NCBI GenBank assembly: GCA_963843115.1
Contig: CAWJJB010000007.1
Coordinates: forward strand, 2,203,282 to 2,267,281
DNA from: an uncultured Gemmatimonadales bacterium
GTDB taxonomy: Bacteria > Gemmatimonadota > Gemmatimonadetes > Gemmatimonadales > GWC2-71-9
Length of the DNA stretch: 64,000 nt
Direction of reading: 5' to 3'
The notes beneath the pieces were generated by a model that saw only the letters and a program-made list of their open reading frames with translations, did no database searches and was not told where the DNA came from. This document shows positions 1-64,000 of the stretch, piece by piece; positions within the stretch are counted from its first letter, which is position 1, and the number at the start of each line of letters is the position of its first letter. The position numbers and the translations under genes are program-made.

Positions 1-153
1 GACCGACGGCGGTGCAAGTGAAAGGGCCTCGGCGATCTGGCTGGTGGACGCGGCAGAGCCGTCCTCGGAGAGGCGATAGATGGCCTTGAGATAGTCCTCG
101 ACCGACCGGCTCAGTGGCTCGCGAGCGCCCTCGTCTCCTGCGATGGTGACCAT
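1..153 (-). CDS. DtxR/MntR-family metal-dependent repressor, N-terminal HTH part (gene runs off the left edge)
   Basis: Not in the ORF track because it is too short. The reverse complement of 1-153 reads MVTIAGDEGAREPLSRSVEDYLKAIYRLSEDGSAASTSQIAEALSLAPPSV. The EDYLKxIYxL...IAxxLxxxPPSV pattern is the DtxR-type winged-helix N-terminus. Confidence 0.6.
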   Translation of the reverse strand, partial: MVTIAGDEGAREPLSRSVEDYLKAIYRLSEDGSAASTSQIAEALSLAPPSV

Positions 154-216
154 CCTGGACGGAGGTGATTGGGGAGAATTAGCCCCGGACCCCAGCGGGC
201 GCAACGCGAGCCTGCG

Positions 217-819
217 TCATGCCCTGAGCAGGTCGCTCAGGATCCTTTCCGTCATGCCCCACACAGTACCTTCCGCCAGCCGGAACGCCGGGACCCGGAC
301 CTGTTCCGAGCGGATCATGACTTTCGCATTCGCATAGGTATCGGCACTGAGCAGGGTAGCGAGTGGCACCCAATGGGTTGCCGCGATCTCCTCGCTCAAT
401 CGCTCGGCTGCAATGCGGCGAGGCAGCCGGAAGACGTAGGGCCGCACGGCGATCGGTGGCAGCACCGGCGTTCGCGGAGCCATGTCGTCGAGCACGCCAA
501 CCAGCGATTCTGGTGGCAGCACCAGCCCCACCTCTTCATCCGTTTCCCTGATGGCCGTGAAGAGCAGGTCCTCGCCATCCTCCCGACGGCCACCGGGCAG
601 CGCCATCTGTCCCGACCAGGGATCACCTGATCGCTCGGCGCGGCGAACCAGCAGCAGTGCGTCAGGATCGGGCACGAGCACGATAGCCACCGCTGCCCAG
701 CGGAGCACCGGGACCGGCTCCACTTGCACTGGTGGACGCACGAAGCGACGCTGCAGGAGGGAATCGAGCAGGTCGCTCACGGCAGCGGAAACCCCCACAG
801 GTCCAACCCGTAGGGGCAC
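217..819 (-). CDS. NUDIX hydrolase (CoA pyrophosphatase-like)
   Basis: Nudix box GGRREDGEDLLFTAIRETDEEVGL in the 200-aa ORF. Confidence 0.8.
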   Translation of the reverse strand: MPLRVGPVGVSAAVSDLLDSLLQRRFVRPPVQVEPVPVLRWAAVAIVLVPDPDALLLVRRAERSGDPWSGQMALPGGRREDGEDLLFTAIRETDEEVGLVLPPESLVGVLDDMAPRTPVLPPIAVRPYVFRLPRRIAAERLSEEIAATHWVPLATLLSADTYANAKVMIRSEQVRVPAFRLAEGTVWGMTERILSDLLRA

Positions 820-855
820 AGATCGCTGCCAATCATCATTTCGGGAGACGTCTTC

Positions 856-1818
856 ATGATTCGCGCTGCTCTCCTCGCTGCCCTTGCCGGAGCCGTACCG
901 CTGCCGGTTACTCCTCCGGTCCTCCGGGAGTATGTGCTCTCACGACCGGGAAACTTCCCCCATGACCCGGCAGTTGGCGCCGACGGCATTGTCTGGTATA
1001 CCGACCAGACCAACAGTTACATCGGTCGGCTTGATCCGTCTACAGGAATCATTACGGACTTTCCGACTCCCACGCCCGGCTCGGGACCGCACGGCATCGT
1101 CGTGGCGCCCGACGGAGGGGTCTGGTACACCGGGCAACGCACCGGCATCATCGGACGGCTCGATCCCGCCACGAAGGAGATCGCGGAGTACAACCTGCCC
1201 TCCGAGACGGCGAACCCGCATACGCCCATCTGGTTCGACGACGCCGTGTGGTACACCGATGCGAACAACAACAGCTACGGCCGGCTCGATCCCGCCACCG
1301 GCAACGTGCGAACGTTCAACTGTCCCACCGGCGGCTCGGTGCCGTACGGCATCGTCTCTGCGCCCGACGGGCACATCTGGATCGCGATGCTGGGCACCAA
1401 CAAGCTCGGGCGTGTGGACACTTCGACAGGCGCCATGACGGAGTTCAACCTGCCGGAGGGTGCGCGGCCGCGCCGACTGCAGGTCGCCGCCAACGGGACG
1501 GTATGGTACACCGACTACCGGCGCGGCTTCCTCGGCGCCCTCGACCCAGCTACGTCGAAGATTCGGGAGTGGCCGTCGCCTGTTCCGGGGGAGGGGCCCT
1601 ACGGTATTGCCATCGCCCCCGACGGCGCGATCTGGTACAACCATGCGAAGGGCGATGCGATGACGCGGTTCGATCCCGTCACCGAGAAGTCCACGCAGCT
1701 GCAGATCCCGACCCCGGGTGCGGTGGTGCGCCACATGGTCACCGATTCGTCGCGCAACCGGATATGGCTCGCGCTCAGCGGCACCGGACGCATCGGAGTG
1801 ATCGAACTCGGGAGCTAG
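856..1818 (+). CDS. Vgb (virginiamycin B lyase)-like beta-propeller repeat protein, probable signal peptide
   Basis: Repeated blades of the form GPHGIVVAPDGGVWYT / VPYGIVSAPDGHIWIA / GPYGIAIAPDGAIWYN. N-terminus MIRAALLAALAGAV. Confidence 0.7.
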   Translation: MIRAALLAALAGAVPLPVTPPVLREYVLSRPGNFPHDPAVGADGIVWYTDQTNSYIGRLDPSTGIITDFPTPTPGSGPHGIVVAPDGGVWYTGQRTGIIGRLDPATKEIAEYNLPSETANPHTPIWFDDAVWYTDANNNSYGRLDPATGNVRTFNCPTGGSVPYGIVSAPDGHIWIAMLGTNKLGRVDTSTGAMTEFNLPEGARPRRLQVAANGTVWYTDYRRGFLGALDPATSKIREWPSPVPGEGPYGIAIAPDGAIWYNHAKGDAMTRFDPVTEKSTQLQIPTPGAVVRHMVTDSSRNRIWLALSGTGRIGVIELGS

Positions 1819-1822
1819 GCAA

Positions 1823-2665
1823 TCAGGCTTCGGCCCGGAGCACGAGCGCCTCGCTTGCGGCCCAGAACCGTCGCGCCAGCTCGGCGTCGTCAGCCACTGG
1901 ATTGGCGCGCGCAAGGCGGCGCTTGACGTAATAGCCGCCCGTGGCATCGCGCACGCTGGGCGACGTCGCAAGCCAGAGTGGCGTGTCGGCCCCCTGCTCC
2001 CAGCTTCCGGCGAACGCCGCAACCAGCGGGCGCAACAGCCGCGGCAGGTAGTTGAGCAACCCATCGGTGGCGATCACGCCCGGATGACAGCAGTTGGCGG
2101 TCACACCCGTGCCGGCGGTGCGTCGGGCCAGCTCCCGTGTAAAGACCACGTTCATCAGCTTCGTCTCCCCATACGCCCGCACGCCGCTGTAGCGCCGCCG
2201 CGTGGTCTGCAGGTCGTCGAATTCGATCGTCATCCCCCGCTGGGCCCCCGACGACACGGTGACTATGCGTGATGGTGCCCCGCGCTCGAGCGCAGGCAGC
2301 AGGCGGCGGGTCAGTGCAAACGGAGCCAGGTGATTGACGGCGAAGGTGAGCTCGTAACCGTCGGCACTCTCCGCACGCTGTTTCCGCGCGAGTGCCGCGT
2401 TGTTCACCAGTACATGCAGGGATGGATACTTCGCCACGATTTCCGCCGCGACACGGTGCACCTGTGACAAGCTGGAGAAATCCGCCGTCATCACGTCGAG
2501 CGCGTGGTTGCCAGTGCGTGAGGCGATCTCTTCCATCGCGCGTTCGCCGTCCTCTCGGCGGCGGCACACCAGGACGGTATGAAAATCAGCCCGGGCCAAC
2601 CCTTCCGCGATGGCGCGCCCGATGCCACGGTTGGCGCCGGTCACGACTGCGATGCGATCGGTCAC
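1823..2665 (-). CDS. short-chain dehydrogenase/reductase (SDR)
   Basis: VVTGANRGIGRAIA cofactor motif. Start trimmed to GTG 2665, which overlaps the upstream stop (GTGA). The ORF track extends to 2779. Confidence 0.85.
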   Translation of the reverse strand: MTDRIAVVTGANRGIGRAIAEGLARADFHTVLVCRRREDGERAMEEIASRTGNHALDVMTADFSSLSQVHRVAAEIVAKYPSLHVLVNNAALARKQRAESADGYELTFAVNHLAPFALTRRLLPALERGAPSRIVTVSSGAQRGMTIEFDDLQTTRRRYSGVRAYGETKLMNVVFTRELARRTAGTGVTANCCHPGVIATDGLLNYLPRLLRPLVAAFAGSWEQGADTPLWLATSPSVRDATGGYYVKRRLARANPVADDAELARRFWAASEALVLRAEA

Positions 2666-3498
2666 GCGAGGTACCTGGCAAACCACGCGACGCTCGCGGC
2701 GACCACCCGCTCCAGTTCCGGTGTGCTGCCGGCCCATGGGTGCCGCGCGCCGAAGGTATGCTGTCCCCCGGCAATCCACTCATGCCGGCTGGCTGGATGG
2801 CGCACCACCGCAGCGAGTCGCTCGCCTTCCTCGATCGGCACCGCCTCGTCGGCGTCCCCATGCAGCAGCAGCCAGGGTGCGGTAATGCGGCCGGCGGCGG
2901 CGAGGATATCGAGCCGGTCGGCGTGCCGCTCGTTGTCGTCCAGCACATCGGTGTAGAGCGGCAGGACCTCGCCGGTTCGCGCGTTGACGATGTCGTGCCG
3001 GCCAGACGCTCTCCACGCGTCCATGACTGCGGCTGGCCAGCGGTTCACGTCGGCAATGGACGCCCACGTTACCAGGGCGGTGATTCGCGCGTCGCGCGCC
3101 GCGGTGAGGATCACCACGCCACCGCCCCTCGAATGGCCCAGCACCCCGATGCTCGATGGCGGCACAACATCCAGCGATCCGGCCGACAGGGCATCGATGA
3201 CCCGCTCGAGGTCGGTGATCGCGGCACTGATGGTGTCGTGGCCGAACCGCTCGGGATAGACGAACCGGCCTTCCGCGTCCACGCCCGCGCCGCTCAGGTT
3301 GAGGCTCACCGACACAAATCCTGCCTTGGCGAGGCGATCGGCCAACGGGGGAAACATCCCCCAGTCCTTGAAGCCCTTGAATCCGTGCACCACAACCACT
3401 GCGGGGCGCGGCATGTCACGGCCCGCCGCGCGCACGTCCACGTGGATCGGGCCGAGGACGCCGGCAACCTCGTGCGTGGTGAGCGTTGGCGTCGCCAT
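2662..3498 (-). CDS. alpha/beta hydrolase (dienelactone-hydrolase/peptidase S9-like)
   Basis: VVVVHGFKG and nucleophile elbow GHSRGG. ATG 3498 overlaps the upstream TGA by 1 nt. Confidence 0.8.
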   Translation of the reverse strand: MATPTLTTHEVAGVLGPIHVDVRAAGRDMPRPAVVVVHGFKGFKDWGMFPPLADRLAKAGFVSVSLNLSGAGVDAEGRFVYPERFGHDTISAAITDLERVIDALSAGSLDVVPPSSIGVLGHSRGGGVVILTAARDARITALVTWASIADVNRWPAAVMDAWRASGRHDIVNARTGEVLPLYTDVLDDNERHADRLDILAAAGRITAPWLLLHGDADEAVPIEEGERLAAVVRHPASRHEWIAGGQHTFGARHPWAGSTPELERVVAASVAWFARYLA

Positions 3499-4463
3499 CA
3501 GGTCACTGCCCGCTCGAGCAGGTCGACGTCGCCGGAAGTGGCATCGAGGCGGGCCCGCACACCCAGTGGCAGCGTCCACTGGTCATCGATGTGGCCTACC
3601 GGAAATCCATGGGCGACGGGGACGCCGAGTCCACCGAAGTAGTGCTGCAGGACTTCATCGAACCCGAATGCGCCGTCACTGGTTCCCTGCGACATTTCGG
3701 TGAACCGACCCACCAGCACGCCGGCGAGCTGGCGAAACGCGCCGAGAGCCGACAGGTGGGCGAACATCCGATCCACCCGGTAGAGCGCCTCACCGACATC
3801 TTCGAGGAAGAGGATGGCGCCGGTCAGGTCGGGAAAGTACGGCGTGCCGGCCAGGCACTGGAGCAATGAGAGGTTGCCGCCCAGCAGGGGACCTTCGGCC
3901 ACCCCGCCCCGCAGTGTAACAATGCGGTTCTGGCGGGCTGCATGCACCCCGGCAGGCTGCGGCAACCGTTCGAGCCTCCCGACGGGCTCCGCGATCCGGA
4001 GTACCTGGTCGAAGTGCCTGAGGCTGAACTCGGGCATCGGCTGGCGGGCGGTGGGGCCGTGAAAGGCGACCACGCCGGCCTGGCTCAGCGCCCCATGCAG
4101 CAGGGCCGTGATGTCGGAGAAGCCGATGATGGCCTTCGGGTGCTTTCGCAGGGCGGCGAAGTCCACCTGATGGAGGATCCGGGTGATGCCATAGCCTCCG
4201 CGCACGCACCAGATCGCATCGATGGCGGGGTCCCTGAGGGCCGCATTGAGGTCTGCGACCCGATCGGCATCGTTTCCGGCGAGGTAGCCCCATCGGTCCC
4301 GGACGTGCTCGCCGGGCGTCGCCTCGAGGCCAAGGGCGTGGCACAGTTCGAGCGAGCGGGTTATGTCATCCTGTTCCAGGCATGGGCCCGAGGGCGCCAC
4401 GATTGCCACGCGGGCGCCGGGCGCAAGGCGCGGCGGCTTTGTCACGGGTTTTGACCGGGTCAT
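3498..4463 (-). CDS. LD-carboxypeptidase (peptidase S66, LdcA/MccF family)
   Basis: IIGFSDITALL nucleophile motif and C-terminal HGFPVGH. Start ambiguous between 4463 and 4493. Confidence 0.8.
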   Translation of the reverse strand: MTRSKPVTKPPRLAPGARVAIVAPSGPCLEQDDITRSLELCHALGLEATPGEHVRDRWGYLAGNDADRVADLNAALRDPAIDAIWCVRGGYGITRILHQVDFAALRKHPKAIIGFSDITALLHGALSQAGVVAFHGPTARQPMPEFSLRHFDQVLRIAEPVGRLERLPQPAGVHAARQNRIVTLRGGVAEGPLLGGNLSLLQCLAGTPYFPDLTGAILFLEDVGEALYRVDRMFAHLSALGAFRQLAGVLVGRFTEMSQGTSDGAFGFDEVLQHYFGGLGVPVAHGFPVGHIDDQWTLPLGVRARLDATSGDVDLLERAVT

Positions 4464-5069
4464 ATGAGCCAATATAGATTGCCGCCGCACCACCTAAGGA
4501 GAACCGCCCTGCGCGCATCCCAGCCAGCGCTGTTGGCAGCCGGTCGTATCATCGCCGAGTCCCGGGACGCCCTCTTCGGCGACTGGTCGCGGCGTCTGGG
4601 AGACAAGCTCGCTGCAACGGGCATGATTCCCCGGGCCTTCATCGAGCGCCAGTTCCGGCTCCTGGTCGACCTCACGGGCCAGAGCGTGGGCCCGTTTCGG
4701 CGCGAAGTCATGCCGATCTGGGTCAAGGCGTGCGAGCAGTACGGCCGCGTCGGCTCCATGCGCGGCCTGGCCGCTGGCGAAGTGGTCGAGGAACTGCAAC
4801 ACCTCCGCGACATCCTCACGCTGCGCCTTGCCCCGATCGTCACCACGCTTCGGCCCCGCCAGGCCCTGGCCATCATGCTTCGCCTCAACCGGCTTGTCGA
4901 CCGCGGCATCTCCACTGCGGTGGTGGGCTATACCGACGCCCTCGTCGCCACACTGTTCGCCCGTAACGGGGTCCCCGTCGCCGACGATGCGGAGCACGAG
5001 CTCGAGGAACTCGACCGCCACCTCGCCCACCTCGAAGGCGAACTCGCCGACCTGTCGCACCACAGCTGA
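4464..5069 (+). CDS. hypothetical protein (helical; coiled-coil C-terminus)
   Basis: 201-aa ORF with protein-like composition. Its stop overlaps the GT2 start (TGATG). No motif recognised with confidence. Confidence 0.5.
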   Translation: MSQYRLPPHHLRRTALRASQPALLAAGRIIAESRDALFGDWSRRLGDKLAATGMIPRAFIERQFRLLVDLTGQSVGPFRREVMPIWVKACEQYGRVGSMRGLAAGEVVEELQHLRDILTLRLAPIVTTLRPRQALAIMLRLNRLVDRGISTAVVGYTDALVATLFARNGVPVADDAEHELEELDRHLAHLEGELADLSHHS

Positions 5070-6259
5070 TGGCAACGGCGGCATGGCTCGCTGCGCTCCC
5101 CTGGGCGGCGCCCCTGCTCGGGATTGCGCGCCTCGCGCGCAGCAAGCCAAGCCTCAACGACGTGGCGCCGGCATCCGGCGTGAGTGTCAGCGTCATCATC
5201 CCCGCCCGCAACGAATCGGCCCAGATCGAAACCGTGCTCGCCTCGGTGCTCGCGTCCACCTGCACACCGCTCGAGGTGATCGTGGTGGACGACCGCTCCA
5301 CGGACGACACCGCCCGCAAGGTCTCGGCGCTGGCCGCCACCGATGCCCGGCTCCGCCTCGTCCCCGGCCGCGCGCTGCCGCGAGGCTGGTATGGAAAGCC
5401 CTGGGCCTGCCAGCAGGGCGCCGACGCCGCGACCGGCGAGGTCCTGGTCTTCACCGACGCCGACACGAAGCATCATCCCGAGTTGCTCTCGCGCGCCGTG
5501 GCCATGCTCCGGCAGTCGGGGGCCGACCTGCTCACGGTGGCACCGCGCCAGCTGGTGCTGAGCTTCTGGGAGCGCGTCATCATGCCGCAGGTGTGGGTCA
5601 TGCTTGGCATCCGATACCACCCGAGCAGCGTCAACAAGGCCACCAGCCCGCTAGGCGTTGTGGCAAACGGCCAGTTCATGATGTTCTCGAGGAGCAGCTA
5701 CGCCGCCATCGGGGGACATGCAGCGGTGCGGGGCGAGGTTGTCGAGGACCTGGCGATGGCGCAGCGGGTCGTAGGCATGGGCCGCAAGCTTTATTTCGCC
5801 TTCGCGTATGACCTCATGGAAACACGGATGTACCAGGACCTGCGCCAGGTGGTCGAGGGCTGGTCCAAGAACATCTTCATCGGTTCGCGCATCTCGCTCG
5901 GCCGGAACCCGGTACTCCGGCTCCTCGGCCCGGTGCTCATGGCGCTCTACGGGGTCTTCTGGCTGGTGCCGCCGATCGCCCTGGTCTCCGCGCTCGTCGG
6001 GCAGACGCCGGCGCTCCTCGCGCCCGCCGCCATCGCGACGGGCCTCTCGGTGCTATTCTGGTCGCTGATCAGCTTCGGCATGCAGGCGCCGGCGTGGTAC
6101 GGGCTCCTGTATCCACTCGGCGCCAGCATGTTCCTGGTGATCCTCGCGCGCTCTGCATGGCGGGGCACCCGGCGCGTGGAGTGGCGCGGCCGGGTGTACG
6201 ACGAGGTTACCGGCTTCGCTACTGAACCCGTTCCGCCTTCAGGCCCTGCGCCGGGATAG
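5069..6259 (+). CDS. membrane glycosyltransferase family 2
   Basis: VSVIIPARNES...VIVVDDRSTDDT...FTDADT motifs (GT-A DxD), flanked by TM segments. Confidence 0.8.
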   Translation: MATAAWLAALPWAAPLLGIARLARSKPSLNDVAPASGVSVSVIIPARNESAQIETVLASVLASTCTPLEVIVVDDRSTDDTARKVSALAATDARLRLVPGRALPRGWYGKPWACQQGADAATGEVLVFTDADTKHHPELLSRAVAMLRQSGADLLTVAPRQLVLSFWERVIMPQVWVMLGIRYHPSSVNKATSPLGVVANGQFMMFSRSSYAAIGGHAAVRGEVVEDLAMAQRVVGMGRKLYFAFAYDLMETRMYQDLRQVVEGWSKNIFIGSRISLGRNPVLRLLGPVLMALYGVFWLVPPIALVSALVGQTPALLAPAAIATGLSVLFWSLISFGMQAPAWYGLLYPLGASMFLVILARSAWRGTRRVEWRGRVYDEVTGFATEPVPPSGPAPG

Positions 6260-6896
6260 CCGCCGAGAGCAGCCGACCATCCGACGCCAGCACCAGGTCC
6301 ATTTCCACCTCACCGATTCTCAGCTCGGCCTTCCCATCCGGCTGCTGCACCAATGTTCCGCGCGCCGTCTGCCCCCCGCCCAGGTTGAAGAAATAGACCG
6401 TCAGGCCGAGTGAGTCCCGCTTCGCCGACAGCTCGGCCTGCCGCAGCCCCACCTCAAGCATGCCGAAGGAAAGGTTGAGGTACGGCACCACCCCGACCTC
6501 CGACTGGAAGATGCGGGTGATGAGCCCGTTGGAGGTCATCTGGTCCACTGAGACAGAATCCCCCTTCACGATGATGCGCGCCCGGGACAGGATGTTGGCC
6601 TTCATGCGCGGGTCGGGCGGCTTCTGCGATTCCATTACCTCGACAAGCGGTACGCTGCCATCGGGCGCGGTGACGAGCGACCAGGTGTCCGCGACATCCT
6701 TCCGGCCGGAGACAGCGAGCGTGCCACTCCAGGTGACATCCGAGCGCTGGAAACGCTCCGTCGCCACGGTGTCCTGGTTCTTCATGATGACGAAACCCGC
6801 CGAGTCGGCGCTCGTTGCGGCCATCGACTGCGCCGCCAACGGTGCGGTGGAAACCAGCGCTCCTGCCACCAGACCAACGATCATCCTGCCCTGCAT
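6219..6896 (-). CDS. hypothetical secreted protein
   Basis: Start trimmed to MQGRMIVGLVAGALVSTAPLAAQS (signal peptide). Convergent 41-nt overlap with the GT2 3' end. Confidence 0.55.
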   Translation of the reverse strand: MQGRMIVGLVAGALVSTAPLAAQSMAATSADSAGFVIMKNQDTVATERFQRSDVTWSGTLAVSGRKDVADTWSLVTAPDGSVPLVEVMESQKPPDPRMKANILSRARIIVKGDSVSVDQMTSNGLITRIFQSEVGVVPYLNLSFGMLEVGLRQAELSAKRDSLGLTVYFFNLGGGQTARGTLVQQPDGKAELRIGEVEMDLVLASDGRLLSAAIPAQGLKAERVQ

Positions 6897-7046
6897 GGTG
6901 ATCCTCCATTGAGTCAGTTGACGCGGCAGAAGTCTTACCCCATGAGCCCCGGAACGGAACAGGCGATGGATTGATCCGCCCCGCAGCGCGATGGTGCCGC
7001 TCGCTCCCGGGACGCGAGGCATGATGCGCTATCCAAGGGGCGTACC

Positions 7047-9530
7047 ATGCCAATTGCAGCACTGCTTCCACAGTCCACCACCTGGTCCGGGCTCCGCCGC
7101 CTCCTGTCGGCGCTCGAAGTAGATGGCGCCTGGCATTCGCTCGACCCGGCCAGTATAGACGCGGCGGCGGCTGAGGTGCTCAGCATGGCCACGCTGGAAG
7201 CACAGCGCGGCCTGCCCTGGATAACGCTGGTGGCTCGCGATGCCCGCATTGCGTGCCGCGCCGTGGCGCGCGCACGCGCGGCACTCGGCAGGCCCGCCGG
7301 GGTGGCCTGCGTTGACGCAGCCCATCGACGTATCTGCTTCACCGTGGCCATCGACCGCCCACCGCTGCTCGAGGTCTCGCTCGATCAGCCCGACCCCGCC
7401 GCCGTCGCAGCACTGGAGCGCATCGCGTCCCTTCGCGAGCTGGCGCCACTCGAGGCGGCGGTGCGGCTGGCGGACATCCTCTCCATCGAGCCACTTGGCA
7501 CACGGTTCTTTCGCCAGTTCCGCCTCACCTTCGAGCGGTTCCGCAGTGCGATGCCGCCAGGCCCGTCGCCAGCGGACCGCGACGCACTCGCGCTCTTGCA
7601 ACTCAACCGGGTGCTCTTCCTCTACTTCGTGCAGAGCAAGGGCTGGCTCGACGGGCGCACCGACTTCATGGCGCGCTCGGTGGACGACTGTCTGTCCCGT
7701 CGGCGCTCCCTGCAGCGCGACCTGCTGCGGCCACTGTTCTTCGGCGCACTGAACCGTCCCGCCGCGGAGCGGGGCTCGGTTGCGCGGAGGCTTGGCAGCA
7801 TTCCCTTCCTGAATGGCGGCCTCTTCGAGCCCCACGCACTCGAACAGCGCTGGAAGGTGGATATCCCCGGCCCCACATGGCGCGACGCCTTCGACAACCT
7901 CTTCGAGAGTTTTCACTTCACCACCAGGGAAGATGACGGCAGCGTGGTGGCGCCCGACATGCTCGGCCGCGTGTTCGAGGGTCTGATGGACCCGGAACAT
8001 CGCCACCATTCAGGCACTTACTACACACCATCGATGCTGGTCCGGGAGCTTGTGGACACGGCGCTCGAGATACACGCGAGGCATTCCGCCGTGCCGATCG
8101 CCGAGCTGACCCTGCTCGATCCAGCGGTCGGCTCCGGTGCATTCCTGCTTGGCGCGCTCGAGCGCATTGCGCGGCTCACACAGTTGCCGAACGAGGGCGC
8201 CGCCGGCGCCAGGCGGCGCGTGCTCGCCCGAAACCTCTTCGGCGTCGATCTCGACCCGACCGCGGTACGCCTTGCCGAACTGCGCCTCTGGCTCGCGGTC
8301 ATCGCCGACGACGACACCGTCGATCCGGCGGCGGTGCCTCCCCTGCCCAACCTCGACGCCGTGGTACGACAGGGAGATTCCCTGTGGACCCGCGAGGGAC
8401 TGCAGCGTCCCGACCCCGCCGCCGCCGTGCGGTTGCGCCACGCACGGCAGGCGGCGATCACCGCAGCCGGTGGTGCCAAGCGTCCCGCGCTGCGCGCACT
8501 CCGGAAGGCGGAAGAATCCGCCGAGGCTTCCTCCCTGGCGCGATCGACCGAGTCTGCCGAGGCGAGGATCGGCGAGATCCTGCAACTGGCGCGAGCGGAG
8601 ACGCTCTTCGGGGAGCGGCGTGGCCTGGCGCGCGAGGAGAAGGCGCAGCTTGCGGCGGTCCGTGAGGAGCGGCGCCGGCTCTGCGCCGCCCGCCGCCGGC
8701 TGCAGCGCGACGGCGCATTGCCGGCCTTCGACTACGCGGTGCATTTCGCCGACGTCATGGCTGCAGGCGGGTTCGACATTGTCGTGGGCAACCCGCCCTG
8801 GGTGCGAAGCGAGGCACTGCCTCGCCAGCTGCGCGAGCGACTCGCCGAGCGGTACCGGTGGTTCCGGCCCGCGGCTGGCCGCGGCTACCGCAACTATCCC
8901 GACCTGTCTGTCGCCTTCGTGGAGCGCGCGCTCGAGCTCACCCGCGAGAGCGGGGTGACCGCCCTGCTCGTTCCGGCAAAGCTCCGGCACGCGGGGTACG
9001 CCGCGACCCTTCGCCGCTCCCTGGTCGCGTCCACCACCCTCGAGGTCGTGGCCGATACTCCTTCCGGAGACGCGAAGGCCTTCGACGCAACGGTGTACCC
9101 GATGGCACTGGTGACGCGCAACACTCCGCCGGGGGCGGGCCAGCGCACAGGCACCGCGCTGGGAGCGATGACAACGGGAGTCCTGCAGGCGTCGCTCGAG
9201 GGCGATGGACCCTGGATGCTGGCTGGAGCGGTCGTGGGGAATGTCACGTCGCGCCTGGCGACGGGAACACTCGCCGCTCGGCGAGCGATGGAAGTGCCAG
9301 CTGGGAGTGAAGACTGGCGCGGACAGCGTGTTTCTCGCCGCGAAACCCGATATCGAGCCGCAGTTGATGCGACGGGCAGTGCGCGGCCGCGACATCAGGA
9401 CGGGTCAGGTCAATCCGGTGAAGTGGCTCCGGTGGCCCTGCGACGCAGCAGGCGAACCACTGCTCGTGCTGCCACCCCGCGCTGCCGCGTACTTCAAGCC
9501 CCTTCGGGCCCGGCTGTGTCGGCGCTCTGA
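7047..9530 (+). CDS. N6-adenine DNA methyltransferase, Eco57I/type-IIG-like (frame 3; real coding probably ends near 9265)
   Basis: Helical N-region LNRVLFLYFVQSKGWL, IPFLNGGLFE, YYTP. Motif I LLDPAVGSGAFLLGA and motif IV VVGNPPWV. After about nt 9265 the frame-3 translation turns into Arg/Ala-rich nonsense, while frame 1 carries the expected C-terminal motifs. Confidence 0.8.
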   Translation: MPIAALLPQSTTWSGLRRLLSALEVDGAWHSLDPASIDAAAAEVLSMATLEAQRGLPWITLVARDARIACRAVARARAALGRPAGVACVDAAHRRICFTVAIDRPPLLEVSLDQPDPAAVAALERIASLRELAPLEAAVRLADILSIEPLGTRFFRQFRLTFERFRSAMPPGPSPADRDALALLQLNRVLFLYFVQSKGWLDGRTDFMARSVDDCLSRRRSLQRDLLRPLFFGALNRPAAERGSVARRLGSIPFLNGGLFEPHALEQRWKVDIPGPTWRDAFDNLFESFHFTTREDDGSVVAPDMLGRVFEGLMDPEHRHHSGTYYTPSMLVRELVDTALEIHARHSAVPIAELTLLDPAVGSGAFLLGALERIARLTQLPNEGAAGARRRVLARNLFGVDLDPTAVRLAELRLWLAVIADDDTVDPAAVPPLPNLDAVVRQGDSLWTREGLQRPDPAAAVRLRHARQAAITAAGGAKRPALRALRKAEESAEASSLARSTESAEARIGEILQLARAETLFGERRGLAREEKAQLAAVREERRRLCAARRRLQRDGALPAFDYAVHFADVMAAGGFDIVVGNPPWVRSEALPRQLRERLAERYRWFRPAAGRGYRNYPDLSVAFVERALELTRESGVTALLVPAKLRHAGYAATLRRSLVASTTLEVVADTPSGDAKAFDATVYPMALVTRNTPPGAGQRTGTALGAMTTGVLQASLEGDGPWMLAGAVVGNVTSRLATGTLAARRAMEVPAGSEDWRGQRVSRRETRYRAAVDATGSARPRHQDGSGQSGEVAPVALRRSRRTTARAATPRCRVLQAPSGPAVSAL

Positions 9531-9993
9531 CTACCGCGATGGGCCACCATGGACCCTGTTCCGCACCCGCTCGGCAACGGGCGCGCACCGGGTGATCTGG
9601 GCAGATCTCGCGCGTCGACTGGAGGCCGCGGCGCTCACCGGCGCCGAGTCGGCCACGCTGGTGCCCCTCAATACCTGTTATGTGCTGGTCACCGCCGACG
9701 CTACCACCGCACTCGTGCTGGCTGCGCTCCTCAACTCGACCTGGATGCGGGCCCTCGCACAGGTGCAGGCACCGCTGGCGGCGAGCGGCTTCCGCCGTTT
9801 CAACGCGCGTGTGGTCGAGTCACTGCCCATTCCAGCTGGCGCCCTGGAGGATGGTGTACTGGGCCGGTTGGCAGCCAGCGAGAAGGGCGCTGGCACCAGC
9901 GCCGCGATCGACCGGCGAGTGGCGCAACTGCTCGATCTCACGCACGAGGAGCAGGAGGCACTGGGTGGGACTGCCGCCGCGCATTGTCGCTGA
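9241..9993 (+). CDS. C-terminal (TaqI_C/target-recognition-like) part of the methyltransferase, frame 1
   Basis: PLGERWKCQLGVKTGADSVFL matches the G(I/V)xTGxDxxF motif of Eco57I/TaqI C-terminal domains. The stop overlaps the helicase GTG start by 29 nt. ATG 9241 or 9205 is only a nominal start if this is a frame-shifted continuation. Confidence 0.65.
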   Translation: MSRRAWRREHSPLGERWKCQLGVKTGADSVFLAAKPDIEPQLMRRAVRGRDIRTGQVNPVKWLRWPCDAAGEPLLVLPPRAAAYFKPLRARLCRRSDYRDGPPWTLFRTRSATGAHRVIWADLARRLEAAALTGAESATLVPLNTCYVLVTADATTALVLAALLNSTWMRALAQVQAPLAASGFRRFNARVVESLPIPAGALEDGVLGRLAASEKGAGTSAAIDRRVAQLLDLTHEEQEALGGTAAAHCR

Positions 9994-10654
9994 GGCGCTG
10001 GAGGATGTTGCCGATGCTCGCGCCACGGCGCTCCACGCAGGACCGTCCGCACCAGTGACGCTGGTGGCCCGGGGTATCGCCGCCGCCCTGCTGCCGCCGG
10101 AGGCGAGAGTGCAGCCGCCCGACTGGCTCTGGGCATCGCTGGCCACGCCCTTCCGCCGGGCGGTACATGCACTCGAGCGACACGGCGGTGCATTGATTGC
10201 ACTGCCGGTGGGCAGCGGAAAGACATGGCTCGCACTTGCCCTCGCCCTCCGCAGCAACGACGAAGCATCGACATCGGTCCTCGTGCCAGCCCCCCTGCGG
10301 GGTCACTGGATCAGGACGGCAGGATCCGTTGGGGCAACGGTGGAGGTCGTGTCGCACGCCCGCGCGAGCCGGGGCGGCCTGAAGCCGGGGCGTGGCCTCG
10401 TCATCATCGATGAGAGCCACCACTTCAGGAATCGGCTCACCCGCCGCTACGCCCTGGTGGCGCCCTGGTTGCTTGGTCGGCCCGGCGTGCTCCTGTCGGC
10501 CACACCGGTGGTCAACCGACTCGACGACCTGGCGGCGCAACTCCGCCTGGTGGTGCGTGATGACGCGCTGGCGACGAGCGGCATCGGCTCGCTGTCGACG
10601 CTGCTCGCCAGCGGCGAAGGACATCCGGCGCTGAGCGACCTGGTGATCTCGTGA
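9965..10654 (+). CDS. SF2/SNF2-type helicase, N-terminal ATPase lobe
   Basis: Motif I LPVGSGKTW, Ia VLVPAPL, II IIDESHHFRN, III LLSATPVVN. Start placed at GTG 9965; the track ORF opens at 9680 inside the MTase C-terminus. Confidence 0.75.
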   Translation: MGLPPRIVAEALEDVADARATALHAGPSAPVTLVARGIAAALLPPEARVQPPDWLWASLATPFRRAVHALERHGGALIALPVGSGKTWLALALALRSNDEASTSVLVPAPLRGHWIRTAGSVGATVEVVSHARASRGGLKPGRGLVIIDESHHFRNRLTRRYALVAPWLLGRPGVLLSATPVVNRLDDLAAQLRLVVRDDALATSGIGSLSTLLASGEGHPALSDLVIS

Positions 10655-12189
10655 CGCCGGCGGGGCCACAGTTGCTGCGTCTCGTCGATGGCCTCGAGCT
10701 GTCGGCCGATGGCCCTGCGGCGGCGCTGATCCGGCGGGTATTCTGGCGTGCAATGGCGTCGAGTCCCGCCGCCCTCGCCGAGACAGCGGCCGCCTATGAG
10801 CGACTCCTGCTGCATGCTGCGGACGCGGCACGGGCCGGTCGATGCGTCAACCGGGGCGATGTTCGTCGATTCACCGGGGTCGACGATGGCCAGCTCGTAC
10901 TGTGGGAACTGGTGGCCCACCCGGGCGAATGCATCCTGTCGGTGGGCGACCTCCCCGCCCTGGGAGAGCTCCGGCGCGCCGCCGATGCCGCATGCCATGG
11001 CGACGATTCCCGTGCTGGTGCCCTGCGCCTGCTGCTGTCCGATGAGATTCCGTCACTGGTGTTCAGTACGCGCCGGGCAACCGTCCGCTACCTCCGTGAC
11101 CGACTGGTTCACCTCCGACCGGCGTGGTGCAGCGGGGTCGCGGCCGGAATCGGCGCCTTGCGCGCGCCGCGAGGTGTCGTGCTCGACTGGTTTCGGACCG
11201 ACGCCCCGGCCAGCCCGCTGGCACCGCGCCACCTGATCACCACCGACGTCGCCGCTGAGGGGCTCGATCTCGCACGGCTGCGGCGCGTGGTGCACTACGA
11301 CCTGCCGTGGACTCCGGCCCGCGTTGAGCAGCGGGAGGGTCGGAGTCGCCGCGGCGCGTCGGCGCACCGCAGCACGAGCCACACCATTCCGGTTCCGTCG
11401 GCGCTCGAGCAGCGCCTGCATCTTGGTGCGATCCTCCAGCGGAAGCGGGAACTCCCGTCACGCGTCGGCGTGGGTGGCGGCGAGGCCAGCATCTGGCGAT
11501 GGCGAGAGGCACTTGCCCGCGACCTGGGTACCGGCCCAGGCGTTACCGGCGTGGCGGTGGTGACAGGTTCCGCTCCCGGCCTCCTCGCGGGCCTCGAGGT
11601 CCTTGAAATACCAGGCGACCATGCGACGGGCGCGGTCGTTGGACGATCGCTGGCGTGGAGTGGTGCTGGGGCGACGTGGCACAGTGAAGCGGAAGCGGTG
11701 CCGGTGCTCCGATGGGCAGCCCTCCAGCCGGATGCGACGCCCGATGTCACCCGGGCGGAGCGGCGTGCGGCGCTGCACCGCCTCGCTGGCGCGGTCCGCG
11801 ACTTGATGCGCCAGCACGAGGCGGCGGCGTGGTGGCGCCGTGGCGATCCCGCCGCTCGCGCCCTCCTCCAGCGTCTCAACGCCATGATGCGCCTGGCAAG
11901 CCGCGAGCGCGACCGGGACAGGCTCGCACTGGTCGAGCGCGCCATGCGGTGGGCCGGGGGCGGTCACACCGCGGGTGAGCGGGTGCTGATCCGGCAGCTT
12001 TGCACCGTTGATGATGCAGGGTTCATGCGACACCTGCCCGCCCTGCCGGCGCCCTCACCCGGGGACGGCTTGCTGGGCGCGCGCTTGAGCGGGCTCATCA
12101 TCATTCGTGACGGCGACCTTCCGTTCCCGGAGCGACGCGATACGTTTGGCGCCCATGGCCACCTTCGAAACAGTGCTCTTCGATCTTGA
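10651..12189 (+). CDS. SF2/SNF2-type helicase, C-terminal lobe plus ~270-aa unknown extension
   Basis: GTG 10651 overlaps the TGA of the previous ORF (GTGA). LVFSTRRATV, ITTDVAAEGLDL (V), HYDLPWTPARVEQREGRSRR (VI). The tail has no recognisable motif. Confidence 0.75.
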   Translation: MTPAGPQLLRLVDGLELSADGPAAALIRRVFWRAMASSPAALAETAAAYERLLLHAADAARAGRCVNRGDVRRFTGVDDGQLVLWELVAHPGECILSVGDLPALGELRRAADAACHGDDSRAGALRLLLSDEIPSLVFSTRRATVRYLRDRLVHLRPAWCSGVAAGIGALRAPRGVVLDWFRTDAPASPLAPRHLITTDVAAEGLDLARLRRVVHYDLPWTPARVEQREGRSRRGASAHRSTSHTIPVPSALEQRLHLGAILQRKRELPSRVGVGGGEASIWRWREALARDLGTGPGVTGVAVVTGSAPGLLAGLEVLEIPGDHATGAVVGRSLAWSGAGATWHSEAEAVPVLRWAALQPDATPDVTRAERRAALHRLAGAVRDLMRQHEAAAWWRRGDPAARALLQRLNAMMRLASRERDRDRLALVERAMRWAGGGHTAGERVLIRQLCTVDDAGFMRHLPALPAPSPGDGLLGARLSGLIIIRDGDLPFPERRDTFGAHGHLRNSALRS

Positions 12190-12802
12190 CGGGACGCTCA
12201 TCAATTCAGTCCAGCTCATCCTGGACAGCTATCACCACACCCTCCGGGTACACGGCATCCCCGCGCGCAGCGACGATGACTGGCTCCGTGGTGTCGGCAC
12301 CCCGCTACGGGTGCAGTTCGCCGAATGGGAGGATGGGAGCGGCATGATCGACCGGCTGGTCGCAACGTACCGAGACTACAACCTCACGCACCACGACTCG
12401 ATGGTCACCGCGTACGACGGCGTCGCCGCGATGCTGCAGGCGGTACGCGCGGCCGGTCGTCGCACGGCGCTCGTCACCAGCAAGAACCGGCAGGGTGCGA
12501 TTCGGGGTCTTAACCTCACGGGGATGGCGCCGTACATTGAAGTGCTGGTTTGCGCCGACGATGTGGAGAATCCCAAGCCGCACCCGGAGCCAGTGCACAA
12601 GGCGCTCGCGCTTCTCGACGCCGATCCAGGCCGCGCCATTTTCTTCGGCGACAGCGTGCACGACATCCATTCCGGGCACGCGGCGGGTGTCAAGACCGGT
12701 GCCGTGCTCTGGGGTCCATTTGGGCGGGAGTACCTTGAGCCGTCGAAACCCGACTACTGGATCGCCCATCCGCGCGACATCCCTGCATTGATTGCCAATT
12801 GA
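12155..12802 (+). CDS. HAD-family hydrolase (PpaX/phosphoglycolate phosphatase-like)
   Basis: Start trimmed to MATFETVLFDLDGTLINS (DxDGT motif I). VTSK and GDSVHD motifs present. Confidence 0.8.
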   Translation: MATFETVLFDLDGTLINSVQLILDSYHHTLRVHGIPARSDDDWLRGVGTPLRVQFAEWEDGSGMIDRLVATYRDYNLTHHDSMVTAYDGVAAMLQAVRAAGRRTALVTSKNRQGAIRGLNLTGMAPYIEVLVCADDVENPKPHPEPVHKALALLDADPGRAIFFGDSVHDIHSGHAAGVKTGAVLWGPFGREYLEPSKPDYWIAHPRDIPALIAN

Positions 12803-12822
12803 CCAGAGCCGAGGAGGGGATT

Positions 12823-14094
12823 GTGTCATTCCAGACAGCGACTCGTTGCGCCGTGGCGATGGCGGCGGGCGCCATCATGCTCTTGCTCGCGCCAGGCGAG
12901 AGCCACGCACAGTTCGGGGGCCTGACGAAGAAGGCCAAGGCACGCGCCGACCAGGCCACGAACCAGGCGGTCGACAAGGGGCTCGACCAGGTTGACCCGA
13001 CCAAGCAGGGATCGACATCGGCCACCCCGGCCCCGGCACCCACGCCGGCCCAGGAAGGTGCCGCAGCACCCGTCGCCGCGACCGCAGCGCCAGCCGCGAA
13101 CGCGAGCCCAGGCGCCACCCCCGCAGCAGCACCGGTCGCCACGGAGTGGGCGAACTACGATTTCGTGCCGGGGAACCGGGTCATCTTCGACCTCGACTAC
13201 AGCGACGACAAGGTCGGCAACTTCCCCGAACGGCTCGAGTACAAGAGCGGCCAACTGGAACTGGTCGAGCTCGACGGCGTGCGGATGCTCAAGGCGAGCG
13301 ACCGCGCCGAGCTCTACATTCCGCTGTCGGAGCCGCTGCCGCCGCGCTACACCATCGAGATAGACTTCATCTCGAAGAATGGCACGTGGGGCGCCATCTC
13401 AGTGGCCGGGGGACGCGAAAAGTCCAGCGATGCGAGCACCCGCGTGGATGTGGGAGACCAGGGCATCGAGATCATGAACGGGTACACCAAGGTGGTGAAC
13501 TCGTACTACTCGGACGCGCAGAAGAAGGCGCTGCAGGGCAGCCTCGTGCACGCGCGCTTCCAGGGCGACAACAAGTACCTCAAGGTCTACACCAATGAGC
13601 GCCGGGTGGCGAACATCCCCAACGCCATGATGGTGCGGGGCAACTCGATCTACCTGTCACTCTGGGGAACGGACGGAGGCGACCGCCCCGTGTACGTGGG
13701 GCGCATCCGCGTCGCCGAAACACAGGCGACGGTATACGACGCCCTCTCATCCGATGGGCGCTGGACGACGCAGGGCATCCTCTTCGAGACGGGCAAGAGC
13801 GAGCCCCTGCCCGAGTCCACCCCCACGCTCAAGGAGATCGCCGCCACGCTGAAGGCGCACCCCGACCTCACGGTGGAGGTGCAGGGTCATACCGACAACG
13901 TCGGGAAGCCGGCCGACAACCTCGCCCTCAGCGACGCACGCGCGGCCGCCGTGAAGTCGGCCCTGGTGCAACAGTATGGAGCCAACCCGGCCCAGCTCAC
14001 CACCAAGGGCTACGGCGACACCAAGCCGGTGGGCGACAACAAGTCGGCCGAGGGACGGCAGAACAACCGGCGGGTGGACCTGGTGAAGTCGTAG
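12823..14094 (+). CDS. OmpA-family protein (signal peptide, Ala/Pro linker, unknown central domain, C-terminal OmpA domain)
   Basis: GTG 12823 lies 6-8 nt after GAGGAGGGG. C-terminus EVQGHTDNVGKPADNLALSDARAAAV...NRRVDLV. Confidence 0.8.
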   Translation: MSFQTATRCAVAMAAGAIMLLLAPGESHAQFGGLTKKAKARADQATNQAVDKGLDQVDPTKQGSTSATPAPAPTPAQEGAAAPVAATAAPAANASPGATPAAAPVATEWANYDFVPGNRVIFDLDYSDDKVGNFPERLEYKSGQLELVELDGVRMLKASDRAELYIPLSEPLPPRYTIEIDFISKNGTWGAISVAGGREKSSDASTRVDVGDQGIEIMNGYTKVVNSYYSDAQKKALQGSLVHARFQGDNKYLKVYTNERRVANIPNAMMVRGNSIYLSLWGTDGGDRPVYVGRIRVAETQATVYDALSSDGRWTTQGILFETGKSEPLPESTPTLKEIAATLKAHPDLTVEVQGHTDNVGKPADNLALSDARAAAVKSALVQQYGANPAQLTTKGYGDTKPVGDNKSAEGRQNNRRVDLVKS

Positions 14095-14100
14095 CCGGGT

Positions 14101-16221
14101 CTACGGCAGGGGCGCTTGCGGCGGCAGCTGCGTCAGGATGAAGGCGAAGTCGAACGCGCTGTCGTGCAGCCGGTCGTAGCGCCCCGACGCCCCGCCGTGC
14201 CCGCCCGGCTGCAGCTTGACCTTGAACAGCAGCGGGTTGGAGTCTGTCTTCAACGCCCGCATGCGAGCGACGTACTTGGCCGACTCCCAGTACGGCACCT
14301 GACTGTCGTTGAGCGAGCTCCGCACGAGGATGGCCGGGTACGCCTTCGCCGACAGGTTGTCGTACGGCGAGTAGGATACCATGTAGTCGTACGCCGGCTT
14401 CTCGTTCGGGTTGCCCCACTCCAGGTACTCCCCTGTGGTCAGCGGCAGTGATGCATCGAGCATCGTGTTCATGACGTCCACGAACGGCACGTAGTTCACC
14501 ACGGCGCGGAACAGCTCCGGCCGCATGTTGGTGACCGCACCCATCAGCAGGCCGCCGGCGCTCCCCCCGGTGATCACCAGGCGGTCGGTCGAGGTGTAGC
14601 CCTCCGTGATGAGGAACTGCGCCACCGCGATGAAGTCGGTGAAGGTGTTCATCTTCGTCATCATCCGGCCACCGTCGTGCCATGGCTTCCCCAACTCGCC
14701 GCCGCCCCGTACATGTGCGGTCGCCAGCACCAGCCCCCGGTCGAGCAGGCTCACGTCGTTGGAGGAGAAGAACACGTCGTTCGGGTAGCCGTAGGATCCG
14801 TAGCCCTCGAGGAGCATTGGCCGCCGGCCATTCAGCACCAGTTCCCGTCGGTACACGAGCGACACCGGCACCTTCGTCCCATCACCAGCCGTGGCCCAGA
14901 TCCGTTCCGACTTGTACTTGTCCGGGTCATAGCCCAGCACCGGCTCACGCTTGAGCAGCGTGCGTTCGCCGGTCCGCACGTTGTAGTCGTACACCGACAT
15001 CGGCGTGATCAACGAGGTGTACGCGAACCGGAACTCCTGCGTCGCAAACTGGTAGTTCTGCGCCGGAAACACAGAGTACGTCGGTTCCGGGAAGCTCACG
15101 TCCTTCGGGTCCTTCCCCTCCAGGGTGCGCACCCGGAAATGCACCAGGCCGGCCTCCCGTTCGGTGGTCACCAGGTGATCGGAGAAGGCGCTGACCCCTT
15201 CCAGCATGGTGTTCGGGCGATTGGGGATCAGCTCCGCCCAACTGGCCCGGCCAGGACTCGCCACCGGTGCAGACACGAGCCTGAAGGTGCGCCCCTTGTC
15301 GTTGGTACGGATAAGGAACCGCTTGCCGACATGGTCGACGTGGTACTCCTGTTCATCCACTCTTGGCGCGATGACGCGCGCGGCCTCGAGCGGCCGGTCG
15401 GCGGGGACATACCGTACTTCCGTGGTCGTGGCGCTCTCGGAGGTGAGCAGGAAATAGCCCTTGCTGCGCGTGCGATTCAGGCCCAGCTCATACAGGTCAT
15501 CCTTTTCCTCGTACACCACCTCCGGCTTGCCACCCAGCGGCTGCCGCAACACCAAATAGGTGCGCTTGGTGACTGAATCCTCCTGCGTGTACATCAGCAT
15601 CTTTCCATCGGTCGACCATGCCACGTTGCCCACCCGCTCCGCCATCGGCGCGCTCACCTCCCCCGTCCGCAGGTCCTTCACGTAGAGCACGTATTGCCGA
15701 TAGCCTGTCGTGTCGAGAGTGTAGGCCAGCCTGGTGCCGTCATCGCTCGGCACCACTGCTCCCGCGCCGACGAACGCCTTTCCCGCACCGATCACGTTGA
15801 GATCGAGGATCACCTGCTCCGTGGAATCCATGCTGCCATGCCGCCGGGCACGGATCGGGTACTGCTTGCCCATTTCGGTTCGGGTGTAGTAAAGCCAGCC
15901 GTCCCGCAGGTATGGCACATCCTCGTCCGTTTCCTTGATGCGGGCCAGCATTTCCCGGTACAGCGTGTCCTGCAGCGCCGCCGTGCCCGCCATCATGCGG
16001 TCGGCGTACGCCTCCTCGGCGCCGAGGTACGCCAGCACCTCCGGGTTCTCGCGGTCGCGGAGCCAGAAATAGTCATCCTCCACCTGGTAGCCATGCGGCT
16101 GTGTCACGTGCGGTACCTTCGGGGCAACCGGTGGCGCGACCTGCGCTGCGAGGGGAGCCGACAGGGAAAGCGCCGCGATCGCTCCCGCGGCGCCAAGACG
16201 ATGCAACAACCGACAGGTCAC
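14101..16221 (-). CDS. ptrB: oligopeptidase B / prolyl oligopeptidase family S9A
   Basis: 706 aa with signal-like N-terminus. GGSAGGLLMGAV nucleophile motif and typical N-terminal propeller region. The GTG start overlaps the upstream TGA (GTGA). Confidence 0.85.
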   Translation of the reverse strand: MTCRLLHRLGAAGAIAALSLSAPLAAQVAPPVAPKVPHVTQPHGYQVEDDYFWLRDRENPEVLAYLGAEEAYADRMMAGTAALQDTLYREMLARIKETDEDVPYLRDGWLYYTRTEMGKQYPIRARRHGSMDSTEQVILDLNVIGAGKAFVGAGAVVPSDDGTRLAYTLDTTGYRQYVLYVKDLRTGEVSAPMAERVGNVAWSTDGKMLMYTQEDSVTKRTYLVLRQPLGGKPEVVYEEKDDLYELGLNRTRSKGYFLLTSESATTTEVRYVPADRPLEAARVIAPRVDEQEYHVDHVGKRFLIRTNDKGRTFRLVSAPVASPGRASWAELIPNRPNTMLEGVSAFSDHLVTTEREAGLVHFRVRTLEGKDPKDVSFPEPTYSVFPAQNYQFATQEFRFAYTSLITPMSVYDYNVRTGERTLLKREPVLGYDPDKYKSERIWATAGDGTKVPVSLVYRRELVLNGRRPMLLEGYGSYGYPNDVFFSSNDVSLLDRGLVLATAHVRGGGELGKPWHDGGRMMTKMNTFTDFIAVAQFLITEGYTSTDRLVITGGSAGGLLMGAVTNMRPELFRAVVNYVPFVDVMNTMLDASLPLTTGEYLEWGNPNEKPAYDYMVSYSPYDNLSAKAYPAILVRSSLNDSQVPYWESAKYVARMRALKTDSNPLLFKVKLQPGGHGGASGRYDRLHDSAFDFAFILTQLPPQAPLP

Positions 16222-17081
16222 GCGAGGCCTGCGCTTTCCCGGATGACGGTGGAGATACCTGACCAGTCGAGGTCGCCCTTGCCCTGAGCCAGCGCCTGGA
16301 GAAACCGGGTGCGCAGAAGATCGGCCAGCGGCAACGGCACCTGGAGGCCATCTCCCGCTTCGAGCACCAGGCGCATGTCCTTGAGGCCAAGCGCCATGGC
16401 GAAACCCGCCGGGGTAAACTGCTGTCGCGCGATCATGCCGCCATAACCGTGGACCACCGGGATACCGAACAGCGTGCCGGTGAGCATGGCGAGCAGGTGC
16501 GCCGGCTCGATGCCGCCCTTTTCGCCGAGCGCGAGCGCCTCGCCCAGGGACTCGATCAACGTGGCGAGCATGAAGTTGCCGCAGAGCTTGGCCACCGCCG
16601 ATTCTGCCGCCCCTGCCATCGGGAAGGTGCCCTTCCCCATCGCCGAGAACACCGGCGCAAGTGTCTCCACGTCCTTCGGCTCACCACCGGGGACGATGAA
16701 CAACTCCTTGCTCGCCGCCCGGTCGGGGCGCCCGAACACCGGCGCGTTCACGAATCGCTGCCCCGCCTGGGCATGCACCGTGGCCAGTTCCGCCGCAAGC
16801 GCCATCGAGATGGTGCTCATCCCCACGTGACTGGCGCCCGGCCTGAGGCTGGCGAGCAGCTTGCCGTCGCCGAAGGTCACCGCCCGCACCGCGGCATCCT
16901 CCGACAGCATGGTCACCACGACATCCGCCAGGCGTACCGCCTCCTCGATGGTGCGGCACGTGGTTGCTCCCTCGACAGATCCCCCGGAGCGATTCCAGGC
17001 GCGAACATCGAAACCGGCGAGCACGAGGTTCCGGGCCATGGGCTGGCCCATCTGTCCGAGACCGAGGAAGGCGATGATCAA
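16218..17081 (-). CDS. NAD(P)-dependent oxidoreductase, 3-hydroxyisobutyrate/6-phosphogluconate dehydrogenase-like
   Basis: IIAFLGLGQMGQPMARNL Rossmann motif. The TTG start overlaps the upstream TGA (TTGA). Confidence 0.8.
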   Translation of the reverse strand: MIIAFLGLGQMGQPMARNLVLAGFDVRAWNRSGGSVEGATTCRTIEEAVRLADVVVTMLSEDAAVRAVTFGDGKLLASLRPGASHVGMSTISMALAAELATVHAQAGQRFVNAPVFGRPDRAASKELFIVPGGEPKDVETLAPVFSAMGKGTFPMAGAAESAVAKLCGNFMLATLIESLGEALALGEKGGIEPAHLLAMLTGTLFGIPVVHGYGGMIARQQFTPAGFAMALGLKDMRLVLEAGDGLQVPLPLADLLRTRFLQALAQGKGDLDWSGISTVIRESAGLA

Positions 17082-18508
17082 TCGACGCCTACCCTTCCAC
17101 GCACCGCATCGATGAGCTTGGCCGGATCGTAGGCGACGCCGTCCTTGTACACCGTCACCACGTTGCGGATCACCGACGGGTCGGCCACCAGGTCACCCCT
17201 GAGCAGGACGAGGTCGGCGATCTTCCCCTTCTCCACCGAGCCGAGCTTGCCCTCGACGCCGAGCACGCGGGCGCCGTTGTAGCTCACCACCTGCACCGCC
17301 TCCTCGGCGTTGAGCCCCGACTCGCGCAGCAGTTCATAGCCCCGCTGGTCGCCGAATCCCGGAAGGGCGCCGCCGTTGCCGGTGGGGTCCACCCCGCTGG
17401 CCATCACGCCACCGGCGGCGTAGAAGGCCTTGTCGAAGGCGAGGGCACGGGCAAAGCCATCCTTGGTGAAGGCGTATCCCGGCATCGAGTCGATGTAGGC
17501 GCGGTTCCTCACGTAGGCCGCCCGCACCACCGGCGTCATGAGCTCGAGGGAGCGCTCGTCCTGTACCGGCCGCCCGGGGGAGAGCGCCTCGTAGATCGCC
17601 ATCGTCGTCGTCATCGACACCTTGTGCGCGATCATCGACTTGATGAGCGACTTGGCCAGCGGACTGTCCCCGCTGACGAGCGAGTCGAGCTGCTTGTACA
17701 CATTCGGCGGGCACTTGTCTGGCTGCTTCCCCTCGATGAAATCGCTGGCGGTGAGCACGCCGTGGGCGAAGTCGTCGATGCCCAGGTCGATCGCCTCCTG
17801 GAAGGTGACCGAGCAGAGGTGGCCCGTCGCCTTGATTCCCTGCTTGTGCGCCTCGTCGATCGCCGCTTTCATCGCGGCCCGTGAAATATCCGTATAGAAC
17901 TTGACCCAGGTGGCCCCCTCCGCCGCCCAGTACGCAACGAACCGGCGCGCCTGTTCGGCGTCGGCCGCCACCGACATCGAACCGCCTCCCTCGGGGCCGG
18001 TGAGGTACGGCGTGGTGACGTGGATACGTGGACCCGGCACCAATCCGGAGTCGATCACGCTCTTCAGGTTGATGTCGGCGTAGGGCGACCGGGTTCCCGT
18101 GGTACGGATCGAGGTGACACCGCTCGCCAGGTAGAGACGCGGCCCCGTGAAGCTCATGGTTACGCCGACACCGCCCGCGGCAGTATAGAACATGTGATCA
18201 TGCATGCCCACGATGCCCGGAATGAGCGTCATCCCGCTGCCGTCCACCACCTGCGCCCCGCCCGGCACCTTCACCTTGCTCGATGGTCCCGCATCGGCGA
18301 TGCGGCCGTCGCGGATCACCACCGTCTGTCCCCGCACCGCTGGTGTACCGTGCCCGTCGATGACGGTGACACCGGTGATGGCCACCACGCTGGAGTCGCT
18401 GCTGACGTATTTCAGTACGTTTTCCGAGAGCGTGGGTCGCTGCGCCTGCACGGCCACCGGGGCCAGCGCCAGGATGGCCGCGACAACGCCTGCCGTGAAT
18501 CGCCTCAT
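17078..18508 (-). CDS. secreted amidohydrolase (metal-dependent hydrolase superfamily)
   Basis: Start trimmed to MRRFTAGVVAAILALAPVAVQAQ (ATG 18508, GGAGGA 3 nt upstream). GMHDHMF HxH metal motif. The ORF track extension to 18970 is non-coding-like. Confidence 0.8.
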   Translation of the reverse strand: MRRFTAGVVAAILALAPVAVQAQRPTLSENVLKYVSSDSSVVAITGVTVIDGHGTPAVRGQTVVIRDGRIADAGPSSKVKVPGGAQVVDGSGMTLIPGIVGMHDHMFYTAAGGVGVTMSFTGPRLYLASGVTSIRTTGTRSPYADINLKSVIDSGLVPGPRIHVTTPYLTGPEGGGSMSVAADAEQARRFVAYWAAEGATWVKFYTDISRAAMKAAIDEAHKQGIKATGHLCSVTFQEAIDLGIDDFAHGVLTASDFIEGKQPDKCPPNVYKQLDSLVSGDSPLAKSLIKSMIAHKVSMTTTMAIYEALSPGRPVQDERSLELMTPVVRAAYVRNRAYIDSMPGYAFTKDGFARALAFDKAFYAAGGVMASGVDPTGNGGALPGFGDQRGYELLRESGLNAEEAVQVVSYNGARVLGVEGKLGSVEKGKIADLVLLRGDLVADPSVIRNVVTVYKDGVAYDPAKLIDAVRGRVGVD

Positions 18509-18527
18509 GGTTCCTCCAGTTGCCTGG

Positions 18528-18584
18528 CTAGTTGATGCCCACGCGCCCGCGCACGGCATTGATGAGTTTCGTCGGGTCATAGCG
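18528..18584 (-). pseudogene. relic 3' end of a second amidohydrolase paralogue
   Basis: The minus strand reads RYDPTKLINAVRGRVGIN-stop. The intact amidohydrolase ends AYDPAKLIDAVRGRVGVD-stop. The protein is similar but the DNA has diverged. There is no upstream body, because the oxidase stop codon abuts it. Confidence 0.6.
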
Positions 18585-20451
18585 CCTCCACGTCGAAGTG
18601 CAGCATCATTCCCGCCTGGAGGTGCTCCGCGATATGGCAGTGCAGCATCCAGGTGCCGGGATTGGACATCTCCACCAGCAGGTCGAGCGACCCGGCGGCC
18701 GGCAGCAGGACCGTATCCTTCCACACCGGATTCTCGTTCGGCGTACCGTTCACCGCCAGCACCAGGAAGCGCTGGCCGTGGATGTGGATCGGGTGATGCA
18801 TCCCATGCAGCGTGTTTCGGACGCCGACCAGACGGAGTCGTACCAGGTCGCCCTGCTGAAACGTCCAGTGCACATCCATGTTCTCGGCACCGGTGTCCGG
18901 GTCCCTCAATGTCCAGTGCGCCTGGCTGCCGGTGATCGCCTGGTTCATCCCCGGCATCGTCCCTTCCCACTCCACCGGGTTGAAGTAGAGTGAGTCGAGG
19001 CGCATGAGTTGCTCGCTCACGAAGGGGAGGTCGGTAAATCGCGCTTCCAGCTCGAGGGTGTGCTGCGGCGGGAGGCCGACATTGGCGCGGGCCAGTGCCA
19101 GCACCTCGGCCGCATCCCGTCCCGGCGCGGCGACGCCGCTGCCTTTCGCCGGCGCCGTCCCGGCCTCCACCTGGAAGGTGCCGAGGGTATCAACGGCATC
19201 GAAGAAGCGCCCGTAGAGATGGTCGATGGCGCGCACCCGGTTGACGAGGGGATGCAGGCCCGGCGCGTCGAAGGTGACATCAACAATGTATCGCTCCGCC
19301 GGGGCGATCACGATGCTCTCCACCGACGTTTGCCGGGCAAACTCTCCCAGGTCGGAGCCGACCACCACCATCCGCACACCGGTACCAAGGGAAAGATTGA
19401 AGGTGCGCGTATTGGAGACATTGGTGAGGTACAGTCGCGTCACCTCACCGGTGCGTGCGCCGGCACTCCAGCCGGTTTCGCCGTTCACCAGCATCACGTT
19501 GCCGAACCGTCCCATCGCTGCATGCGTTGGCGTCGACGCGCCGTATGGCACCAGCCCGGCGTCGCCGATCAGCAGGTCGTCGAGGATGAGGAACTCCTCA
19601 TGCGGTGCCGGTGCAGCAGCCGCACCTGCGGGCGATACGAAGATGTTGCCGTAAAGGCCGAGATCCTGCTGGATGTCCTCGCGCACATGCGGGTGATACC
19701 AGAAGAGGCCCTCGTCGGGAAAGCGCAGTTCATAGGCGAAGGACCCTCCCGGTTGCACCGCCGGATGGGTGGCATCGGGCACGCCGTCGAACCGGTTGTC
19801 CAGCCGCAATCCGTGCCAATGCACCGTGGTGGGCACCGGCAGTTCATTCTTGAGCCGCACCGTCACCATGGCACCGCGGCTGACGGAGATCAGCGGGCCG
19901 GGATACTGGCCGTTGAACCCGAACATGGTATAGTCGCGCCCGGCGATGGAGCGCCGCACCACGCCGGCCGTGAGGTCGAGGGTATCACCGGTTGCGAGCC
20001 GCACCACCTCGCGCGGCCGTGCCGCCGGCGCCTCCGGATCTGCCGCCGGGAGCCAGGGCGCCTCGGCGGGACGGAGGGCCATTTCCGATGGCAGCATGTC
20101 GAGACCGGGATACATCGGTGCCTCGCTCCACGAGAGCGCGTCCCCGGCACCCTGGGCGTGGTGCATCATGTGACCGCCCTGGTCGCGCGGCCCGAGTGCC
20201 CCGAGGAAGAACTCGTACGTATCTGCCGGCCGCAGGCGATTGCTCGCCGACTGACCCCGGAGCACCACCTTGCCCCGCATCTCCCGCGTGGCAGTGTCTT
20301 CTTCGGCGCTGATGAGCACCAGGAAGCGATCGAAGGCAATCGGCTCTGATGCGCAGCGGATCGGTACCCACCACGCCCAGACGTACGAGCGGCGCGAAGG
20401 ATGGCGGCGTGGCCCATGCGACGAACCCCGACCGCGGCGCGCGCGTATCAC
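18577..20451 (-). CDS. multicopper oxidase (three cupredoxin domains)
   Basis: HWHGLRLDN, HPIHIHG and HCHIAEHLQAGMM copper-ligand motifs. No convincing start or signal peptide in this frame; see 20345-20713. Confidence 0.85.
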   Translation of the reverse strand: MIRARRGRGSSHGPRRHPSRRSYVWAWWVPIRCASEPIAFDRFLVLISAEEDTATREMRGKVVLRGQSASNRLRPADTYEFFLGALGPRDQGGHMMHHAQGAGDALSWSEAPMYPGLDMLPSEMALRPAEAPWLPAADPEAPAARPREVVRLATGDTLDLTAGVVRRSIAGRDYTMFGFNGQYPGPLISVSRGAMVTVRLKNELPVPTTVHWHGLRLDNRFDGVPDATHPAVQPGGSFAYELRFPDEGLFWYHPHVREDIQQDLGLYGNIFVSPAGAAAAPAPHEEFLILDDLLIGDAGLVPYGASTPTHAAMGRFGNVMLVNGETGWSAGARTGEVTRLYLTNVSNTRTFNLSLGTGVRMVVVGSDLGEFARQTSVESIVIAPAERYIVDVTFDAPGLHPLVNRVRAIDHLYGRFFDAVDTLGTFQVEAGTAPAKGSGVAAPGRDAAEVLALARANVGLPPQHTLELEARFTDLPFVSEQLMRLDSLYFNPVEWEGTMPGMNQAITGSQAHWTLRDPDTGAENMDVHWTFQQGDLVRLRLVGVRNTLHGMHHPIHIHGQRFLVLAVNGTPNENPVWKDTVLLPAAGSLDLLVEMSNPGTWMLHCHIAEHLQAGMMLHFDVEAL

Positions 20452-20713
20452 GACGCAGGCCGGTGGTCGAGATGATGAGGTTCCAGCGCTGCACGCCTCG
20501 CTCCGACACCGACACCGTGAACGGGCCGGGAACCCAGCCGAGCTCTACCGAACCGTGCGCCGCGTAGCCTGGTGCCGCGATGAGTGGGATGCAGTAGAGG
20601 TCGGTGCTGGCACCACTGGCTGCCAGCCGCGCGCAGTCCGGCGGACCTTCCTGGGCAGGAAGCATCCCGGGAAGGAGATGAAAAAGGGCGAGGAGGAACA
20701 GGCGCCTTATCAT
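20345..20713 (-). CDS. signal peptide plus N-terminal domain, probably the 5' part of the multicopper oxidase gene in another frame
   Basis: MIRRLFLLALFHLLPGMLPAQ signal peptide, protein-like to ...FAPLVRLGVVGT. The same frame then degenerates into an Arg/Gly-rich run down to 19985, while the +1 frame continues as EPIAFDRFLVLISAEEDTATREMRGKVVL into the oxidase. Confidence 0.55.
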
Positions 20714-20771
20714 CGGAAAAGCTGGTGGCCGAGTGGACCACTGGCGAGCACCCGCATGCGGCGGACAAGGA

Positions 20772-20844
20772 CTGGGGCGGCTGGGGTCGAACCAGCAACC
20801 TCCCGGTTAACAGCCGGGCGCTCTGCCAGTTGAGCTACACCCCA
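20772..20844 (-). tRNA. tRNA-Asn (anticodon GTT), CCA not encoded
   Basis: Hand-folded 73 nt: TGGGGTG TA GCTC-AACTGGCA-GAGC G CCCGG-CTGTTAA-CCGGG AGGTT GCTGG-TTCGACC-CCAGC CGCCCCA G. All four stems pair, with one G-U in the acceptor. Confidence 0.9.
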
Positions 20845-20880
20845 AGAGAAACCCCCGCCAGCTGGACAGTTCTGGCGGGG
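20845..20880 (-). terminator. hairpin terminator after the aldehyde dehydrogenase/DUF779 operon
   Basis: Perfect 9-bp stem CCCCGCCAG/CTGGCGGGG with a 10-nt loop, followed on the minus strand by GTTTCTCTT, directly upstream of the tRNA. Confidence 0.5.
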
Positions 20881-20911
20881 TCCACGACTCTAGGGCAGCA
20901 GGGCCCTTCGG

Positions 20912-21319
20912 TCAAGCGGCAGAAGGGCCCGTTCTCGGCGGACAGGCATCGAGCCAGGCCTGCTCAGCGGGATCAAACACCCGCGATCGCGTCAGGAACC
21001 GCACTCCAAGTGGGGCCTCGAGGGAAAACCCGCCGCCCCGCCCCGCCACGACATCGATGAGCAGCTGGGTGTGGCGCCATGCCTCGAACTGCAACCCGCC
21101 GATGTAGACGGGCACCCCGTCGACGTCGCCGAGGTGCACGTCGCGCTGGCCCACCTTGAACTCCCGCGCGGGATAGCACATCGGCGAGCTGCCGTCGCAG
21201 CAGCCGCCCGACTGGTGAAACAGCAGGTCACCGTGCGCCGCCTTGAGCTGGCGGAGCACGGTGATCGCCTCGGGCGTGATGCCGACGCGCGAGACGACGT
21301 CCAGGCTAGAAGAAGCCAA
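20912..21319 (-). CDS. DUF779 domain protein
   Basis: [19 protein letters not shown] motif. It follows an aldehyde dehydrogenase and overlaps its 3' end, which is the usual DUF779 context. Confidence 0.8.
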
Positions 21320-22859
21320 GCTTCTTCGGGCTGTAGCTGACGAGCATGTTCTTCGTCTGCTGGTAGTGGTCCAGCATCATGCGATGGTTCTCCCGGCCGA
21401 TGCCCGACTGCTTGTAGCCACCGAACGCGGCGTGTGCCGGGTACAGGTGATAGCAGTTGGTCCACACCCGGCCCGCCTTGATCGCGCGGCCCATCCGGTA
21501 GCAGATGTTGGCGTCACGGCTCCACAGCCCGGCACCGAGGCCGTAGAGCGTGTCGTTCGCGATGGCGAGTGCATCGTCCTGGGTCTTGAACTTTGTCACC
21601 GATACCACCGGCCCGAAGATCTCCTCCTGGAACACGCGCATCTTGTTGTGTCCCTCGAGGATGGTTGGCTGCATGTAGTAGCCTTCCGCGAGCTCGCCCG
21701 CATGCACGCGGCGCGCGCCACCGGTGAGTACCTTGGCGCCTTCCTTCTTCCCGATGTCGATGTAGCTCAGGATCTTCTCGAGCTGGTCGTTCGACGCCTG
21801 GGCACCGATCATGGTGGCGGCGTCGAGCGGGTTGCCCTCGACGATCGCCTTGGTGCGGGCCACGGCGCGCTCCATGAAGCGATCGTAGATCGACTCCTGC
21901 ACCAGCGCGCGCGAGGGACAGGTGCAGACCTCGCCCTGGTTGAGCGCGAACATCGCGAAGCCCTCGAGCGCCTTGTCGAAGTAGTCGTCGTCGGCCTCCA
22001 TCACGTCCGCGAAGAAGATGTTCGGCGACTTGCCGCCCAGTTCCAGCGTGACCGGGATCAGGTTCTCCGACGCATACTGCATGATGAGGCGACCGGTTGT
22101 GGTCTCGCCGGTAAACGCCACCTTGGCCACCCGCGGGCTCTGCGCCAGCGGCTTCCCCGCCTCGACGCCGAAGCCCTGCACCACGTTCACCACGCCGCTC
22201 GGCAGGATGTCGGCGATGAGCTCCATGAACGCCATGATCGACACCGGGGTCTGCTCCGCCGGCTTGAGCACGACGCAGTTACCGGCCGCAAGCGCCGGCG
22301 CCAGCTTCCACGTCGCCATCAGCAGCGGGAAATTCCAGGGAATGATCTGGGCCACGACGCCCAGCGGCTCGTGGAAGTGATAGGCGACGGTATCGGAGTC
22401 GAGTTCGGAGATCCCGCCTTCCTGGGCGCGGATGCAGCCGGCGAAATAGCGGAAGTGGTCGATGGCGAGCGGAAGATCGGCGTTGATGGTCTCGCGGATG
22501 GGCTTGCCGTTGTCGATGGTCTCGATCAGCGCGATGGCCTCGAGATTCTGCTCCAGTCGGTCGGCGATCCGGTTGAGGATGTTGGCCCGGTACGCCGCCG
22601 ACGTGGTATTCCAGCTCAGGGCGGCGGCATGGGCCGCATCCAGGGCCCGGTCAACATCCTCGTGCGTGGAGCGGGCCACTTCGCAGAGGGGCTGCCCGGT
22701 CACCGGCGAGGGATTGGTGAAGTACTGTCCGTTCACCGGAGGGGCGTACTCACCACCGATCCAGTTGTCGTATCGGGAGCGGATCGGGATCCGGTTGCTG
22801 AACCTGGTAGCGCCTGACGGGAGCGTGGCTTCACCGACCGGGCGTGAGACTGCAGTCAT
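21306..22859 (-). CDS. NAD-dependent aldehyde dehydrogenase (AcoD/ExaC-like)
   Basis: 517 aa. [11 protein letters not shown]-terminus, [35 protein letters not shown] upstream of ATG 22859. Confidence 0.9.
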
Positions 22860-22940
22860 TTGAACGCCTCCTTGAGAAAAAGCAACAATGGGCTCCTTCT
22901 AGTATGCGGTGGCCGGGAGTGCACGCAACGCAAGCAGGCC

Positions 22941-23621
22941 ATGTGGGGCCATGCGCCGGGCAGGCCGGAAAGTGCCCTGTTACCTTTGCCCCGCGTGTCT
23001 CCAGTTCCCCCGGTCTTCGCCATCGTCCTCGCAGCGGGTCGGTCCTCCCGGTTCGGCAGCGACAAGCTGCTGGCACCGTTGCAGGGCCGACCGGTGCTCG
23101 CGCGCGTGCTCGACACGGTGGCGGCGAGCGCCCGAGCAGGAATCCTGCGCGCCGTTTTCCTGGTGGTGCGCGACGCCCAGGGTCCGGAAGCACAGCTTGG
23201 ACAGCAGGTTAGCGCGTTCGTTGTCGCGGCGCCGCGGGCCGGCGAGGGCCTCGCGCTGAGCCTCCGGGCCGGGCTGGAGCGACTGGAGTCCACCGCACCC
23301 GCCGCCGGTGCAGCCGCGCTCGTCTTCCTGGGTGACCAGCCCGCGATCCGGGGAGAGGTCATCGACGAGGTCGTGCGGCGCTGGCGGGTCACTGGTGCCG
23401 ACGCGGTGCGCCCCCGCTATGCCGGGTGCCCGGACGAACCAGGGCATCCGGTCCTGCTCGACCGGCGCCTCTGGGCCGCGGTTTCCGGCCTCGAAGGCAA
23501 CGAGGGGCCAGGAACGTTGCTCCACGGCCGCGCCTTCGAGGTGATCGACGTGCCTGGCTGGAACCCCGATATCGACACCCCGGCCGACCTGGCCGCATTT
23601 TCCCCGCTGGAGAACCCTTGA
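22941..23621 (+). CDS. MobA-like NTP transferase (molybdenum cofactor cytidylyl/guanylyl-transferase, MocA-like)
   Basis: FAIVLAAGRSSRFGSDKLL motif. Start trimmed to ATG 22941. Confidence 0.75.
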   Translation: MWGHAPGRPESALLPLPRVSPVPPVFAIVLAAGRSSRFGSDKLLAPLQGRPVLARVLDTVAASARAGILRAVFLVVRDAQGPEAQLGQQVSAFVVAAPRAGEGLALSLRAGLERLESTAPAAGAAALVFLGDQPAIRGEVIDEVVRRWRVTGADAVRPRYAGCPDEPGHPVLLDRRLWAAVSGLEGNEGPGTLLHGRAFEVIDVPGWNPDIDTPADLAAFSPLENP

Positions 23622-24073
23622 TGCAGTTCAGTTTTTCAGGATCGAACGAGGTGATGGCTCCACGCCCGATCGTGTGGAAGCACCTCACGGATCCGCAGTT
23701 TGTCGCCGCCTCGGCGCCAGGCGTCGAGAAGGTGGAACAGCTCGACGAGAATCACTTTCAGGTTTTCCTGGCGGTGGGGCTTGGCGCGCTCAAGGTGCAC
23801 TTCACGCTCGACGTGGAACTGCTCGACGTCGCCCCGCCGGGACAGCTGACGATGCGCGCGTACGGCAAGGCACCTGGCTCAGGCGTGGACATGACGACGG
23901 CGATCCGCCTCGACGAGACCGCCGCCGGAAGCACCGCCATGACCTGGCAATCCGACGTGGAGGTGAGCGGCCTCCTCGCGAGCGTCGGGGGTCACCTGCT
24001 CGAGGGCACTGCGCGAAAGTTCACTGAACAGTTCTGGCTGGATTTCGCCGCCCGATGCGCACGCGCCGCCTGA
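23621..24073 (+). CDS. CoxG-like SRPBCC protein (carbon monoxide dehydrogenase subunit G family)
   Basis: MQFSFSGSNEV... about 150 aa, typical CoxG size and pattern. The ATG overlaps the MocA stop (TGATG). Confidence 0.65.
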   Translation: MQFSFSGSNEVMAPRPIVWKHLTDPQFVAASAPGVEKVEQLDENHFQVFLAVGLGALKVHFTLDVELLDVAPPGQLTMRAYGKAPGSGVDMTTAIRLDETAAGSTAMTWQSDVEVSGLLASVGGHLLEGTARKFTEQFWLDFAARCARAA

Positions 24074-24146
24074 GGCCTGCCCGGCGCGGTCTTTACTCCC
24101 CTCGGCGGGCCTCGCATCTTCCGTCACCCTGACCCGAATCGACTCC

Positions 24147-25247
24147 GTGACCCTGCAGATCCTGTCTGACTATCAGCGCCTCATCGCCCGGAACGAACCG
24201 ATCGGACGGGCGGTCGTGACCCAGGTGTGGGGTAGCGCGCCGCGGCAGGCGGGGGCGGTGATGCTGGCGACGGCCTCCGGCACCGTACTCGGCTCCGTCT
24301 CCGGCGGCTGCGTGGAGAATGCCGTGGTCCAGGAGATCGCCGACGCTGCGAAACGGGGCACGGCGAAACTCGTGTCCTATGGTGTGGCCGATGAAACGGC
24401 GTGGGAAGTCGGCTTGTCGTGCGGTGGCACCATCTCCGTGCTGATCGAGCCGGCCATTCGTCCCGCCGTGCTCGAGGCGGCACGCGGCGAAGGTGGCGTG
24501 GCGGTGGCAACGGTCATCAAGGCTCCCGGTATTATCGGCGCCACCTACGTGCTGCGCGACGACGGCGGGCGTGAGCCCATCATGCCTCCCATGGGCGCCG
24601 TGCGCGACGAGTCCAGGCAGGCGGAACTCGAGCTCGATGCGGTCCTGCCGCAGGTGGAGGCCGCCGCGCTTGATGCGCTGGCGCGCGGCGAGAGCCGGAC
24701 CGAGGCGTTCACCACCGCCGACGGTGGCGAGCTCCTCGTGCTGCTCGAAGTGTTCCCGCGGCAGCCACGCCTGGTCATCTTCGGCGGCGTCCATATCGCG
24801 CAGGCGCTGACCCTCCTCGGTCGCGCGCTGGGCTACCGTACCATCGTCGCCGATGGCCGCGCCGCGTGGCTCACGCGCGAGCGCTTTCCCGATGCCGACG
24901 AACTCGTGCTCGGCTGGCCCGAGGAGGCATTCGACCGGATCGGCCTCGACGCCCGCACCTACGTCGTCCTCCTGTCACACGACCCCAAGTTCGATGAACC
25001 CGCCACCGAGATCGCGTTGCGCTCCCCGGCGCCCTACATCGGCACCATCGGATCGCGGAAGACCCAGGAGAAGCGCCGTGCCCGCCTCAGGGCCGCCGGC
25101 TTCACCGACGCCGACCTCGCGCGCCTGCATGGCCCCGTCGGGCTCGACCTTGGCGGTCGCCAGCCGATGGACACTGCCCTCGCCATCATCGCCGAAATAA
25201 CGGCGGTACGGTACGGCAAGTCGGGACGGTCCCTCTCGGCTTCGTGA
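24147..25247 (+). CDS. XdhC/CoxI-family molybdoenzyme maturation protein
   Basis: N-terminal XdhC_CoxI pattern (VVTQVWGSAPRQAGAVML...GSVSGGCVE) and C-terminal Rossmann LVIFGGVHIAQAL...YIGTIGSRKT. Confidence 0.85.
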   Translation: MTLQILSDYQRLIARNEPIGRAVVTQVWGSAPRQAGAVMLATASGTVLGSVSGGCVENAVVQEIADAAKRGTAKLVSYGVADETAWEVGLSCGGTISVLIEPAIRPAVLEAARGEGGVAVATVIKAPGIIGATYVLRDDGGREPIMPPMGAVRDESRQAELELDAVLPQVEAAALDALARGESRTEAFTTADGGELLVLLEVFPRQPRLVIFGGVHIAQALTLLGRALGYRTIVADGRAAWLTRERFPDADELVLGWPEEAFDRIGLDARTYVVLLSHDPKFDEPATEIALRSPAPYIGTIGSRKTQEKRRARLRAAGFTDADLARLHGPVGLDLGGRQPMDTALAIIAEITAVRYGKSGRSLSAS

Positions 25248-25313
25248 AGGCGCCACCCGACATCAGCACACCTGCCATTGCGCATTGGGTGCGCCTGCCC
25301 CAGCGTACCAGCC

Positions 25314-26144
25314 ATGGCACGTGATCTCTTCACCGCGGTACAACAGGCGCTGGGCGACCTCTACACTCTGGAACGGGAAGTGGGGCGTGGTGGCGGCGCG
25401 AGGGTATTCCTGGCCAAGAACCGCGCCAACGAGGAAGTCGCACTCAAGGTGCTGCACCCCGAACTGGCGGTCACGGTTGCTGCCGACCGTTTCCTTCGTG
25501 AAGTGCGCCTCTGCAGCCAGCTCGACCATCCCAACATTGCCAGGCTGCTCGACTCGGGTGAGGCCGACTGGGTGGTGTACTACGCCATGTCGTATTGCCC
25601 GGGCCCTACCCTGCGGGAAGGCATCACCCGCGCCCGTTCCCTGCCCGTCGACGACGTCATCCGGCTCGGCTCCGACCTGCTGAGCGCGCTCCAGCACGCA
25701 CATGAACACGGCATCGTGCACCGCGACGTCAAGCCGGAGAACATCGTCATCTCGAATGGCCGTACCATCCTGCTCGACTTCGGCATCGCCAAGGCGATCG
25801 CCGACTCGGCGGGAGAGAACCTCACCCGTTCCGGCGTGGCGCTCGGCACCTGCACGTATATGAGCCCGGAGCAGATCCGCGGGTTGCGGGACATCGACCA
25901 CCGGAGTGATCTCTACTCTCTGGCCTGTGTCCTGTTCGAGTGCCTCACCGGCAAGGCGCCGTTTGTCCACAAGGTGGAAGGCATCGTGCTGCAGAAGCAC
26001 CTCACGGAGCCGCCCCCCCGTGTCGACACGCTGCGATCCGACACCCCGCAGCACCTCTCCGACGCGCTCGATCGCGCCCTCAGCAAGGAGCCGGGCGACC
26101 GGTGGCCCACGGCCGCCGCCATGAGGGCTGCGCTCACCGAATGA
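25314..26144 (+). CDS. Hanks-type Ser/Thr protein kinase, catalytic domain only
   Basis: GRGGGARVF...ALKVL, HRDVKPENIVI, DFGIAKA, YMSPEQ. 277 aa with no TM or sensor domain. Confidence 0.85.
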   Translation: MARDLFTAVQQALGDLYTLEREVGRGGGARVFLAKNRANEEVALKVLHPELAVTVAADRFLREVRLCSQLDHPNIARLLDSGEADWVVYYAMSYCPGPTLREGITRARSLPVDDVIRLGSDLLSALQHAHEHGIVHRDVKPENIVISNGRTILLDFGIAKAIADSAGENLTRSGVALGTCTYMSPEQIRGLRDIDHRSDLYSLACVLFECLTGKAPFVHKVEGIVLQKHLTEPPPRVDTLRSDTPQHLSDALDRALSKEPGDRWPTAAAMRAALTE

Positions 26145-27316
26145 CCGCCGCCGGTCGGTGTCATGCAGGGCGCCGCCTCCGGTCCATCCGGATGCTCCTC
26201 CTGTGCCTCACCCCTGCCACGGTGCAGGCGCAGTGGACCACTGCGTCACCGGCGAGCGTGGGGCTCGACTCCACCGTGCTGGCTTCGCTCGCCGCCGATA
26301 TGGGCTCCGGCAAGTACGGCCTGGTGGATGGATTTTCGGTGGTCCGCAACGGCAAGCTGGCCTGGTCGTCCCAGTGGCGCCGCAACTACGATTCCGTCTA
26401 CACGGCGGTTCACCCGGCCGACACCGTCGACCACGCCTTCAACTACGACCATCCCGACTGGCACCCATGGTATCAGAGGGGCCAGGCGCATACGCTGCAA
26501 TCGGTGACCAAGAGCGTGACGAGTGCCCTCGTTGGCATCGCCATCGCGCGGGGAGAGATCGCGTCGCTCGACACGCCGATCATTACCTGGTTCGATACAA
26601 CCCGCATCGCCAACCTGGATGACCGCAAGCGGCGCATCACCCTGCGCGACCTGCTGACCATGTCACCAGGCTTTGACTGGAACGAGAATCTCCCCTACAC
26701 CGACTCGGCCAACTCGGCGACCCAGATGGAGGCGAGCGCCAACTGGGTGGCGTACGTCATCAACCGCCCCATGGCGCACGACCCCGGCACCTTCTGGTCG
26801 TACTCCTCGGGCGCCAGCGTCCTCATGGGCGCCATCCTGGAGAAAGCGACCGGCCGGCCAGTGCCGGACTACGCGCGCGACTACCTGTTCATGCCCCTTG
26901 GCATCACCGATTTCTTCTGGAAGACGACCCCGGCGGGGCTGCACGACACGGAGGGCGGACTCTACCTGCGCACTGACGACCTCGCCAAGGTCGCCTGGCT
27001 GTACCTGCAGGGAGGAGAGTGGCAGGGCCGGCAGGTGGTCCCTCGGGAGTGGATCACCCTGAGCCTCTCGCCAATCGCCCCGGTGGCCGCCGATGCCCGC
27101 TTCCGCTACGGTCTCCAGTGGTGGCTGTTCCCCGATCCGGGCACCGAAGGCGGCTGGCTGCCGTCCGGCTCCGGGTACGGCGGCCAGTTCCCCATGCTTT
27201 TTCCCCGCGATTCCATGGTGGTGGTCATCAACCAGTGGAACATCCACGGCCCTCCTTCGATGAGCCCGGTCGAGCTGGCCCGGCGGGTGGAGGCAGCGCT
27301 GACCCAGGCCAGGTAA
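26141..27316 (+). CDS. beta-lactamase/PBP-like serine hydrolase (class C family), secreted
   Basis: SVTKS (SxxK) motif. Signal-like MLLLCLTPATVQAQ. ATG 26141 overlaps the kinase stop (ATGA). Confidence 0.8.
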   Translation: MTAAGRCHAGRRLRSIRMLLLCLTPATVQAQWTTASPASVGLDSTVLASLAADMGSGKYGLVDGFSVVRNGKLAWSSQWRRNYDSVYTAVHPADTVDHAFNYDHPDWHPWYQRGQAHTLQSVTKSVTSALVGIAIARGEIASLDTPIITWFDTTRIANLDDRKRRITLRDLLTMSPGFDWNENLPYTDSANSATQMEASANWVAYVINRPMAHDPGTFWSYSSGASVLMGAILEKATGRPVPDYARDYLFMPLGITDFFWKTTPAGLHDTEGGLYLRTDDLAKVAWLYLQGGEWQGRQVVPREWITLSLSPIAPVAADARFRYGLQWWLFPDPGTEGGWLPSGSGYGGQFPMLFPRDSMVVVINQWNIHGPPSMSPVELARRVEAALTQAR

Positions 27317-27405
27317 CCGCGGACAGAGTCGGTATCGCTCGTCGGCGCCGGCCTCCCCCGCTTAGATTTCGCTGTTTGCCCGAATCGGCTCCTCCTTCCC
27401 CCTGA

Positions 27406-30012
27406 GTGTCAGTGGCTGATCAGCTCGAGCAACTGAAGGCGGCCCTCGCGGGACACTATGACGTCGAGCGCCTTCTGGGCCAGGGCGGCATGGCCAACGT
27501 GTACCTCGCCCAGGACCCGAAGCATCAGCGCCGCGTTGCCATCAAGGTGCTGAAGCCGGAACTCTCCGCCACCATCGGGGCTGAGCGTTTCCTGCGCGAG
27601 ATCCGTGTGGCCGCCCAGCTGCAGCACCCGAATATTCTCGGCCTCTACGATTCCGGCGATGCCGACGGCCTCCTCTACTACGTGATGCCGTTCGTCGAGG
27701 GGGAGTCGCTCAGGGACCGCCTGTCGCGCGAGCACCAGTTGCCGATCGAGGACGCCGTCCGGATCGTGCGCGAGGCCGCCGAGGCACTGCACTATGCCCA
27801 CGAGCGCAAGATTATCCATCGCGATATAAAGCCGGAGAACATCCTGCTCCAGGGCGGCCATGCCCTGGTGGCCGACTTCGGCATTGCGCGGGCCGTCGAG
27901 TCGGCCGGACAGAAGCTGACCGAGACGGGCATGGCGGTCGGCACGCCCCATTACATGAGCCCGGAGCAGTCGCTCGGCGGCGACATGGATGGACGCAGCG
28001 ATGAGTACAGCCTGGGATGCGTACTGTACGAATTGCTGGTGGGACAGCCGCCGTTCGACGGACCCAATGCCATGGCCGTGCTTGCGCGGCACTCGCTGGA
28101 ACAGGTCCCCAGCATGCAGGTGGTGCGGAACTCGGTTCCCGATGCCGTCGAGGATGCCGTGTTCCGGGCGCTTGAGAAGACGCCGGCCGATCGCTACCCC
28201 AGCATGAAGGGCTTCGCCGAGGCGCTTGGCGAAGCGGAGGCTGAAGCATCGCTGCTCCGGACGTCGGCCAGGCGAGCCAATACCCCGAGGACGCCGCAGC
28301 AGATTCCCATTTCCACCCGGCGCACGACGGCGAAGATCATGCGCCCAGGTGGTACGAGACAGACGCCGGTGCAGGAATTCCAGGATGAGGTCGAGCCACG
28401 GCCGCGACGGACCTGGCTCCTGACCGGAGCCGTGGTTGCTCTGCTCGTGGTGCTGGGTCTGTTTGGGATTCGGTATTACGGCGCTCGCGGAGGCGCGGGG
28501 GCCGTGGTGTCGGCCGCCACCGACGAGAGTGCCAAGCACATCGCGGTGCTCTACTTCGACAGCCCGGCCAACGACTCGCTCCGACTCCTCGCCGACGGCC
28601 TTACGGAGGGGCTCATCCGCGAGCTCACCCGGGTTCAGGGCCTGTACGTCATCTCGGCAAACGGTGTCGCCCAGTTCAGGGGCCAGGACACACCGCCGGA
28701 CAGCATCGGACGGATACTGAAGGTCGGCACTCTTGTCGAGGGAAGCGTCGAACAGTCCGGAAGCCGGGTACGCGTCAATGTGCGCCTGGTTGACGCGAGC
28801 AGCGGCGCACCGTTCGAGCGGGCGAGCTTCGAGCAGCCCGCTGGCAGCTATCTCACCCTCGCCGATTCGCTGTCCCAGCAAGCGGCGCTGCTCCTGCGGC
28901 AGCGACTCGGCGTTGAGATCCGGCTACGGCAGGAACAGCAGCGCACCAGGAATCCGCAGGCGTGGGTGCTGGTGCAGCGCGCCGAGGCGCTCCGGAAACA
29001 GGTCGATTCGCTCGCGCGGAACAATCCCGCAGCGGCGACCATCGCCCTCGATCAGGCCGACTCGCTCCTGGGTGCCGCCGTATTGCTCGATGCGACCTGG
29101 CCCGAGCCGCTCATCCTCAAGGGAGCGCTCGCCTCGCGCCGTGTCCGGCTCGTGAATCGGGATCCCATGCTTGCCGCGCCCATCCTTGCGCGAGGCCTGA
29201 GTTCCGTGGACCAGGCACTGACACTCGCTCCCCAGAATGCGGATGCGCTGTATCAGCGCGGCGACCTCCGGTACTGGCGCTGGATCCTCGGGCTGGAGAC
29301 GGACCCCACGGCGGCAAGACAGCTACTCGCGGCGGCACAATCGGACTTCGAGCAAAGCAAGTTGATCGACCCGTTGCAGGCGCAGGCCTGGGCATCACTG
29401 AGCCATCTCTACAATCAGAGTGGCAACTTCAGCGAGGTGCAGTTCGCGGCGAGGCGCGCCTATGAGGCCGATGCCTACCTCGCCAACATCGACGTCGTCA
29501 TCCACCGGCTTTTCCTGTCGTCGTACGACCTGGCCGACTTCACCGCCGCCTCGCACTGGTGCGAAGAGGGCGCGCGCCGCTTTCCCACCGACTACCGCTT
29601 TACACTCTGCCGCCTGCAGTTGCTGACCACGCGCGCCGGGCAACCCGACGTCGACCGGGCCTGGCGACTGCGCGACAGCGTGGCGGCCCTCGCCCCCAGG
29701 AACCAGCGCGAGTTCTGGACCCTGGCGTCGCAGATGACCGTGGCCAGCGTGCTCGCCCGCAAGCAACTGGGTGACAGCGCGAAGCGCGTCATCGCCCGGT
29801 CGCGCGGAACCCCCGACATCGACGGGAGCCGGGACCTGTTGTTCGAAGAGGCGGTGGCACAGACGGCGCTCGGCGACAAGGATGCCGCGTTCAAGGCGCT
29901 CATGACGTACTGGGCGGCCAACCCCGATCGACAGGCCGGGATGGTCGAGAATCCAGGATGGGAGTTCCAGCAGCTCACCTCGGACCCGCGGTGGGGAGGG
30001 CGCGCACCATAA
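27406..30012 (+). CDS. membrane Ser/Thr protein kinase with extracytoplasmic TolB-N-like and TPR region
   Basis: GQGGMANVY...AIKVL, HRDIKPENILL, DFGIARA. TM segment WLLTGAVVALLVVLGLFGI, followed by IAVLYFDS... and TPR-like helices. Confidence 0.85.
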   Translation: MSVADQLEQLKAALAGHYDVERLLGQGGMANVYLAQDPKHQRRVAIKVLKPELSATIGAERFLREIRVAAQLQHPNILGLYDSGDADGLLYYVMPFVEGESLRDRLSREHQLPIEDAVRIVREAAEALHYAHERKIIHRDIKPENILLQGGHALVADFGIARAVESAGQKLTETGMAVGTPHYMSPEQSLGGDMDGRSDEYSLGCVLYELLVGQPPFDGPNAMAVLARHSLEQVPSMQVVRNSVPDAVEDAVFRALEKTPADRYPSMKGFAEALGEAEAEASLLRTSARRANTPRTPQQIPISTRRTTAKIMRPGGTRQTPVQEFQDEVEPRPRRTWLLTGAVVALLVVLGLFGIRYYGARGGAGAVVSAATDESAKHIAVLYFDSPANDSLRLLADGLTEGLIRELTRVQGLYVISANGVAQFRGQDTPPDSIGRILKVGTLVEGSVEQSGSRVRVNVRLVDASSGAPFERASFEQPAGSYLTLADSLSQQAALLLRQRLGVEIRLRQEQQRTRNPQAWVLVQRAEALRKQVDSLARNNPAAATIALDQADSLLGAAVLLDATWPEPLILKGALASRRVRLVNRDPMLAAPILARGLSSVDQALTLAPQNADALYQRGDLRYWRWILGLETDPTAARQLLAAAQSDFEQSKLIDPLQAQAWASLSHLYNQSGNFSEVQFAARRAYEADAYLANIDVVIHRLFLSSYDLADFTAASHWCEEGARRFPTDYRFTLCRLQLLTTRAGQPDVDRAWRLRDSVAALAPRNQREFWTLASQMTVASVLARKQLGDSAKRVIARSRGTPDIDGSRDLLFEEAVAQTALGDKDAAFKALMTYWAANPDRQAGMVENPGWEFQQLTSDPRWGGRAP

Positions 30013-30134
30013 ACCATTGCGCCGTTGTGGCTTGGACGCCGCCCGCGCGGCACCAGAATGAGCCATCCTGCCTCGCCCACCTAGCCCAAACCAACGTCCC
30101 ACAATAACTTAGCTCCGCGCAAGCGTATAGACTC

Positions 30135-30163
30135 TTGACGGCAAGGCTTTTGCCAGCCATATC
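30135..30163 (+). promoter_or_regulatory. candidate sigma70-type promoter for the lipoprotein gene
   Basis: TTGACG (30135-30140), 17 nt, then CATATC (or TATCAT at 19 nt), in an AT-richer 190-nt intergenic island. Confidence 0.3.
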
Positions 30164-30205
30164 ATGCTCACACCTAGCAGTCTGGCCCCCAGGGAGATCC
30201 CCAAG

Positions 30206-31945
30206 ATGCGTCGCAGGTCGTTCCGCCCAGCACAGGCCCTCATTGCCATGATGCTCATCTTCGTGGCCGCCTGTTCCGACCAATCCACGGCACCACAGAC
30301 TCCCCAGACCACGCAGAGCCAGCCTGAGATTTCCGACCCGAGCCTCCTCCGGTATCCGACCGGGTGCAGCAAGGACGAGATCAACGCGCTGGTGAACGAC
30401 GTGTTCAAGAGGCCACTGGTCCGTGCGGCAGTAAAGATCGAGATCGCACTGTTCTTTGCGCTGAACCAGAGCGGCGCCAAGCCGCAGGCCAAGGCCAAGC
30501 TGATGGCGATCGCCGGCAAGGCCCTCGACGCCAGTGTCGGGGAGACGGATCCGGCGGTCCTGAAGCGCATCGCATCCTTTGTGTCTCTTCTCTACTGCGT
30601 CATCGGTGAACCGGCGCCCCCGCTCGACCTGGTGAATGGTGCCGCCCAGATCGTGAATCCCGGCGAAACGGCGACGGTCGGCGTACCCGACAAGGATCCC
30701 GGCTTCAATGGCAACCTGGTGGCGACCCAGGTGGTGAATCCGCCGGTGGCCACGCTGGTGAGCATCACGCCGTGCACGGTCGGCCTCGATACGCAGCTCC
30801 GCAAGACCGGCCCCTGCTACGACATCACGGCATCACCGGAGCTTCCGCCGGGGGCGCGGCTGGTGGGCGCATGCATCAACCTTCCATTCCCAGAAGGCGA
30901 CGTGAGGAATGAACGGATCCGCCTGGCGCACAACCTGGCGCCGAACAAGCCGGTGACCGTCGAGGGCAACGTCCGGTTCGGCAATATCGAGATCATTTCG
31001 CCGGGCAATGTCAGCCTGCAGCCACTGAGCCTGTCGTGCGTGCCGTCAGGAATCTCCTTCCTGAACAAGGTCATCGACATCGTACTGCCGCAGAAGCTGC
31101 TGGCCCGTGCGGCCACTGGCACCGGCGGCCGCGGTGGGCTGGCCAGCAACTACAGCCCGTTCGACGGTGTCGATCCGGTGTTGACCGTGACGGCAAACTC
31201 GGCCACGACGCAGGACGGCGCTGCCGGTGCCGCGGTGAGTGCGCCACCGTCAGTGCTGGTGAAGACCGAGGAGGGTGCGACGGTGGATAACGTCGCCGTC
31301 AGCTTCGTACCCACCACCGGCAGCGGCTCCGTGAGTGGCGGCAATCAGCTTACCAGCGGCGGCGTTGCCACCGTTGGCAGCTGGGTCATCAACGCCGGCA
31401 CGAACACCCTGGTCGCAACGGCGAGCACGCCGGGCCTGAGCTTCCTTGGCTCCCCGGTCGAGTTCACCGCCAACGGCGCCGGGCCGGTTCCCGGATTCGG
31501 TGCGCCGGGATACAGCTACTACACCACCACCGATCCGGCGAGCGCCCCTCCGGGCTGGCAGACGGCGAGCTTCCCTGATGGCTGGGCAACCGGTGCAGCG
31601 CCGTTCGGCTCGCTGACCTACTGCGCCAATGAGCCGTACAACCTGCCTCCCGTCGTGACGAACTGGGGCATCGGCACCCCGAGCTACGTGCTGATCCGGA
31701 AGGACTTCTTCGTGCCGAACGGCGAAGCGGCGAGCATCCAGGTTCTCGTGGACAACGACGTGCAGGTGTTCCTCAACAACGTCGACGTGAGTGGCGGCCT
31801 CAAGACCCACGAGAACTGCGCCAACGTCAATCCCGTGGCACCGATCAGCGTCACGCTCGCCCCGGGCATCAACAAGCTCGCGATCATTGCCAAGGACCGG
31901 GGCGGCCAGAGCTACCTGGACCTGCAGGTCACGCCGGCAGAATAG
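30206..31945 (+). CDS. hypothetical lipoprotein with Ig-like and C-terminal beta-sandwich regions
   Basis: MRRRSFRPAQALIAMMLIFVAAC lipobox, with AGGGAG SD. No catalytic motif recognised. Confidence 0.65.
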   Translation: MRRRSFRPAQALIAMMLIFVAACSDQSTAPQTPQTTQSQPEISDPSLLRYPTGCSKDEINALVNDVFKRPLVRAAVKIEIALFFALNQSGAKPQAKAKLMAIAGKALDASVGETDPAVLKRIASFVSLLYCVIGEPAPPLDLVNGAAQIVNPGETATVGVPDKDPGFNGNLVATQVVNPPVATLVSITPCTVGLDTQLRKTGPCYDITASPELPPGARLVGACINLPFPEGDVRNERIRLAHNLAPNKPVTVEGNVRFGNIEIISPGNVSLQPLSLSCVPSGISFLNKVIDIVLPQKLLARAATGTGGRGGLASNYSPFDGVDPVLTVTANSATTQDGAAGAAVSAPPSVLVKTEEGATVDNVAVSFVPTTGSGSVSGGNQLTSGGVATVGSWVINAGTNTLVATASTPGLSFLGSPVEFTANGAGPVPGFGAPGYSYYTTTDPASAPPGWQTASFPDGWATGAAPFGSLTYCANEPYNLPPVVTNWGIGTPSYVLIRKDFFVPNGEAASIQVLVDNDVQVFLNNVDVSGGLKTHENCANVNPVAPISVTLAPGINKLAIIAKDRGGQSYLDLQVTPAE

Positions 31946-31970
31946 GCAACACCTTCTCCACGCACGTAGA

Positions 31971-32003
31971 AACGCCGGACAGGTCGATGACCTGTCCGGC
32001 GTT
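31971..32003. terminator. bidirectional hairpin between convergent genes
   Basis: Perfect 15-bp stem AACGCCGGACAGGTC/GACCTGTCCGGCGTT with loop GAT. Weak U-tracts on both sides. Confidence 0.5.
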
Positions 32004-32028
32004 CTGCTGCCCGCTGCAGTGTGCCCTG

Positions 32029-32484
32029 CTATCCGGGACCGGCGCCGAGCGCCCGCAGCCGCCGGAGAACCCGTCGCTGGGAAGCTTCGTTTGACACGGC
32101 GAGGAAAATGGTGTCGTCTCCCGCCAGGGTGCCGATGATCTCGGTCCATGCCAGCCGGTCGAGCGCAATCCCCACCCGGTTCGCCTCGCCGGCAGGCGTG
32201 TGCACCACCACCAGCGCATCGCCGGCAGGTTCGGCCGTCAGCACCCCCTCCGCGATCCGAAGCTCGTCGGGATCGCGTACCCGTGTCGCCGCAGCAGACG
32301 CCTTGCGATACACCCCGTCCACCTTGGCGAGCCGCAACGACTTGATGTCCCGGCTGACCGATGACTGCGTCACCTGCCAGCCATCACTCGTCAGCGCGTC
32401 GGCCAGTTCCTCCTGCGTCCGCACAGCGCGCGTGCTGACCAGCTCGAGGATCCTGAGATGGCGCTTGCGCCGGTCAGCCGTCAT
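32029..32484 (-). CDS. argR: arginine repressor
   Basis: RTQEELADAL...VTQSSVSRDIKSLRL winged helix and GTLAGDDTIFLAV C-terminal motif. The ATG overlaps the argH stop (ATGA). Confidence 0.9.
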   Translation of the reverse strand: MTADRRKRHLRILELVSTRAVRTQEELADALTSDGWQVTQSSVSRDIKSLRLAKVDGVYRKASAAATRVRDPDELRIAEGVLTAEPAGDALVVVHTPAGEANRVGIALDRLAWTEIIGTLAGDDTIFLAVSNEASQRRVLRRLRALGAGPG

Positions 32485-33845
32485 CCCTGCCTGCGCCCTG
32501 CCAGCCGGAGCATCGCATCGTCGAAGCGCCGGCGTTCGGCTCGCCACCAGCGCCGCGACTGCGTGAGCCGCGCACGCGCGAGTCCGAGCTCGAGGTTCCC
32601 CACGCCGCCGGCACTCGTGCGGGCCGCGATGAGGTCGCGATCAGGGATGGCCGGCATCGCGACCCCGCGCTTGAGCTCCGCGGCCACGTCCCTGTAGGCC
32701 TCCCGGAACGGCTGACCCTCGCTGGAACGGCGCAACGCCTCATCCGTCGCGAGGATGTCGCCGCCGAGTGCCGCCCGGCCACGGTCACGATCGACCTCGA
32801 CCCGCGGCATCGCGATGATGAGCATGCGCAGCATCTCGTCGCTGAGCTCGATGCCGCGCATGAGCGGCGCCTTGAGGAACTGGAAGTCGCGGTGGTAGCC
32901 ACCCGGCAGGCCGGCCTTGAGCGCATGCACCGTGAACAGTGCACCCTCGACCAGCGCCGATCGGGCGCGCGTCAGCTCGAACAGGTCCGGGTTCCGCTTC
33001 TGTGGCATGATGCTGGATCCCGTGGCCAGGTCCACCGGGAGTCGCAGCCAGCCGAATTCCTCGGCGCTGTACAGGATCACGTCCGACGACAGCTTGGCCA
33101 TCTCGTGGCCCAGCTCGGTGCACCAGTGCAGCACTGCCGCCTCGAGCTTTCCCCGTGCGTTCTGCACCAGGCCCACGCTGTGGTCGATGTCGCCGAAGCC
33201 GAGCGCCCGTGCCGTCGCCCGACGATCGAGCGGAAGCGGAACGCCGTAGCCGGCCGCACTGCCCAGTGGGGATCGATCAAGCCGGCGCCAGAGGGTATCG
33301 ACACCCTCGATGGTGTCGAGCAGCCCCTCGGCGTACGCCGAGGCCCACACACCCGCCGAGGATGGCATGGCGCGCCGCTGGTGCGTGTAACCGGGCCACA
33401 GCGCCGTGCGGTTGGCCGCCGCGAAGTCGAGCAGCGTGGTCGCCAGCTCCGTGGCGCGCGCCTGCAGCGACAGCACGCGATCCTTGAGGTACAGGCGGAT
33501 ATCCACCGCCACCTGGTCGTTGCGTGACCGACCGGTGTGCAGCATCCCGCCGCTCCTGCGGTCGCGCCGGGTGAGCCAGAACTCCACCGCCGAGTGCACG
33601 TCCTCATGCTCCTCGCCGATGGCCAGCTGACCGGCATCCACCGCCCTCAGTGCGCCCCGCAGCAGGCGCTGCATGCGCAGGTGCGCGGTGGTACTGAGGA
33701 TGCCACTCTTGCGCAGGCCCTCGGCGTGGCCGAGGCTGCCGAGAATGTCCCAGCGCAGCAGTCGCGCATCCCATTCGCGATCATCCGCGACGGTGTACGT
33801 CAACAGCGTCTCGCTCGGAGCCGTTCCCCACAGGGACTTCTTCAC
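32481..33845 (-). CDS. argH: argininosuccinate lyase
   Basis: GSSIMPQKRNPD signature, 454 aa. GTG start at 33845. Confidence 0.9.
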   Translation of the reverse strand: MKKSLWGTAPSETLLTYTVADDREWDARLLRWDILGSLGHAEGLRKSGILSTTAHLRMQRLLRGALRAVDAGQLAIGEEHEDVHSAVEFWLTRRDRRSGGMLHTGRSRNDQVAVDIRLYLKDRVLSLQARATELATTLLDFAAANRTALWPGYTHQRRAMPSSAGVWASAYAEGLLDTIEGVDTLWRRLDRSPLGSAAGYGVPLPLDRRATARALGFGDIDHSVGLVQNARGKLEAAVLHWCTELGHEMAKLSSDVILYSAEEFGWLRLPVDLATGSSIMPQKRNPDLFELTRARSALVEGALFTVHALKAGLPGGYHRDFQFLKAPLMRGIELSDEMLRMLIIAMPRVEVDRDRGRAALGGDILATDEALRRSSEGQPFREAYRDVAAELKRGVAMPAIPDRDLIAARTSAGGVGNLELGLARARLTQSRRWWRAERRRFDDAMLRLAGRRQG

Positions 33846-33895
33846 GTCATCACGTCCTCACGTCCTCACGTCCTGTCATCACGCCCTCACGTCAG
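33843..33895 (-). repeat. tandem octamer array (sense AGGRCGTG) spanning the argE' stop to the argH start
   Basis: Plus strand: cacgtcat cacgtcct cacgtcct cacgtcct gtcat cacgccct cacgtcag. The first cac is the argH GTG start. The tca at 33892-33894 inside the last unit is the upstream stop. Confidence 0.85.
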
Positions 33896-34971
33896 TTTTC
33901 ACTCAGGTACTCCCTCGCCACGTCGGCATAGAACTGGCGCGCTTCCGTGACCTCGTGCAGGTCCACGCACTCGTCCGCCGTATGCGAACGCCGACTCGTG
34001 CCCGGGCCCACCTTGATCGTGTCCCGATCGTTGAGGAACACCCAGTCGGAGCACGTCGGGCTGCCGTAGCGCCCCGCCGCCGGCCGCACGCGACCAGCCA
34101 CTTCAAGCAGGCGTGAATGTGCCGGCGTTTCGCACGGCACGAGCCGCTGCGAGGTGACCACCACCTCGGACTCGAGTGCCGCCCGCAGCACCTCGCCGAT
34201 CTCGTCATGCGACCAACTCGGCGTGCTGCGGATGTCGAGCACCGCCTTGGCCATGGGCGGCGTGACGTTGCGACTGATGCCCGCCTCCACCATCGTCGGC
34301 GTGATGGAGACGCGACCCAGCACCGGGTGCGCCCGCTCCTGACAGAGCTCGGCCAGTCGGAGCAGGTCGCGCGCAAGGACAATGGCGGCGTTGGTGAAGG
34401 TGTCGCCGGCGGCGTACCCGGCATGCCGCTGGTCGCCACGTGCCACCAGGTCCACCATCATCAGCCCCCGCTGTGCGACGGAGAGTTCGAGATTGGTTGG
34501 CTCCCCCACGAGTGCCGCATCCACGGTGCCGACCGCCTTGAGCGCCTCGGGCATCGAGGTCTGCTTCGTCTCCTCGCCGAAGCCCAGGATCACCAGCAGT
34601 CGACCATGTGAAGGCCCGCCCGCATCCGCGACGTCACGGATCGCGCAGAGCATCGCCGCCACTGAGGCCTTGGCATCGCTCGAGCCGCGACCGTAGAGCC
34701 GCCCGTCCTCCACCACCGGCGTCCAGGGATCTCGGGTCCAGCCCTGCCCGGGGGGGACAACGTCGAGATGCGATACCAGCGCGAGCGTGGGGCCAGGCTT
34801 CCCCGCCCGCACCTCGACCCGCACTCCTGCCGCATCCCGTACTACATCCAGGCCCCACTCGCGCACCGTCGTCTCCACGTGACGTGCAATGACTTCCTCG
34901 TCGCCACTCACGGAAGGAATGGCGACGAGGTCGTGCAGCAGGGCAATCTCAGCCGGCGAGGTCGACGCCAA
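33892..34971 (-). CDS. argE: M20-family deacylase (ArgE/DapE-like; probable acylcitrulline/acylornithine deacylase)
   Basis: IPSVSGDEE, SHLDVVP and GSSDAKA motifs. Located in the arg operon. Confidence 0.75.
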   Translation of the reverse strand: MASTSPAEIALLHDLVAIPSVSGDEEVIARHVETTVREWGLDVVRDAAGVRVEVRAGKPGPTLALVSHLDVVPPGQGWTRDPWTPVVEDGRLYGRGSSDAKASVAAMLCAIRDVADAGGPSHGRLLVILGFGEETKQTSMPEALKAVGTVDAALVGEPTNLELSVAQRGLMMVDLVARGDQRHAGYAAGDTFTNAAIVLARDLLRLAELCQERAHPVLGRVSITPTMVEAGISRNVTPPMAKAVLDIRSTPSWSHDEIGEVLRAALESEVVVTSQRLVPCETPAHSRLLEVAGRVRPAAGRYGSPTCSDWVFLNDRDTIKVGPGTSRRSHTADECVDLHEVTEARQFYADVAREYLSEN

Positions 34972-35884
34972 GGTAGGTTGCCTTCTCCTTCCGGCCGACG
35001 ATCATCGTGCCGAGGCCGGCGCCGGTGAACACTTCGAGGAGCAGCGCATCATTGGCCCGGCCATCGATGATGTGGGTGCGCTCCACCCCGCTGGTGGCGG
35101 CACGGATGCAGGCCTCCACCTTGGGCCGCATTCCCCCCGCCAGCGCGCCGCTGGCCATGAGTGTGGTGAGGTCGTCCGGGTCCGCGAAGGTGACCAGCGA
35201 CGACGGATCGTTCCGGTCGCGAAGCACCCCTGGCGCCCCGGTCATGTAGATCAGCTTCATCGCCTGCAAGGCCACGGCAATCGACTCGGCCACGGTGTCG
35301 GCGTTCACGTTGTAGACATTGCCATCGTCGTCGCCCGCCAGGCTCGCAACAACCGGCACGAACCGCGCGTCCATCAGGGTGTTGAGCACCCGGGGATCGA
35401 CCCGGTCGATGTCACCCACGTGCCCGTAGTCCACCACGCGCGTCTTGCCAGCATCGTCGACCACCGTCACAGGTGGACGCCGATGTGCCGTGATCAGCTC
35501 GGCGTCGACACCCGACAGGCCAACTGCCTGCAGGCGGTGCTCGCGCAGTGACGCGAGGAGGTCCGTATTGAGCTGGCCGCCATAGACCATCTTGGCGACC
35601 TCGAGCGCCTGCTGGTCGGTAACCCGCCGGCCCGCTACGATCGTCGGCTCGGTGCCCAGCTTGCGACTCAACGCCGTGGCCTGCGGACCGCCACCATGCA
35701 CCACCACCAGGCGAATACCCAGGGACGACAGCAGCGCCAGCTGCGCGGCGGCCTGGTCGAGGGTGTCGGGGTCGCTCACCACGTCGCCACCCAGCTTCAC
35801 CACGAACACCTGGTCGCGGTATGCCCGCACGTAGCGGAGCGCACCCTTGAGGCCGGCAATACCCTTCGATGAATCGATCGTCAT
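34949..35884 (-). CDS. argB: acetylglutamate kinase
   Basis: VVKLGGDVV...VVVHGGGPQ. 311 aa with no appended GNAT domain. The ATG overlaps the argF' stop (ATGA). Confidence 0.9.
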   Translation of the reverse strand: MTIDSSKGIAGLKGALRYVRAYRDQVFVVKLGGDVVSDPDTLDQAAAQLALLSSLGIRLVVVHGGGPQATALSRKLGTEPTIVAGRRVTDQQALEVAKMVYGGQLNTDLLASLREHRLQAVGLSGVDAELITAHRRPPVTVVDDAGKTRVVDYGHVGDIDRVDPRVLNTLMDARFVPVVASLAGDDDGNVYNVNADTVAESIAVALQAMKLIYMTGAPGVLRDRNDPSSLVTFADPDDLTTLMASGALAGGMRPKVEACIRAATSGVERTHIIDGRANDALLLEVFTGAGLGTMIVGRKEKATYLGVDLAG

Positions 35885-36909
35885 CCCTGTTGCCCAGTTG
35901 AGGTCGCCAGCATTTCGAGGAGCAGTGCCCGCTGCGCGTGCAGCCGGTTCTCCGCCTGGTCCACCACCACCGAGGTCGGGCCGTCGATGATGTCATCGTC
36001 GAGCTCGACGTTGCGGCGCACCGGCAGGCAGTGCATCACGATGCCCTTGCCGCCGCGGGTCGACCGCAGCCGCTGGCTGGTGAGGCGCCAGTCGCGCAGG
36101 CCGGCGCGCATCTCGGCCTCCTCCTCGGGATGGTCGTGGTGCTTCACCGAGCCCCAGGACTTCACGTACACGGCGTCGGCGCCAACCAGCGCGTCGTCGG
36201 GATCATTGTTGATGTGGATCATGGCACCGCTGTCGCGCGCCAGCTGGCGCACCAGTGCCGTGTCCTCCGGATCGAGCTCATAGTCGTCCGGGCGCGCGAT
36301 CACCACCTCCATGCCCAGCATGGCCGCCGCGATCGCGGCACTCGCCGGCACCGCCGTGGGCAGGGCCTTGGGATGCCATGCCCAGAGGAGCACGAAGCGC
36401 TTGCCGCGTGGATCACCATCGAACTTCTCGCGCAGCGTCATCGCATCGGCGAGTCCCTGGCAGGGATGCCGCCGCGTCGACTCGAGGTTGATCACCGGCT
36501 TTTCGCAATACTCGGCGAACCGGTTGATCACCAGGTCCTGTCGCACCGTTTCCCAGGCGCCCGGGCGGGGAAAGGTGCGTACACCGAGCACGTCGGCATA
36601 CCGCCCGAGCACGCGGGCGGCGTCCTTGATGTGCTCCACGGTCGTGCCGTCCATCACCGCGCCCGGCTCCGTCTCCAGCGACCAGCTCCCCTTGCCCGGC
36701 TCCAGCACGATGCCGTGGCCGCCGTGCAGGAACATCGCGGCCTCGAAGCTGGTGCGCGTGCGCAGGCTCGGGTCCATGAACATCATCGCCATGATCTTCT
36801 TCTCGAGCCCGCCGGGGATCTCCCCCCGCTTGACCCGGTCGGCGAGGTCGAGGAGCGCCAGGCACTGGTCGCGACCCCAGGACTCCATGGAGAGGAAATC
36901 ACGCTTCAC
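35881..36909 (-). CDS. argF: N-acyl-ornithine carbamoyltransferase-like (argF' type)
   Basis: SLRTRTSFE instead of the STRTR of classical OTCase, plus HPCQ and HCLPVRRN. Overall resembles N-acetyl/N-succinyl-ornithine transcarbamylases. The GTG overlaps the upstream TGA. Confidence 0.8.
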   Translation of the reverse strand: MKRDFLSMESWGRDQCLALLDLADRVKRGEIPGGLEKKIMAMMFMDPSLRTRTSFEAAMFLHGGHGIVLEPGKGSWSLETEPGAVMDGTTVEHIKDAARVLGRYADVLGVRTFPRPGAWETVRQDLVINRFAEYCEKPVINLESTRRHPCQGLADAMTLREKFDGDPRGKRFVLLWAWHPKALPTAVPASAAIAAAMLGMEVVIARPDDYELDPEDTALVRQLARDSGAMIHINNDPDDALVGADAVYVKSWGSVKHHDHPEEEAEMRAGLRDWRLTSQRLRSTRGGKGIVMHCLPVRRNVELDDDIIDGPTSVVVDQAENRLHAQRALLLEMLATSTGQQG

Positions 36910-37686
36910 TTCGGCACCTCCAGCGTCGCATCCAGGAACTCCTTGAGCGCAAGGACGAATTCGTCCGGTCGGTCGAGCATCAGCCAGTGACTGGCTCCCG
37001 CCACCGGCACGATGTCGAGGTCGGGAACCTGCGCATGCAGGCTCATGGGAGAATCATTGGCAGCGTCCACGATGAGGCGCACCGGTCCGGGGTAGCGCAG
37101 AAGGAGGGCACGCGGATCGGTGGCGAAGAGCGCGGTGTACGCGCCGGCGAGCGTGGCACGGTCAGTAGCGGCCAGGCTGGCCAGCACCGCATCCCGCGTG
37201 CGGGGCGAGGCTCGCTCAAGGTTCGCCTCATACGCCGCCCGTACAAAGGATCCGTCCTCGTCCTGCAGTACCGTATCGATGAACGCCTCGAGGGTCGACA
37301 CCGGCTACCTGGTCGAAGGCGCCCGCCGGATCCACCAGTGCCAGCGCCAGCACGCGGCCCGGGGCCCGCGTCGCCACCGCCAGCGCCACCGTGGCGCCAA
37401 AGCTGTGTCCCACGAGCACGAAGCGCGCGAGGCCGAGCGAGTCGGCAACCTGAAGCACGTCGTCGACAAAGTCATCCAGCCCCGAATTGGCGAACGTCGC
37501 GGCCGCCGATGCGCCGTGGCCCCGCAGGTCGAGCGCGATGGCACGGTGCGTCTTGCGGAGTTCTCCCAGCATTTCGGTCCAGAACTCCGTTCGTCCGCCG
37601 AGGCTGTGGACCAGCAGGCAGGCAGGCTCGCCGGTGCCGCCGTCATCGACCGCAATGGGACCGGCCCTCCCCGTCACCTCGATCAC
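36906..37686 (-). CDS. alpha/beta hydrolase, interrupted by a +1 frame break near 37300 (ORFs 37228-37686 and 36906-37301)
   Basis: The N-part has LLVHSLGG and nucleophile elbow VGHSFG. The C-part has the catalytic His region AGASHWLMLDRPDEF. Neither half is a complete fold alone. Confidence 0.7.
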
Positions 37687-38819
37687 GCCAGCACCTCGCC
37701 AAGCCCGGACAACAGGAGGTTGGCCTCCGCCGGCGAGAATGACAGCGGCGGCAGCAGGCGCAGCACGTCGGGGTCGCTTGACGTGCCGGTGAGGATGCGG
37801 CGCTCGAACAGCGAACGCTGCACCGGCTGCGCCGGGACCGGGAGGCGCAGGCCCAGCAGCAGTCCATGCCCCTGCACTGCCAGTGCACCAAGCGCGAGGG
37901 CGCCCTCACGGAGCTGTTGCCCGACGCGAGCGGCATTGGCCGCGAGACCCTCGCGCTCAATGACGTCGAGCGTCGCGAGCCCGGTGGCGCAGGCGAGGGG
38001 ACCGCCGCCAAAGGTGCTCCCCAGGTCGCCCGTGCTGACGCCCTCGGCAAGGAAGTCGCCCACCACGACCGCTCCGATCGGGAACCCTGATGCCAGCCCC
38101 TTCGCCATCGTGACAGCGTCGGGTGTGACACCGTAGAACTCTGCCGCACTGAAGGCGCCGAGCCGGCCGACGCCGCACTGGATCTCGTCGAAGATGAGTG
38201 CCACGCCATGGCGCGAGCACGCTGCGCGTGCCGCCTCCAGGAAGGCGTGCGAACAGTCGCGAGCACCCGACATGCCCTGCACTGGCTCCACGATGAGCGC
38301 CGCCACCGAATCGTCGATGGCCCGCTCGAGCGCCTCGACGTCGTTGAATGGCGTCTTGAGCGAGAGCGGCATGCCGGCACGGCGCGCCCCCGCCTCATAC
38401 TTCGCCCCGTCGGTGACGGCGAGCGTTGCCACGGTGCGACCATGCCAGCCACCCGTCACCGAGACCACGAGCTCGCGACCGGTGCGCTTCCGGGCCAGCG
38501 CGAGGGCATTCTCATTGGCTTCTGCCCCGGAGTTGCAGAAAAAGATCTGGTCGAGCCCCACCGGCATGAGTGCGGCGATTCGTGCCGCGAGCAATTCCCG
38601 GTTCGGGTGCGGTAGCACGGTCGAATAGAAGATCAGTTGCGAAGCCTGCTCCGCAATCGCGCGCACGACGTGTGGGTGGCAATGCCCGGTGCTCGCCACC
38701 GCATGTCCACCGTACGCATCCAGCCAGCGGTGGCCATCGACGTCGATGATCCAGCTCCCCTCGCCTCTCACAGGCTGCACGGGAAACTGGGCGTAGACCG
38801 GCAACAGGGAACTCGTCAC
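37683..38819 (-). CDS. argD: acetylornithine aminotransferase
   Basis: Class-III aminotransferase, 378 aa (FDEIQCGVGRLG, TMAKGLASG). GTG start at 38819. Confidence 0.9.
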   Translation of the reverse strand: MTSSLLPVYAQFPVQPVRGEGSWIIDVDGHRWLDAYGGHAVASTGHCHPHVVRAIAEQASQLIFYSTVLPHPNRELLAARIAALMPVGLDQIFFCNSGAEANENALALARKRTGRELVVSVTGGWHGRTVATLAVTDGAKYEAGARRAGMPLSLKTPFNDVEALERAIDDSVAALIVEPVQGMSGARDCSHAFLEAARAACSRHGVALIFDEIQCGVGRLGAFSAAEFYGVTPDAVTMAKGLASGFPIGAVVVGDFLAEGVSTGDLGSTFGGGPLACATGLATLDVIEREGLAANAARVGQQLREGALALGALAVQGHGLLLGLRLPVPAQPVQRSLFERRILTGTSSDPDVLRLLPPLSFSPAEANLLLSGLGEVLA

Positions 38820-38840
38820 GCCCTCACGTCCTCACGCCTG
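38817..38840 (-). repeat. tandem octamer array (3 units) between the argC stop and argD start
   Basis: Plus strand: cacgccct cacgtcct cacgcctg. The first cac is the argD GTG start, and the argC stop follows 1 nt later. Confidence 0.8.
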
Positions 38841-38841
38841 C

Positions 38842-39864
38842 TCAACATGGAAATATCCCGCCACCCACCAGCCCCCGCCGCTCGTCGATGCCGAGCGCCA
38901 GGTTCATCGCCTGCACCGCCTGGCCGCCGGCGCCCTTTACCAGGTTGTCGATCGCGATCATCACCTGGACTTCCCGGCCATCGGCCGAAGGCACCGCGTG
39001 GATGTGGGCTTCATTCGTGCCGACCACGTGCGTGAGCTCCGGCGGCTGGTCCAGGATCCGGACGAAGGGACGGTCCGCGTACGCGCTTCGATACAGCTCC
39101 GCCGGTGCCCCGCCTGTCTCCGCCATCCTGGCATGCAGCGTCAGGTAGATCCCACGCACGAACGGTCCACTGTGCGTCATCAGGCGGGCCGACGCGTCCG
39201 CGCGCCCCGTCCACTTGCGCCAGCTGGTGAGCACCTCGGCCTCGTGCCGATGCCCCATGACGCCGTAGGCAAAGAGGTTGTGCGCTCGCGCCGGATGGTG
39301 CGTTGCAGGCCGCGGATGGACGCCGGCGCCGCTCGATCCCGTCACGGCAAAGAGGGCCGGCTCGATCCCGGCAATGCCGGCGAGTGGATAGAGGGCCAGT
39401 TGCGCCGCCGTCGCGAAACAACCCGGCGCCGCAAGCGCCGTGGCACCCTTCAGTCGGGCGCCCTCGACGTCAGCGAGACCGTAGCGAAACCGCGGCAGCA
39501 ACTCGGGCGATGGATGCGCGCCGTAGTACTGCGCATAGAGCGCCGGGTCCTGTACGCGAAAATCCGCCGCGATGTCGATCACCAGGCCGGGATTGCCGGC
39601 GAAGATGGCCGGCGCCAGCCGCGATGACTCTCCATGCTCGAGGGAGAGGAAGACCACATCACAGCCTTGCGCGGCATCCGCCGGCTCCATCGACACGAAC
39701 GTGCGATCCGTCAGCGCGCGGAGCTGGGGATGGACGTCGCCCACCGGCTTGCCCGCCTGGCTCCGGCTCGTCGCCACCCAGTCGGTGATGTCGGGATGGG
39801 AAAGGAGGAGACGGAGGAGCTCGCCACCGGCATAGCCCGCGGCGCCGATCACGGCTACGCGCAT
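38842..39864 (-). CDS. argC: N-acetyl-gamma-glutamyl-phosphate reductase
   Basis: MRVAVIGAAGYAGGELLRLL and active-site APGCFATA. Start trimmed to ATG 39864, 2 nt after the upstream stop. Confidence 0.9.
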   Translation of the reverse strand: MRVAVIGAAGYAGGELLRLLLSHPDITDWVATSRSQAGKPVGDVHPQLRALTDRTFVSMEPADAAQGCDVVFLSLEHGESSRLAPAIFAGNPGLVIDIAADFRVQDPALYAQYYGAHPSPELLPRFRYGLADVEGARLKGATALAAPGCFATAAQLALYPLAGIAGIEPALFAVTGSSGAGVHPRPATHHPARAHNLFAYGVMGHRHEAEVLTSWRKWTGRADASARLMTHSGPFVRGIYLTLHARMAETGGAPAELYRSAYADRPFVRILDQPPELTHVVGTNEAHIHAVPSADGREVQVMIAIDNLVKGAGGQAVQAMNLALGIDERRGLVGGGIFPC

Positions 39865-39866
39865 CG

Positions 39867-40955
39867 TCAGGCCGGGGTGAGCGCGTCCGCCGGTCGCGCC
39901 GCCTGCCATGCCGCCATCGAGGCCAGCACCACCTCCACCAGCTTCTCAGGCTCACGCCGGGCGTTGAATGCGGGGACGTTGAGTTCGGCGTTGACATAGT
40001 CGCGACCGACTTCGTTGTCCGTGGCGGGACCGGTGATCACCGTGATCGCGAGCCCATAGCGCTGCTCCATGAGCACCTTCGCGCCCCAGCAGCCCACCGG
40101 GTCGGGTGCCGCCATGACCCATGCAGCGCCTGCCGCCGCCAGCTCGGGATCGGCCAGGATGTCCTGCACCCCATATTCGCCCAGGATGCCGTCACCCAGC
40201 TCGGCCACGATCACGTCGGGCTTGCCCTGCGCGAGCCGGTTGAGGATGCCCTTGGCGCTCGACACGGTGACGCCCGGGTGGGTGGTCGCGATACCGATGT
40301 CGTTGAAGGTCAGCGCCGCACTGGCACCGGCATCGCGCATCGCCAGGGCATCGCGCATGAGCGACACACCGGTGAGCTTGGCGGCAGCCACCTTGAGCCC
40401 ACTCCGATACAGACCACGCACCAGCTCGGCGGCCGCGACCGTCTTGCCGGCGTTCATGCAGGTACCGGCGATGTACACCACCGGCGCGGAGCACTCGAGC
40501 ACCTCCGCCGTCGGCACCGACCGGTCCTTGATGTGCGCCGGGCGCCCCACCCGATCACCCAGTTCCGGGAAGGCCAGGATCGCGCCGAGCACATCGGCCT
40601 TGAATGGCGCGCCGATGTCCGGGTTGGCCGAGGTGCACTTGCCCAGGATGCCACCGAGGTTCAGTACCTCGATGACGTCGCCCACCGCGATGCGCGCCGG
40701 TACGATGCCGGCATAGCCCCGCAGGGCGCGGCGCGCGCCGAGGGTGCCGGCGAGCACGTCCCCGGCGCGGAGCGTCACCATGCGGCCGGACAGGTCCTCC
40801 ACCGAGTTGTAGGCGGCCTTGTCCTCCCGGATGCGCACCGCCAGCACGTATCCCTCCTGCGCCACGATCTGGTCGCCCACGATCACCTCGGTCGCCAGCG
40901 CGGCATTCCGGGTGGAAGACGAGATCTTGTCGAGCTTGACGCGCGTGGTGATCAC
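39867..40955 (-). CDS. uncharacterised two-domain protein: N-terminal beta-rich domain plus BioD/CobQ-like P-loop domain
   Basis: GTG 40955 overlaps the argG TGA (GTGA), with AAGGAG upstream. P-loop-like VVYIAGTCMNAGKTVAAAELVRGLYRSGLKVAAAKLTG and Walker-B-like DVIVAELGDGILGEY. No family recognised with confidence. Confidence 0.7.
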   Translation of the reverse strand: MITTRVKLDKISSSTRNAALATEVIVGDQIVAQEGYVLAVRIREDKAAYNSVEDLSGRMVTLRAGDVLAGTLGARRALRGYAGIVPARIAVGDVIEVLNLGGILGKCTSANPDIGAPFKADVLGAILAFPELGDRVGRPAHIKDRSVPTAEVLECSAPVVYIAGTCMNAGKTVAAAELVRGLYRSGLKVAAAKLTGVSLMRDALAMRDAGASAALTFNDIGIATTHPGVTVSSAKGILNRLAQGKPDVIVAELGDGILGEYGVQDILADPELAAAGAAWVMAAPDPVGCWGAKVLMEQRYGLAITVITGPATDNEVGRDYVNAELNVPAFNARREPEKLVEVVLASMAAWQAARPADALTPA

Positions 40956-42172
40956 AGGCTCTCCTTGGCGCCCCTGGCGCCCTGAACTCCAGCTCGCTCC
41001 GCCAGCAGCGACGGAATGGCGGCGATCCGCGAGAAATCCCGCGCCTCCGCACCGGTCCACAGACGGTTGTCCTCGCCATAGGTGGCGACGGACGGGTCCA
41101 TCATCGAGAAGGGACTCCGCGCCCCGGTGACACGCGTCCGCCCCGCGGAAAGCCGCACGCGCGTCTCACCCGTGACCCGCTGCTGCGAGCTGGTGAACAT
41201 CGCCTCGATGTCGCGCAGCGCCGGGTCGAAGTACTGCCCCTCGTGCAGCCGGTCGCCATAGAAGCGACCGAGCTGGTCCTTCCAGAACACCTGCCACTTC
41301 GTCAGCACCAGCTTCTCGAGCTCACGATGGGCCTGGATCAGCAGCAGCGCCGCACCGGCCTCGAAGCCGATGCGACCCTTGATGCCGAGGGCCGTCTCGC
41401 CCACGTGAATGCCGCGGCCGGCGCCGTAGGCGGCGCAGAGGTCGCCCAGCTGGTCCACCAAGGTGGCACCATCGAGCGCCACGCCGTCGATGGACAGTGG
41501 AATGCCCTGCTCCCAGCCGATGACGATCTCCCGGGTCGCGGGGGCATCCGCTGGCGGCTCGAAGAGCTCGTCGGGCGGGCCGGCCCAGGTATCGTGGGTC
41601 CAGCCACCGCCATACGTGGTGCCCCACAGGCCGCGGTTGATGCTGTACGCACTCGCCTTGGCCGGCACCGGAAGGCCGCGCGCCTCGAGGTACGCGATCG
41701 AGTCGGCCCGCTGGAGGTTTGCGTCGCGGATGGGAGTGAGGATCTGCAGCTCGGGAGCGAGCACCCGGAACGCCACGTCGAATCGCACCTGATCGTTGCC
41801 CGCCCCGGTCGATCCATGCGCCACGGCGCCGGCGCCCATCGCGCGGGCCGCCTCGATGACGGAAATGGCCTGCTGGGTGCGCTCGGCCGCGACACTCAGT
41901 GGGTAGACCTCGCCCCGGAGCACGTTGCCCTGGATCAGGTAGCGCACGAAGCGATCAAAGACTGCTGCCCGGGCATCCACCTCGTGGTGGCGTCGCGCGC
42001 CCACCGCCTCCGCCTGGCGCCGGATCACCGCCCGGTCCTCGGCGGTGCTGCCACCGGTATTGACGAACACCGTCTCCACCGCCCAGCCGTCATCGGCCAG
42101 CCGGGGCACGCAGTACGACGTATCGAGGCCGCCGGAGAAGGCCAAGGCGACGCGGGGCTCAGGAGATTGCAT
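40952..42172 (-). CDS. argG: argininosuccinate synthase
   Basis: AFSGGLDTS ATP-binding motif, 406 aa. Confidence 0.9.
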   Translation of the reverse strand: MQSPEPRVALAFSGGLDTSYCVPRLADDGWAVETVFVNTGGSTAEDRAVIRRQAEAVGARRHHEVDARAAVFDRFVRYLIQGNVLRGEVYPLSVAAERTQQAISVIEAARAMGAGAVAHGSTGAGNDQVRFDVAFRVLAPELQILTPIRDANLQRADSIAYLEARGLPVPAKASAYSINRGLWGTTYGGGWTHDTWAGPPDELFEPPADAPATREIVIGWEQGIPLSIDGVALDGATLVDQLGDLCAAYGAGRGIHVGETALGIKGRIGFEAGAALLLIQAHRELEKLVLTKWQVFWKDQLGRFYGDRLHEGQYFDPALRDIEAMFTSSQQRVTGETRVRLSAGRTRVTGARSPFSMMDPSVATYGEDNRLWTGAEARDFSRIAAIPSLLAERAGVQGARGAKESL

Positions 42173-42188
42173 AACGCATAAACATGCA
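42168..42188 (-). promoter_or_regulatory. candidate ArgR operator overlapping the argG start
   Basis: Sense strand TGCATGTTTATGCGTTATGCA. It is an AT-rich island carrying three GCAT/ATGC half-sites, and its last ATG is the argG start codon. Confidence 0.3.
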
Positions 42189-42231
42189 GTCTACCCGGTT
42201 CGCGCGCAAGGCGTGGCGGCGCCACGCCGGG

Positions 42232-43314
42232 CTACCAGTCCTCCGCCAGCGTCCGCACGAGTTGCGCGAGCGCCTGCACGTCCCGCAGGTCCACCACCTC
42301 CGCCGGCGAATGCGCATAGCGCAGCGGCCACGCGACCGGGACGTCGGGCACGCCCCACGCGCCGAACACCGAACCGTCGTTCCCCCCGTTGGTGGAGCCC
42401 ACCTGCAGCGGGATCCGGCGGCGCGCCGCCAGCTGCACCAGTGTGTCCACCAGGGCTGGCGGCGTCACGCTGCTGTTGTCCAGCGCCCGGGCCACGGCGC
42501 CCGACCCAAGTGCCACGTCGGCGAAAGTCTTGATCTCCAGGGGCGAGTCGGACGACACGAAGGTGTCCACCGCATGCACCCGCGCCGGCGACAGGCCCAG
42601 GGCATCGGCCACCACCCTCGCCCCTTCGAGACCGGTCTCCTCCCGTACGCTCCACACGAAGATCACCCGATGGCGGAGTCGCTTCGGGTCGAGCTGCCGA
42701 AGCGCCAGGACCAGCGCCGCGCAGCCCACGCGATCATCGAATGAGCGACCGGTAGCCCGGGTGCCGGCCAGCGGCACGAATGCCTTCGGCATGGTGAGGG
42801 TGTGACCCACCCGGACACCCATCCCCTCCACTTCCTGCCGGGAGGACACACCGATCGTGGCTCGCACCGGGGGCGGCGCGCGCCGCGGAGCGTCACCGAC
42901 GGAGTCGCGTGGCAGGAAGATCCCCGGGATGTCGCGATCGCCGGTGTGCACCAGTGCTGGCTGGGCCTCGAAGAGCGACAGGAAGAACCCGCCGCGCGGC
43001 TTGAGCTCGAGCGTGCCGTCATCCTCAATGCCGCCAATGACAAAACCGATCTCGTCAAGATGGGCCACGAACACCACCAGGGGTTCACCCTGCCCCGCCT
43101 CGATCAGCAGGTTCCCCGCCGAGTCGGTCGTGGGTCGCGCCCAGGCGGGCAGCATGCGCGTGACCGCGTCGCGCACCGGGCCTTCCATTCCGGAGACACC
43201 GTAGGTCTCGATCAGCGGCGCGAGGACGGTCCGTACGTCGTCAAGTGATGGCTGCTGGGCGGACGCCAGTGACGGAGGCAGGAACAGCGCGACAAGCACC
43301 ACCAGCCGGCGCAT
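42232..43314 (-). CDS. M42-family metallopeptidase with signal peptide
   Basis: MRRLVVLVALFLPPSLASAQ, then VSGMEGPVRD, VFVAHLDEIGF, SFDDRVGCAAL, SVREETGLEGA. Confidence 0.8.
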   Translation of the reverse strand: MRRLVVLVALFLPPSLASAQQPSLDDVRTVLAPLIETYGVSGMEGPVRDAVTRMLPAWARPTTDSAGNLLIEAGQGEPLVVFVAHLDEIGFVIGGIEDDGTLELKPRGGFFLSLFEAQPALVHTGDRDIPGIFLPRDSVGDAPRRAPPPVRATIGVSSRQEVEGMGVRVGHTLTMPKAFVPLAGTRATGRSFDDRVGCAALVLALRQLDPKRLRHRVIFVWSVREETGLEGARVVADALGLSPARVHAVDTFVSSDSPLEIKTFADVALGSGAVARALDNSSVTPPALVDTLVQLAARRRIPLQVGSTNGGNDGSVFGAWGVPDVPVAWPLRYAHSPAEVVDLRDVQALAQLVRTLAEDW

Positions 43315-44219
43315 CACTGGCCCGCCTCGATCCAGCGCGCCAGGCTCGTTCTCAGCGCCTCGGCGCCGGCGAGGGAGACCGTCTCCACGGTGGTCCATGC
43401 GTGCGCCACCGGCAGCAGCCATCCGTCGGGGGTACGCTGGGCGGAGCCCGGCGCTCCGGCGGCGCCGTCCACCAGGCGCTCCTCGGTGAAGGGTCCGAAG
43501 GTGCGCCGTACCGTGCGCAGGCCGCGCTGGGAAAGGTTCTGCTCCGTGACGAAGGCGATCACCACGGTGCCCGAGCGCGGCGAGACGTCGCGAGCAGCGA
43601 GCACCAGTGCAGCGCATGCCGCGCGGCGCCCCGCCATCGGCGCCGCGAGCAGGTCGCCGCCGTATCGAAGCGGCTGTTTAACGAGCGACACCGGCGTGAG
43701 CACACCCGCACCCAGGCCTGTCACTTCCTGCGCGGTGGCCGCACCGACATCCACCCGCGCGTCATCCACGTTGAAGGGCTCGTCCGCTGCCCCGTTGCGA
43801 CCGCGCGTGAGGTGAACGGAGCGCACCGCCACCACCCCCGGGACCGGACCCCGCCGCCCGTACAGCGTCACCCGATGACCCTCGAGCTGCTGGTCGAAGA
43901 GGGGCGACGGCCAGCGCCCCGGCGCACGACGCAGGGTGAGGTAACCATCCGCTTCCACCTCTCCCACTACCCAGCCCGGCTCGTCGAGCGGACAGGCCAG
44001 CAGGCGGCGCGGCGAACCCGTGCCGAGCACCAGCACGGCGCTGCCCGACCGGTCGCGTGTCGATTCGGGAAGCAGGTTGATGAGGGTGTCGACGAACGCC
44101 TGCTCGAATCCCGTCACCGCGGTGATGCCGGCGAGGCGTTCGACGAGCAGGGACGACGGAGTCGCCTGGGCCAGCAGCGGCGATGCGACGAGGAGCGGGA
44201 ACAGAAAGAAAAGGCGCAT
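43314..44219 (-). CDS. M42-like paralogue with degenerate metal/catalytic motifs, signal peptide
   Basis: MRLFFLFPLLVASPLLAQ. Aligned motifs are changed: AHLDE to ACPLDE, DDRVG to MAGRRA, REETG to TEQNL. The stop overlaps the downstream ATG by 1 nt. Confidence 0.6.
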   Translation of the reverse strand: MRLFFLFPLLVASPLLAQATPSSLLVERLAGITAVTGFEQAFVDTLINLLPESTRDRSGSAVLVLGTGSPRRLLACPLDEPGWVVGEVEADGYLTLRRAPGRWPSPLFDQQLEGHRVTLYGRRGPVPGVVAVRSVHLTRGRNGAADEPFNVDDARVDVGAATAQEVTGLGAGVLTPVSLVKQPLRYGGDLLAAPMAGRRAACAALVLAARDVSPRSGTVVIAFVTEQNLSQRGLRTVRRTFGPFTEERLVDGAAGAPGSAQRTPDGWLLPVAHAWTTVETVSLAGAEALRTSLARWIEAGQ

Positions 44220-44261
44220 TACCAATGGTAATGCGCCGAACTCACGCCGATACAAGGCGAC

Positions 44262-44567
44262 CTACTCCATTCCCCCGTCCAGGTCGTACACGTAGGCAGC
44301 GGAACCGTCACCACCAGACGATTCGGTCGCGACATTCCGGAGGGCGTCGATCGACTCGAGCATTGACGATGCGAACGCAAATTCAACAGCGTGCGGCGTG
44401 CCCGGCATTCCCGTGACATCCGGAACGTACGCCACGAGAAAGCGATCGGTCACCTCCGCGGAGTGGTTGATGCTCTGGGCCGGGGGGAGCCCATGGCGAG
44501 CCGCGATCTCCTGCACCAGCCGGTCAGCCCGTACCTGCCGGTCGAGCTCCAGGGACACAAGCGACAT
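44262..44567 (-). CDS. small hypothetical protein (101 aa)
   Basis: ORF with protein-like, acidic composition and no competing gene. No motif recognised. Confidence 0.35.
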   Translation of the reverse strand: MSLVSLELDRQVRADRLVQEIAARHGLPPAQSINHSAEVTDRFLVAYVPDVTGMPGTPHAVEFAFASSMLESIDALRNVATESSGGDGSAAYVYDLDGGME

Positions 44568-44663
44568 GATCAGGACCCATTTCTCCGGTCCGGGACGTCG
44601 GCGGACCGATGCGGCTGGGAGATCACGAGGCGACGCCCAGCCCCGAATCCAGACAACCTTCTT

Positions 44664-45320
44664 TTATTGACCCGGTCGGGCCTTGGACGTTAGCGAAGAA
44701 AGGCCGAAATCGGCGCTGTGCCGCTCCAGGAATGAGGCCGCCTCGGCAATGTCACCCTGCGCGAGCCCATGACCACCGGGACTCCACCGGAATTCCACCG
44801 TGGCACCGCTATCCGTGAGCAGTACACCGAGCCGCTCAGCCAACGCGTGCGGCACAATCGGATCGGTTCGGCCGGACGAGATGAACACCGGCACACCCGC
44901 GAGCGAAGGCAGCTTTTCCGGTTCGAACGGCACCATCGGCCTGAGCAGCACCGCGCCCGCCAATGTTCCCGTACCCGAAAGCAGCAGGCTGGCCGCAATG
45001 TTGGCCCCGTTCGAGAAGCCCACGGCGACCACGCGCCGCGGATCAAGTTGATACTTCGCTGCTGCCTCCCCGATGAACTCAGCCAGTTGGCCGGTGCGGA
45101 CCTGCAGGTCGTCCAGGTCAAATACCCCTTCGGCCAGCCGCCGGAAAAAGCGCGGCTGGCCCCGCTCGAGCACTGCCCCGCGCGGGCTCAGCAACGCCGC
45201 CCCTGGCAGGAGCGCCTGGCCGAGCGGCAACAGGTCGTTCTCGTCGCCGCCGGTACCGTGAAGGAGCAGCAGCGTCGGCAGCTCCGGCCGCCCCGGCACA
45301 AACCGGTGCGCCTCCATCAT
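44664..45320 (-). CDS. phospholipase/carboxylesterase-family alpha/beta hydrolase (MhqD-like)
   Basis: LLLLHGTGGDENDL and GFSNGANIA motifs, 218 aa. Confidence 0.8.
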   Translation of the reverse strand: MMEAHRFVPGRPELPTLLLLHGTGGDENDLLPLGQALLPGAALLSPRGAVLERGQPRFFRRLAEGVFDLDDLQVRTGQLAEFIGEAAAKYQLDPRRVVAVGFSNGANIAASLLLSGTGTLAGAVLLRPMVPFEPEKLPSLAGVPVFISSGRTDPIVPHALAERLGVLLTDSGATVEFRWSPGGHGLAQGDIAEAASFLERHSADFGLSSLTSKARPGQ

Positions 45321-45335
45321 GTGAGTTCGGGCCGC

Positions 45336-46283
45336 TCATGACATCACCTCCACTGCAGCGGCATCGAGGGCCGGAAGGGTGCCAGTGATTTCCTTGCGAT
45401 GCCGCTCGAGCCACGGCGGCAGCTTGAGGGTCGTCCCCAGCTCCCGCTCCGGCTCATCCCACAGAAATCCGGGGCTGTCGGTGGCAACCTCGAAAAGGAC
45501 ACCACCAGGCTCCCGGAAATACACCGACTTGAAGTACTGTCGGTCCACCACTGGGGTGATGCTCATCCCCGCCGTTTCCACCAGCCGGCGGGTTTCCAGC
45601 TGGGCGGAATCATCCGGGGCCCGAAAGGCCACATGGTGCACCGTCCCCACTCCGCCGACGCCACTCCAGAATCCGTCGGCCCTGCGGAGATCCACGACAC
45701 CACCAATCGGTGAATCGCCCCGGAAGCGACGGGTACCCGCCTCCTCGCCCGCCGCACGAAAGCCCAGCGGGCCGGTCAGCACTTCGACCGTGCCGGTGGC
45801 CGCGTCGTCGGTCCAGAGCGTTACTCCGTGCACCCCGCGGATGGCGTGCTCGGCGGGAACCCCGCCGTGCGCCCAGCCCTCGTGCTGCGCATAGGGGGCC
45901 GCGCCCACCAGTTCCAGCAGCATGCCGTCGGGGTCCCGCAGGGCCACCACTCTCTCGCCGAACCGGCTGACGGGGGCCTCGAACGTCACTCCCCGTGCCC
46001 CCAGTCGCTCGATCCACCAGCCGATGGACTCCAATGGTATGGCAAAGCTCGTCACCGCAGCCTGACCAGTGCCGGTGCGTCCACGCCTGCCGCCCGGGAT
46101 CGGGAAGAAGGTGAGGATCGAGCCGGGCGCACCGGTCCGGTCGCCGAAGTAGAGATGAAAAGTGCCGGGATCGTCGAAATTGACGGTCTGCTTCACCAGC
46201 CGCAGTCCGAGTGTATCGCCATAGAAACGCACCGTCGCCGCCGGATCGCCGGAAATAGCGGTGACGTGATGAATGCCGGTCAT
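45336..46283 (-). CDS. ring-cleaving dioxygenase / glyoxalase (VOC) family, two-domain (MhqO/MhqE-like)
   Basis: GIHHVTAISGDPAATVRFYGDTLGLRLVK...HLYFGD, repeated in the second half (VHHVAFR). The ATG overlaps the MarR stop (ATGA). Confidence 0.8.
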   Translation of the reverse strand: MTGIHHVTAISGDPAATVRFYGDTLGLRLVKQTVNFDDPGTFHLYFGDRTGAPGSILTFFPIPGGRRGRTGTGQAAVTSFAIPLESIGWWIERLGARGVTFEAPVSRFGERVVALRDPDGMLLELVGAAPYAQHEGWAHGGVPAEHAIRGVHGVTLWTDDAATGTVEVLTGPLGFRAAGEEAGTRRFRGDSPIGGVVDLRRADGFWSGVGGVGTVHHVAFRAPDDSAQLETRRLVETAGMSITPVVDRQYFKSVYFREPGGVLFEVATDSPGFLWDEPERELGTTLKLPPWLERHRKEITGTLPALDAAAVEVMS

Positions 46284-46756
46284 GATTCGTGCTCCTCTTG
46301 TTGTTCGTCATGCACTGCCGGCCGAATGAGGCTGCGACAGAGTCTTGCCAGTTCTCGCTGCTCATCCTCGCCGAGCAGGCTCATTTCCCTTGTCAGTCTC
46401 GCCGCATGCGCCGGGAACAGCTCACTCACCAGCGCCGTCCCATGATCGGTAAGGTGCACCTTGATGTAGCGGCGATCGGCTGAACCACGCTGGCGCCTGA
46501 CCAGGCCTCGCTTCTCCAGCTGATCCACCACAAGCGTCACGTTGCCATGGGTCCGGAGGATCTTCGCGGCCAACTCACGCTGATGGAGTGGACCGAGATG
46601 CAGGAGCGCCTCGAGCACGCCGAACTGACTCTCGGTCAGCCCGGCCTCCCCAAGTGGACCATTCAGGCGGGTACTGAGCGCATTCGCCGCCCGAACCAGT
46701 TTGACAAAGGTCCGGAGCGCCAGTCGTTCCTGTGAGGTCCCTGCAAAACCAGCCAT
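46280..46756 (-). CDS. MarR-family transcriptional regulator
   Basis: LTESQFGVLEALLHLGPLHQRELAAKILRTHGNVTLVVDQLEKRGLVRR winged helix. Start trimmed to ATG 46756. Confidence 0.85.
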   Translation of the reverse strand: MAGFAGTSQERLALRTFVKLVRAANALSTRLNGPLGEAGLTESQFGVLEALLHLGPLHQRELAAKILRTHGNVTLVVDQLEKRGLVRRQRGSADRRYIKVHLTDHGTALVSELFPAHAARLTREMSLLGEDEQRELARLCRSLIRPAVHDEQQEEHES

Positions 46757-46793
46757 ATCTTCGCCTGCTCCGATATGAGTGAGCAATAAACTA

Positions 46794-46805
46794 TTTAGTA
46801 CTTAA
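46794..46805. promoter_or_regulatory. candidate MarR operator (imperfect palindrome)
   Basis: TTTAGTACTTAA, 10 of 12 positions self-complementary around AGTACT. It lies 38 nt upstream of the MarR start in an AT-rich divergent region. Confidence 0.3.
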
Positions 46806-46986
46806 CGAATGTCAAGACCTGCATTCCCCGGCACCTTTTACTGAAACGTTTCTTCCATGGGTGGGTAGGCAAGTTGTGACTGTATTGACGTTTTGCCGCC
46901 CGGGCGTAAGTTTCCCCCCTGACGTCGACCACGGTCGGCGGTTTGGCGTTTTCCGTTTCTGTCCTCCCCTAATGCTCGGAGTGTTC

Positions 46987-48423
46987 ATGCGATCTCTGTT
47001 CGTGTCTGCTGCGGCCCTGGTTATCGCGGCCGCACCCGCCGCTGCCCAAAAAGCAGGCACGGTGGAAATCGGTGCCTTTGGGCGCGTCACCTGGTTCGAC
47101 GACGTCTACAAACTCCAGAACGACATCGGGGTTGGTGGGCGTCTGGGCTTTTTCGTGGCCCGTAACCTCGAGATCGAGGGCCAGTACACGTACATCCCGA
47201 CTGCCTCCACTGACAGCAACGCCAGCTTCGACGAGAAGGTGAGCGCTCAGTCGGTCCGTGGCTTCCTGGAATACAACATCAACTTCAAGCCGGCGGCGCT
47301 GGTGATCGGCGCTGGCGCCGTGTACAGCGGCTACGGCGGGTACTACGACAGCATCCCGGGCCACACAGACGGCATCGCCCCCTCCTTCCTGCTCGGCTTG
47401 CGGTTTGGTGTGGGCGGCATCCTCCAGGGCCGCATCGACGGCACCTACGACCTCATCGGTTCACCCGCTGACTTCACGGGCCCGGCCGACAACGCTGGGA
47501 ACTGGGGTCTTCAGGCCGGTCTCTCCCTGATGTTCCCGAAGGAGAAGCCGAAGGATTCCGACGGCGACGGCGTCATCGACAAGCTCGACCAGTGCCCCAA
47601 CACCCCGATGGGCACCAAGGTTGACGACAAGGGCTGTCCGATTCCGCTCGACGACGACAAGGACGGCGTGGTCAACGATCGCGACCAGTGCCCGAACACC
47701 CCGGCTGGCGAGACGGTCAACTCCGTTGGTTGCTCGCAGTCGCAGCTCGACGATGACCGCGACGGCGTGAACAACGCCCTCGACAAGTGCCCGAACACCC
47801 CGGCCGGTACGCCGGTGAACGCTGAAGGCTGCCCGTCCGATGACGACAAGGACGGCGTGCCGAACAGCGCGGACAAGTGCCCGAACACCCCGGCCGGCGA
47901 GAAGGTGGACGCCATGGGTTGCTCGGATTGCCAGCGCGACTCGGATGGCGACGGCGTCATGGATTGCAACGACAAGTGCCCGTCGACCACGGCCGGTACC
48001 AAGGTCGATGCAGCTGGCTGCCGCATCATCTTCGAGGAGACCGGCGGAACGTTCACCATCAAGGGCAGCAGCTTTGAGGTGGGTAGTTCCAGGCTCACGA
48101 AGCAGGCCAAGGTTTCGCTGACGGATGCAGCGATCAAGATCAACACGATCCTGCCGAGCCTGCCGCCAGACTACAAGATCTGGGTGCAGGGTCACACCGA
48201 CAGCACCGGCAGCGTCAAGCTGAACGAGCGCCTGTCGCAGGCCCGCGCGGATGCGGTCAAGGATTACCTGGCCACGCAGGGCGTGCCGGCTGACCGGATG
48301 GAGGCAAAGGGGTATGCCTCGACTCGTCCGATCGCGACGAACAAGACCAGGGAAGGTCGCGAACTCAACCGCCGCGTGTCGCTCTACGGCGGGCCGGTTG
48401 AAGTGGAGGATCCGGGCCAGTAA
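46987..48423 (+). CDS. OmpA-family outer-membrane protein with thrombospondin type-3 repeats
   Basis: Signal peptide MRSLFVSAAALVIAAAPAAAQ, a beta-barrel-like N-domain, 6-7 repeats of DxDxDGVxDxxDxCPNTPxG, and a C-terminal OmpA domain (VQGHTDSTGS...NRRVSL). Confidence 0.9.
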   Translation: MRSLFVSAAALVIAAAPAAAQKAGTVEIGAFGRVTWFDDVYKLQNDIGVGGRLGFFVARNLEIEGQYTYIPTASTDSNASFDEKVSAQSVRGFLEYNINFKPAALVIGAGAVYSGYGGYYDSIPGHTDGIAPSFLLGLRFGVGGILQGRIDGTYDLIGSPADFTGPADNAGNWGLQAGLSLMFPKEKPKDSDGDGVIDKLDQCPNTPMGTKVDDKGCPIPLDDDKDGVVNDRDQCPNTPAGETVNSVGCSQSQLDDDRDGVNNALDKCPNTPAGTPVNAEGCPSDDDKDGVPNSADKCPNTPAGEKVDAMGCSDCQRDSDGDGVMDCNDKCPSTTAGTKVDAAGCRIIFEETGGTFTIKGSSFEVGSSRLTKQAKVSLTDAAIKINTILPSLPPDYKIWVQGHTDSTGSVKLNERLSQARADAVKDYLATQGVPADRMEAKGYASTRPIATNKTREGRELNRRVSLYGGPVEVEDPGQ

Positions 48424-48446
48424 GGCCGGCAGCAACAGGCACCACC

Positions 48447-48480
48447 AGCGGGGAGTCTTCGGACTCCCCGCTGTTTTTTT
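48447..48480 (+). terminator. rho-independent terminator
   Basis: AGCGGGGAGTC ttcg GACTCCCCGCT (11-bp perfect stem, tetraloop) followed by GTTTTTTT. Confidence 0.85.
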
Positions 48481-48498
48481 GGCCTACATTGGAGCTGC

Positions 48499-49836
48499 AT
48501 GACTACCTACGCGCAGCGGGTCGGTGTTTTCGGCGGCACGATGATGGTGGTGGGCGGGATCATTGGCTCCGGGATCTTCCTGAACCCGGCGGTGGTGGCG
48601 CAGCGCGCCGGAACCGGGACCCTCACGATTGTCGCCTGGGTCGTCGGGGGTCTGGTGGCGATCCTGGGCGCCTTCATCTACGGTGAGCTTGGCGCACGAC
48701 GACCCGAATCCGGTGGTGGGTACGTCTACCTCCGAGATGCCTGGGGACCGCTTCCCGCGTTCCTCTACGCGTGGACGCTGCTCCTGGTCATCGCAACGGG
48801 CGCCATCGCCGCGGTCGCAATGACTTTTGCCAGCTATGCCGGCGCCGTGGCCGGCCTCGGGCCCACGGCCATCACCCCCCTGGCGCTGGGCAGCATCGTG
48901 CTGCTCACCAGCATCAACATTCTCGGCGTCACGCCGAGTTCGGTGATGACGTCCCTGTTCACCCTGCTCAAGCTGGCGGCGCTTGGGCTCCTCATCCTGG
49001 CAGGCTTCGGTGCCATGCTCGGCAAGAGCGTCGCCCCGGCGCCAGTGATGGTTCCCCTGTCCGGCAGCGGCCCTACCCTCGCCTTTGCCGGCGCCCTGGT
49101 TCCGGTGCTTTTTGCGTATGGTGGATGGCAGCAGACCAACTTCGTCGCTGAAGAGCTGGTGGATGCGCCGCGCAACCTTCCCCGCGCGCTCCTCTGGGGC
49201 GTCGGGATCGTCGTGACCGTGTACCTGCTCGCAAACGTGGTCTACTTGAGCGCCCTGGGCGTGGGTGGACTGGCGGACAGCACGGCACCGGCGGCAGACA
49301 CGATGCAGGTCTTCCTCGGCCCAGCGGGGCGCACCTTCATCGCGGTCGGCATTGCCGTCTCGACCTTCGGTTTCCTCAACCTGGCAATCTGCGCCAACGC
49401 CCGTGTCTACCAGGCGATGGCGCGTGACCGGCTCTTTTTCGACGCCTTCGCCCGCCTGCACCCCCGCTTTCGCACGCCGGTGATCGCGCTGGTGGCCCAG
49501 GGGGCATGGGCGGCGGTCCTCGTGCTCTCAGGCACGTACGGGGAGCTGCTGGATTATGTGGTGTTTGGCGACTGGATCTTCTTTGGCTTGACGGCAGCGA
49601 CGCTGTTCGTCTTCCGGCGGCGGGACGCACGTGCGGGAGCAGTACAACCGGGGTTTGTTACTCCCGTCTGGCAACTCTCGACCTTGCTCTTCGTGGCGGC
49701 AGCGGCGTTTGTCGTGGCCGGTTCGATCGGGGCTAACCCGCGAAACGCCGTGCGCGGTGCCGGGCTCATCCTGCTGGGAGTACCGCTATACCTGTGGCGC
49801 CGGCGCGCCGGCCTCCATGGCGGGTCCAGCGTGTAA
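48499..49836 (+). CDS. APC-family amino acid permease
   Basis: 445 aa with about 12 TM segments. GGIIGSGIFLNP motif typical of amino-acid/polyamine transporters. Confidence 0.85.
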   Translation: MTTYAQRVGVFGGTMMVVGGIIGSGIFLNPAVVAQRAGTGTLTIVAWVVGGLVAILGAFIYGELGARRPESGGGYVYLRDAWGPLPAFLYAWTLLLVIATGAIAAVAMTFASYAGAVAGLGPTAITPLALGSIVLLTSINILGVTPSSVMTSLFTLLKLAALGLLILAGFGAMLGKSVAPAPVMVPLSGSGPTLAFAGALVPVLFAYGGWQQTNFVAEELVDAPRNLPRALLWGVGIVVTVYLLANVVYLSALGVGGLADSTAPAADTMQVFLGPAGRTFIAVGIAVSTFGFLNLAICANARVYQAMARDRLFFDAFARLHPRFRTPVIALVAQGAWAAVLVLSGTYGELLDYVVFGDWIFFGLTAATLFVFRRRDARAGAVQPGFVTPVWQLSTLLFVAAAAFVVAGSIGANPRNAVRGAGLILLGVPLYLWRRRAGLHGGSSV

Positions 49837-50835
49837 GCCGTTCTCATCGGGCAGGTACTCACCCTTGTACATCGCCACCAGTTCGAAGAAGTAGGAGATG
49901 GCCAGCGGACCGACCAGAAGACCGAGAATGCCGACGAGAGGAACGAAGGCAAAGGCACCGATCACGGTGATGAAGGGGTGCATCTTGGCGTAGCGGCGAA
50001 AGACGAAGGGGCGCACCAGCGTGTCGATGTTGCCGACGATGAGGACACCACCAAGAGCGAGTACCATGCCGGAGATGGGTCGACCCTGGGCCACGAGATA
50101 CACCGCACCCGGTGCCCAGACAATGCCGCTTCCCACCAGCGGCAGGATTGAAAAGATGACCGTGACCACGCCCCAGAACGCCGGACTGGGGAGACCCAAG
50201 GCCCAAAAGCCCAGGCCCACGGCCAGGCCCTGGAGCAGGGCGGTGGCGAAGGTACCCACCAGCATCGAGACCGTGACGTTTCGGAAGGCCTCGATCAGGC
50301 GTGCACGGTTGGCTGGCGAAAAGGGGATGAACGACTCGAGCATCCTCCGGGCGTCGGACGGCTGCACGAGCAGGTAGAACAGCCCGAAGAAGGTCAGCGT
50401 AAACTGGATGAGCAGCTTCGCGCCCGTACCCACCAACCCGAATGCGCTGCCCCCCAGCCACGAGAGCGCGGTGGAGCTCACCTTCTTGAGCTGCTCGCCC
50501 ACCTTGATGTCACCGATCTGGAGCACCGACAGCCGCTGGAGGAGTTCGCTGTCCTTGATCGTCGTTGCCCAACCCTGCGCCTCGTTGGCCAGGAGGCCGA
50601 CCGCGCCCACTACCGGAAGGAAGATCACGACGAACGCAATGACGATGACCACAATGGCCGCGGCCGAGGCGCCAATCCTCTTTGCCAGCTTCAGGTGCAG
50701 CGCACCGAAAATGACGTAGAGCACCGGTGCGCCAAGCAGGCCACTGAAATAGGGCCAGGTGGCCCAGAGAAGCCCTGCGCCGAGAACGAAAATGAGGAGC
50801 GCGGCGCGCTGCTGGCGGTCGATGAGGAAGGACAT
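49786..50835 (-). CDS. AI-2E family transporter (PerM/UPF0118)
   Basis: Polytopic membrane protein with the typical C-terminal ...FITVIGAFAFVPLVGILGLLVGPL pattern. Start trimmed to ATG 50835. Convergent 51-nt overlap with the permease. Confidence 0.75.
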   Translation of the reverse strand: MSFLIDRQQRAALLIFVLGAGLLWATWPYFSGLLGAPVLYVIFGALHLKLAKRIGASAAAIVVIVIAFVVIFLPVVGAVGLLANEAQGWATTIKDSELLQRLSVLQIGDIKVGEQLKKVSSTALSWLGGSAFGLVGTGAKLLIQFTLTFFGLFYLLVQPSDARRMLESFIPFSPANRARLIEAFRNVTVSMLVGTFATALLQGLAVGLGFWALGLPSPAFWGVVTVIFSILPLVGSGIVWAPGAVYLVAQGRPISGMVLALGGVLIVGNIDTLVRPFVFRRYAKMHPFITVIGAFAFVPLVGILGLLVGPLAISYFFELVAMYKGEYLPDENGLHAGPAMEAGAPAPQV

Positions 50836-50945
50836 GGGGGTTGAACCTATCGCTGGGATGCTGGGCACGCCAAGGGCAGTTCAAACCCAGGCAACCCCGG
50901 CGGCATCAAAGGACCAGCGCCGATGACCGAGACCAAGCGAGGACC

Positions 50946-51476
50946 ATGGATCCGGACGCGCTGAGCCTGGAGGTCCGTCGCGCCCAGGCCGGCGACGCCG
51001 ATGCCTTCGCGGCCCTCTACCGGGCGCACGCGGGGCGTATCTATGCCGTGTGCCTCCGGATGGAGGGTGACGCGGCGGAAGCCGAGGAAAGGACCCAGGA
51101 CGTCTTCGTCCGGGCATGGGACCGGCTTCCGAGCTTCCGGCACGAGAGCGCCTTTGGAACCTGGCTCCATCGGCTGGCGGTGAACGTCGTTCTTGGCCAT
51201 CGCCGCGCGGCATGGCGCCGGGACATGCAGGTCACCACGGTCGAGGAGCCCGAACTGCACGAGGCTCCCGGCCCGATACCGGAGCCTGGCAACCGGATGG
51301 ACCTGGAGGCGGCGATGAAGATACTTCCCCCCGGTGCGCGTGCCGTCTTCGTACTGTATGACATCGAGGGATATGGGCACGCCGAGATTGCGGAAATGAC
51401 GGGCATAGCGGAAGGAACCTCCAAGGCGCAACTCTTCCGGGCGCGCCGGCTCCTGCGAAAGGCCCTGGATCGATGA
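50946..51476 (+). CDS. ECF-type RNA polymerase sigma factor
   Basis: Region 2 DVFVRAWDRLPSFRHESAFGTWLHRLAVN. Region 4 VLYDIEGYGHAEIAEMTGIAEGTSKAQLFRARRLL. Confidence 0.9.
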   Translation: MDPDALSLEVRRAQAGDADAFAALYRAHAGRIYAVCLRMEGDAAEAEERTQDVFVRAWDRLPSFRHESAFGTWLHRLAVNVVLGHRRAAWRRDMQVTTVEEPELHEAPGPIPEPGNRMDLEAAMKILPPGARAVFVLYDIEGYGHAEIAEMTGIAEGTSKAQLFRARRLLRKALDR

Positions 51477-51976
51477 GCGGACACATGCCGGACGACGAAG
51501 CCTTCCTGCGCGCGCATCTCGACCGCCTGCCCCGCAGTGTCGAGCCGCCGCACGACCTCTGGCCTGCGATCGAGGCGAGGCTCCCGGCGCGCGCGCAGCC
51601 TCGCCGGCGGCCCATCATGCTGCAGCTTGCCGCCGCGCTTGCGCTCACTGCACTCTCCTCGGCCGTAACCTGGTTTCTCGTGCATCGTTCCGCGCCGGCA
51701 CCAGTTGTTGCCACAGCGCCCCTCGATCGCGACCAGCTCGCCCGCCTCGCGCGTGCCGGCGAGGTGATGGAGGATGGCCTCCGGTCCGCTCCCCTGGCAC
51801 CGGAGACGCGCGCCGTGCTGGCCCGCAACCTGGTGGTGATCGATGCCGCCGTCGCCGAGTGTCAGCGTGCGCTCGATGCCGACCCCGGCAGCCCCGTACT
51901 CGCCGACCTGCTGCGGGCCGCACACCGGCAGCGCGTCGAGTTCCTGCAGCAGGCCGCCCGCCTGCCCCGCTCGTGA
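51473..51976 (+). CDS. anti-sigma factor (single TM, non-zinc type)
   Basis: The ATG overlaps the sigma stop (ATGA). TM segment IMLQLAAALALTALSSAVTWFLV. No HxxxCxxC motif. Confidence 0.65.
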   Translation: MSGHMPDDEAFLRAHLDRLPRSVEPPHDLWPAIEARLPARAQPRRRPIMLQLAAALALTALSSAVTWFLVHRSAPAPVVATAPLDRDQLARLARAGEVMEDGLRSAPLAPETRAVLARNLVVIDAAVAECQRALDADPGSPVLADLLRAAHRQRVEFLQQAARLPRS

Positions 51977-51984
51977 GGATATCC

Positions 51985-52899
51985 ATGCGCCGTGCTGCCC
52001 TGATGTTTGCGTTTCTCCTGCCCGCGCCGTTGCTCGCGCAGCAGCGCGTCGACCGCCGCATGGCGGTGAATCCCGACGCCGCCATTCGCCTCAACGACCT
52101 GGTCGGCCTCGTACGCCTGGTGGGCTGGGATCGCGACAGCCTCGTGGTCACTGGGGAGCTTCCGGCGCATGCCGGCCGGCTGTACTTCGGTGGGTCGCTG
52201 GACGTCGCCAAGCTTGGCCTCGAGGGTACCGACACCAGCAGTGTAGTAAACAGCGCGACACTCGAGGTACGGGTGCCGAAGCATGCGCGGGTCAGCGTAC
52301 GCGGCGCGACCGTGAGCCTCGATGCGAGCGGACTCACCGGCGACCTCGACTTCATCACGACGGCGGGGCGACTGCACCTGGAGGGCGCCCCGCGCACGGT
52401 GTCGGCAGAGACCCTCGACGGCAACGTGGAGGTGGCGGGGCCGGCGACATCGCTCCGGGTCCGCACCGCCGGCGGCACCGTCGTTCTCCGCGGAGTGCGG
52501 GGAGACCTCAGCGTGACCACCGTGAGCGGAGCCATCCTCATTGGTGGTGCGCGGGTGGCGCGCGCGCGGCTGGAGACAGTGTCAGGCGAGATCGCATGGA
52601 AGGGGGCCATTGTGCGAGGCGGGACACTGGATGCGCAGACGCACAGCGGCAACATCGAGCTGCGGCTGCCCCCAACGCTCGGGGCCGACCTTGAACTCTC
52701 TGCACCGGCCGGGAGCATCTCGAGCGAATTCACCCTTCGTGGCAAGCCCGGCGCCAGCGGTACCCTCCGAACCAGCATCGGCGATGGTGGCTCCGCGATC
52801 ACGGCGCGAACGTTCCGGGGGCGCATTTCCCTGCTGAAGCAACCAGAAGTCGATCCAAACCCCGCGGCGCCGGGCGGCATCTCAGGGACGAGGCAGTAG
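51985..52899 (+). CDS. DUF4097-like (putative adhesin) beta-helix protein, secreted
   Basis: MRRAALMFAFLLPAPLLAQQ. Repeated GxV/IxL...SG pattern (TLDGNVEVAG, TVSGAILIGG, THSGNIELRLP). GAGGAT SD upstream. Confidence 0.6.
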   Translation: MRRAALMFAFLLPAPLLAQQRVDRRMAVNPDAAIRLNDLVGLVRLVGWDRDSLVVTGELPAHAGRLYFGGSLDVAKLGLEGTDTSSVVNSATLEVRVPKHARVSVRGATVSLDASGLTGDLDFITTAGRLHLEGAPRTVSAETLDGNVEVAGPATSLRVRTAGGTVVLRGVRGDLSVTTVSGAILIGGARVARARLETVSGEIAWKGAIVRGGTLDAQTHSGNIELRLPPTLGADLELSAPAGSISSEFTLRGKPGASGTLRTSIGDGGSAITARTFRGRISLLKQPEVDPNPAAPGGISGTRQ

Positions 52900-52926
52900 T
52901 CCTTCCCTGATAAGTGAGGTCCACAA

Positions 52927-53424
52927 ATGCGTCGCTCTTTCCTGTCACTCGCTGCCGCCGTTTCCCTGGTCGCGGCAACCGCATCACCCGCCCTGGCGGG
53001 CCCACCCTGGCTCTCGATCGAGTTCCCCGCCAACCCGATGAACCGATCGGCACCGGGTGCCTATCTCCTGGTGCACACCTTTCATCATGAACAGGCCACC
53101 GCATTCGTGGTCGAGGCGCGTGCGGAGGGACTGGTGAACGGCCAGCGGCAAAGCATCCCCCTTACGCTCGAACGGACCGACCGCGACGGCGTGTACGCAC
53201 TCAAGCAGGCATGGCCGGAGACGGGCGACTGGGTGCTCGTCATCACCGGTGCACCGGGACGCGAGTCCGTCACGGCGCTTGTGAGTATCGCCGACGGCAC
53301 CATCCGCGGCATCAGGGTGCCCACGAAAAAAGTCGAGAATGGTCGCTGGACCATCCCCGTGGAGGTGACGCAAGCCGACGTCGAGGCTGAGCTCAGGTCC
53401 CTCGGCGCGCTCGCGTCACGCTAG
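52927..53424 (+). CDS. hypothetical secreted protein
   Basis: Signal peptide MRRSFLSLAAAVSLVAATASPALAG. No motif recognised. Confidence 0.55.
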   Translation: MRRSFLSLAAAVSLVAATASPALAGPPWLSIEFPANPMNRSAPGAYLLVHTFHHEQATAFVVEARAEGLVNGQRQSIPLTLERTDRDGVYALKQAWPETGDWVLVITGAPGRESVTALVSIADGTIRGIRVPTKKVENGRWTIPVEVTQADVEAELRSLGALASR

Positions 53425-53469
53425 GCAGCGGCTTGTGCGATGGGGCCGGGGAAGACATTCTCCGGCCCC

Positions 53470-54009
53470 ATGAACATTGAAGCCCTGCTGAAGAAATGGC
53501 TGCTGGGAACGGTGCTCGTGCTGGCGGTGGCCGGGATCGCGGTGAGCATCGGCGGGCTGCTGCTGCCGGAGCAACACGAGGTGAGCCGCACGCTGACGCT
53601 TTCGCGCACGCCCGAGGCGGTATGGCGCGCCATCACCGACTCGGTGCGCATCCGTGCCTGGCGCCGGGACATCATCCAGCTGGAGCACCTGCCCGACTCG
53701 TCGTCGCATGCCGTGTGGCGGGAGATCGGCGACGATGGACGGGGCACTGTCGTGGTGGTGCGTGAGGAGCTTCCCCCCGTGCGGCTCGTGACGACCCGAA
53801 CCACGGAGGCCCGCGGCCCGCGCAGTGAATGGACGTATGCCATTCGTCGTGCTCCGTCGGGCATCGACCTCACCATCACGGAACGCGGCACCATTCCCGG
53901 CAAGGCCGACCGCTTCATATCACAATTCACCACTCGGCATGCCGGCCCCGTCGACGACTACCTGACCCAGCTCGCCGCGTACTTCGAGGAGCCGCCCCGG
54001 CTCCGCTAG
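53470..54009 (+). CDS. membrane-anchored SRPBCC-like protein
   Basis: N-terminal TM segment LLGTVLVLAVAGIAVSIGGLLL, followed by an SRPBCC/polyketide-cyclase-like pattern (PEAVWRAITD...W). Confidence 0.5.
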   Translation: MNIEALLKKWLLGTVLVLAVAGIAVSIGGLLLPEQHEVSRTLTLSRTPEAVWRAITDSVRIRAWRRDIIQLEHLPDSSSHAVWREIGDDGRGTVVVVREELPPVRLVTTRTTEARGPRSEWTYAIRRAPSGIDLTITERGTIPGKADRFISQFTTRHAGPVDDYLTQLAAYFEEPPRLR

Positions 54010-55193
54010 CGGCGCAGCCGTCGCACCTCCACGCGCTCGATACGGTTCTCATCGACGGTACGCAGCACGATCCACTCCGCGGTGATATCAAGTGGCGAGG
54101 CGTGGGTTGGGAGCGCCAGGGATCCGAGCCATGACCCTTCCTTCGAGAATATCCACCACTCCGCATCGATGTCGCCCACATGCCCGCCCCGGCGAACCCA
54201 CGCCAGCGAGCCGGGATCGGGCACCAGCCCGATGATGGCGGGGAGCGAATCGGGCTTCGGGATCGTGCGCCACACCGAGTCGAGCCTCGCACGCTGGAGT
54301 CCGGTGCCCGCGCTGCCGAGCAGTGCGCGCCCCTGCCGATCAATGTCATCGCGCGACACCTCGAGGCGCGTGCCGGGCCAGCGGATGATGCGGCGCACCT
54401 GCCCCGATTCATCGCGCTCCTCGAACTGCATTCTTCCGCCTTCGCTCGTGATGAAGCCATCCGGCAGTACCGCCAGGCGCGACCCGAGGCCAAAGGGAAC
54501 GGCCGAGAGCGATGCGCGCCCATGCTCGGTGCTCAGCAAGAGTTCCTCGCCCGGCAGGACCCCTACGCTGTCCGCAACACCGCTGCCGTCGAAGCGGAAG
54601 AGGCTCCGGCCCGGCCGCACAAATCCCGGCTCGCGATCCTTCAGCTCCAGTTCCGTCCCCGCCTCAGCGAGCAGCCGACCATCCGCGAAAGCACCAAGAA
54701 CCGCAAAGCGGCGAGTGCTGTCCTGCAGTCGCAGCGTATCCTGATGCAGTACCACCCCAGCAGCATCCAGTCGCGTGAGCACCCGCGCGCGCGCGTCCCA
54801 CGCGAGCAGCGTATCCCCTTGGGAATAGAGGCTCGCGAGCGAACCGAACTGGATGGGGGCTCCCCGGCCGCCGACGGTCCGTACGTGCTTTCCTGACGCT
54901 GAGAACCAGCGCAGCTGCCCGGTGCCCCCGTTGGCCACCACGATGCTGCCATCGGGAAGGCGCGCCGCACCCGTGATGCCGAGAAAGTCGAGGGCGGAGT
55001 CGCCGGCCACCCCACCGAGTGTCAGCGTCGGGCTGCCGGTAATTCGCCATGCCGGCCGGTCGCCCCATGCGGGCGTGGAGGAGGTCACCACCTGGATCCC
55101 GGCGCTGTCCACCACGTCAGGACCCGTTACCGGGAGGGATGCGTCGGGGCGGCAGGCGACGAGGCCGGCACAGACGAGCAGCGCCCGCCTCAT
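54006..55193 (-). CDS. hypothetical lipoprotein, beta-propeller-like
   Basis: MRRALLVCAGLVAC lipobox, with repetitive beta-strand-rich sequence. Confidence 0.6.
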   Translation of the reverse strand: MRRALLVCAGLVACRPDASLPVTGPDVVDSAGIQVVTSSTPAWGDRPAWRITGSPTLTLGGVAGDSALDFLGITGAARLPDGSIVVANGGTGQLRWFSASGKHVRTVGGRGAPIQFGSLASLYSQGDTLLAWDARARVLTRLDAAGVVLHQDTLRLQDSTRRFAVLGAFADGRLLAEAGTELELKDREPGFVRPGRSLFRFDGSGVADSVGVLPGEELLLSTEHGRASLSAVPFGLGSRLAVLPDGFITSEGGRMQFEERDESGQVRRIIRWPGTRLEVSRDDIDRQGRALLGSAGTGLQRARLDSVWRTIPKPDSLPAIIGLVPDPGSLAWVRRGGHVGDIDAEWWIFSKEGSWLGSLALPTHASPLDITAEWIVLRTVDENRIERVEVRRLRR

Positions 55194-55774
55194 CCGCGCG
55201 CCTTCCCCACCGTTCCAATGAACCTGGACACCAGCGCCGCCAGTCGCTGGCGCAGGACCTCGTCGTGCAGCGACCCATCGGCGGCAAAGGCTTCACCAGC
55301 CTGGGCGAGCGAGAACATCTCGGGGTACACGATCATCCCCATCGACTCGAGTGGAACGCGAAGGTGCCACAATCCGCGATTGCCGCCCACCCGCGAGTTC
55401 GATGCCGAGAGGAGCAGTGCCCATCGGTCACTGACCACGAAGGGGCGGATGCGCGAAAGCCAGTCGATGGTGTTCTTGAGGTTGCCGGGCATGGAGAAAT
55501 TGTATTCGGGTGAGGCGAGCAGGAGGCCGTCAGCGGCTGACACGAGTCGGCCGAGACGCTCTACTTCCGCCGGTATGCCGGCGGCTGCCTGCAGGTCGGC
55601 ATCGTATGCCGGAAAGATGAATTCCCGGAACTCGTGAACGTCAACCTCTGCGCCCTCAGCTCGCGCCAGTGCAACCGCCTGTGCCAGCAGGCGGCGGTTG
55701 AGTGATTCGCGCCGCAACGAGGCGGCAAAGGCAATCAGCTTGATGGCGCGAGCAGGGGACGCAGCGTCTGCCAT
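55190..55774 (-). CDS. NAD(P)H-dependent FMN reductase family
   Basis: IKLIAFAASLRRESLNRRL...SPEYNFSMPGNLKNTIDWLSR. Confidence 0.8.
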   Translation of the reverse strand: MADAASPARAIKLIAFAASLRRESLNRRLLAQAVALARAEGAEVDVHEFREFIFPAYDADLQAAAGIPAEVERLGRLVSAADGLLLASPEYNFSMPGNLKNTIDWLSRIRPFVVSDRWALLLSASNSRVGGNRGLWHLRVPLESMGMIVYPEMFSLAQAGEAFAADGSLHDEVLRQRLAALVSRFIGTVGKARG

Positions 55775-56421
55775 ACGTTGGCGGCCAGTCTCCGTTGTCC
55801 CGAGGGCGTGGGGTGAATGCCATCCGGCTGGTTGAGCGAGTCCACGCCACCCACGCCCTCGAGCAGGGCGGGAACGATGGGCAGGTCGTTGGCGCGAGCG
55901 ACGGCGGGAAAGACCCGCTGGAACTGCGTCACGTACCCGCGCCCCAGGTTCGGCATGGCGTTCATGCCCACCAGGACGATGCGGGCCTCCGGCTGCACTG
56001 CGTGCACCCGGTCGATGATCGCCTGAATGTTCGACTGGATCGAGTCAGGATCCTGTCCCCTCAGGCCGTCGTTGGCTCCGGTCTCCAGGACCAGGACGGC
56101 CACTGGCGTGCTGAGGAGCCAGTCGATGCGCCGGAGGGCGCCGGCCGACGTCTCGCCGCTCACGCCGGCATTTACGACCCGATAGTGGAGGCCCGCCGAG
56201 TCGATCTTCTCCTGGATGATCGCGGGATAGGCCTGGTCTGGCTCGACGCCGAGGCCCGCCGTCAGGCTCGTGCCGACGAACATCACGACCGGGGCGGTGC
56301 TGTCGGCCAAGGCTGCGCTGGAGGCCACAGCACCGCCGGCAGGTTGCGCCGCACCGGTGCGTTCCCGTCCGCAGCCCGAAACGGCAACAAGCACGGCCAT
56401 CATCGTGTACCTAGCTATCAT
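55735..56421 (-). CDS. tesA: SGNH/GDSL-type arylesterase/thioesterase (TesA-like), lipoprotein signal
   Basis: Blocks FVGTSLTAG (I), NAGVSGETS (II), ETGANDGL (III), DGIHPT (V). Divergent from a ybbA/ybbP-like ABC pair, as in E. coli. Confidence 0.8.
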   Translation of the reverse strand: MIARYTMMAVLVAVSGCGRERTGAAQPAGGAVASSAALADSTAPVVMFVGTSLTAGLGVEPDQAYPAIIQEKIDSAGLHYRVVNAGVSGETSAGALRRIDWLLSTPVAVLVLETGANDGLRGQDPDSIQSNIQAIIDRVHAVQPEARIVLVGMNAMPNLGRGYVTQFQRVFPAVARANDLPIVPALLEGVGGVDSLNQPDGIHPTPSGQRRLAANVWQTLRPLLAPSS

Positions 56422-56445
56422 TCGCGCTCTCAACGATCTCCCGGG

Positions 56446-57120
56446 ATGTGCATGCTTCGCTGTGACGGGTTGACCCAGACATATCTCTCCGGCGGCCGCC
56501 AGCTGACGGTACTGAAGAATATCACCTTCGCCCTCGAGGACGGCGGGTTCCTCGCGATTGTGGGGCCATCGGGAAGCGGCAAGACGACGCTGCTTGGCCT
56601 GCTCGCCGGGCTCGACCGGCCCAGCCACGGTACCGTGCACCTCGATGGCGCCGACCTCGGCGCCATGACGGAGGACCAGCGCGCGCGGATGCGAGGCGAG
56701 AAGGTCGGTTTTGTCTTCCAGTCGTTCCAGCTCATCCCCACGCTGACGGCCCTCGAGAACGTCCAGGTTCCGCTGGAGCTCTCCGGTCGCCCCGCCGAGG
56801 AGCGCCCCCGTGAGCTTCTGGCCCGCGTCGGCCTGGGTGAGCGCAGCCATCATTACCCCGCCCAGCTGTCGGGCGGCGAGCAGCAGCGCGTGGCGCTGGC
56901 GCGCGCCTTCGCCAACCGCCCCCGGATCCTGTTCGCCGATGAGCCGACCGGCAATCTCGACAGTGCAACAGGCGGCGGCATCGTGGAACTCATGCTGGAA
57001 CTCAACCGCGATTTCGGCACCACCATCGTGCTGGTGACCCACGACCTCGCCCTGGCCGCCCGCGCGCGGAGGATCATCCGGCTGGCCGACGGTGCCCTGG
57101 CGAGCGATACCTCCGCGTGA
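56446..57120 (+). CDS. ABC transporter ATP-binding protein (YbbA/LolD-like)
   Basis: [37 protein letters not shown]. Confidence 0.9.
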
Positions 57121-59702
57121 CGTCGTCCGGCTTTGTATTCCGCATGGCCGCGCGGGAGGGCCGCGCGTCGTGGCGACGACTGCTTGTGCTCACCGGCGCC
57201 GTGGCCGTTGGCGTGGCGGCACTCGTGGCCATCAACAGCTTCTCCGACAACCTGCGACAGTCGGTCAAGGACCAGGCGCGCTCACTTCTCGGGGCGGACA
57301 TGGCGCTGGTGAGCCGGCGGCCATTTCCACCTACCGCCGAGGCAGTGCTCGATACTGTCAGTCGCGGCGGCGCCGTGGCCCGCGTGGCGCAATTCGCCGC
57401 CATGGCGTACGTCGGGCGCACCGACGGGAGCCGGCTGGTGCAGGTCACTGCGGCGGAGCCCGGGTATCCGTTCTATGGCGAGATCGGCACCTCGCCCGTC
57501 ACGGCATGGAGGCGGCTGCACGAAGGCCTCAATGTCGTGGTCGAGCCCTCCCTGCTGACGCAGCTGGGCGCGCGCATCGGTGATACCCTCTCACTGGGTG
57601 AGTCCCGATTTACCATCATCGGCGTCACCACCAGCATCCCCGGCGACGTCGGGGTGCGCGCCGCGTTCGGGGCGCGCGTGTTCATTCCGTGGCGTCTTCT
57701 CGAGGCCACGCAATTGCTGGGTGCGGGGTCCCGCGCCGAGTATGCGGCGTATGTGCGGCTGCCGCCCACTGCCGATGCCCTGAAGCTCGCGGAGCGGTTC
57801 CGGAGCACCCTTCGGCCTGAGCGCGTGCGCATCCGCACCGTCGAGGAGGACCGCAACAACCTCACGGAAACTCTCGACCGGATGGGCAACTATCTCGGGC
57901 TCGTGGCCCTGATGGCGCTGCTCCTGGGCGGGCTGGGCGTGGCGAGCGCCGTCTCGGTATTCATCCGGCGAAAGCTCGACTCGATCGCCGTGCTGCGATG
58001 TCTCGGCGCGTCATCGGGCCAGGTGTTCTCGGTGTACCTGTTGCAGGCGGTCGGGATGGGCCTGCTGGGCAGCGTGCTGGGCGTGCTCGGCGGTATCGCT
58101 GTCCAGCAGCTGCTCCCGCTCCTGCTGCACGACTTCCTTCCCGTAACCGTCTCTGCGGCACCTTCGCTGCGAGCGATCGGCCTGGGCCTGCTGGTTGGAC
58201 TCTGGGTCAGCACCGTCTTTGCGCTGCTGCCGCTCCTGTCGGTACGTCGCGTGCCGCCGCTGGCAGCCCTGCGCCGTGACGTCGACCCGGCACCATCGCG
58301 CCGCGACCCCCTCACGATGCCCACGCTCGCGGCGCTCCTGCTGAGCGTTGTTGCGCTCACCGCGCTGCAGGTGGGCAACTGGCGCACGGCACTCTACTTC
58401 TCCCTCGGCATATGCGGTGCCGTCCTGGTGCTCTGGCTGGCGAGCCAGGGCCTCACGCGCCTGGTGCGCCGATGGAACCCGGCCAGCTGGCCGTATGTGT
58501 GGCGCCAGGGCCTGGCCAACCTGCATCGCCCGGCAAACCAGACCACCACCGTCGTGCTTGCCCTTGGATTCGGCGCCTTCCTGCTGGCTACACTGTACCT
58601 GGTGCAGCACAACCTGCTGAACCAGCTCCAGCTTTCCGGTGGTGACGGTCGGCCCAACCTCGTGGTACTCGACATCCAGCCCGACCAGCTGGCCCCTGCC
58701 GAGTCGCTGCTCGCGGCCGACAGCCTGCGCCTGATCGGCCCGGTGCCGATTGTGCCCATGCGCATCAGTGCCATCAACGGACGCGCGGTGCTCCGCACCG
58801 GGGACGATTCTGTCGAGGTTGACTCGACCGCCGGGGCGGGCGGCGCGAGTGGCAGCCAGCGTCGCGCCGGATGGGCGGTGCGGCGAGAATATCGGTCGAC
58901 GTATCGCGACACGCTCGTCTCATCCGAGAAGCTGGTCGCCGGGAAATGGTGGCCGGCCGCTTCCGCAGCCAAGGCCGGTTCGCCCTCACCGGCCGCTATC
59001 TCCATCGAGGTCGGACTCGCATCCGAACTCGGCGTCACCATCGGTGACACCATCACCTGGGATGTGCAGGGTCTCCCCATCGTCACGCATGTCACGAGCA
59101 TGCGGGAGGTGAACTGGGCCCGCTTCGAACCGAACTTCTTCGTCGTGTTCCAGCCGGGCGTCCTGGAGCGAGCGCCACAGAGCGCCCTGCTGCTCACGCG
59201 ACTCGATGATCCGGCCGCCAGGGGACGGCTGCAGCGTCGGCTGGTGGAGCGTTTCAGCAACGTGACGGTGGTGGACATCTCGAACGTGCAGGCGGCAGTC
59301 GAAAAGCTCGTGGGCCAGGTGACTCTCGCCATCCGATTCATGGCCCTGTTCAGCCTCCTCACCGGCGCCGTGGTGCTCGCCGGCGCCGTCGCGACCAGTC
59401 GCTTCCAGCGGGTGCGTGAGGGCGCCCTCCTCCGCACCCTCGGTGCCACGCGAGGGCAGATCCTCCGGGTGGTGGTCGCCGAGTACTCGGCCCTAGGCCT
59501 GATAGCGGCGGTGGTCGGCCTCGGGCTCGCGGTCGTTGCGGCATGGGCGCTGGCCCACTGGGTGTTTGAGTCGCCGTTCGGGGTGCCGGCGAGCATCGGC
59601 GGGCTTGGCGTCATTGTGGTGGCGGGTACCGCCCTCATGGGCCTCCTCAACAGCCGCGATGTCGTGCGCCGGGCGCCGCTCGAGGTTCTCCGGGGCGAGT
59701 AA
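57117..59702 (+). CDS. FtsX-family ABC transporter permease (YbbP-like, duplicated)
   Basis: 861 aa with two FtsX-type 4-TM modules. Start overlaps the ATPase stop. Confidence 0.85.
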
Positions 59703-59771
59703 GCCGGGATCCGCCCGGGATGCATCCGGGCGCCCCATCCCCTACTTTTGCATCACCCTAACCCAACGCAC

Positions 59772-60689
59772 ATGCTTCCCATCGACCTCTCCGGCAAGCG
59801 GGCTTTCATCGCAGGCGTCGCCGACGACGGCGGCTTTGGCTTCGCCATCGCCAAGGCCTTCGCCGAGGCGGGCGCCTTGGTATCCGTCGGCACCTGGCCC
59901 CCCGCGCTCGGCATCTTCCAGAAGATGCTGGAGCGGGGAAAGATGGACGAATCAATGACGCTGGCTGACGGCCGACGGATGGAGTTCGAGAAGATCTATC
60001 CGCTCGACGCCGCCTACGATACGCTCAGCGATGCCCCGCCGGAAATCCTCGAGAACAAGCGGTACAAGGAACAGGGCGACTTTTCCATCGAGGGACTCAC
60101 CGCGAGCCTGCGCCGCGACTTCGGCGACACCGGCCTGGACATCGTGGTGCACAGCCTTGCCAACGGACCGGAGGTCCGGAAGCAGCTGGTGGACACCTCG
60201 CGCGCCGGGTACCTCGCCGCGGTGGGCGTGAGCGCATACAGCAACATTTCCCTGGTCCGGAACCTGGCGCCGATGATGCGACCGGGCGGCTCCTTCCTCT
60301 CACTGACGTACATGGCCGGGGAACGGGTCGTGCCGGGATACGGCGGCGGCATGTCGTCGGCGAAGGCGGCGCTCGAGTCGGATACCAGGACGCTTGCCTA
60401 TGAGGCGGGGAGGAGATGGGGCGTTCGCATCAACACGATCAGCGCCGGTGCGCTGGCCTCCCGGGCTGCCACCGCGATCGGGTTCATCGACGTGATGATT
60501 CGGTATACCGAGGCCAACAGCCCCCTCCCCCGCCGGCTGCAGGCCTCCGAGGTCGGTGCCACAGCGGCGTTCCTTGCGAGTCCGCTTGCGGCGGCCATCA
60601 CCGGCAGCACCGTATACGTGGACAATGGCTACCACGCCATGGGTATGGCGGTGTCGGCGGCGGGCATCGAGCCACCCGCGGCCCCGTGA
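59772..60689 (+). CDS. fabI: enoyl-[acyl-carrier-protein] reductase (NADH)
   Basis: [45 protein letters not shown] (Y..K). Long FabI type. Confidence 0.85.
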
Positions 60690-61069
60690 ACCCGCGCCGC
60701 ATGGTGGCGCTCGGTGCCATCGTCGCCGGACTCGCCGTGGCGGCAGGAGCGTTCGGGGCACACGCCCTGCGGGCCCGACTGGATGCCGGCGACCTCGGCG
60801 TCTTCGAGACCGCTGCGCGGTACCAGATGTACCACGGGCTCGCACTCATCGCGGCGGGTTGGGTGGCCGATCGCTGGCCCAGTCGACTCGCAAGTGCGGC
60901 GGGCTGGTGCTTCCTCGCGGGAATCGTGCTCTTCTCGGGAAGCCTCTACGCACTGGTGCTGAGCGGCGTGCGGGGCCTGGGTGCGATTACGCCGTTGGGT
61001 GGGGTGGCGTTCCTGGCGGGATGGCTCTGCCTGGCGCTGGCTGCGGGGCGTGAGAGCGTGAGGGCGTGA
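60686..61069 (+). CDS. DUF423 membrane protein
   Basis: GAFGAHAL...YQMYHGLAL motifs. The GTG overlaps the fabI TGA (GTGA). The last 7 codons and the stop lie inside the octamer array. Confidence 0.75.
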
Positions 61070-61127
61070 GGGCGTGAGGGCGTGAGGGCGTGAGGGCGTG
61101 AGGGCGTGAGGGCGTGAGGGCGTGAAG
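61048..61127 (+). repeat. 10-unit tandem octamer array (GCGTGAGG consensus)
   Basis: Counted units: gcgtgaga, 7 x gcgtgagg, 2 x gcgtgaag, all contiguous and in perfect 8-nt register. Confidence 0.95.
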
Positions 61128-61175
61128 GCGTGAAGAAAAAAGAGGGGCGAGAAGTCAACAGACTTCCCGCCCTTT
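61128..61175. terminator. bidirectional rho-independent terminator between DUF423 and the cta operon
   Basis: AAAAAAGAG-GGGCGAGAAGT caacag ACTTCCCGCCC-TTTCTCCTTTT. The stem pairs at 10 of 11 bp, with an A-run on one side and a T-run on the other. Confidence 0.75.
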
Positions 61176-61204
61176 CTCCTTTTCGCCACTTCACATCCTC
61201 ACGT

Positions 61205-61227
61205 CGTCACGTCATCCTGAGCGCAGC
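61205..61227. repeat. short hairpin element CATCCT-gagcgcagcga-AGGATG flanked by CACGTC units
   Basis: 6-bp stem with an 11-nt loop, immediately after the ctaF stop. Flanks: tcctcacgtcgtcacgt / tcacgtcg. Confidence 0.4.
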
Positions 61228-61235
61228 GAAGGATG

Positions 61236-61607
61236 TCACGTCGCCCCCACCAGGGGGCCTATCATCTCCGAGAAATTGCGTTCGTAGATGAACAGCGCCA
61301 GCAGCGCCAGGATGACAAACGTCGCCAGGAAGAGGGAGAAGCTGAAGATCCCCTTGAGCAGCGGACCGTCCCACTTGAGGTGCATGTAGTACAGCGCCAC
61401 CAGCGCAAACTTGATCGCCGACAGCACGATCAGCACCGGAATGAGTCCGCTATGCAGGAAGTCGTGCAGGGGCAGTCCTGGCCGGTGCGCAATCTCGTAG
61501 GCGCCTACCTCCATCGCCGTGAGAATGAAGAGCACGAGGCCGATGCGGACATACTCCCCCGCGCGCTCGGGGAAGTTGTGCTCGTGTGCCTGGGCAGAGG
61601 AGTCCAT
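61236..61607 (-). CDS. ctaF: cytochrome c oxidase subunit IV (prokaryotic caa3-type small subunit)
   Basis: 123 aa with 3 TM segments. SAIKFALVALYYMHLKWD motif. Confidence 0.75.
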   Translation of the reverse strand: MDSSAQAHEHNFPERAGEYVRIGLVLFILTAMEVGAYEIAHRPGLPLHDFLHSGLIPVLIVLSAIKFALVALYYMHLKWDGPLLKGIFSFSLFLATFVILALLALFIYERNFSEMIGPLVGAT

Positions 61608-61614
61608 GATAGCC

Positions 61615-62202
61615 CTAGGAGTTCATGAGGTAGACGACCGGGAAGATCACGATCCACACCACGTCGACGAAGTGCCAGTACAGCGCCGCCATCTCGAAAT
61701 TGAGCGCCTTTGCCGGCGGCACATGACCGCGCACCCCCTCGATGAAGACCGACAGCAGCCAGATCACGCCGATGGTGACGTGCGTTCCGTGGAACCCGGT
61801 CAGCGTGAAGAAGCTCGCGCCGAACAGGTTCTTCTGCATCGTGAGGCCTTCATGATAGAAGTGCGTGAACTCGTACACCTGCATCCCGATGAAGAAGAGT
61901 CCGCACAGGATGGTCATCGCGAGCCATCCGAGGAACTTCTTCCGGTTGCCCTGCTCGCAGCCATTCAGGGCGAGCACCACGAACAGGGAGCTGAAGAGGA
62001 GCAGGGCGGTGCCGGCCGTGACCAGCGGGATCTCGAAGATCTCGCTCGGATACGGCCCGACGAGGCTCTTGCCCTTGTACACCAGGTACACCGAGATCAG
62101 CGACGCGAAGAACAGGCACTCGGACCCGATGAAGGTCCAGATGGCCAGCTTCCGGTTCGGCATGCCGGTTGACGTTTCGGGGTGCAGTGCGTGTGCGTCC
62201 AC
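61615..62202 (-). CDS. ctaE: cytochrome c oxidase subunit III
   Basis: 195 aa. FFASLISVY, TGFHGTHVTIGVIWL and YWHFVDVVWI motifs. Confidence 0.9.
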   Translation of the reverse strand: MDAHALHPETSTGMPNRKLAIWTFIGSECLFFASLISVYLVYKGKSLVGPYPSEIFEIPLVTAGTALLLFSSLFVVLALNGCEQGNRKKFLGWLAMTILCGLFFIGMQVYEFTHFYHEGLTMQKNLFGASFFTLTGFHGTHVTIGVIWLLSVFIEGVRGHVPPAKALNFEMAALYWHFVDVVWIVIFPVVYLMNS

Positions 62203-62214
62203 GATATTCCTCGC

Positions 62215-64000
62215 TCAGCCTTCGGCCGGTTCGAAGACCCAGTTGAAAATGCTGAAGAAGAGCACCGACACCGCCCCGAAGATGTACGCGGGGCCGAACT
62301 TCCCATCGTGGTGCATCAACGCGATGAAGAGCAGCAGCACGCCCACCGCCGCCAGGAAGGGCCAGTAGGACGGATTGGGCAGGTGAATGCCGGCACCGCT
62401 CACGCGAGCTGGCTCGGGCAGCGGCCCGCCAAGGGCGCGCTTCTCGTCCCAGAGCGGGTCGCGGCCATGCACCGTCGGGATCGTCGCGAAATTGAATTCC
62501 TGCGGCGGCGACGGGATGGACCACTCGAGCGTGGCCCCGTTCCACGGGTCGGCGGGCGCATGCGCCTTGGAGAGCGTCGACTTGATCACGTTGAAGATGA
62601 ATACAAGGAACGAAAAGCCGAGAATGAGGCTGCCGTACGTCTCAAGCCGGTTGAGCGATTCAAAGCCGAGTCCCGCCGGGTAGGTGTACACCCGGCGCGG
62701 CATCCCCTCGAGCCCGACGATGTGCATCGGGAAGAAGGTGAGGTTGAAGCCGATCAGCATGATCCAGAACTGGAGCTTGCCGAGCCCCTCGTCGAGCATA
62801 TGGCCGAACATCTTGGGCCACCAGTAGAAGGCGCCGGCGGTGAGTGCAAAGATGCTGCCGCCGAAGAGCACGTAGTGGAAGTGCGCCACCACGAAGTAGG
62901 TATCGGTCTGCTGCAGGTCGGCCGGGGCCGTCGAGTGCATGACGCCCGAGAGGCCGCCCATGATGAACATCGCGATGAAGCCCAGCGCGAAGTACATCGG
63001 TGTCTTCATCTGGATCGACCCGCCCCAGATGGTGCCGATCCAGTTGAAGATCTTCACGCCCGTCGGGATGGCGATGAGCATCGTCGCCAGCGAGAACACC
63101 GAGTCGGCGATCGGGCCCATGCCGGTCGAGAACATGTGGTGGCTCCACACGCCGAATCCCAGGAAGGCGATGAAGCACCCCGAGAACACCATCGCGGTGT
63201 AGCCGAAGAGCGGCTTGCGCGAGAACACCGGCAGGATCTCGGAGATGATGCCGAACGCCGGCAGGATCAGGATGTACACCTCGGGATGCCCGAATATCCA
63301 GAAGAGGTGCTGCCAGAGCAGCGTGTCGCCACCTCCCATCGGCACGAAGAAGTTGGTGCCGAAGAGCCGGTCGAACATCAGCAGGATCAGCGCGACCGTG
63401 ATCACCGGGAACGACAGCAGGACCAGCAACTGCGTGATGAAGCTCATCCACACGAACATCGGCATCCGGATCAGCTTCATCCCCGGCGCCCGCATGTTGA
63501 GGATCGTCACGAAGAAGTTCACGCCGGCCGCCAGGGACGCGATGCCCAGGATCTGCAGGCCGATGGCCCAGAAGTCCATGTTCAGGCCCGGCGAATACTG
63601 CTTGCTCGACAGGTTGGCGTAACCGAACCATCCCCCGTCCGGCGCGGCGTTGAACAGGAAGCTCGAGTTGAGGAACAGGCCGCCGAAGAGGAACACCCAG
63701 TAGCTGAAGGCGTTGAGCCGCGGAAAGGCCACGTCGCGCGCCCCGATGAGCAGCGGGATGAAGAAGTTGAAGAACATCGCCGAGAGCGGCATCACGGCGA
63801 GGAAGATCATCGTCGTGCCGTGCATCGTGAACAGCTGGTTGTAGAAGTCGGGCGAGACAAAGTGGTTGTCCGGCCGCATGAGCTGCCAGCGGATCAGCAA
63901 CGCCTCGAGCCCGCCGATCAGGAAGAAGATGAACGCCGACGCCCCGTACAGGATGCCGATCTTCTTGTGGTCCACCGTGGTGATCCATGACCAGAGACCG
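62215..64000 (-). CDS. ctaD: cytochrome c oxidase subunit I (5' end beyond the window)
   Basis: DHKKIGILY, WFFGHPEVYILILPAFG and HHMF motifs. The frame stays open upstream of the track's GTG (GLWSWITTVDHKKIG), so the gene continues past 64000. Confidence 0.9.
   Translation of the reverse strand, partial: GLWSWITTVDHKKIGILYGASAFIFFLIGGLEALLIRWQLMRPDNHFVSPDFYNQLFTMHGTTMIFLAVMPLSAMFFNFFIPLLIGARDVAFPRLNAFSYWVFLFGGLFLNSSFLFNAAPDGGWFGYANLSSKQYSPGLNMDFWAIGLQILGIASLAAGVNFFVTILNMRAPGMKLIRMPMFVWMSFITQLLVLLSFPVITVALILLMFDRLFGTNFFVPMGGGDTLLWQHLFWIFGHPEVYILILPAFGIISEILPVFSRKPLFGYTAMVFSGCFIAFLGFGVWSHHMFSTGMGPIADSVFSLATMLIAIPTGVKIFNWIGTIWGGSIQMKTPMYFALGFIAMFIMGGLSGVMHSTAPADLQQTDTYFVVAHFHYVLFGGSIFALTAGAFYWWPKMFGHMLDEGLGKLQFWIMLIGFNLTFFPMHIVGLEGMPRRVYTYPAGLGFESLNRLETYGSLILGFSFLVFIFNVIKSTLSKAHAPADPWNGATLEWSIPSPPQEFNFATIPTVHGRDPLWDEKRALGGPLPEPARVSGAGIHLPNPSYWPFLAAVGVLLLFIALMHHDGKFGPAYIFGAVSVLFFSIFNWVFEPAEG

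Follow-up and report, generated by a model that had tools for sequence, protein, structure and literature searches.

We analysed a 64,000-nt window of DNA from an uncultured Gemmatimonadales bacterium, and propose that the 362-aa protein encoded at 39867-40955 on the minus strand (hereafter X) is a non-GNAT N-acyl-L-glutamate synthase, which replaces ArgA or ArgJ and catalyses the first committed step of arginine synthesis in this genome. We give this reading a probability of roughly 0.6. X is probably the missing first enzyme because its gene sits in arginine operons that lack the usual one, and we regard X as a two-domain candidate synthase, probably forming N-succinyl-L-glutamate, from its open reading frame (ORF) and translation, the clusters of its family and the context of its loci. 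A non-GNAT route to N-acyl-glutamate had been raised in the first-pass annotation of this DNA and is the best functional reading here. A 2026 preprint reached the same prediction independently, and the novelty of ours is limited because the idea is already published there.

Gene boundaries and operon context

The ORF of X has 363 codons counting the stop, according to the ORF list and the sequence. Its GTG start codon (40955-40953) overlaps the TGA stop codon of argG (40954-40952) in the arrangement ctGTGAtc, a Shine-Dalgarno sequence AAGGAG (40961-40966, minus strand) lies within the 3' end of argG 5 nt upstream of this GTG, and the TGA of X (39869-39867) is separated by a 2-nt gap from the ATG of argC at 39864. 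The overlap with argG, the upstream AAGGAG and the 2-nt gap had been described in the first-pass annotation and agree with the sequence, as do the peptides quoted there, i.e. VGDQIVAQEGYVLAVRI (residues 26-42), IAVGDVIEVLNLGGILGKC (89-107), AGTCMNAGKT...KLTG (163-196) and DVIVAELGDGILGEY (247-261). The ORF list also holds a longer version of 397 aa starting at 41060, which was ruled out by the N-termini of homologues: 53 of them start at the position equivalent to the GTG at 40955, with the consensus MVxTTRVRLDRISS, and this GTG was thus taken as the start of X.

X is embedded in an operon in which all genes are on the minus strand. The upstream gene is argG (argininosuccinate synthase, 40952-42172; Pfam and TIGR00032), and argC follows directly downstream (38842-39864; TIGR01850, 330 bits). 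Further downstream, HMM matches identify argD (N-acylornithine aminotransferase, 37683-38819), an argE-like M20 deacylase gene (N-acylcitrulline/ornithine hydrolase, 33892-34971) and argH (argininosuccinate lyase, 32481-33845), while argF' (N-acylornithine carbamoyltransferase, 35881-36909) matches NF003384 with 391 bits. The 311-aa product of argB (N-acylglutamate kinase, 34949-35884) has only an AA_kinase domain (residues 26-274), without a fused GNAT/NAGS domain, and matches just the kinase portion of the bifunctional models. Neither a GNAT nor ArgJ was found in the arg operon or in ten flanking genes of the window, which bears out the earlier statement that the operon lacks argA and argJ. 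Hence ArgG, C, D, F', B, E and H are encoded together and exactly one enzymatic step is missing, the N-acylation of glutamate.

Two other explanations for the missing step were considered and rejected. An alpha/beta-hydrolase gene (36906-37686, minus strand) lies between argD and argF', but it is a lineage-specific insert outside the conserved operon, is split by a frameshift near 37306 and is confined to the two closest genomes, so that it does not qualify as the missing ArgA. A carrier pathway of the LysW/ArgX type was dismissed since ArgF' is a carbamoyltransferase of small-molecule N-acylornithine, and no LysW or ATP-grasp gene occurs in the operon.

Domain architecture and conserved motifs

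The N-terminal domain of X (residues ~1-150; 40506-40955, minus strand) is all-beta in an AlphaFold2 (AF2) domain model with a pLDDT of 94.8. The first-pass annotation was right that the N-terminus is beta-rich, but its estimate of ~190 aa was too long, since this domain spans ~150 aa and the P-loop domain begins near residue 155. Residues 1-150 have no match in Pfam or NCBIfam, and Foldseek gave no significant PDB match for this domain (best E 0.23). Across the family, S13, G35, E53, R75 and P86 are conserved in it.

The C-terminal domain (residues ~155-350; 39906-40493, minus strand) is a SIMIBI-class P-loop domain, as judged from the full-length AF2 model (pLDDT 84.7) and from Foldseek, in which it matched SRP GTPases, BioD (1dts), HypB, MeaB and the DUF1611 protein 2obn with E-values from 4e-6 to 1e-4. 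Sub-threshold Pfam matches of this domain are to DUF1611_C, MobB, CbiA and AAA_26. The HMM and Foldseek searches together confirm the earlier description of X as a P-loop protein of BioD/CobQ (SIMIBI) type without a named family.

Three motifs are prominent in this domain. The Walker A motif GTCMNAGKT (residues 164-172; 40440-40466, minus strand) has the spacing of GTDTEVGKT in BioD, and in a set of 60 diverse homologues G170 and K171 are invariant and T172 is kept in 59. The KLTG motif (40368-40379, minus strand) contains the invariant K193 and is the positional counterpart of the BioD motif KPVxSG with its Lys37; from the order of the motifs rather than from superposition, we infer that K193 may be the equivalent of BioD K37. 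The AELGDGILGEYG motif (40170-40205, minus strand), recognized from the sequence and its conservation in homologues, resembles Walker B or the E115-GAGG motif of BioD, and its E252 is present in 59/60. An ELGDG motif is present, and D202, D219 and D285 are further conserved residues of the P-loop domain.

Distribution and genomic context of the family

The family of X matches 1403 clusters at 50% identity (E<=1e-3) and occurs in at least 593 species genomes. Neither Pfam nor NCBIfam has a model for it, and its members are annotated as 'hypothetical protein'. Among 54 homologues from Gemmatimonadales the mean column identity is 81%. Genomic context was determined for 80 loci from Gemmatimonadota, Myxococcota, Acidobacteriota, Planctomycetia, Elusimicrobia and 'Deltaproteobacteria' (about six phyla; 53-90% identity). 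In all 80, the homologue is the gene immediately preceding argC in an arg operon, and these operons encode every step except glutamate N-acylation. The set was drawn from a narrower family alignment and is biased to homologues of >=53% identity, which was offset by ten look-ups of homologues with 31-46% identity; five of the latter (P0198, P0178, P0239, P0161 and P0305) are still in arg operons. Homologues in arg operons range from 31 to 100% in identity.

Other members of the family have no link to arg genes. Distant paralogues adjoin RimK-family alpha-L-glutamate ligases and an AstE/AspA/DoeB-like N-acyl-amino-acid deacylase, a neighbourhood that fits a family acting on, or making, N-acyl acidic amino acids. 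Moreover, a GNAT occurs alongside an X homologue in one of 95 loci, L092, an archaeal operon in a metagenome-assembled genome labelled Woesearchaeota, where a short S-NAGS-like GNAT shares the operon with the homologue. These non-arg members and this GNAT speak against X as the first enzyme, as do a weak link to DgcN and DUF1611 and an N-terminal domain unlike that of DUF1611.

Proposed acyl group and reaction

In an alignment with the PDB sequences 3kzc and its mutant 3l06, ArgF' of the window has Val (Val91) at the position of Glu92 in Xanthomonas N-acetylornithine carbamoyltransferase (AOTCase). In 67 ArgF' copies neighbouring X homologues, the residue at this position is Val in 61, Ile in two, Pro in two, Ala in one and Arg in one, and Glu in none. 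Ala, Pro, Ser or Val at AOTCase position 92 confers specificity for N-succinylornithine, as citing papers report from Shi et al. (2007). Because Val stands in place of Glu in ArgF', the acyl group of this pathway is more likely to be succinyl than acetyl, and the NCBIfam label of the neighbouring ArgF' as N-acetylornithine carbamoyltransferase may be a misannotation.

In our model, the C-terminal BioD/DUF1611-like domain would bind a phosphate-bearing cofactor, and the beta-rich N-terminal domain, with S13, E53 and R75, would close over the site and position L-glutamate, so that its amino group could be acylated. The product would most likely be N-succinyl-L-glutamate, which would then be handled by ArgB, ArgC, ArgD, ArgF', ArgE, ArgG and ArgH, whose genes share the operon with X. 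If DgcN, reported to use acetyl-CoA, is a guide, the donor would most likely be an acyl-CoA, here succinyl-CoA.

Alternative functions of X

The donor is the point at which the most probable alternative departs from this model. X could be an ATP-dependent ligase of BioD/CobQ type that works without any acyl-CoA: an acyl-phosphate made at the P-loop from free succinate (or acetate) would acylate L-glutamate at its amino group; we regard this as possible but unlikely. C-N bond formation by way of phosphorylated intermediates is established for BioD, CobB/CobQ, PyrG and PurA. The P-loop spacing of X is exactly that of BioD. The invariant Lys of Walker A and K193, and the Thr and E252 kept in 59/60, would be expected for Mg-NTP chemistry, the families closest in sequence are BioD, CobB/CobQ, CbiA and MobB, and Foldseek ranks BioD 1dts (E 2e-5) ahead of DUF1611 2obn. 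Against this, the matches are all below the family thresholds and fall mainly over the P-loop segment, the sequence gives no reading of nucleotide specificity or hydrolysis, ATP dependence is an assumption, and the sole characterised glutamate N-acylating enzyme of comparable fold (EC 2.3.1.312) is reported to use acetyl-CoA. ATP-dependent C-N bond formation through an acyl-phosphate was the mechanism preferred in the first-pass annotation. A wider version of this idea is about as unlikely: X would represent a new class of first enzyme, combining a novel beta domain with a BioD-like P-loop domain and making N-succinyl-L-glutamate from free succinate and ATP via an acyl-phosphate, while N-acyl-Glu/Asp, as building blocks of glutamate-ligase products, would come from its archaeal paralogues linked to RimK, much as in the NAA/NAAG system of animals.

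It is improbable that X is an accessory NTPase of the pathway, e.g. a scaffold, a regulator responding to arginine or a metallochaperone for the M20 deacylase ArgE, with the first step encoded elsewhere. Its structural neighbours include SRP GTPases and two metallochaperone or accessory NTPases, HypB and MeaB, L092 has its short-NAGS-like GNAT in the same operon as the X homologue, and other NAGS types were surveyed within the window and within loci of at most 21 kb. Nevertheless, that GNAT is the only one in 95 loci, homologues never occur with ArgA homologues according to the 2026 preprint, whose reference genome keeps the gene without having ArgE, and the operon is otherwise short of exactly one enzymatic step. 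X also lacks the NKxD/TKxD guanine motif and the Cys/His metal motif of G3E proteins. A G3E metallochaperone or an SRP-like GTPase was rejected, since the P-loop domain has no [NTS]KxD, no metal motif is present and the structural matches (TM about 0.35) cover the core fold only; for a regulatory or scaffold role there is nothing specific in favour.

Finally, X might act on an intermediate of the arginine pathway in another way, by acyl exchange, salvage or repair, or glutamate ligation as in the RimK-linked paralogues, to which the family members beside RimK-type ligases outside arg operons and the structurally unmatched N-terminal domain would lend themselves, but this is very improbable, since all canonical steps after acylation are already encoded, the known N-succinyl pathway needs none extra and the arg linkage holds over 31-100% identity.

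Implications

Considering X as the N-acyl-L-glutamate synthase, the consequences concern genome annotation as well as enzyme evolution. Metabolic reconstruction from genomes repeatedly leaves a gap at the first step of arginine synthesis, and if the X family were disregarded, at least 593 species genomes, from Gemmatimonadota, from many Myxococcota, Acidobacteriota and Elusimicrobia and from further uncultured lineages, would be scored as arginine auxotrophs. If the assignment is true, a P-loop enzyme would clearly have taken the place of a GNAT by non-orthologous displacement, and the N-succinyl arginine pathway would reach well beyond Bacteroidetes. For biochemical and structural studies the family is a well-defined target, having no Pfam or NCBIfam model, an N-terminal domain without structural relative and a cofactor that would be either acyl-CoA or ATP.

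Comparison with known systems

The closest precedent is the 2026 preprint, in which a hypothetical protein of the A0A127FCT3 family was predicted, without experiments, to be the N-succinyl/acyl-glutamate synthase of arg operons. Genes of that family almost always lie in arg operons, together with argB, C, D, F', G, H and in some cases argE, and are never found with ArgA homologues. The protein shows a weak Foldseek match to DgcN (7XRJ), and Ala, Pro, Ser or Val stands in 90% of the ArgF' copies next to it. The 'hypothetical' annotation, the arg operons and ArgF' with A/P/S/V at position 92 were each reproduced for X; as to fold, X matched the DUF1611 structure 2obn, and 7XRJ was not among the best 50 of 127 Foldseek matches. 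The two families appear to be the same, an equation that was made from their matching descriptions rather than from the A0A127FCT3 sequence, and Steroidobacter has no entry among the named matches to X. The Steroidobacter genome of the preprint is without argE, whereas the operon of X has the M20 argE-like gene. X comes from Gemmatimonadales, and its two-domain anatomy, its novel N-terminal domain and the RimK-linked paralogues are omitted in the preprint.

DgcN (EC 2.3.1.312; DUF1611; PDB 7XRJ; Yu et al. 2023 ISME J) is a D-glutamate N-acetyltransferase that, according to citing papers, uses acetyl-CoA. It is a non-GNAT enzyme which N-acylates glutamate and has a BioD-like P-loop C-terminal domain, as does X, for which N-acylation is predicted; in contrast to the role proposed for X, it acts on D-glutamate, is catabolic and transfers an acetyl group. 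The all-beta N-terminal domain of X also differs from that of DUF1611. In sequence searches this link is weak: PF07755 matched X with 19.1 bits (cutoff 25) over residues 150-193 only and gave weak matches in 14 of 60 family members, the NCBIfam model of DgcN had no match to X at E<=1, and the family profile, run against PDB sequences, found matches to P-loop segments only, with 7XRJ and 2OBN absent (phmmer likewise). In Foldseek, 2obn_B ranked 26th (E 5.9e-5), behind SRP GTPases and BioD, and 7XRJ was not in the best 50 of 127 matches (E<=1e-3).

X resembles BioD and CobB/CobQ in its P-loop spacing (GTxxxxGKT), in a Lys that follows strand 2 and in a motif rich in Glu and Gly that follows strand 3, and this set (P-loop GTxxxxGK[ST], K193 and E252) is kept in 59-60 of 60 homologues. 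The corresponding models remain weak, with E 0.065 for bioD and 0.088 for cobQ in X, and TIGR00347, TIGR00313, PF13500 and PF01656 are all below cutoff in all members. X differs from these enzymes by an extra beta domain of 150 aa and by unrelated predicted substrates.

ArgA, S-NAGS and GNATs of the Cabys_1732/BT3761 type hold the same proposed position in the pathway as X. In Bacteroidetes, BT3761 has been proposed to make N-succinylglutamate for the argF'-containing arg operon of succinyl type. No Acetyltransf (GNAT) domain was found in X with Pfam or NCBIfam. X and the GNAT-type NAGS have unrelated folds, and the exchange of one for the other would be a non-orthologous displacement.

Protein X in the arg operon

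Protein X, the 362-aa protein under study, is encoded on the minus strand at 39867-40955, where its start codon, a GTG at 40955, shares bases with the argG TGA (ctGTGAtc in the window), with AAGGAG 5 nt upstream, and its TGA stop (39869-39867) is separated by a gap of 2 nt from the argC ATG at 39864. This ORF is exactly as described in the first-pass annotation, and every peptide cited there was found in the translation. A mechanical ORF listing also offers a longer 397-aa reading from 41060, which was ruled out because homologue N-termini match 40955 in 53 homologues.

On the minus strand the operon reads argG - X - argC - argD - (alpha/beta hydrolase) - argF' - argB - argE-like M20 - argH. 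Glutamate N-acylation is the single enzymatic step absent from it, and X is its sole conserved gene without an assignment. ArgB is a kinase domain only (311 aa), and because bifunctional ArgA/ArgB models match it in the kinase portion only, it carries no fused NAGS domain. Ten genes on either side of the operon code for M42 peptidases, a hydrolase, a glyoxalase-fold protein, MarR, protein kinases, a beta-lactamase-fold protein and XdhC, and none of them for a GNAT or ArgJ, so the earlier description of an operon without argA and argJ holds across the operon and these neighbours.

Between argD and argF', the alpha/beta-hydrolase gene (36906-37686, minus) has a 1-nt insertion compared with the intact ORF (~260 aa) of genome loci L001 and L002. 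This splits it into two overlapping frames, with a frameshift near 37306, and points to a pseudogene or else an error in sequencing; the gene is present in the two closest genomes only and is therefore a lineage-specific insert. Two M42-family peptidase paralogues with overlapping longest ORFs (42232-44255, minus) directly precede argG on its strand, a synteny that recurs in about 26 Gemmatimonadales loci. Downstream of argH the plus strand (24147-31945), opposite to that of the operon, carries an XdhC-like gene, genes for two Ser/Thr protein kinases and for a beta-lactamase-fold protein, and a 593-aa ORF without a Pfam match.

Genomic context of homologues

In 80/80 retrieved genome loci, a set of 53-90% identity that is biased to close relatives, the homologue belonged to an arg operon and directly preceded argC, most commonly in the order argG-X-argC-argD-argF'-argB-argE-argH. 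These loci belong to Gemmatimonadota, Myxococcota, Acidobacteriota/Thermoanaerobaculia, Planctomycetia, Elusimicrobia and 'Deltaproteobacteria'. Four Myxococcota-type loci (L071, L075, L078 and L079; Myxococcota/'Deltaproteobacteria') have a different architecture that keeps the X-argC pairing, X-argC-(argD)-argB-argE-argG-argH, with X first, no argF' detected, and argG and argH ~33% identical to those of the window. To offset the bias, ten distant representatives were looked up, two of them on contigs too short to judge, and an arg operon was found again for five with 31-46% identity (P0198, P0178, P0239, P0161, this one with argR, and P0305). The remaining three of the ten lie outside arg operons.

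Domain structure and family

The AlphaFold2 model of X (pLDDT 84.7, pTM 0.83) has two domains. Residues ~155-350 form a P-loop domain of the SIMIBI class, and Foldseek neighbours are SRP GTPases, BioD (1dts, E 2e-5), MeaB, HypB and DUF1611 (2obn, E 6e-5); because all matches have a TM of about 0.35 relative to the query, they cover the P-loop domain alone. Residues 1-150, modelled separately (pLDDT 94.8), form an all-beta N-domain, for which Foldseek against PDB gave no significant match (best E 0.23, LexA C-domain). In 60 homologues with 30-54% identity, S13, G35, E53, R75 and P86 of the N-domain and G170, K171, T172, K193, D202, D219, E252 and D285 of the P-loop domain are invariant or near-invariant. 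The first three of the latter belong to the P-loop GTCMNAGKT, which has BioD spacing, K193 lies in KLTG and E252 in ELGDG; the [NT]KxD guanine motif is absent from X. The BioD/CobQ-like P-loop noticed from sequence is thereby supported, and the beta-rich N-terminal region is modelled as a domain, with its boundary at about 150 aa instead of ~190 aa.

Neither X nor any of 60 diverse family members passed a Pfam or NCBIfam cutoff, so profile-HMM searches agree that X belongs to no named family. Sub-threshold matches of X were DUF1611_C (E 9e-4, 19 bits, cutoff 25, residues 150-193) and MobB in Pfam, and fragments of MobB, CobQ and BioD only in NCBIfam. Against PDB sequences, phmmer with X found nothing and the family profile found P-loop segments of FtsY, BioD and MobB only. 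The family occurs in at least 593 species-level genomes; X has 1824 matches in a 90%-clustered database, each of them labelled hypothetical and most from Gemmatimonadales, and 1403 clusters at 50% identity match at E<=1e-3, 170 of these below 1e-30.

ArgF' and the acyl group

The window ArgF' (35881-36909, minus) is nearest to Xanthomonas N-acetylornithine carbamoyltransferase (E 1e-86, versus 1e-50 for Bacteroides SOTCase), its top single match is the E92V mutant 3l06, and its residue 91, a Val, aligns with Glu92 of the wild-type enzyme, the specificity position. As the GapMind papers summarise Shi et al. (2007), A/P/S/V at position 92 switches specificity to N-succinylornithine. Among 67 ArgF' beside X homologues this position is Val in 61, Pro in 2, Ala in 1, Ile in 2, Arg in 1 (a poorly aligned ordinary OTCase) and Glu in 0; ArgF' of locus L092 has Thr. 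Since ArgF' has Val, never Glu, here, the arginine pathway of the window is probably the N-succinyl variant. The NCBIfam name of this ArgF' (NF003384) is N-acetylornithine carbamoyltransferase, whereas Val in the window and in 61/67 neighbours suggests N-succinylornithine specificity and systematic misnaming.

Proposed function

Because the operon lacks exactly one step and has one unassigned conserved gene, we propose that X is an N-acyl-L-glutamate synthase (probability about 0.6), its product being most likely N-succinyl-L-glutamate. A non-GNAT synthase, as first suggested from sequence, is the best explanation and matches the independent prediction of a 2026 preprint for the Steroidobacter protein A0A127FCT3, made without a reported experiment; the acyl group, however, is probably succinyl. 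According to the preprint, homologues of its candidate are found virtually always in arg operons and in no case together with ArgA homologues, position 92 is A/P/S/V in 90% of the adjacent ArgF', and DgcN (7XRJ, E 1.4e-7), a D-glutamate acetyltransferase, is a weak match of the predicted structure. Since every descriptor checked here holds for X, it is very probably a Gemmatimonadales member, matched by description, of that recently predicted and still putative family.

DgcN (EC 2.3.1.312) uses acetyl-CoA, according to papers citing it. By analogy, X would be a transferase whose P-loop binds the phosphates of succinyl-CoA. An ATP-dependent ligase acting through succinyl-phosphate, the first-pass proposal, would account for the Walker A Lys/Thr, K193 and E252, all strictly conserved and arranged like the catalytic residues of BioD, and we consider it a rather unlikely alternative. 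Candidates for binding glutamate or succinyl carboxylates are the conserved R75, E53 and S13 of the N-domain. Locus L092, from a Woesearchaeota-labelled MAG (GCA_016192905.1), is a possible counter-example to simple ArgA replacement: one operon encodes both an X homologue (46% identity) and a 157-aa GNAT (6193-6666, plus), the latter separated by 124 nt from argG downstream of it. This GNAT resembles, below threshold, short NAGS (NF005921), NF005840 and the NAGS domain of ArgH(A). Such an operon would fit X as an accessory NTPase, but GNAT co-occurrence is seen in 1/95 loci only and this role is improbable.

The two-domain anatomy, an N-domain for which Foldseek found no PDB match, the set of conserved residues, the family breadth, the GNAT co-occurrence and the RimK-linked paralogues apparently go beyond the preprint. 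These paralogues are three distant homologues (32-41% identity) outside arg operons, P0213 and P0183 on archaeal contigs and P0141, which adjoin one to three RimK-family alpha-L-glutamate ligases scoring above the TIGR00768 cutoff (L081:6984-12316, L083:8001-13260 and L088:267-2378); at L083 the genes for homologue and ligase share 4 nt. The archaeal proteins, 40-43% identical to one another, group separately and keep all conserved residues. At one locus there are further genes for an AstE/AspA/DoeB-like N-acyl-amino-acid deacylase and for a C39-like peptidase, the latter fused in this subfamily to an MS-channel domain, and this RimK-linked gene set is similar to the NAA/NAAG enzymes of animals.
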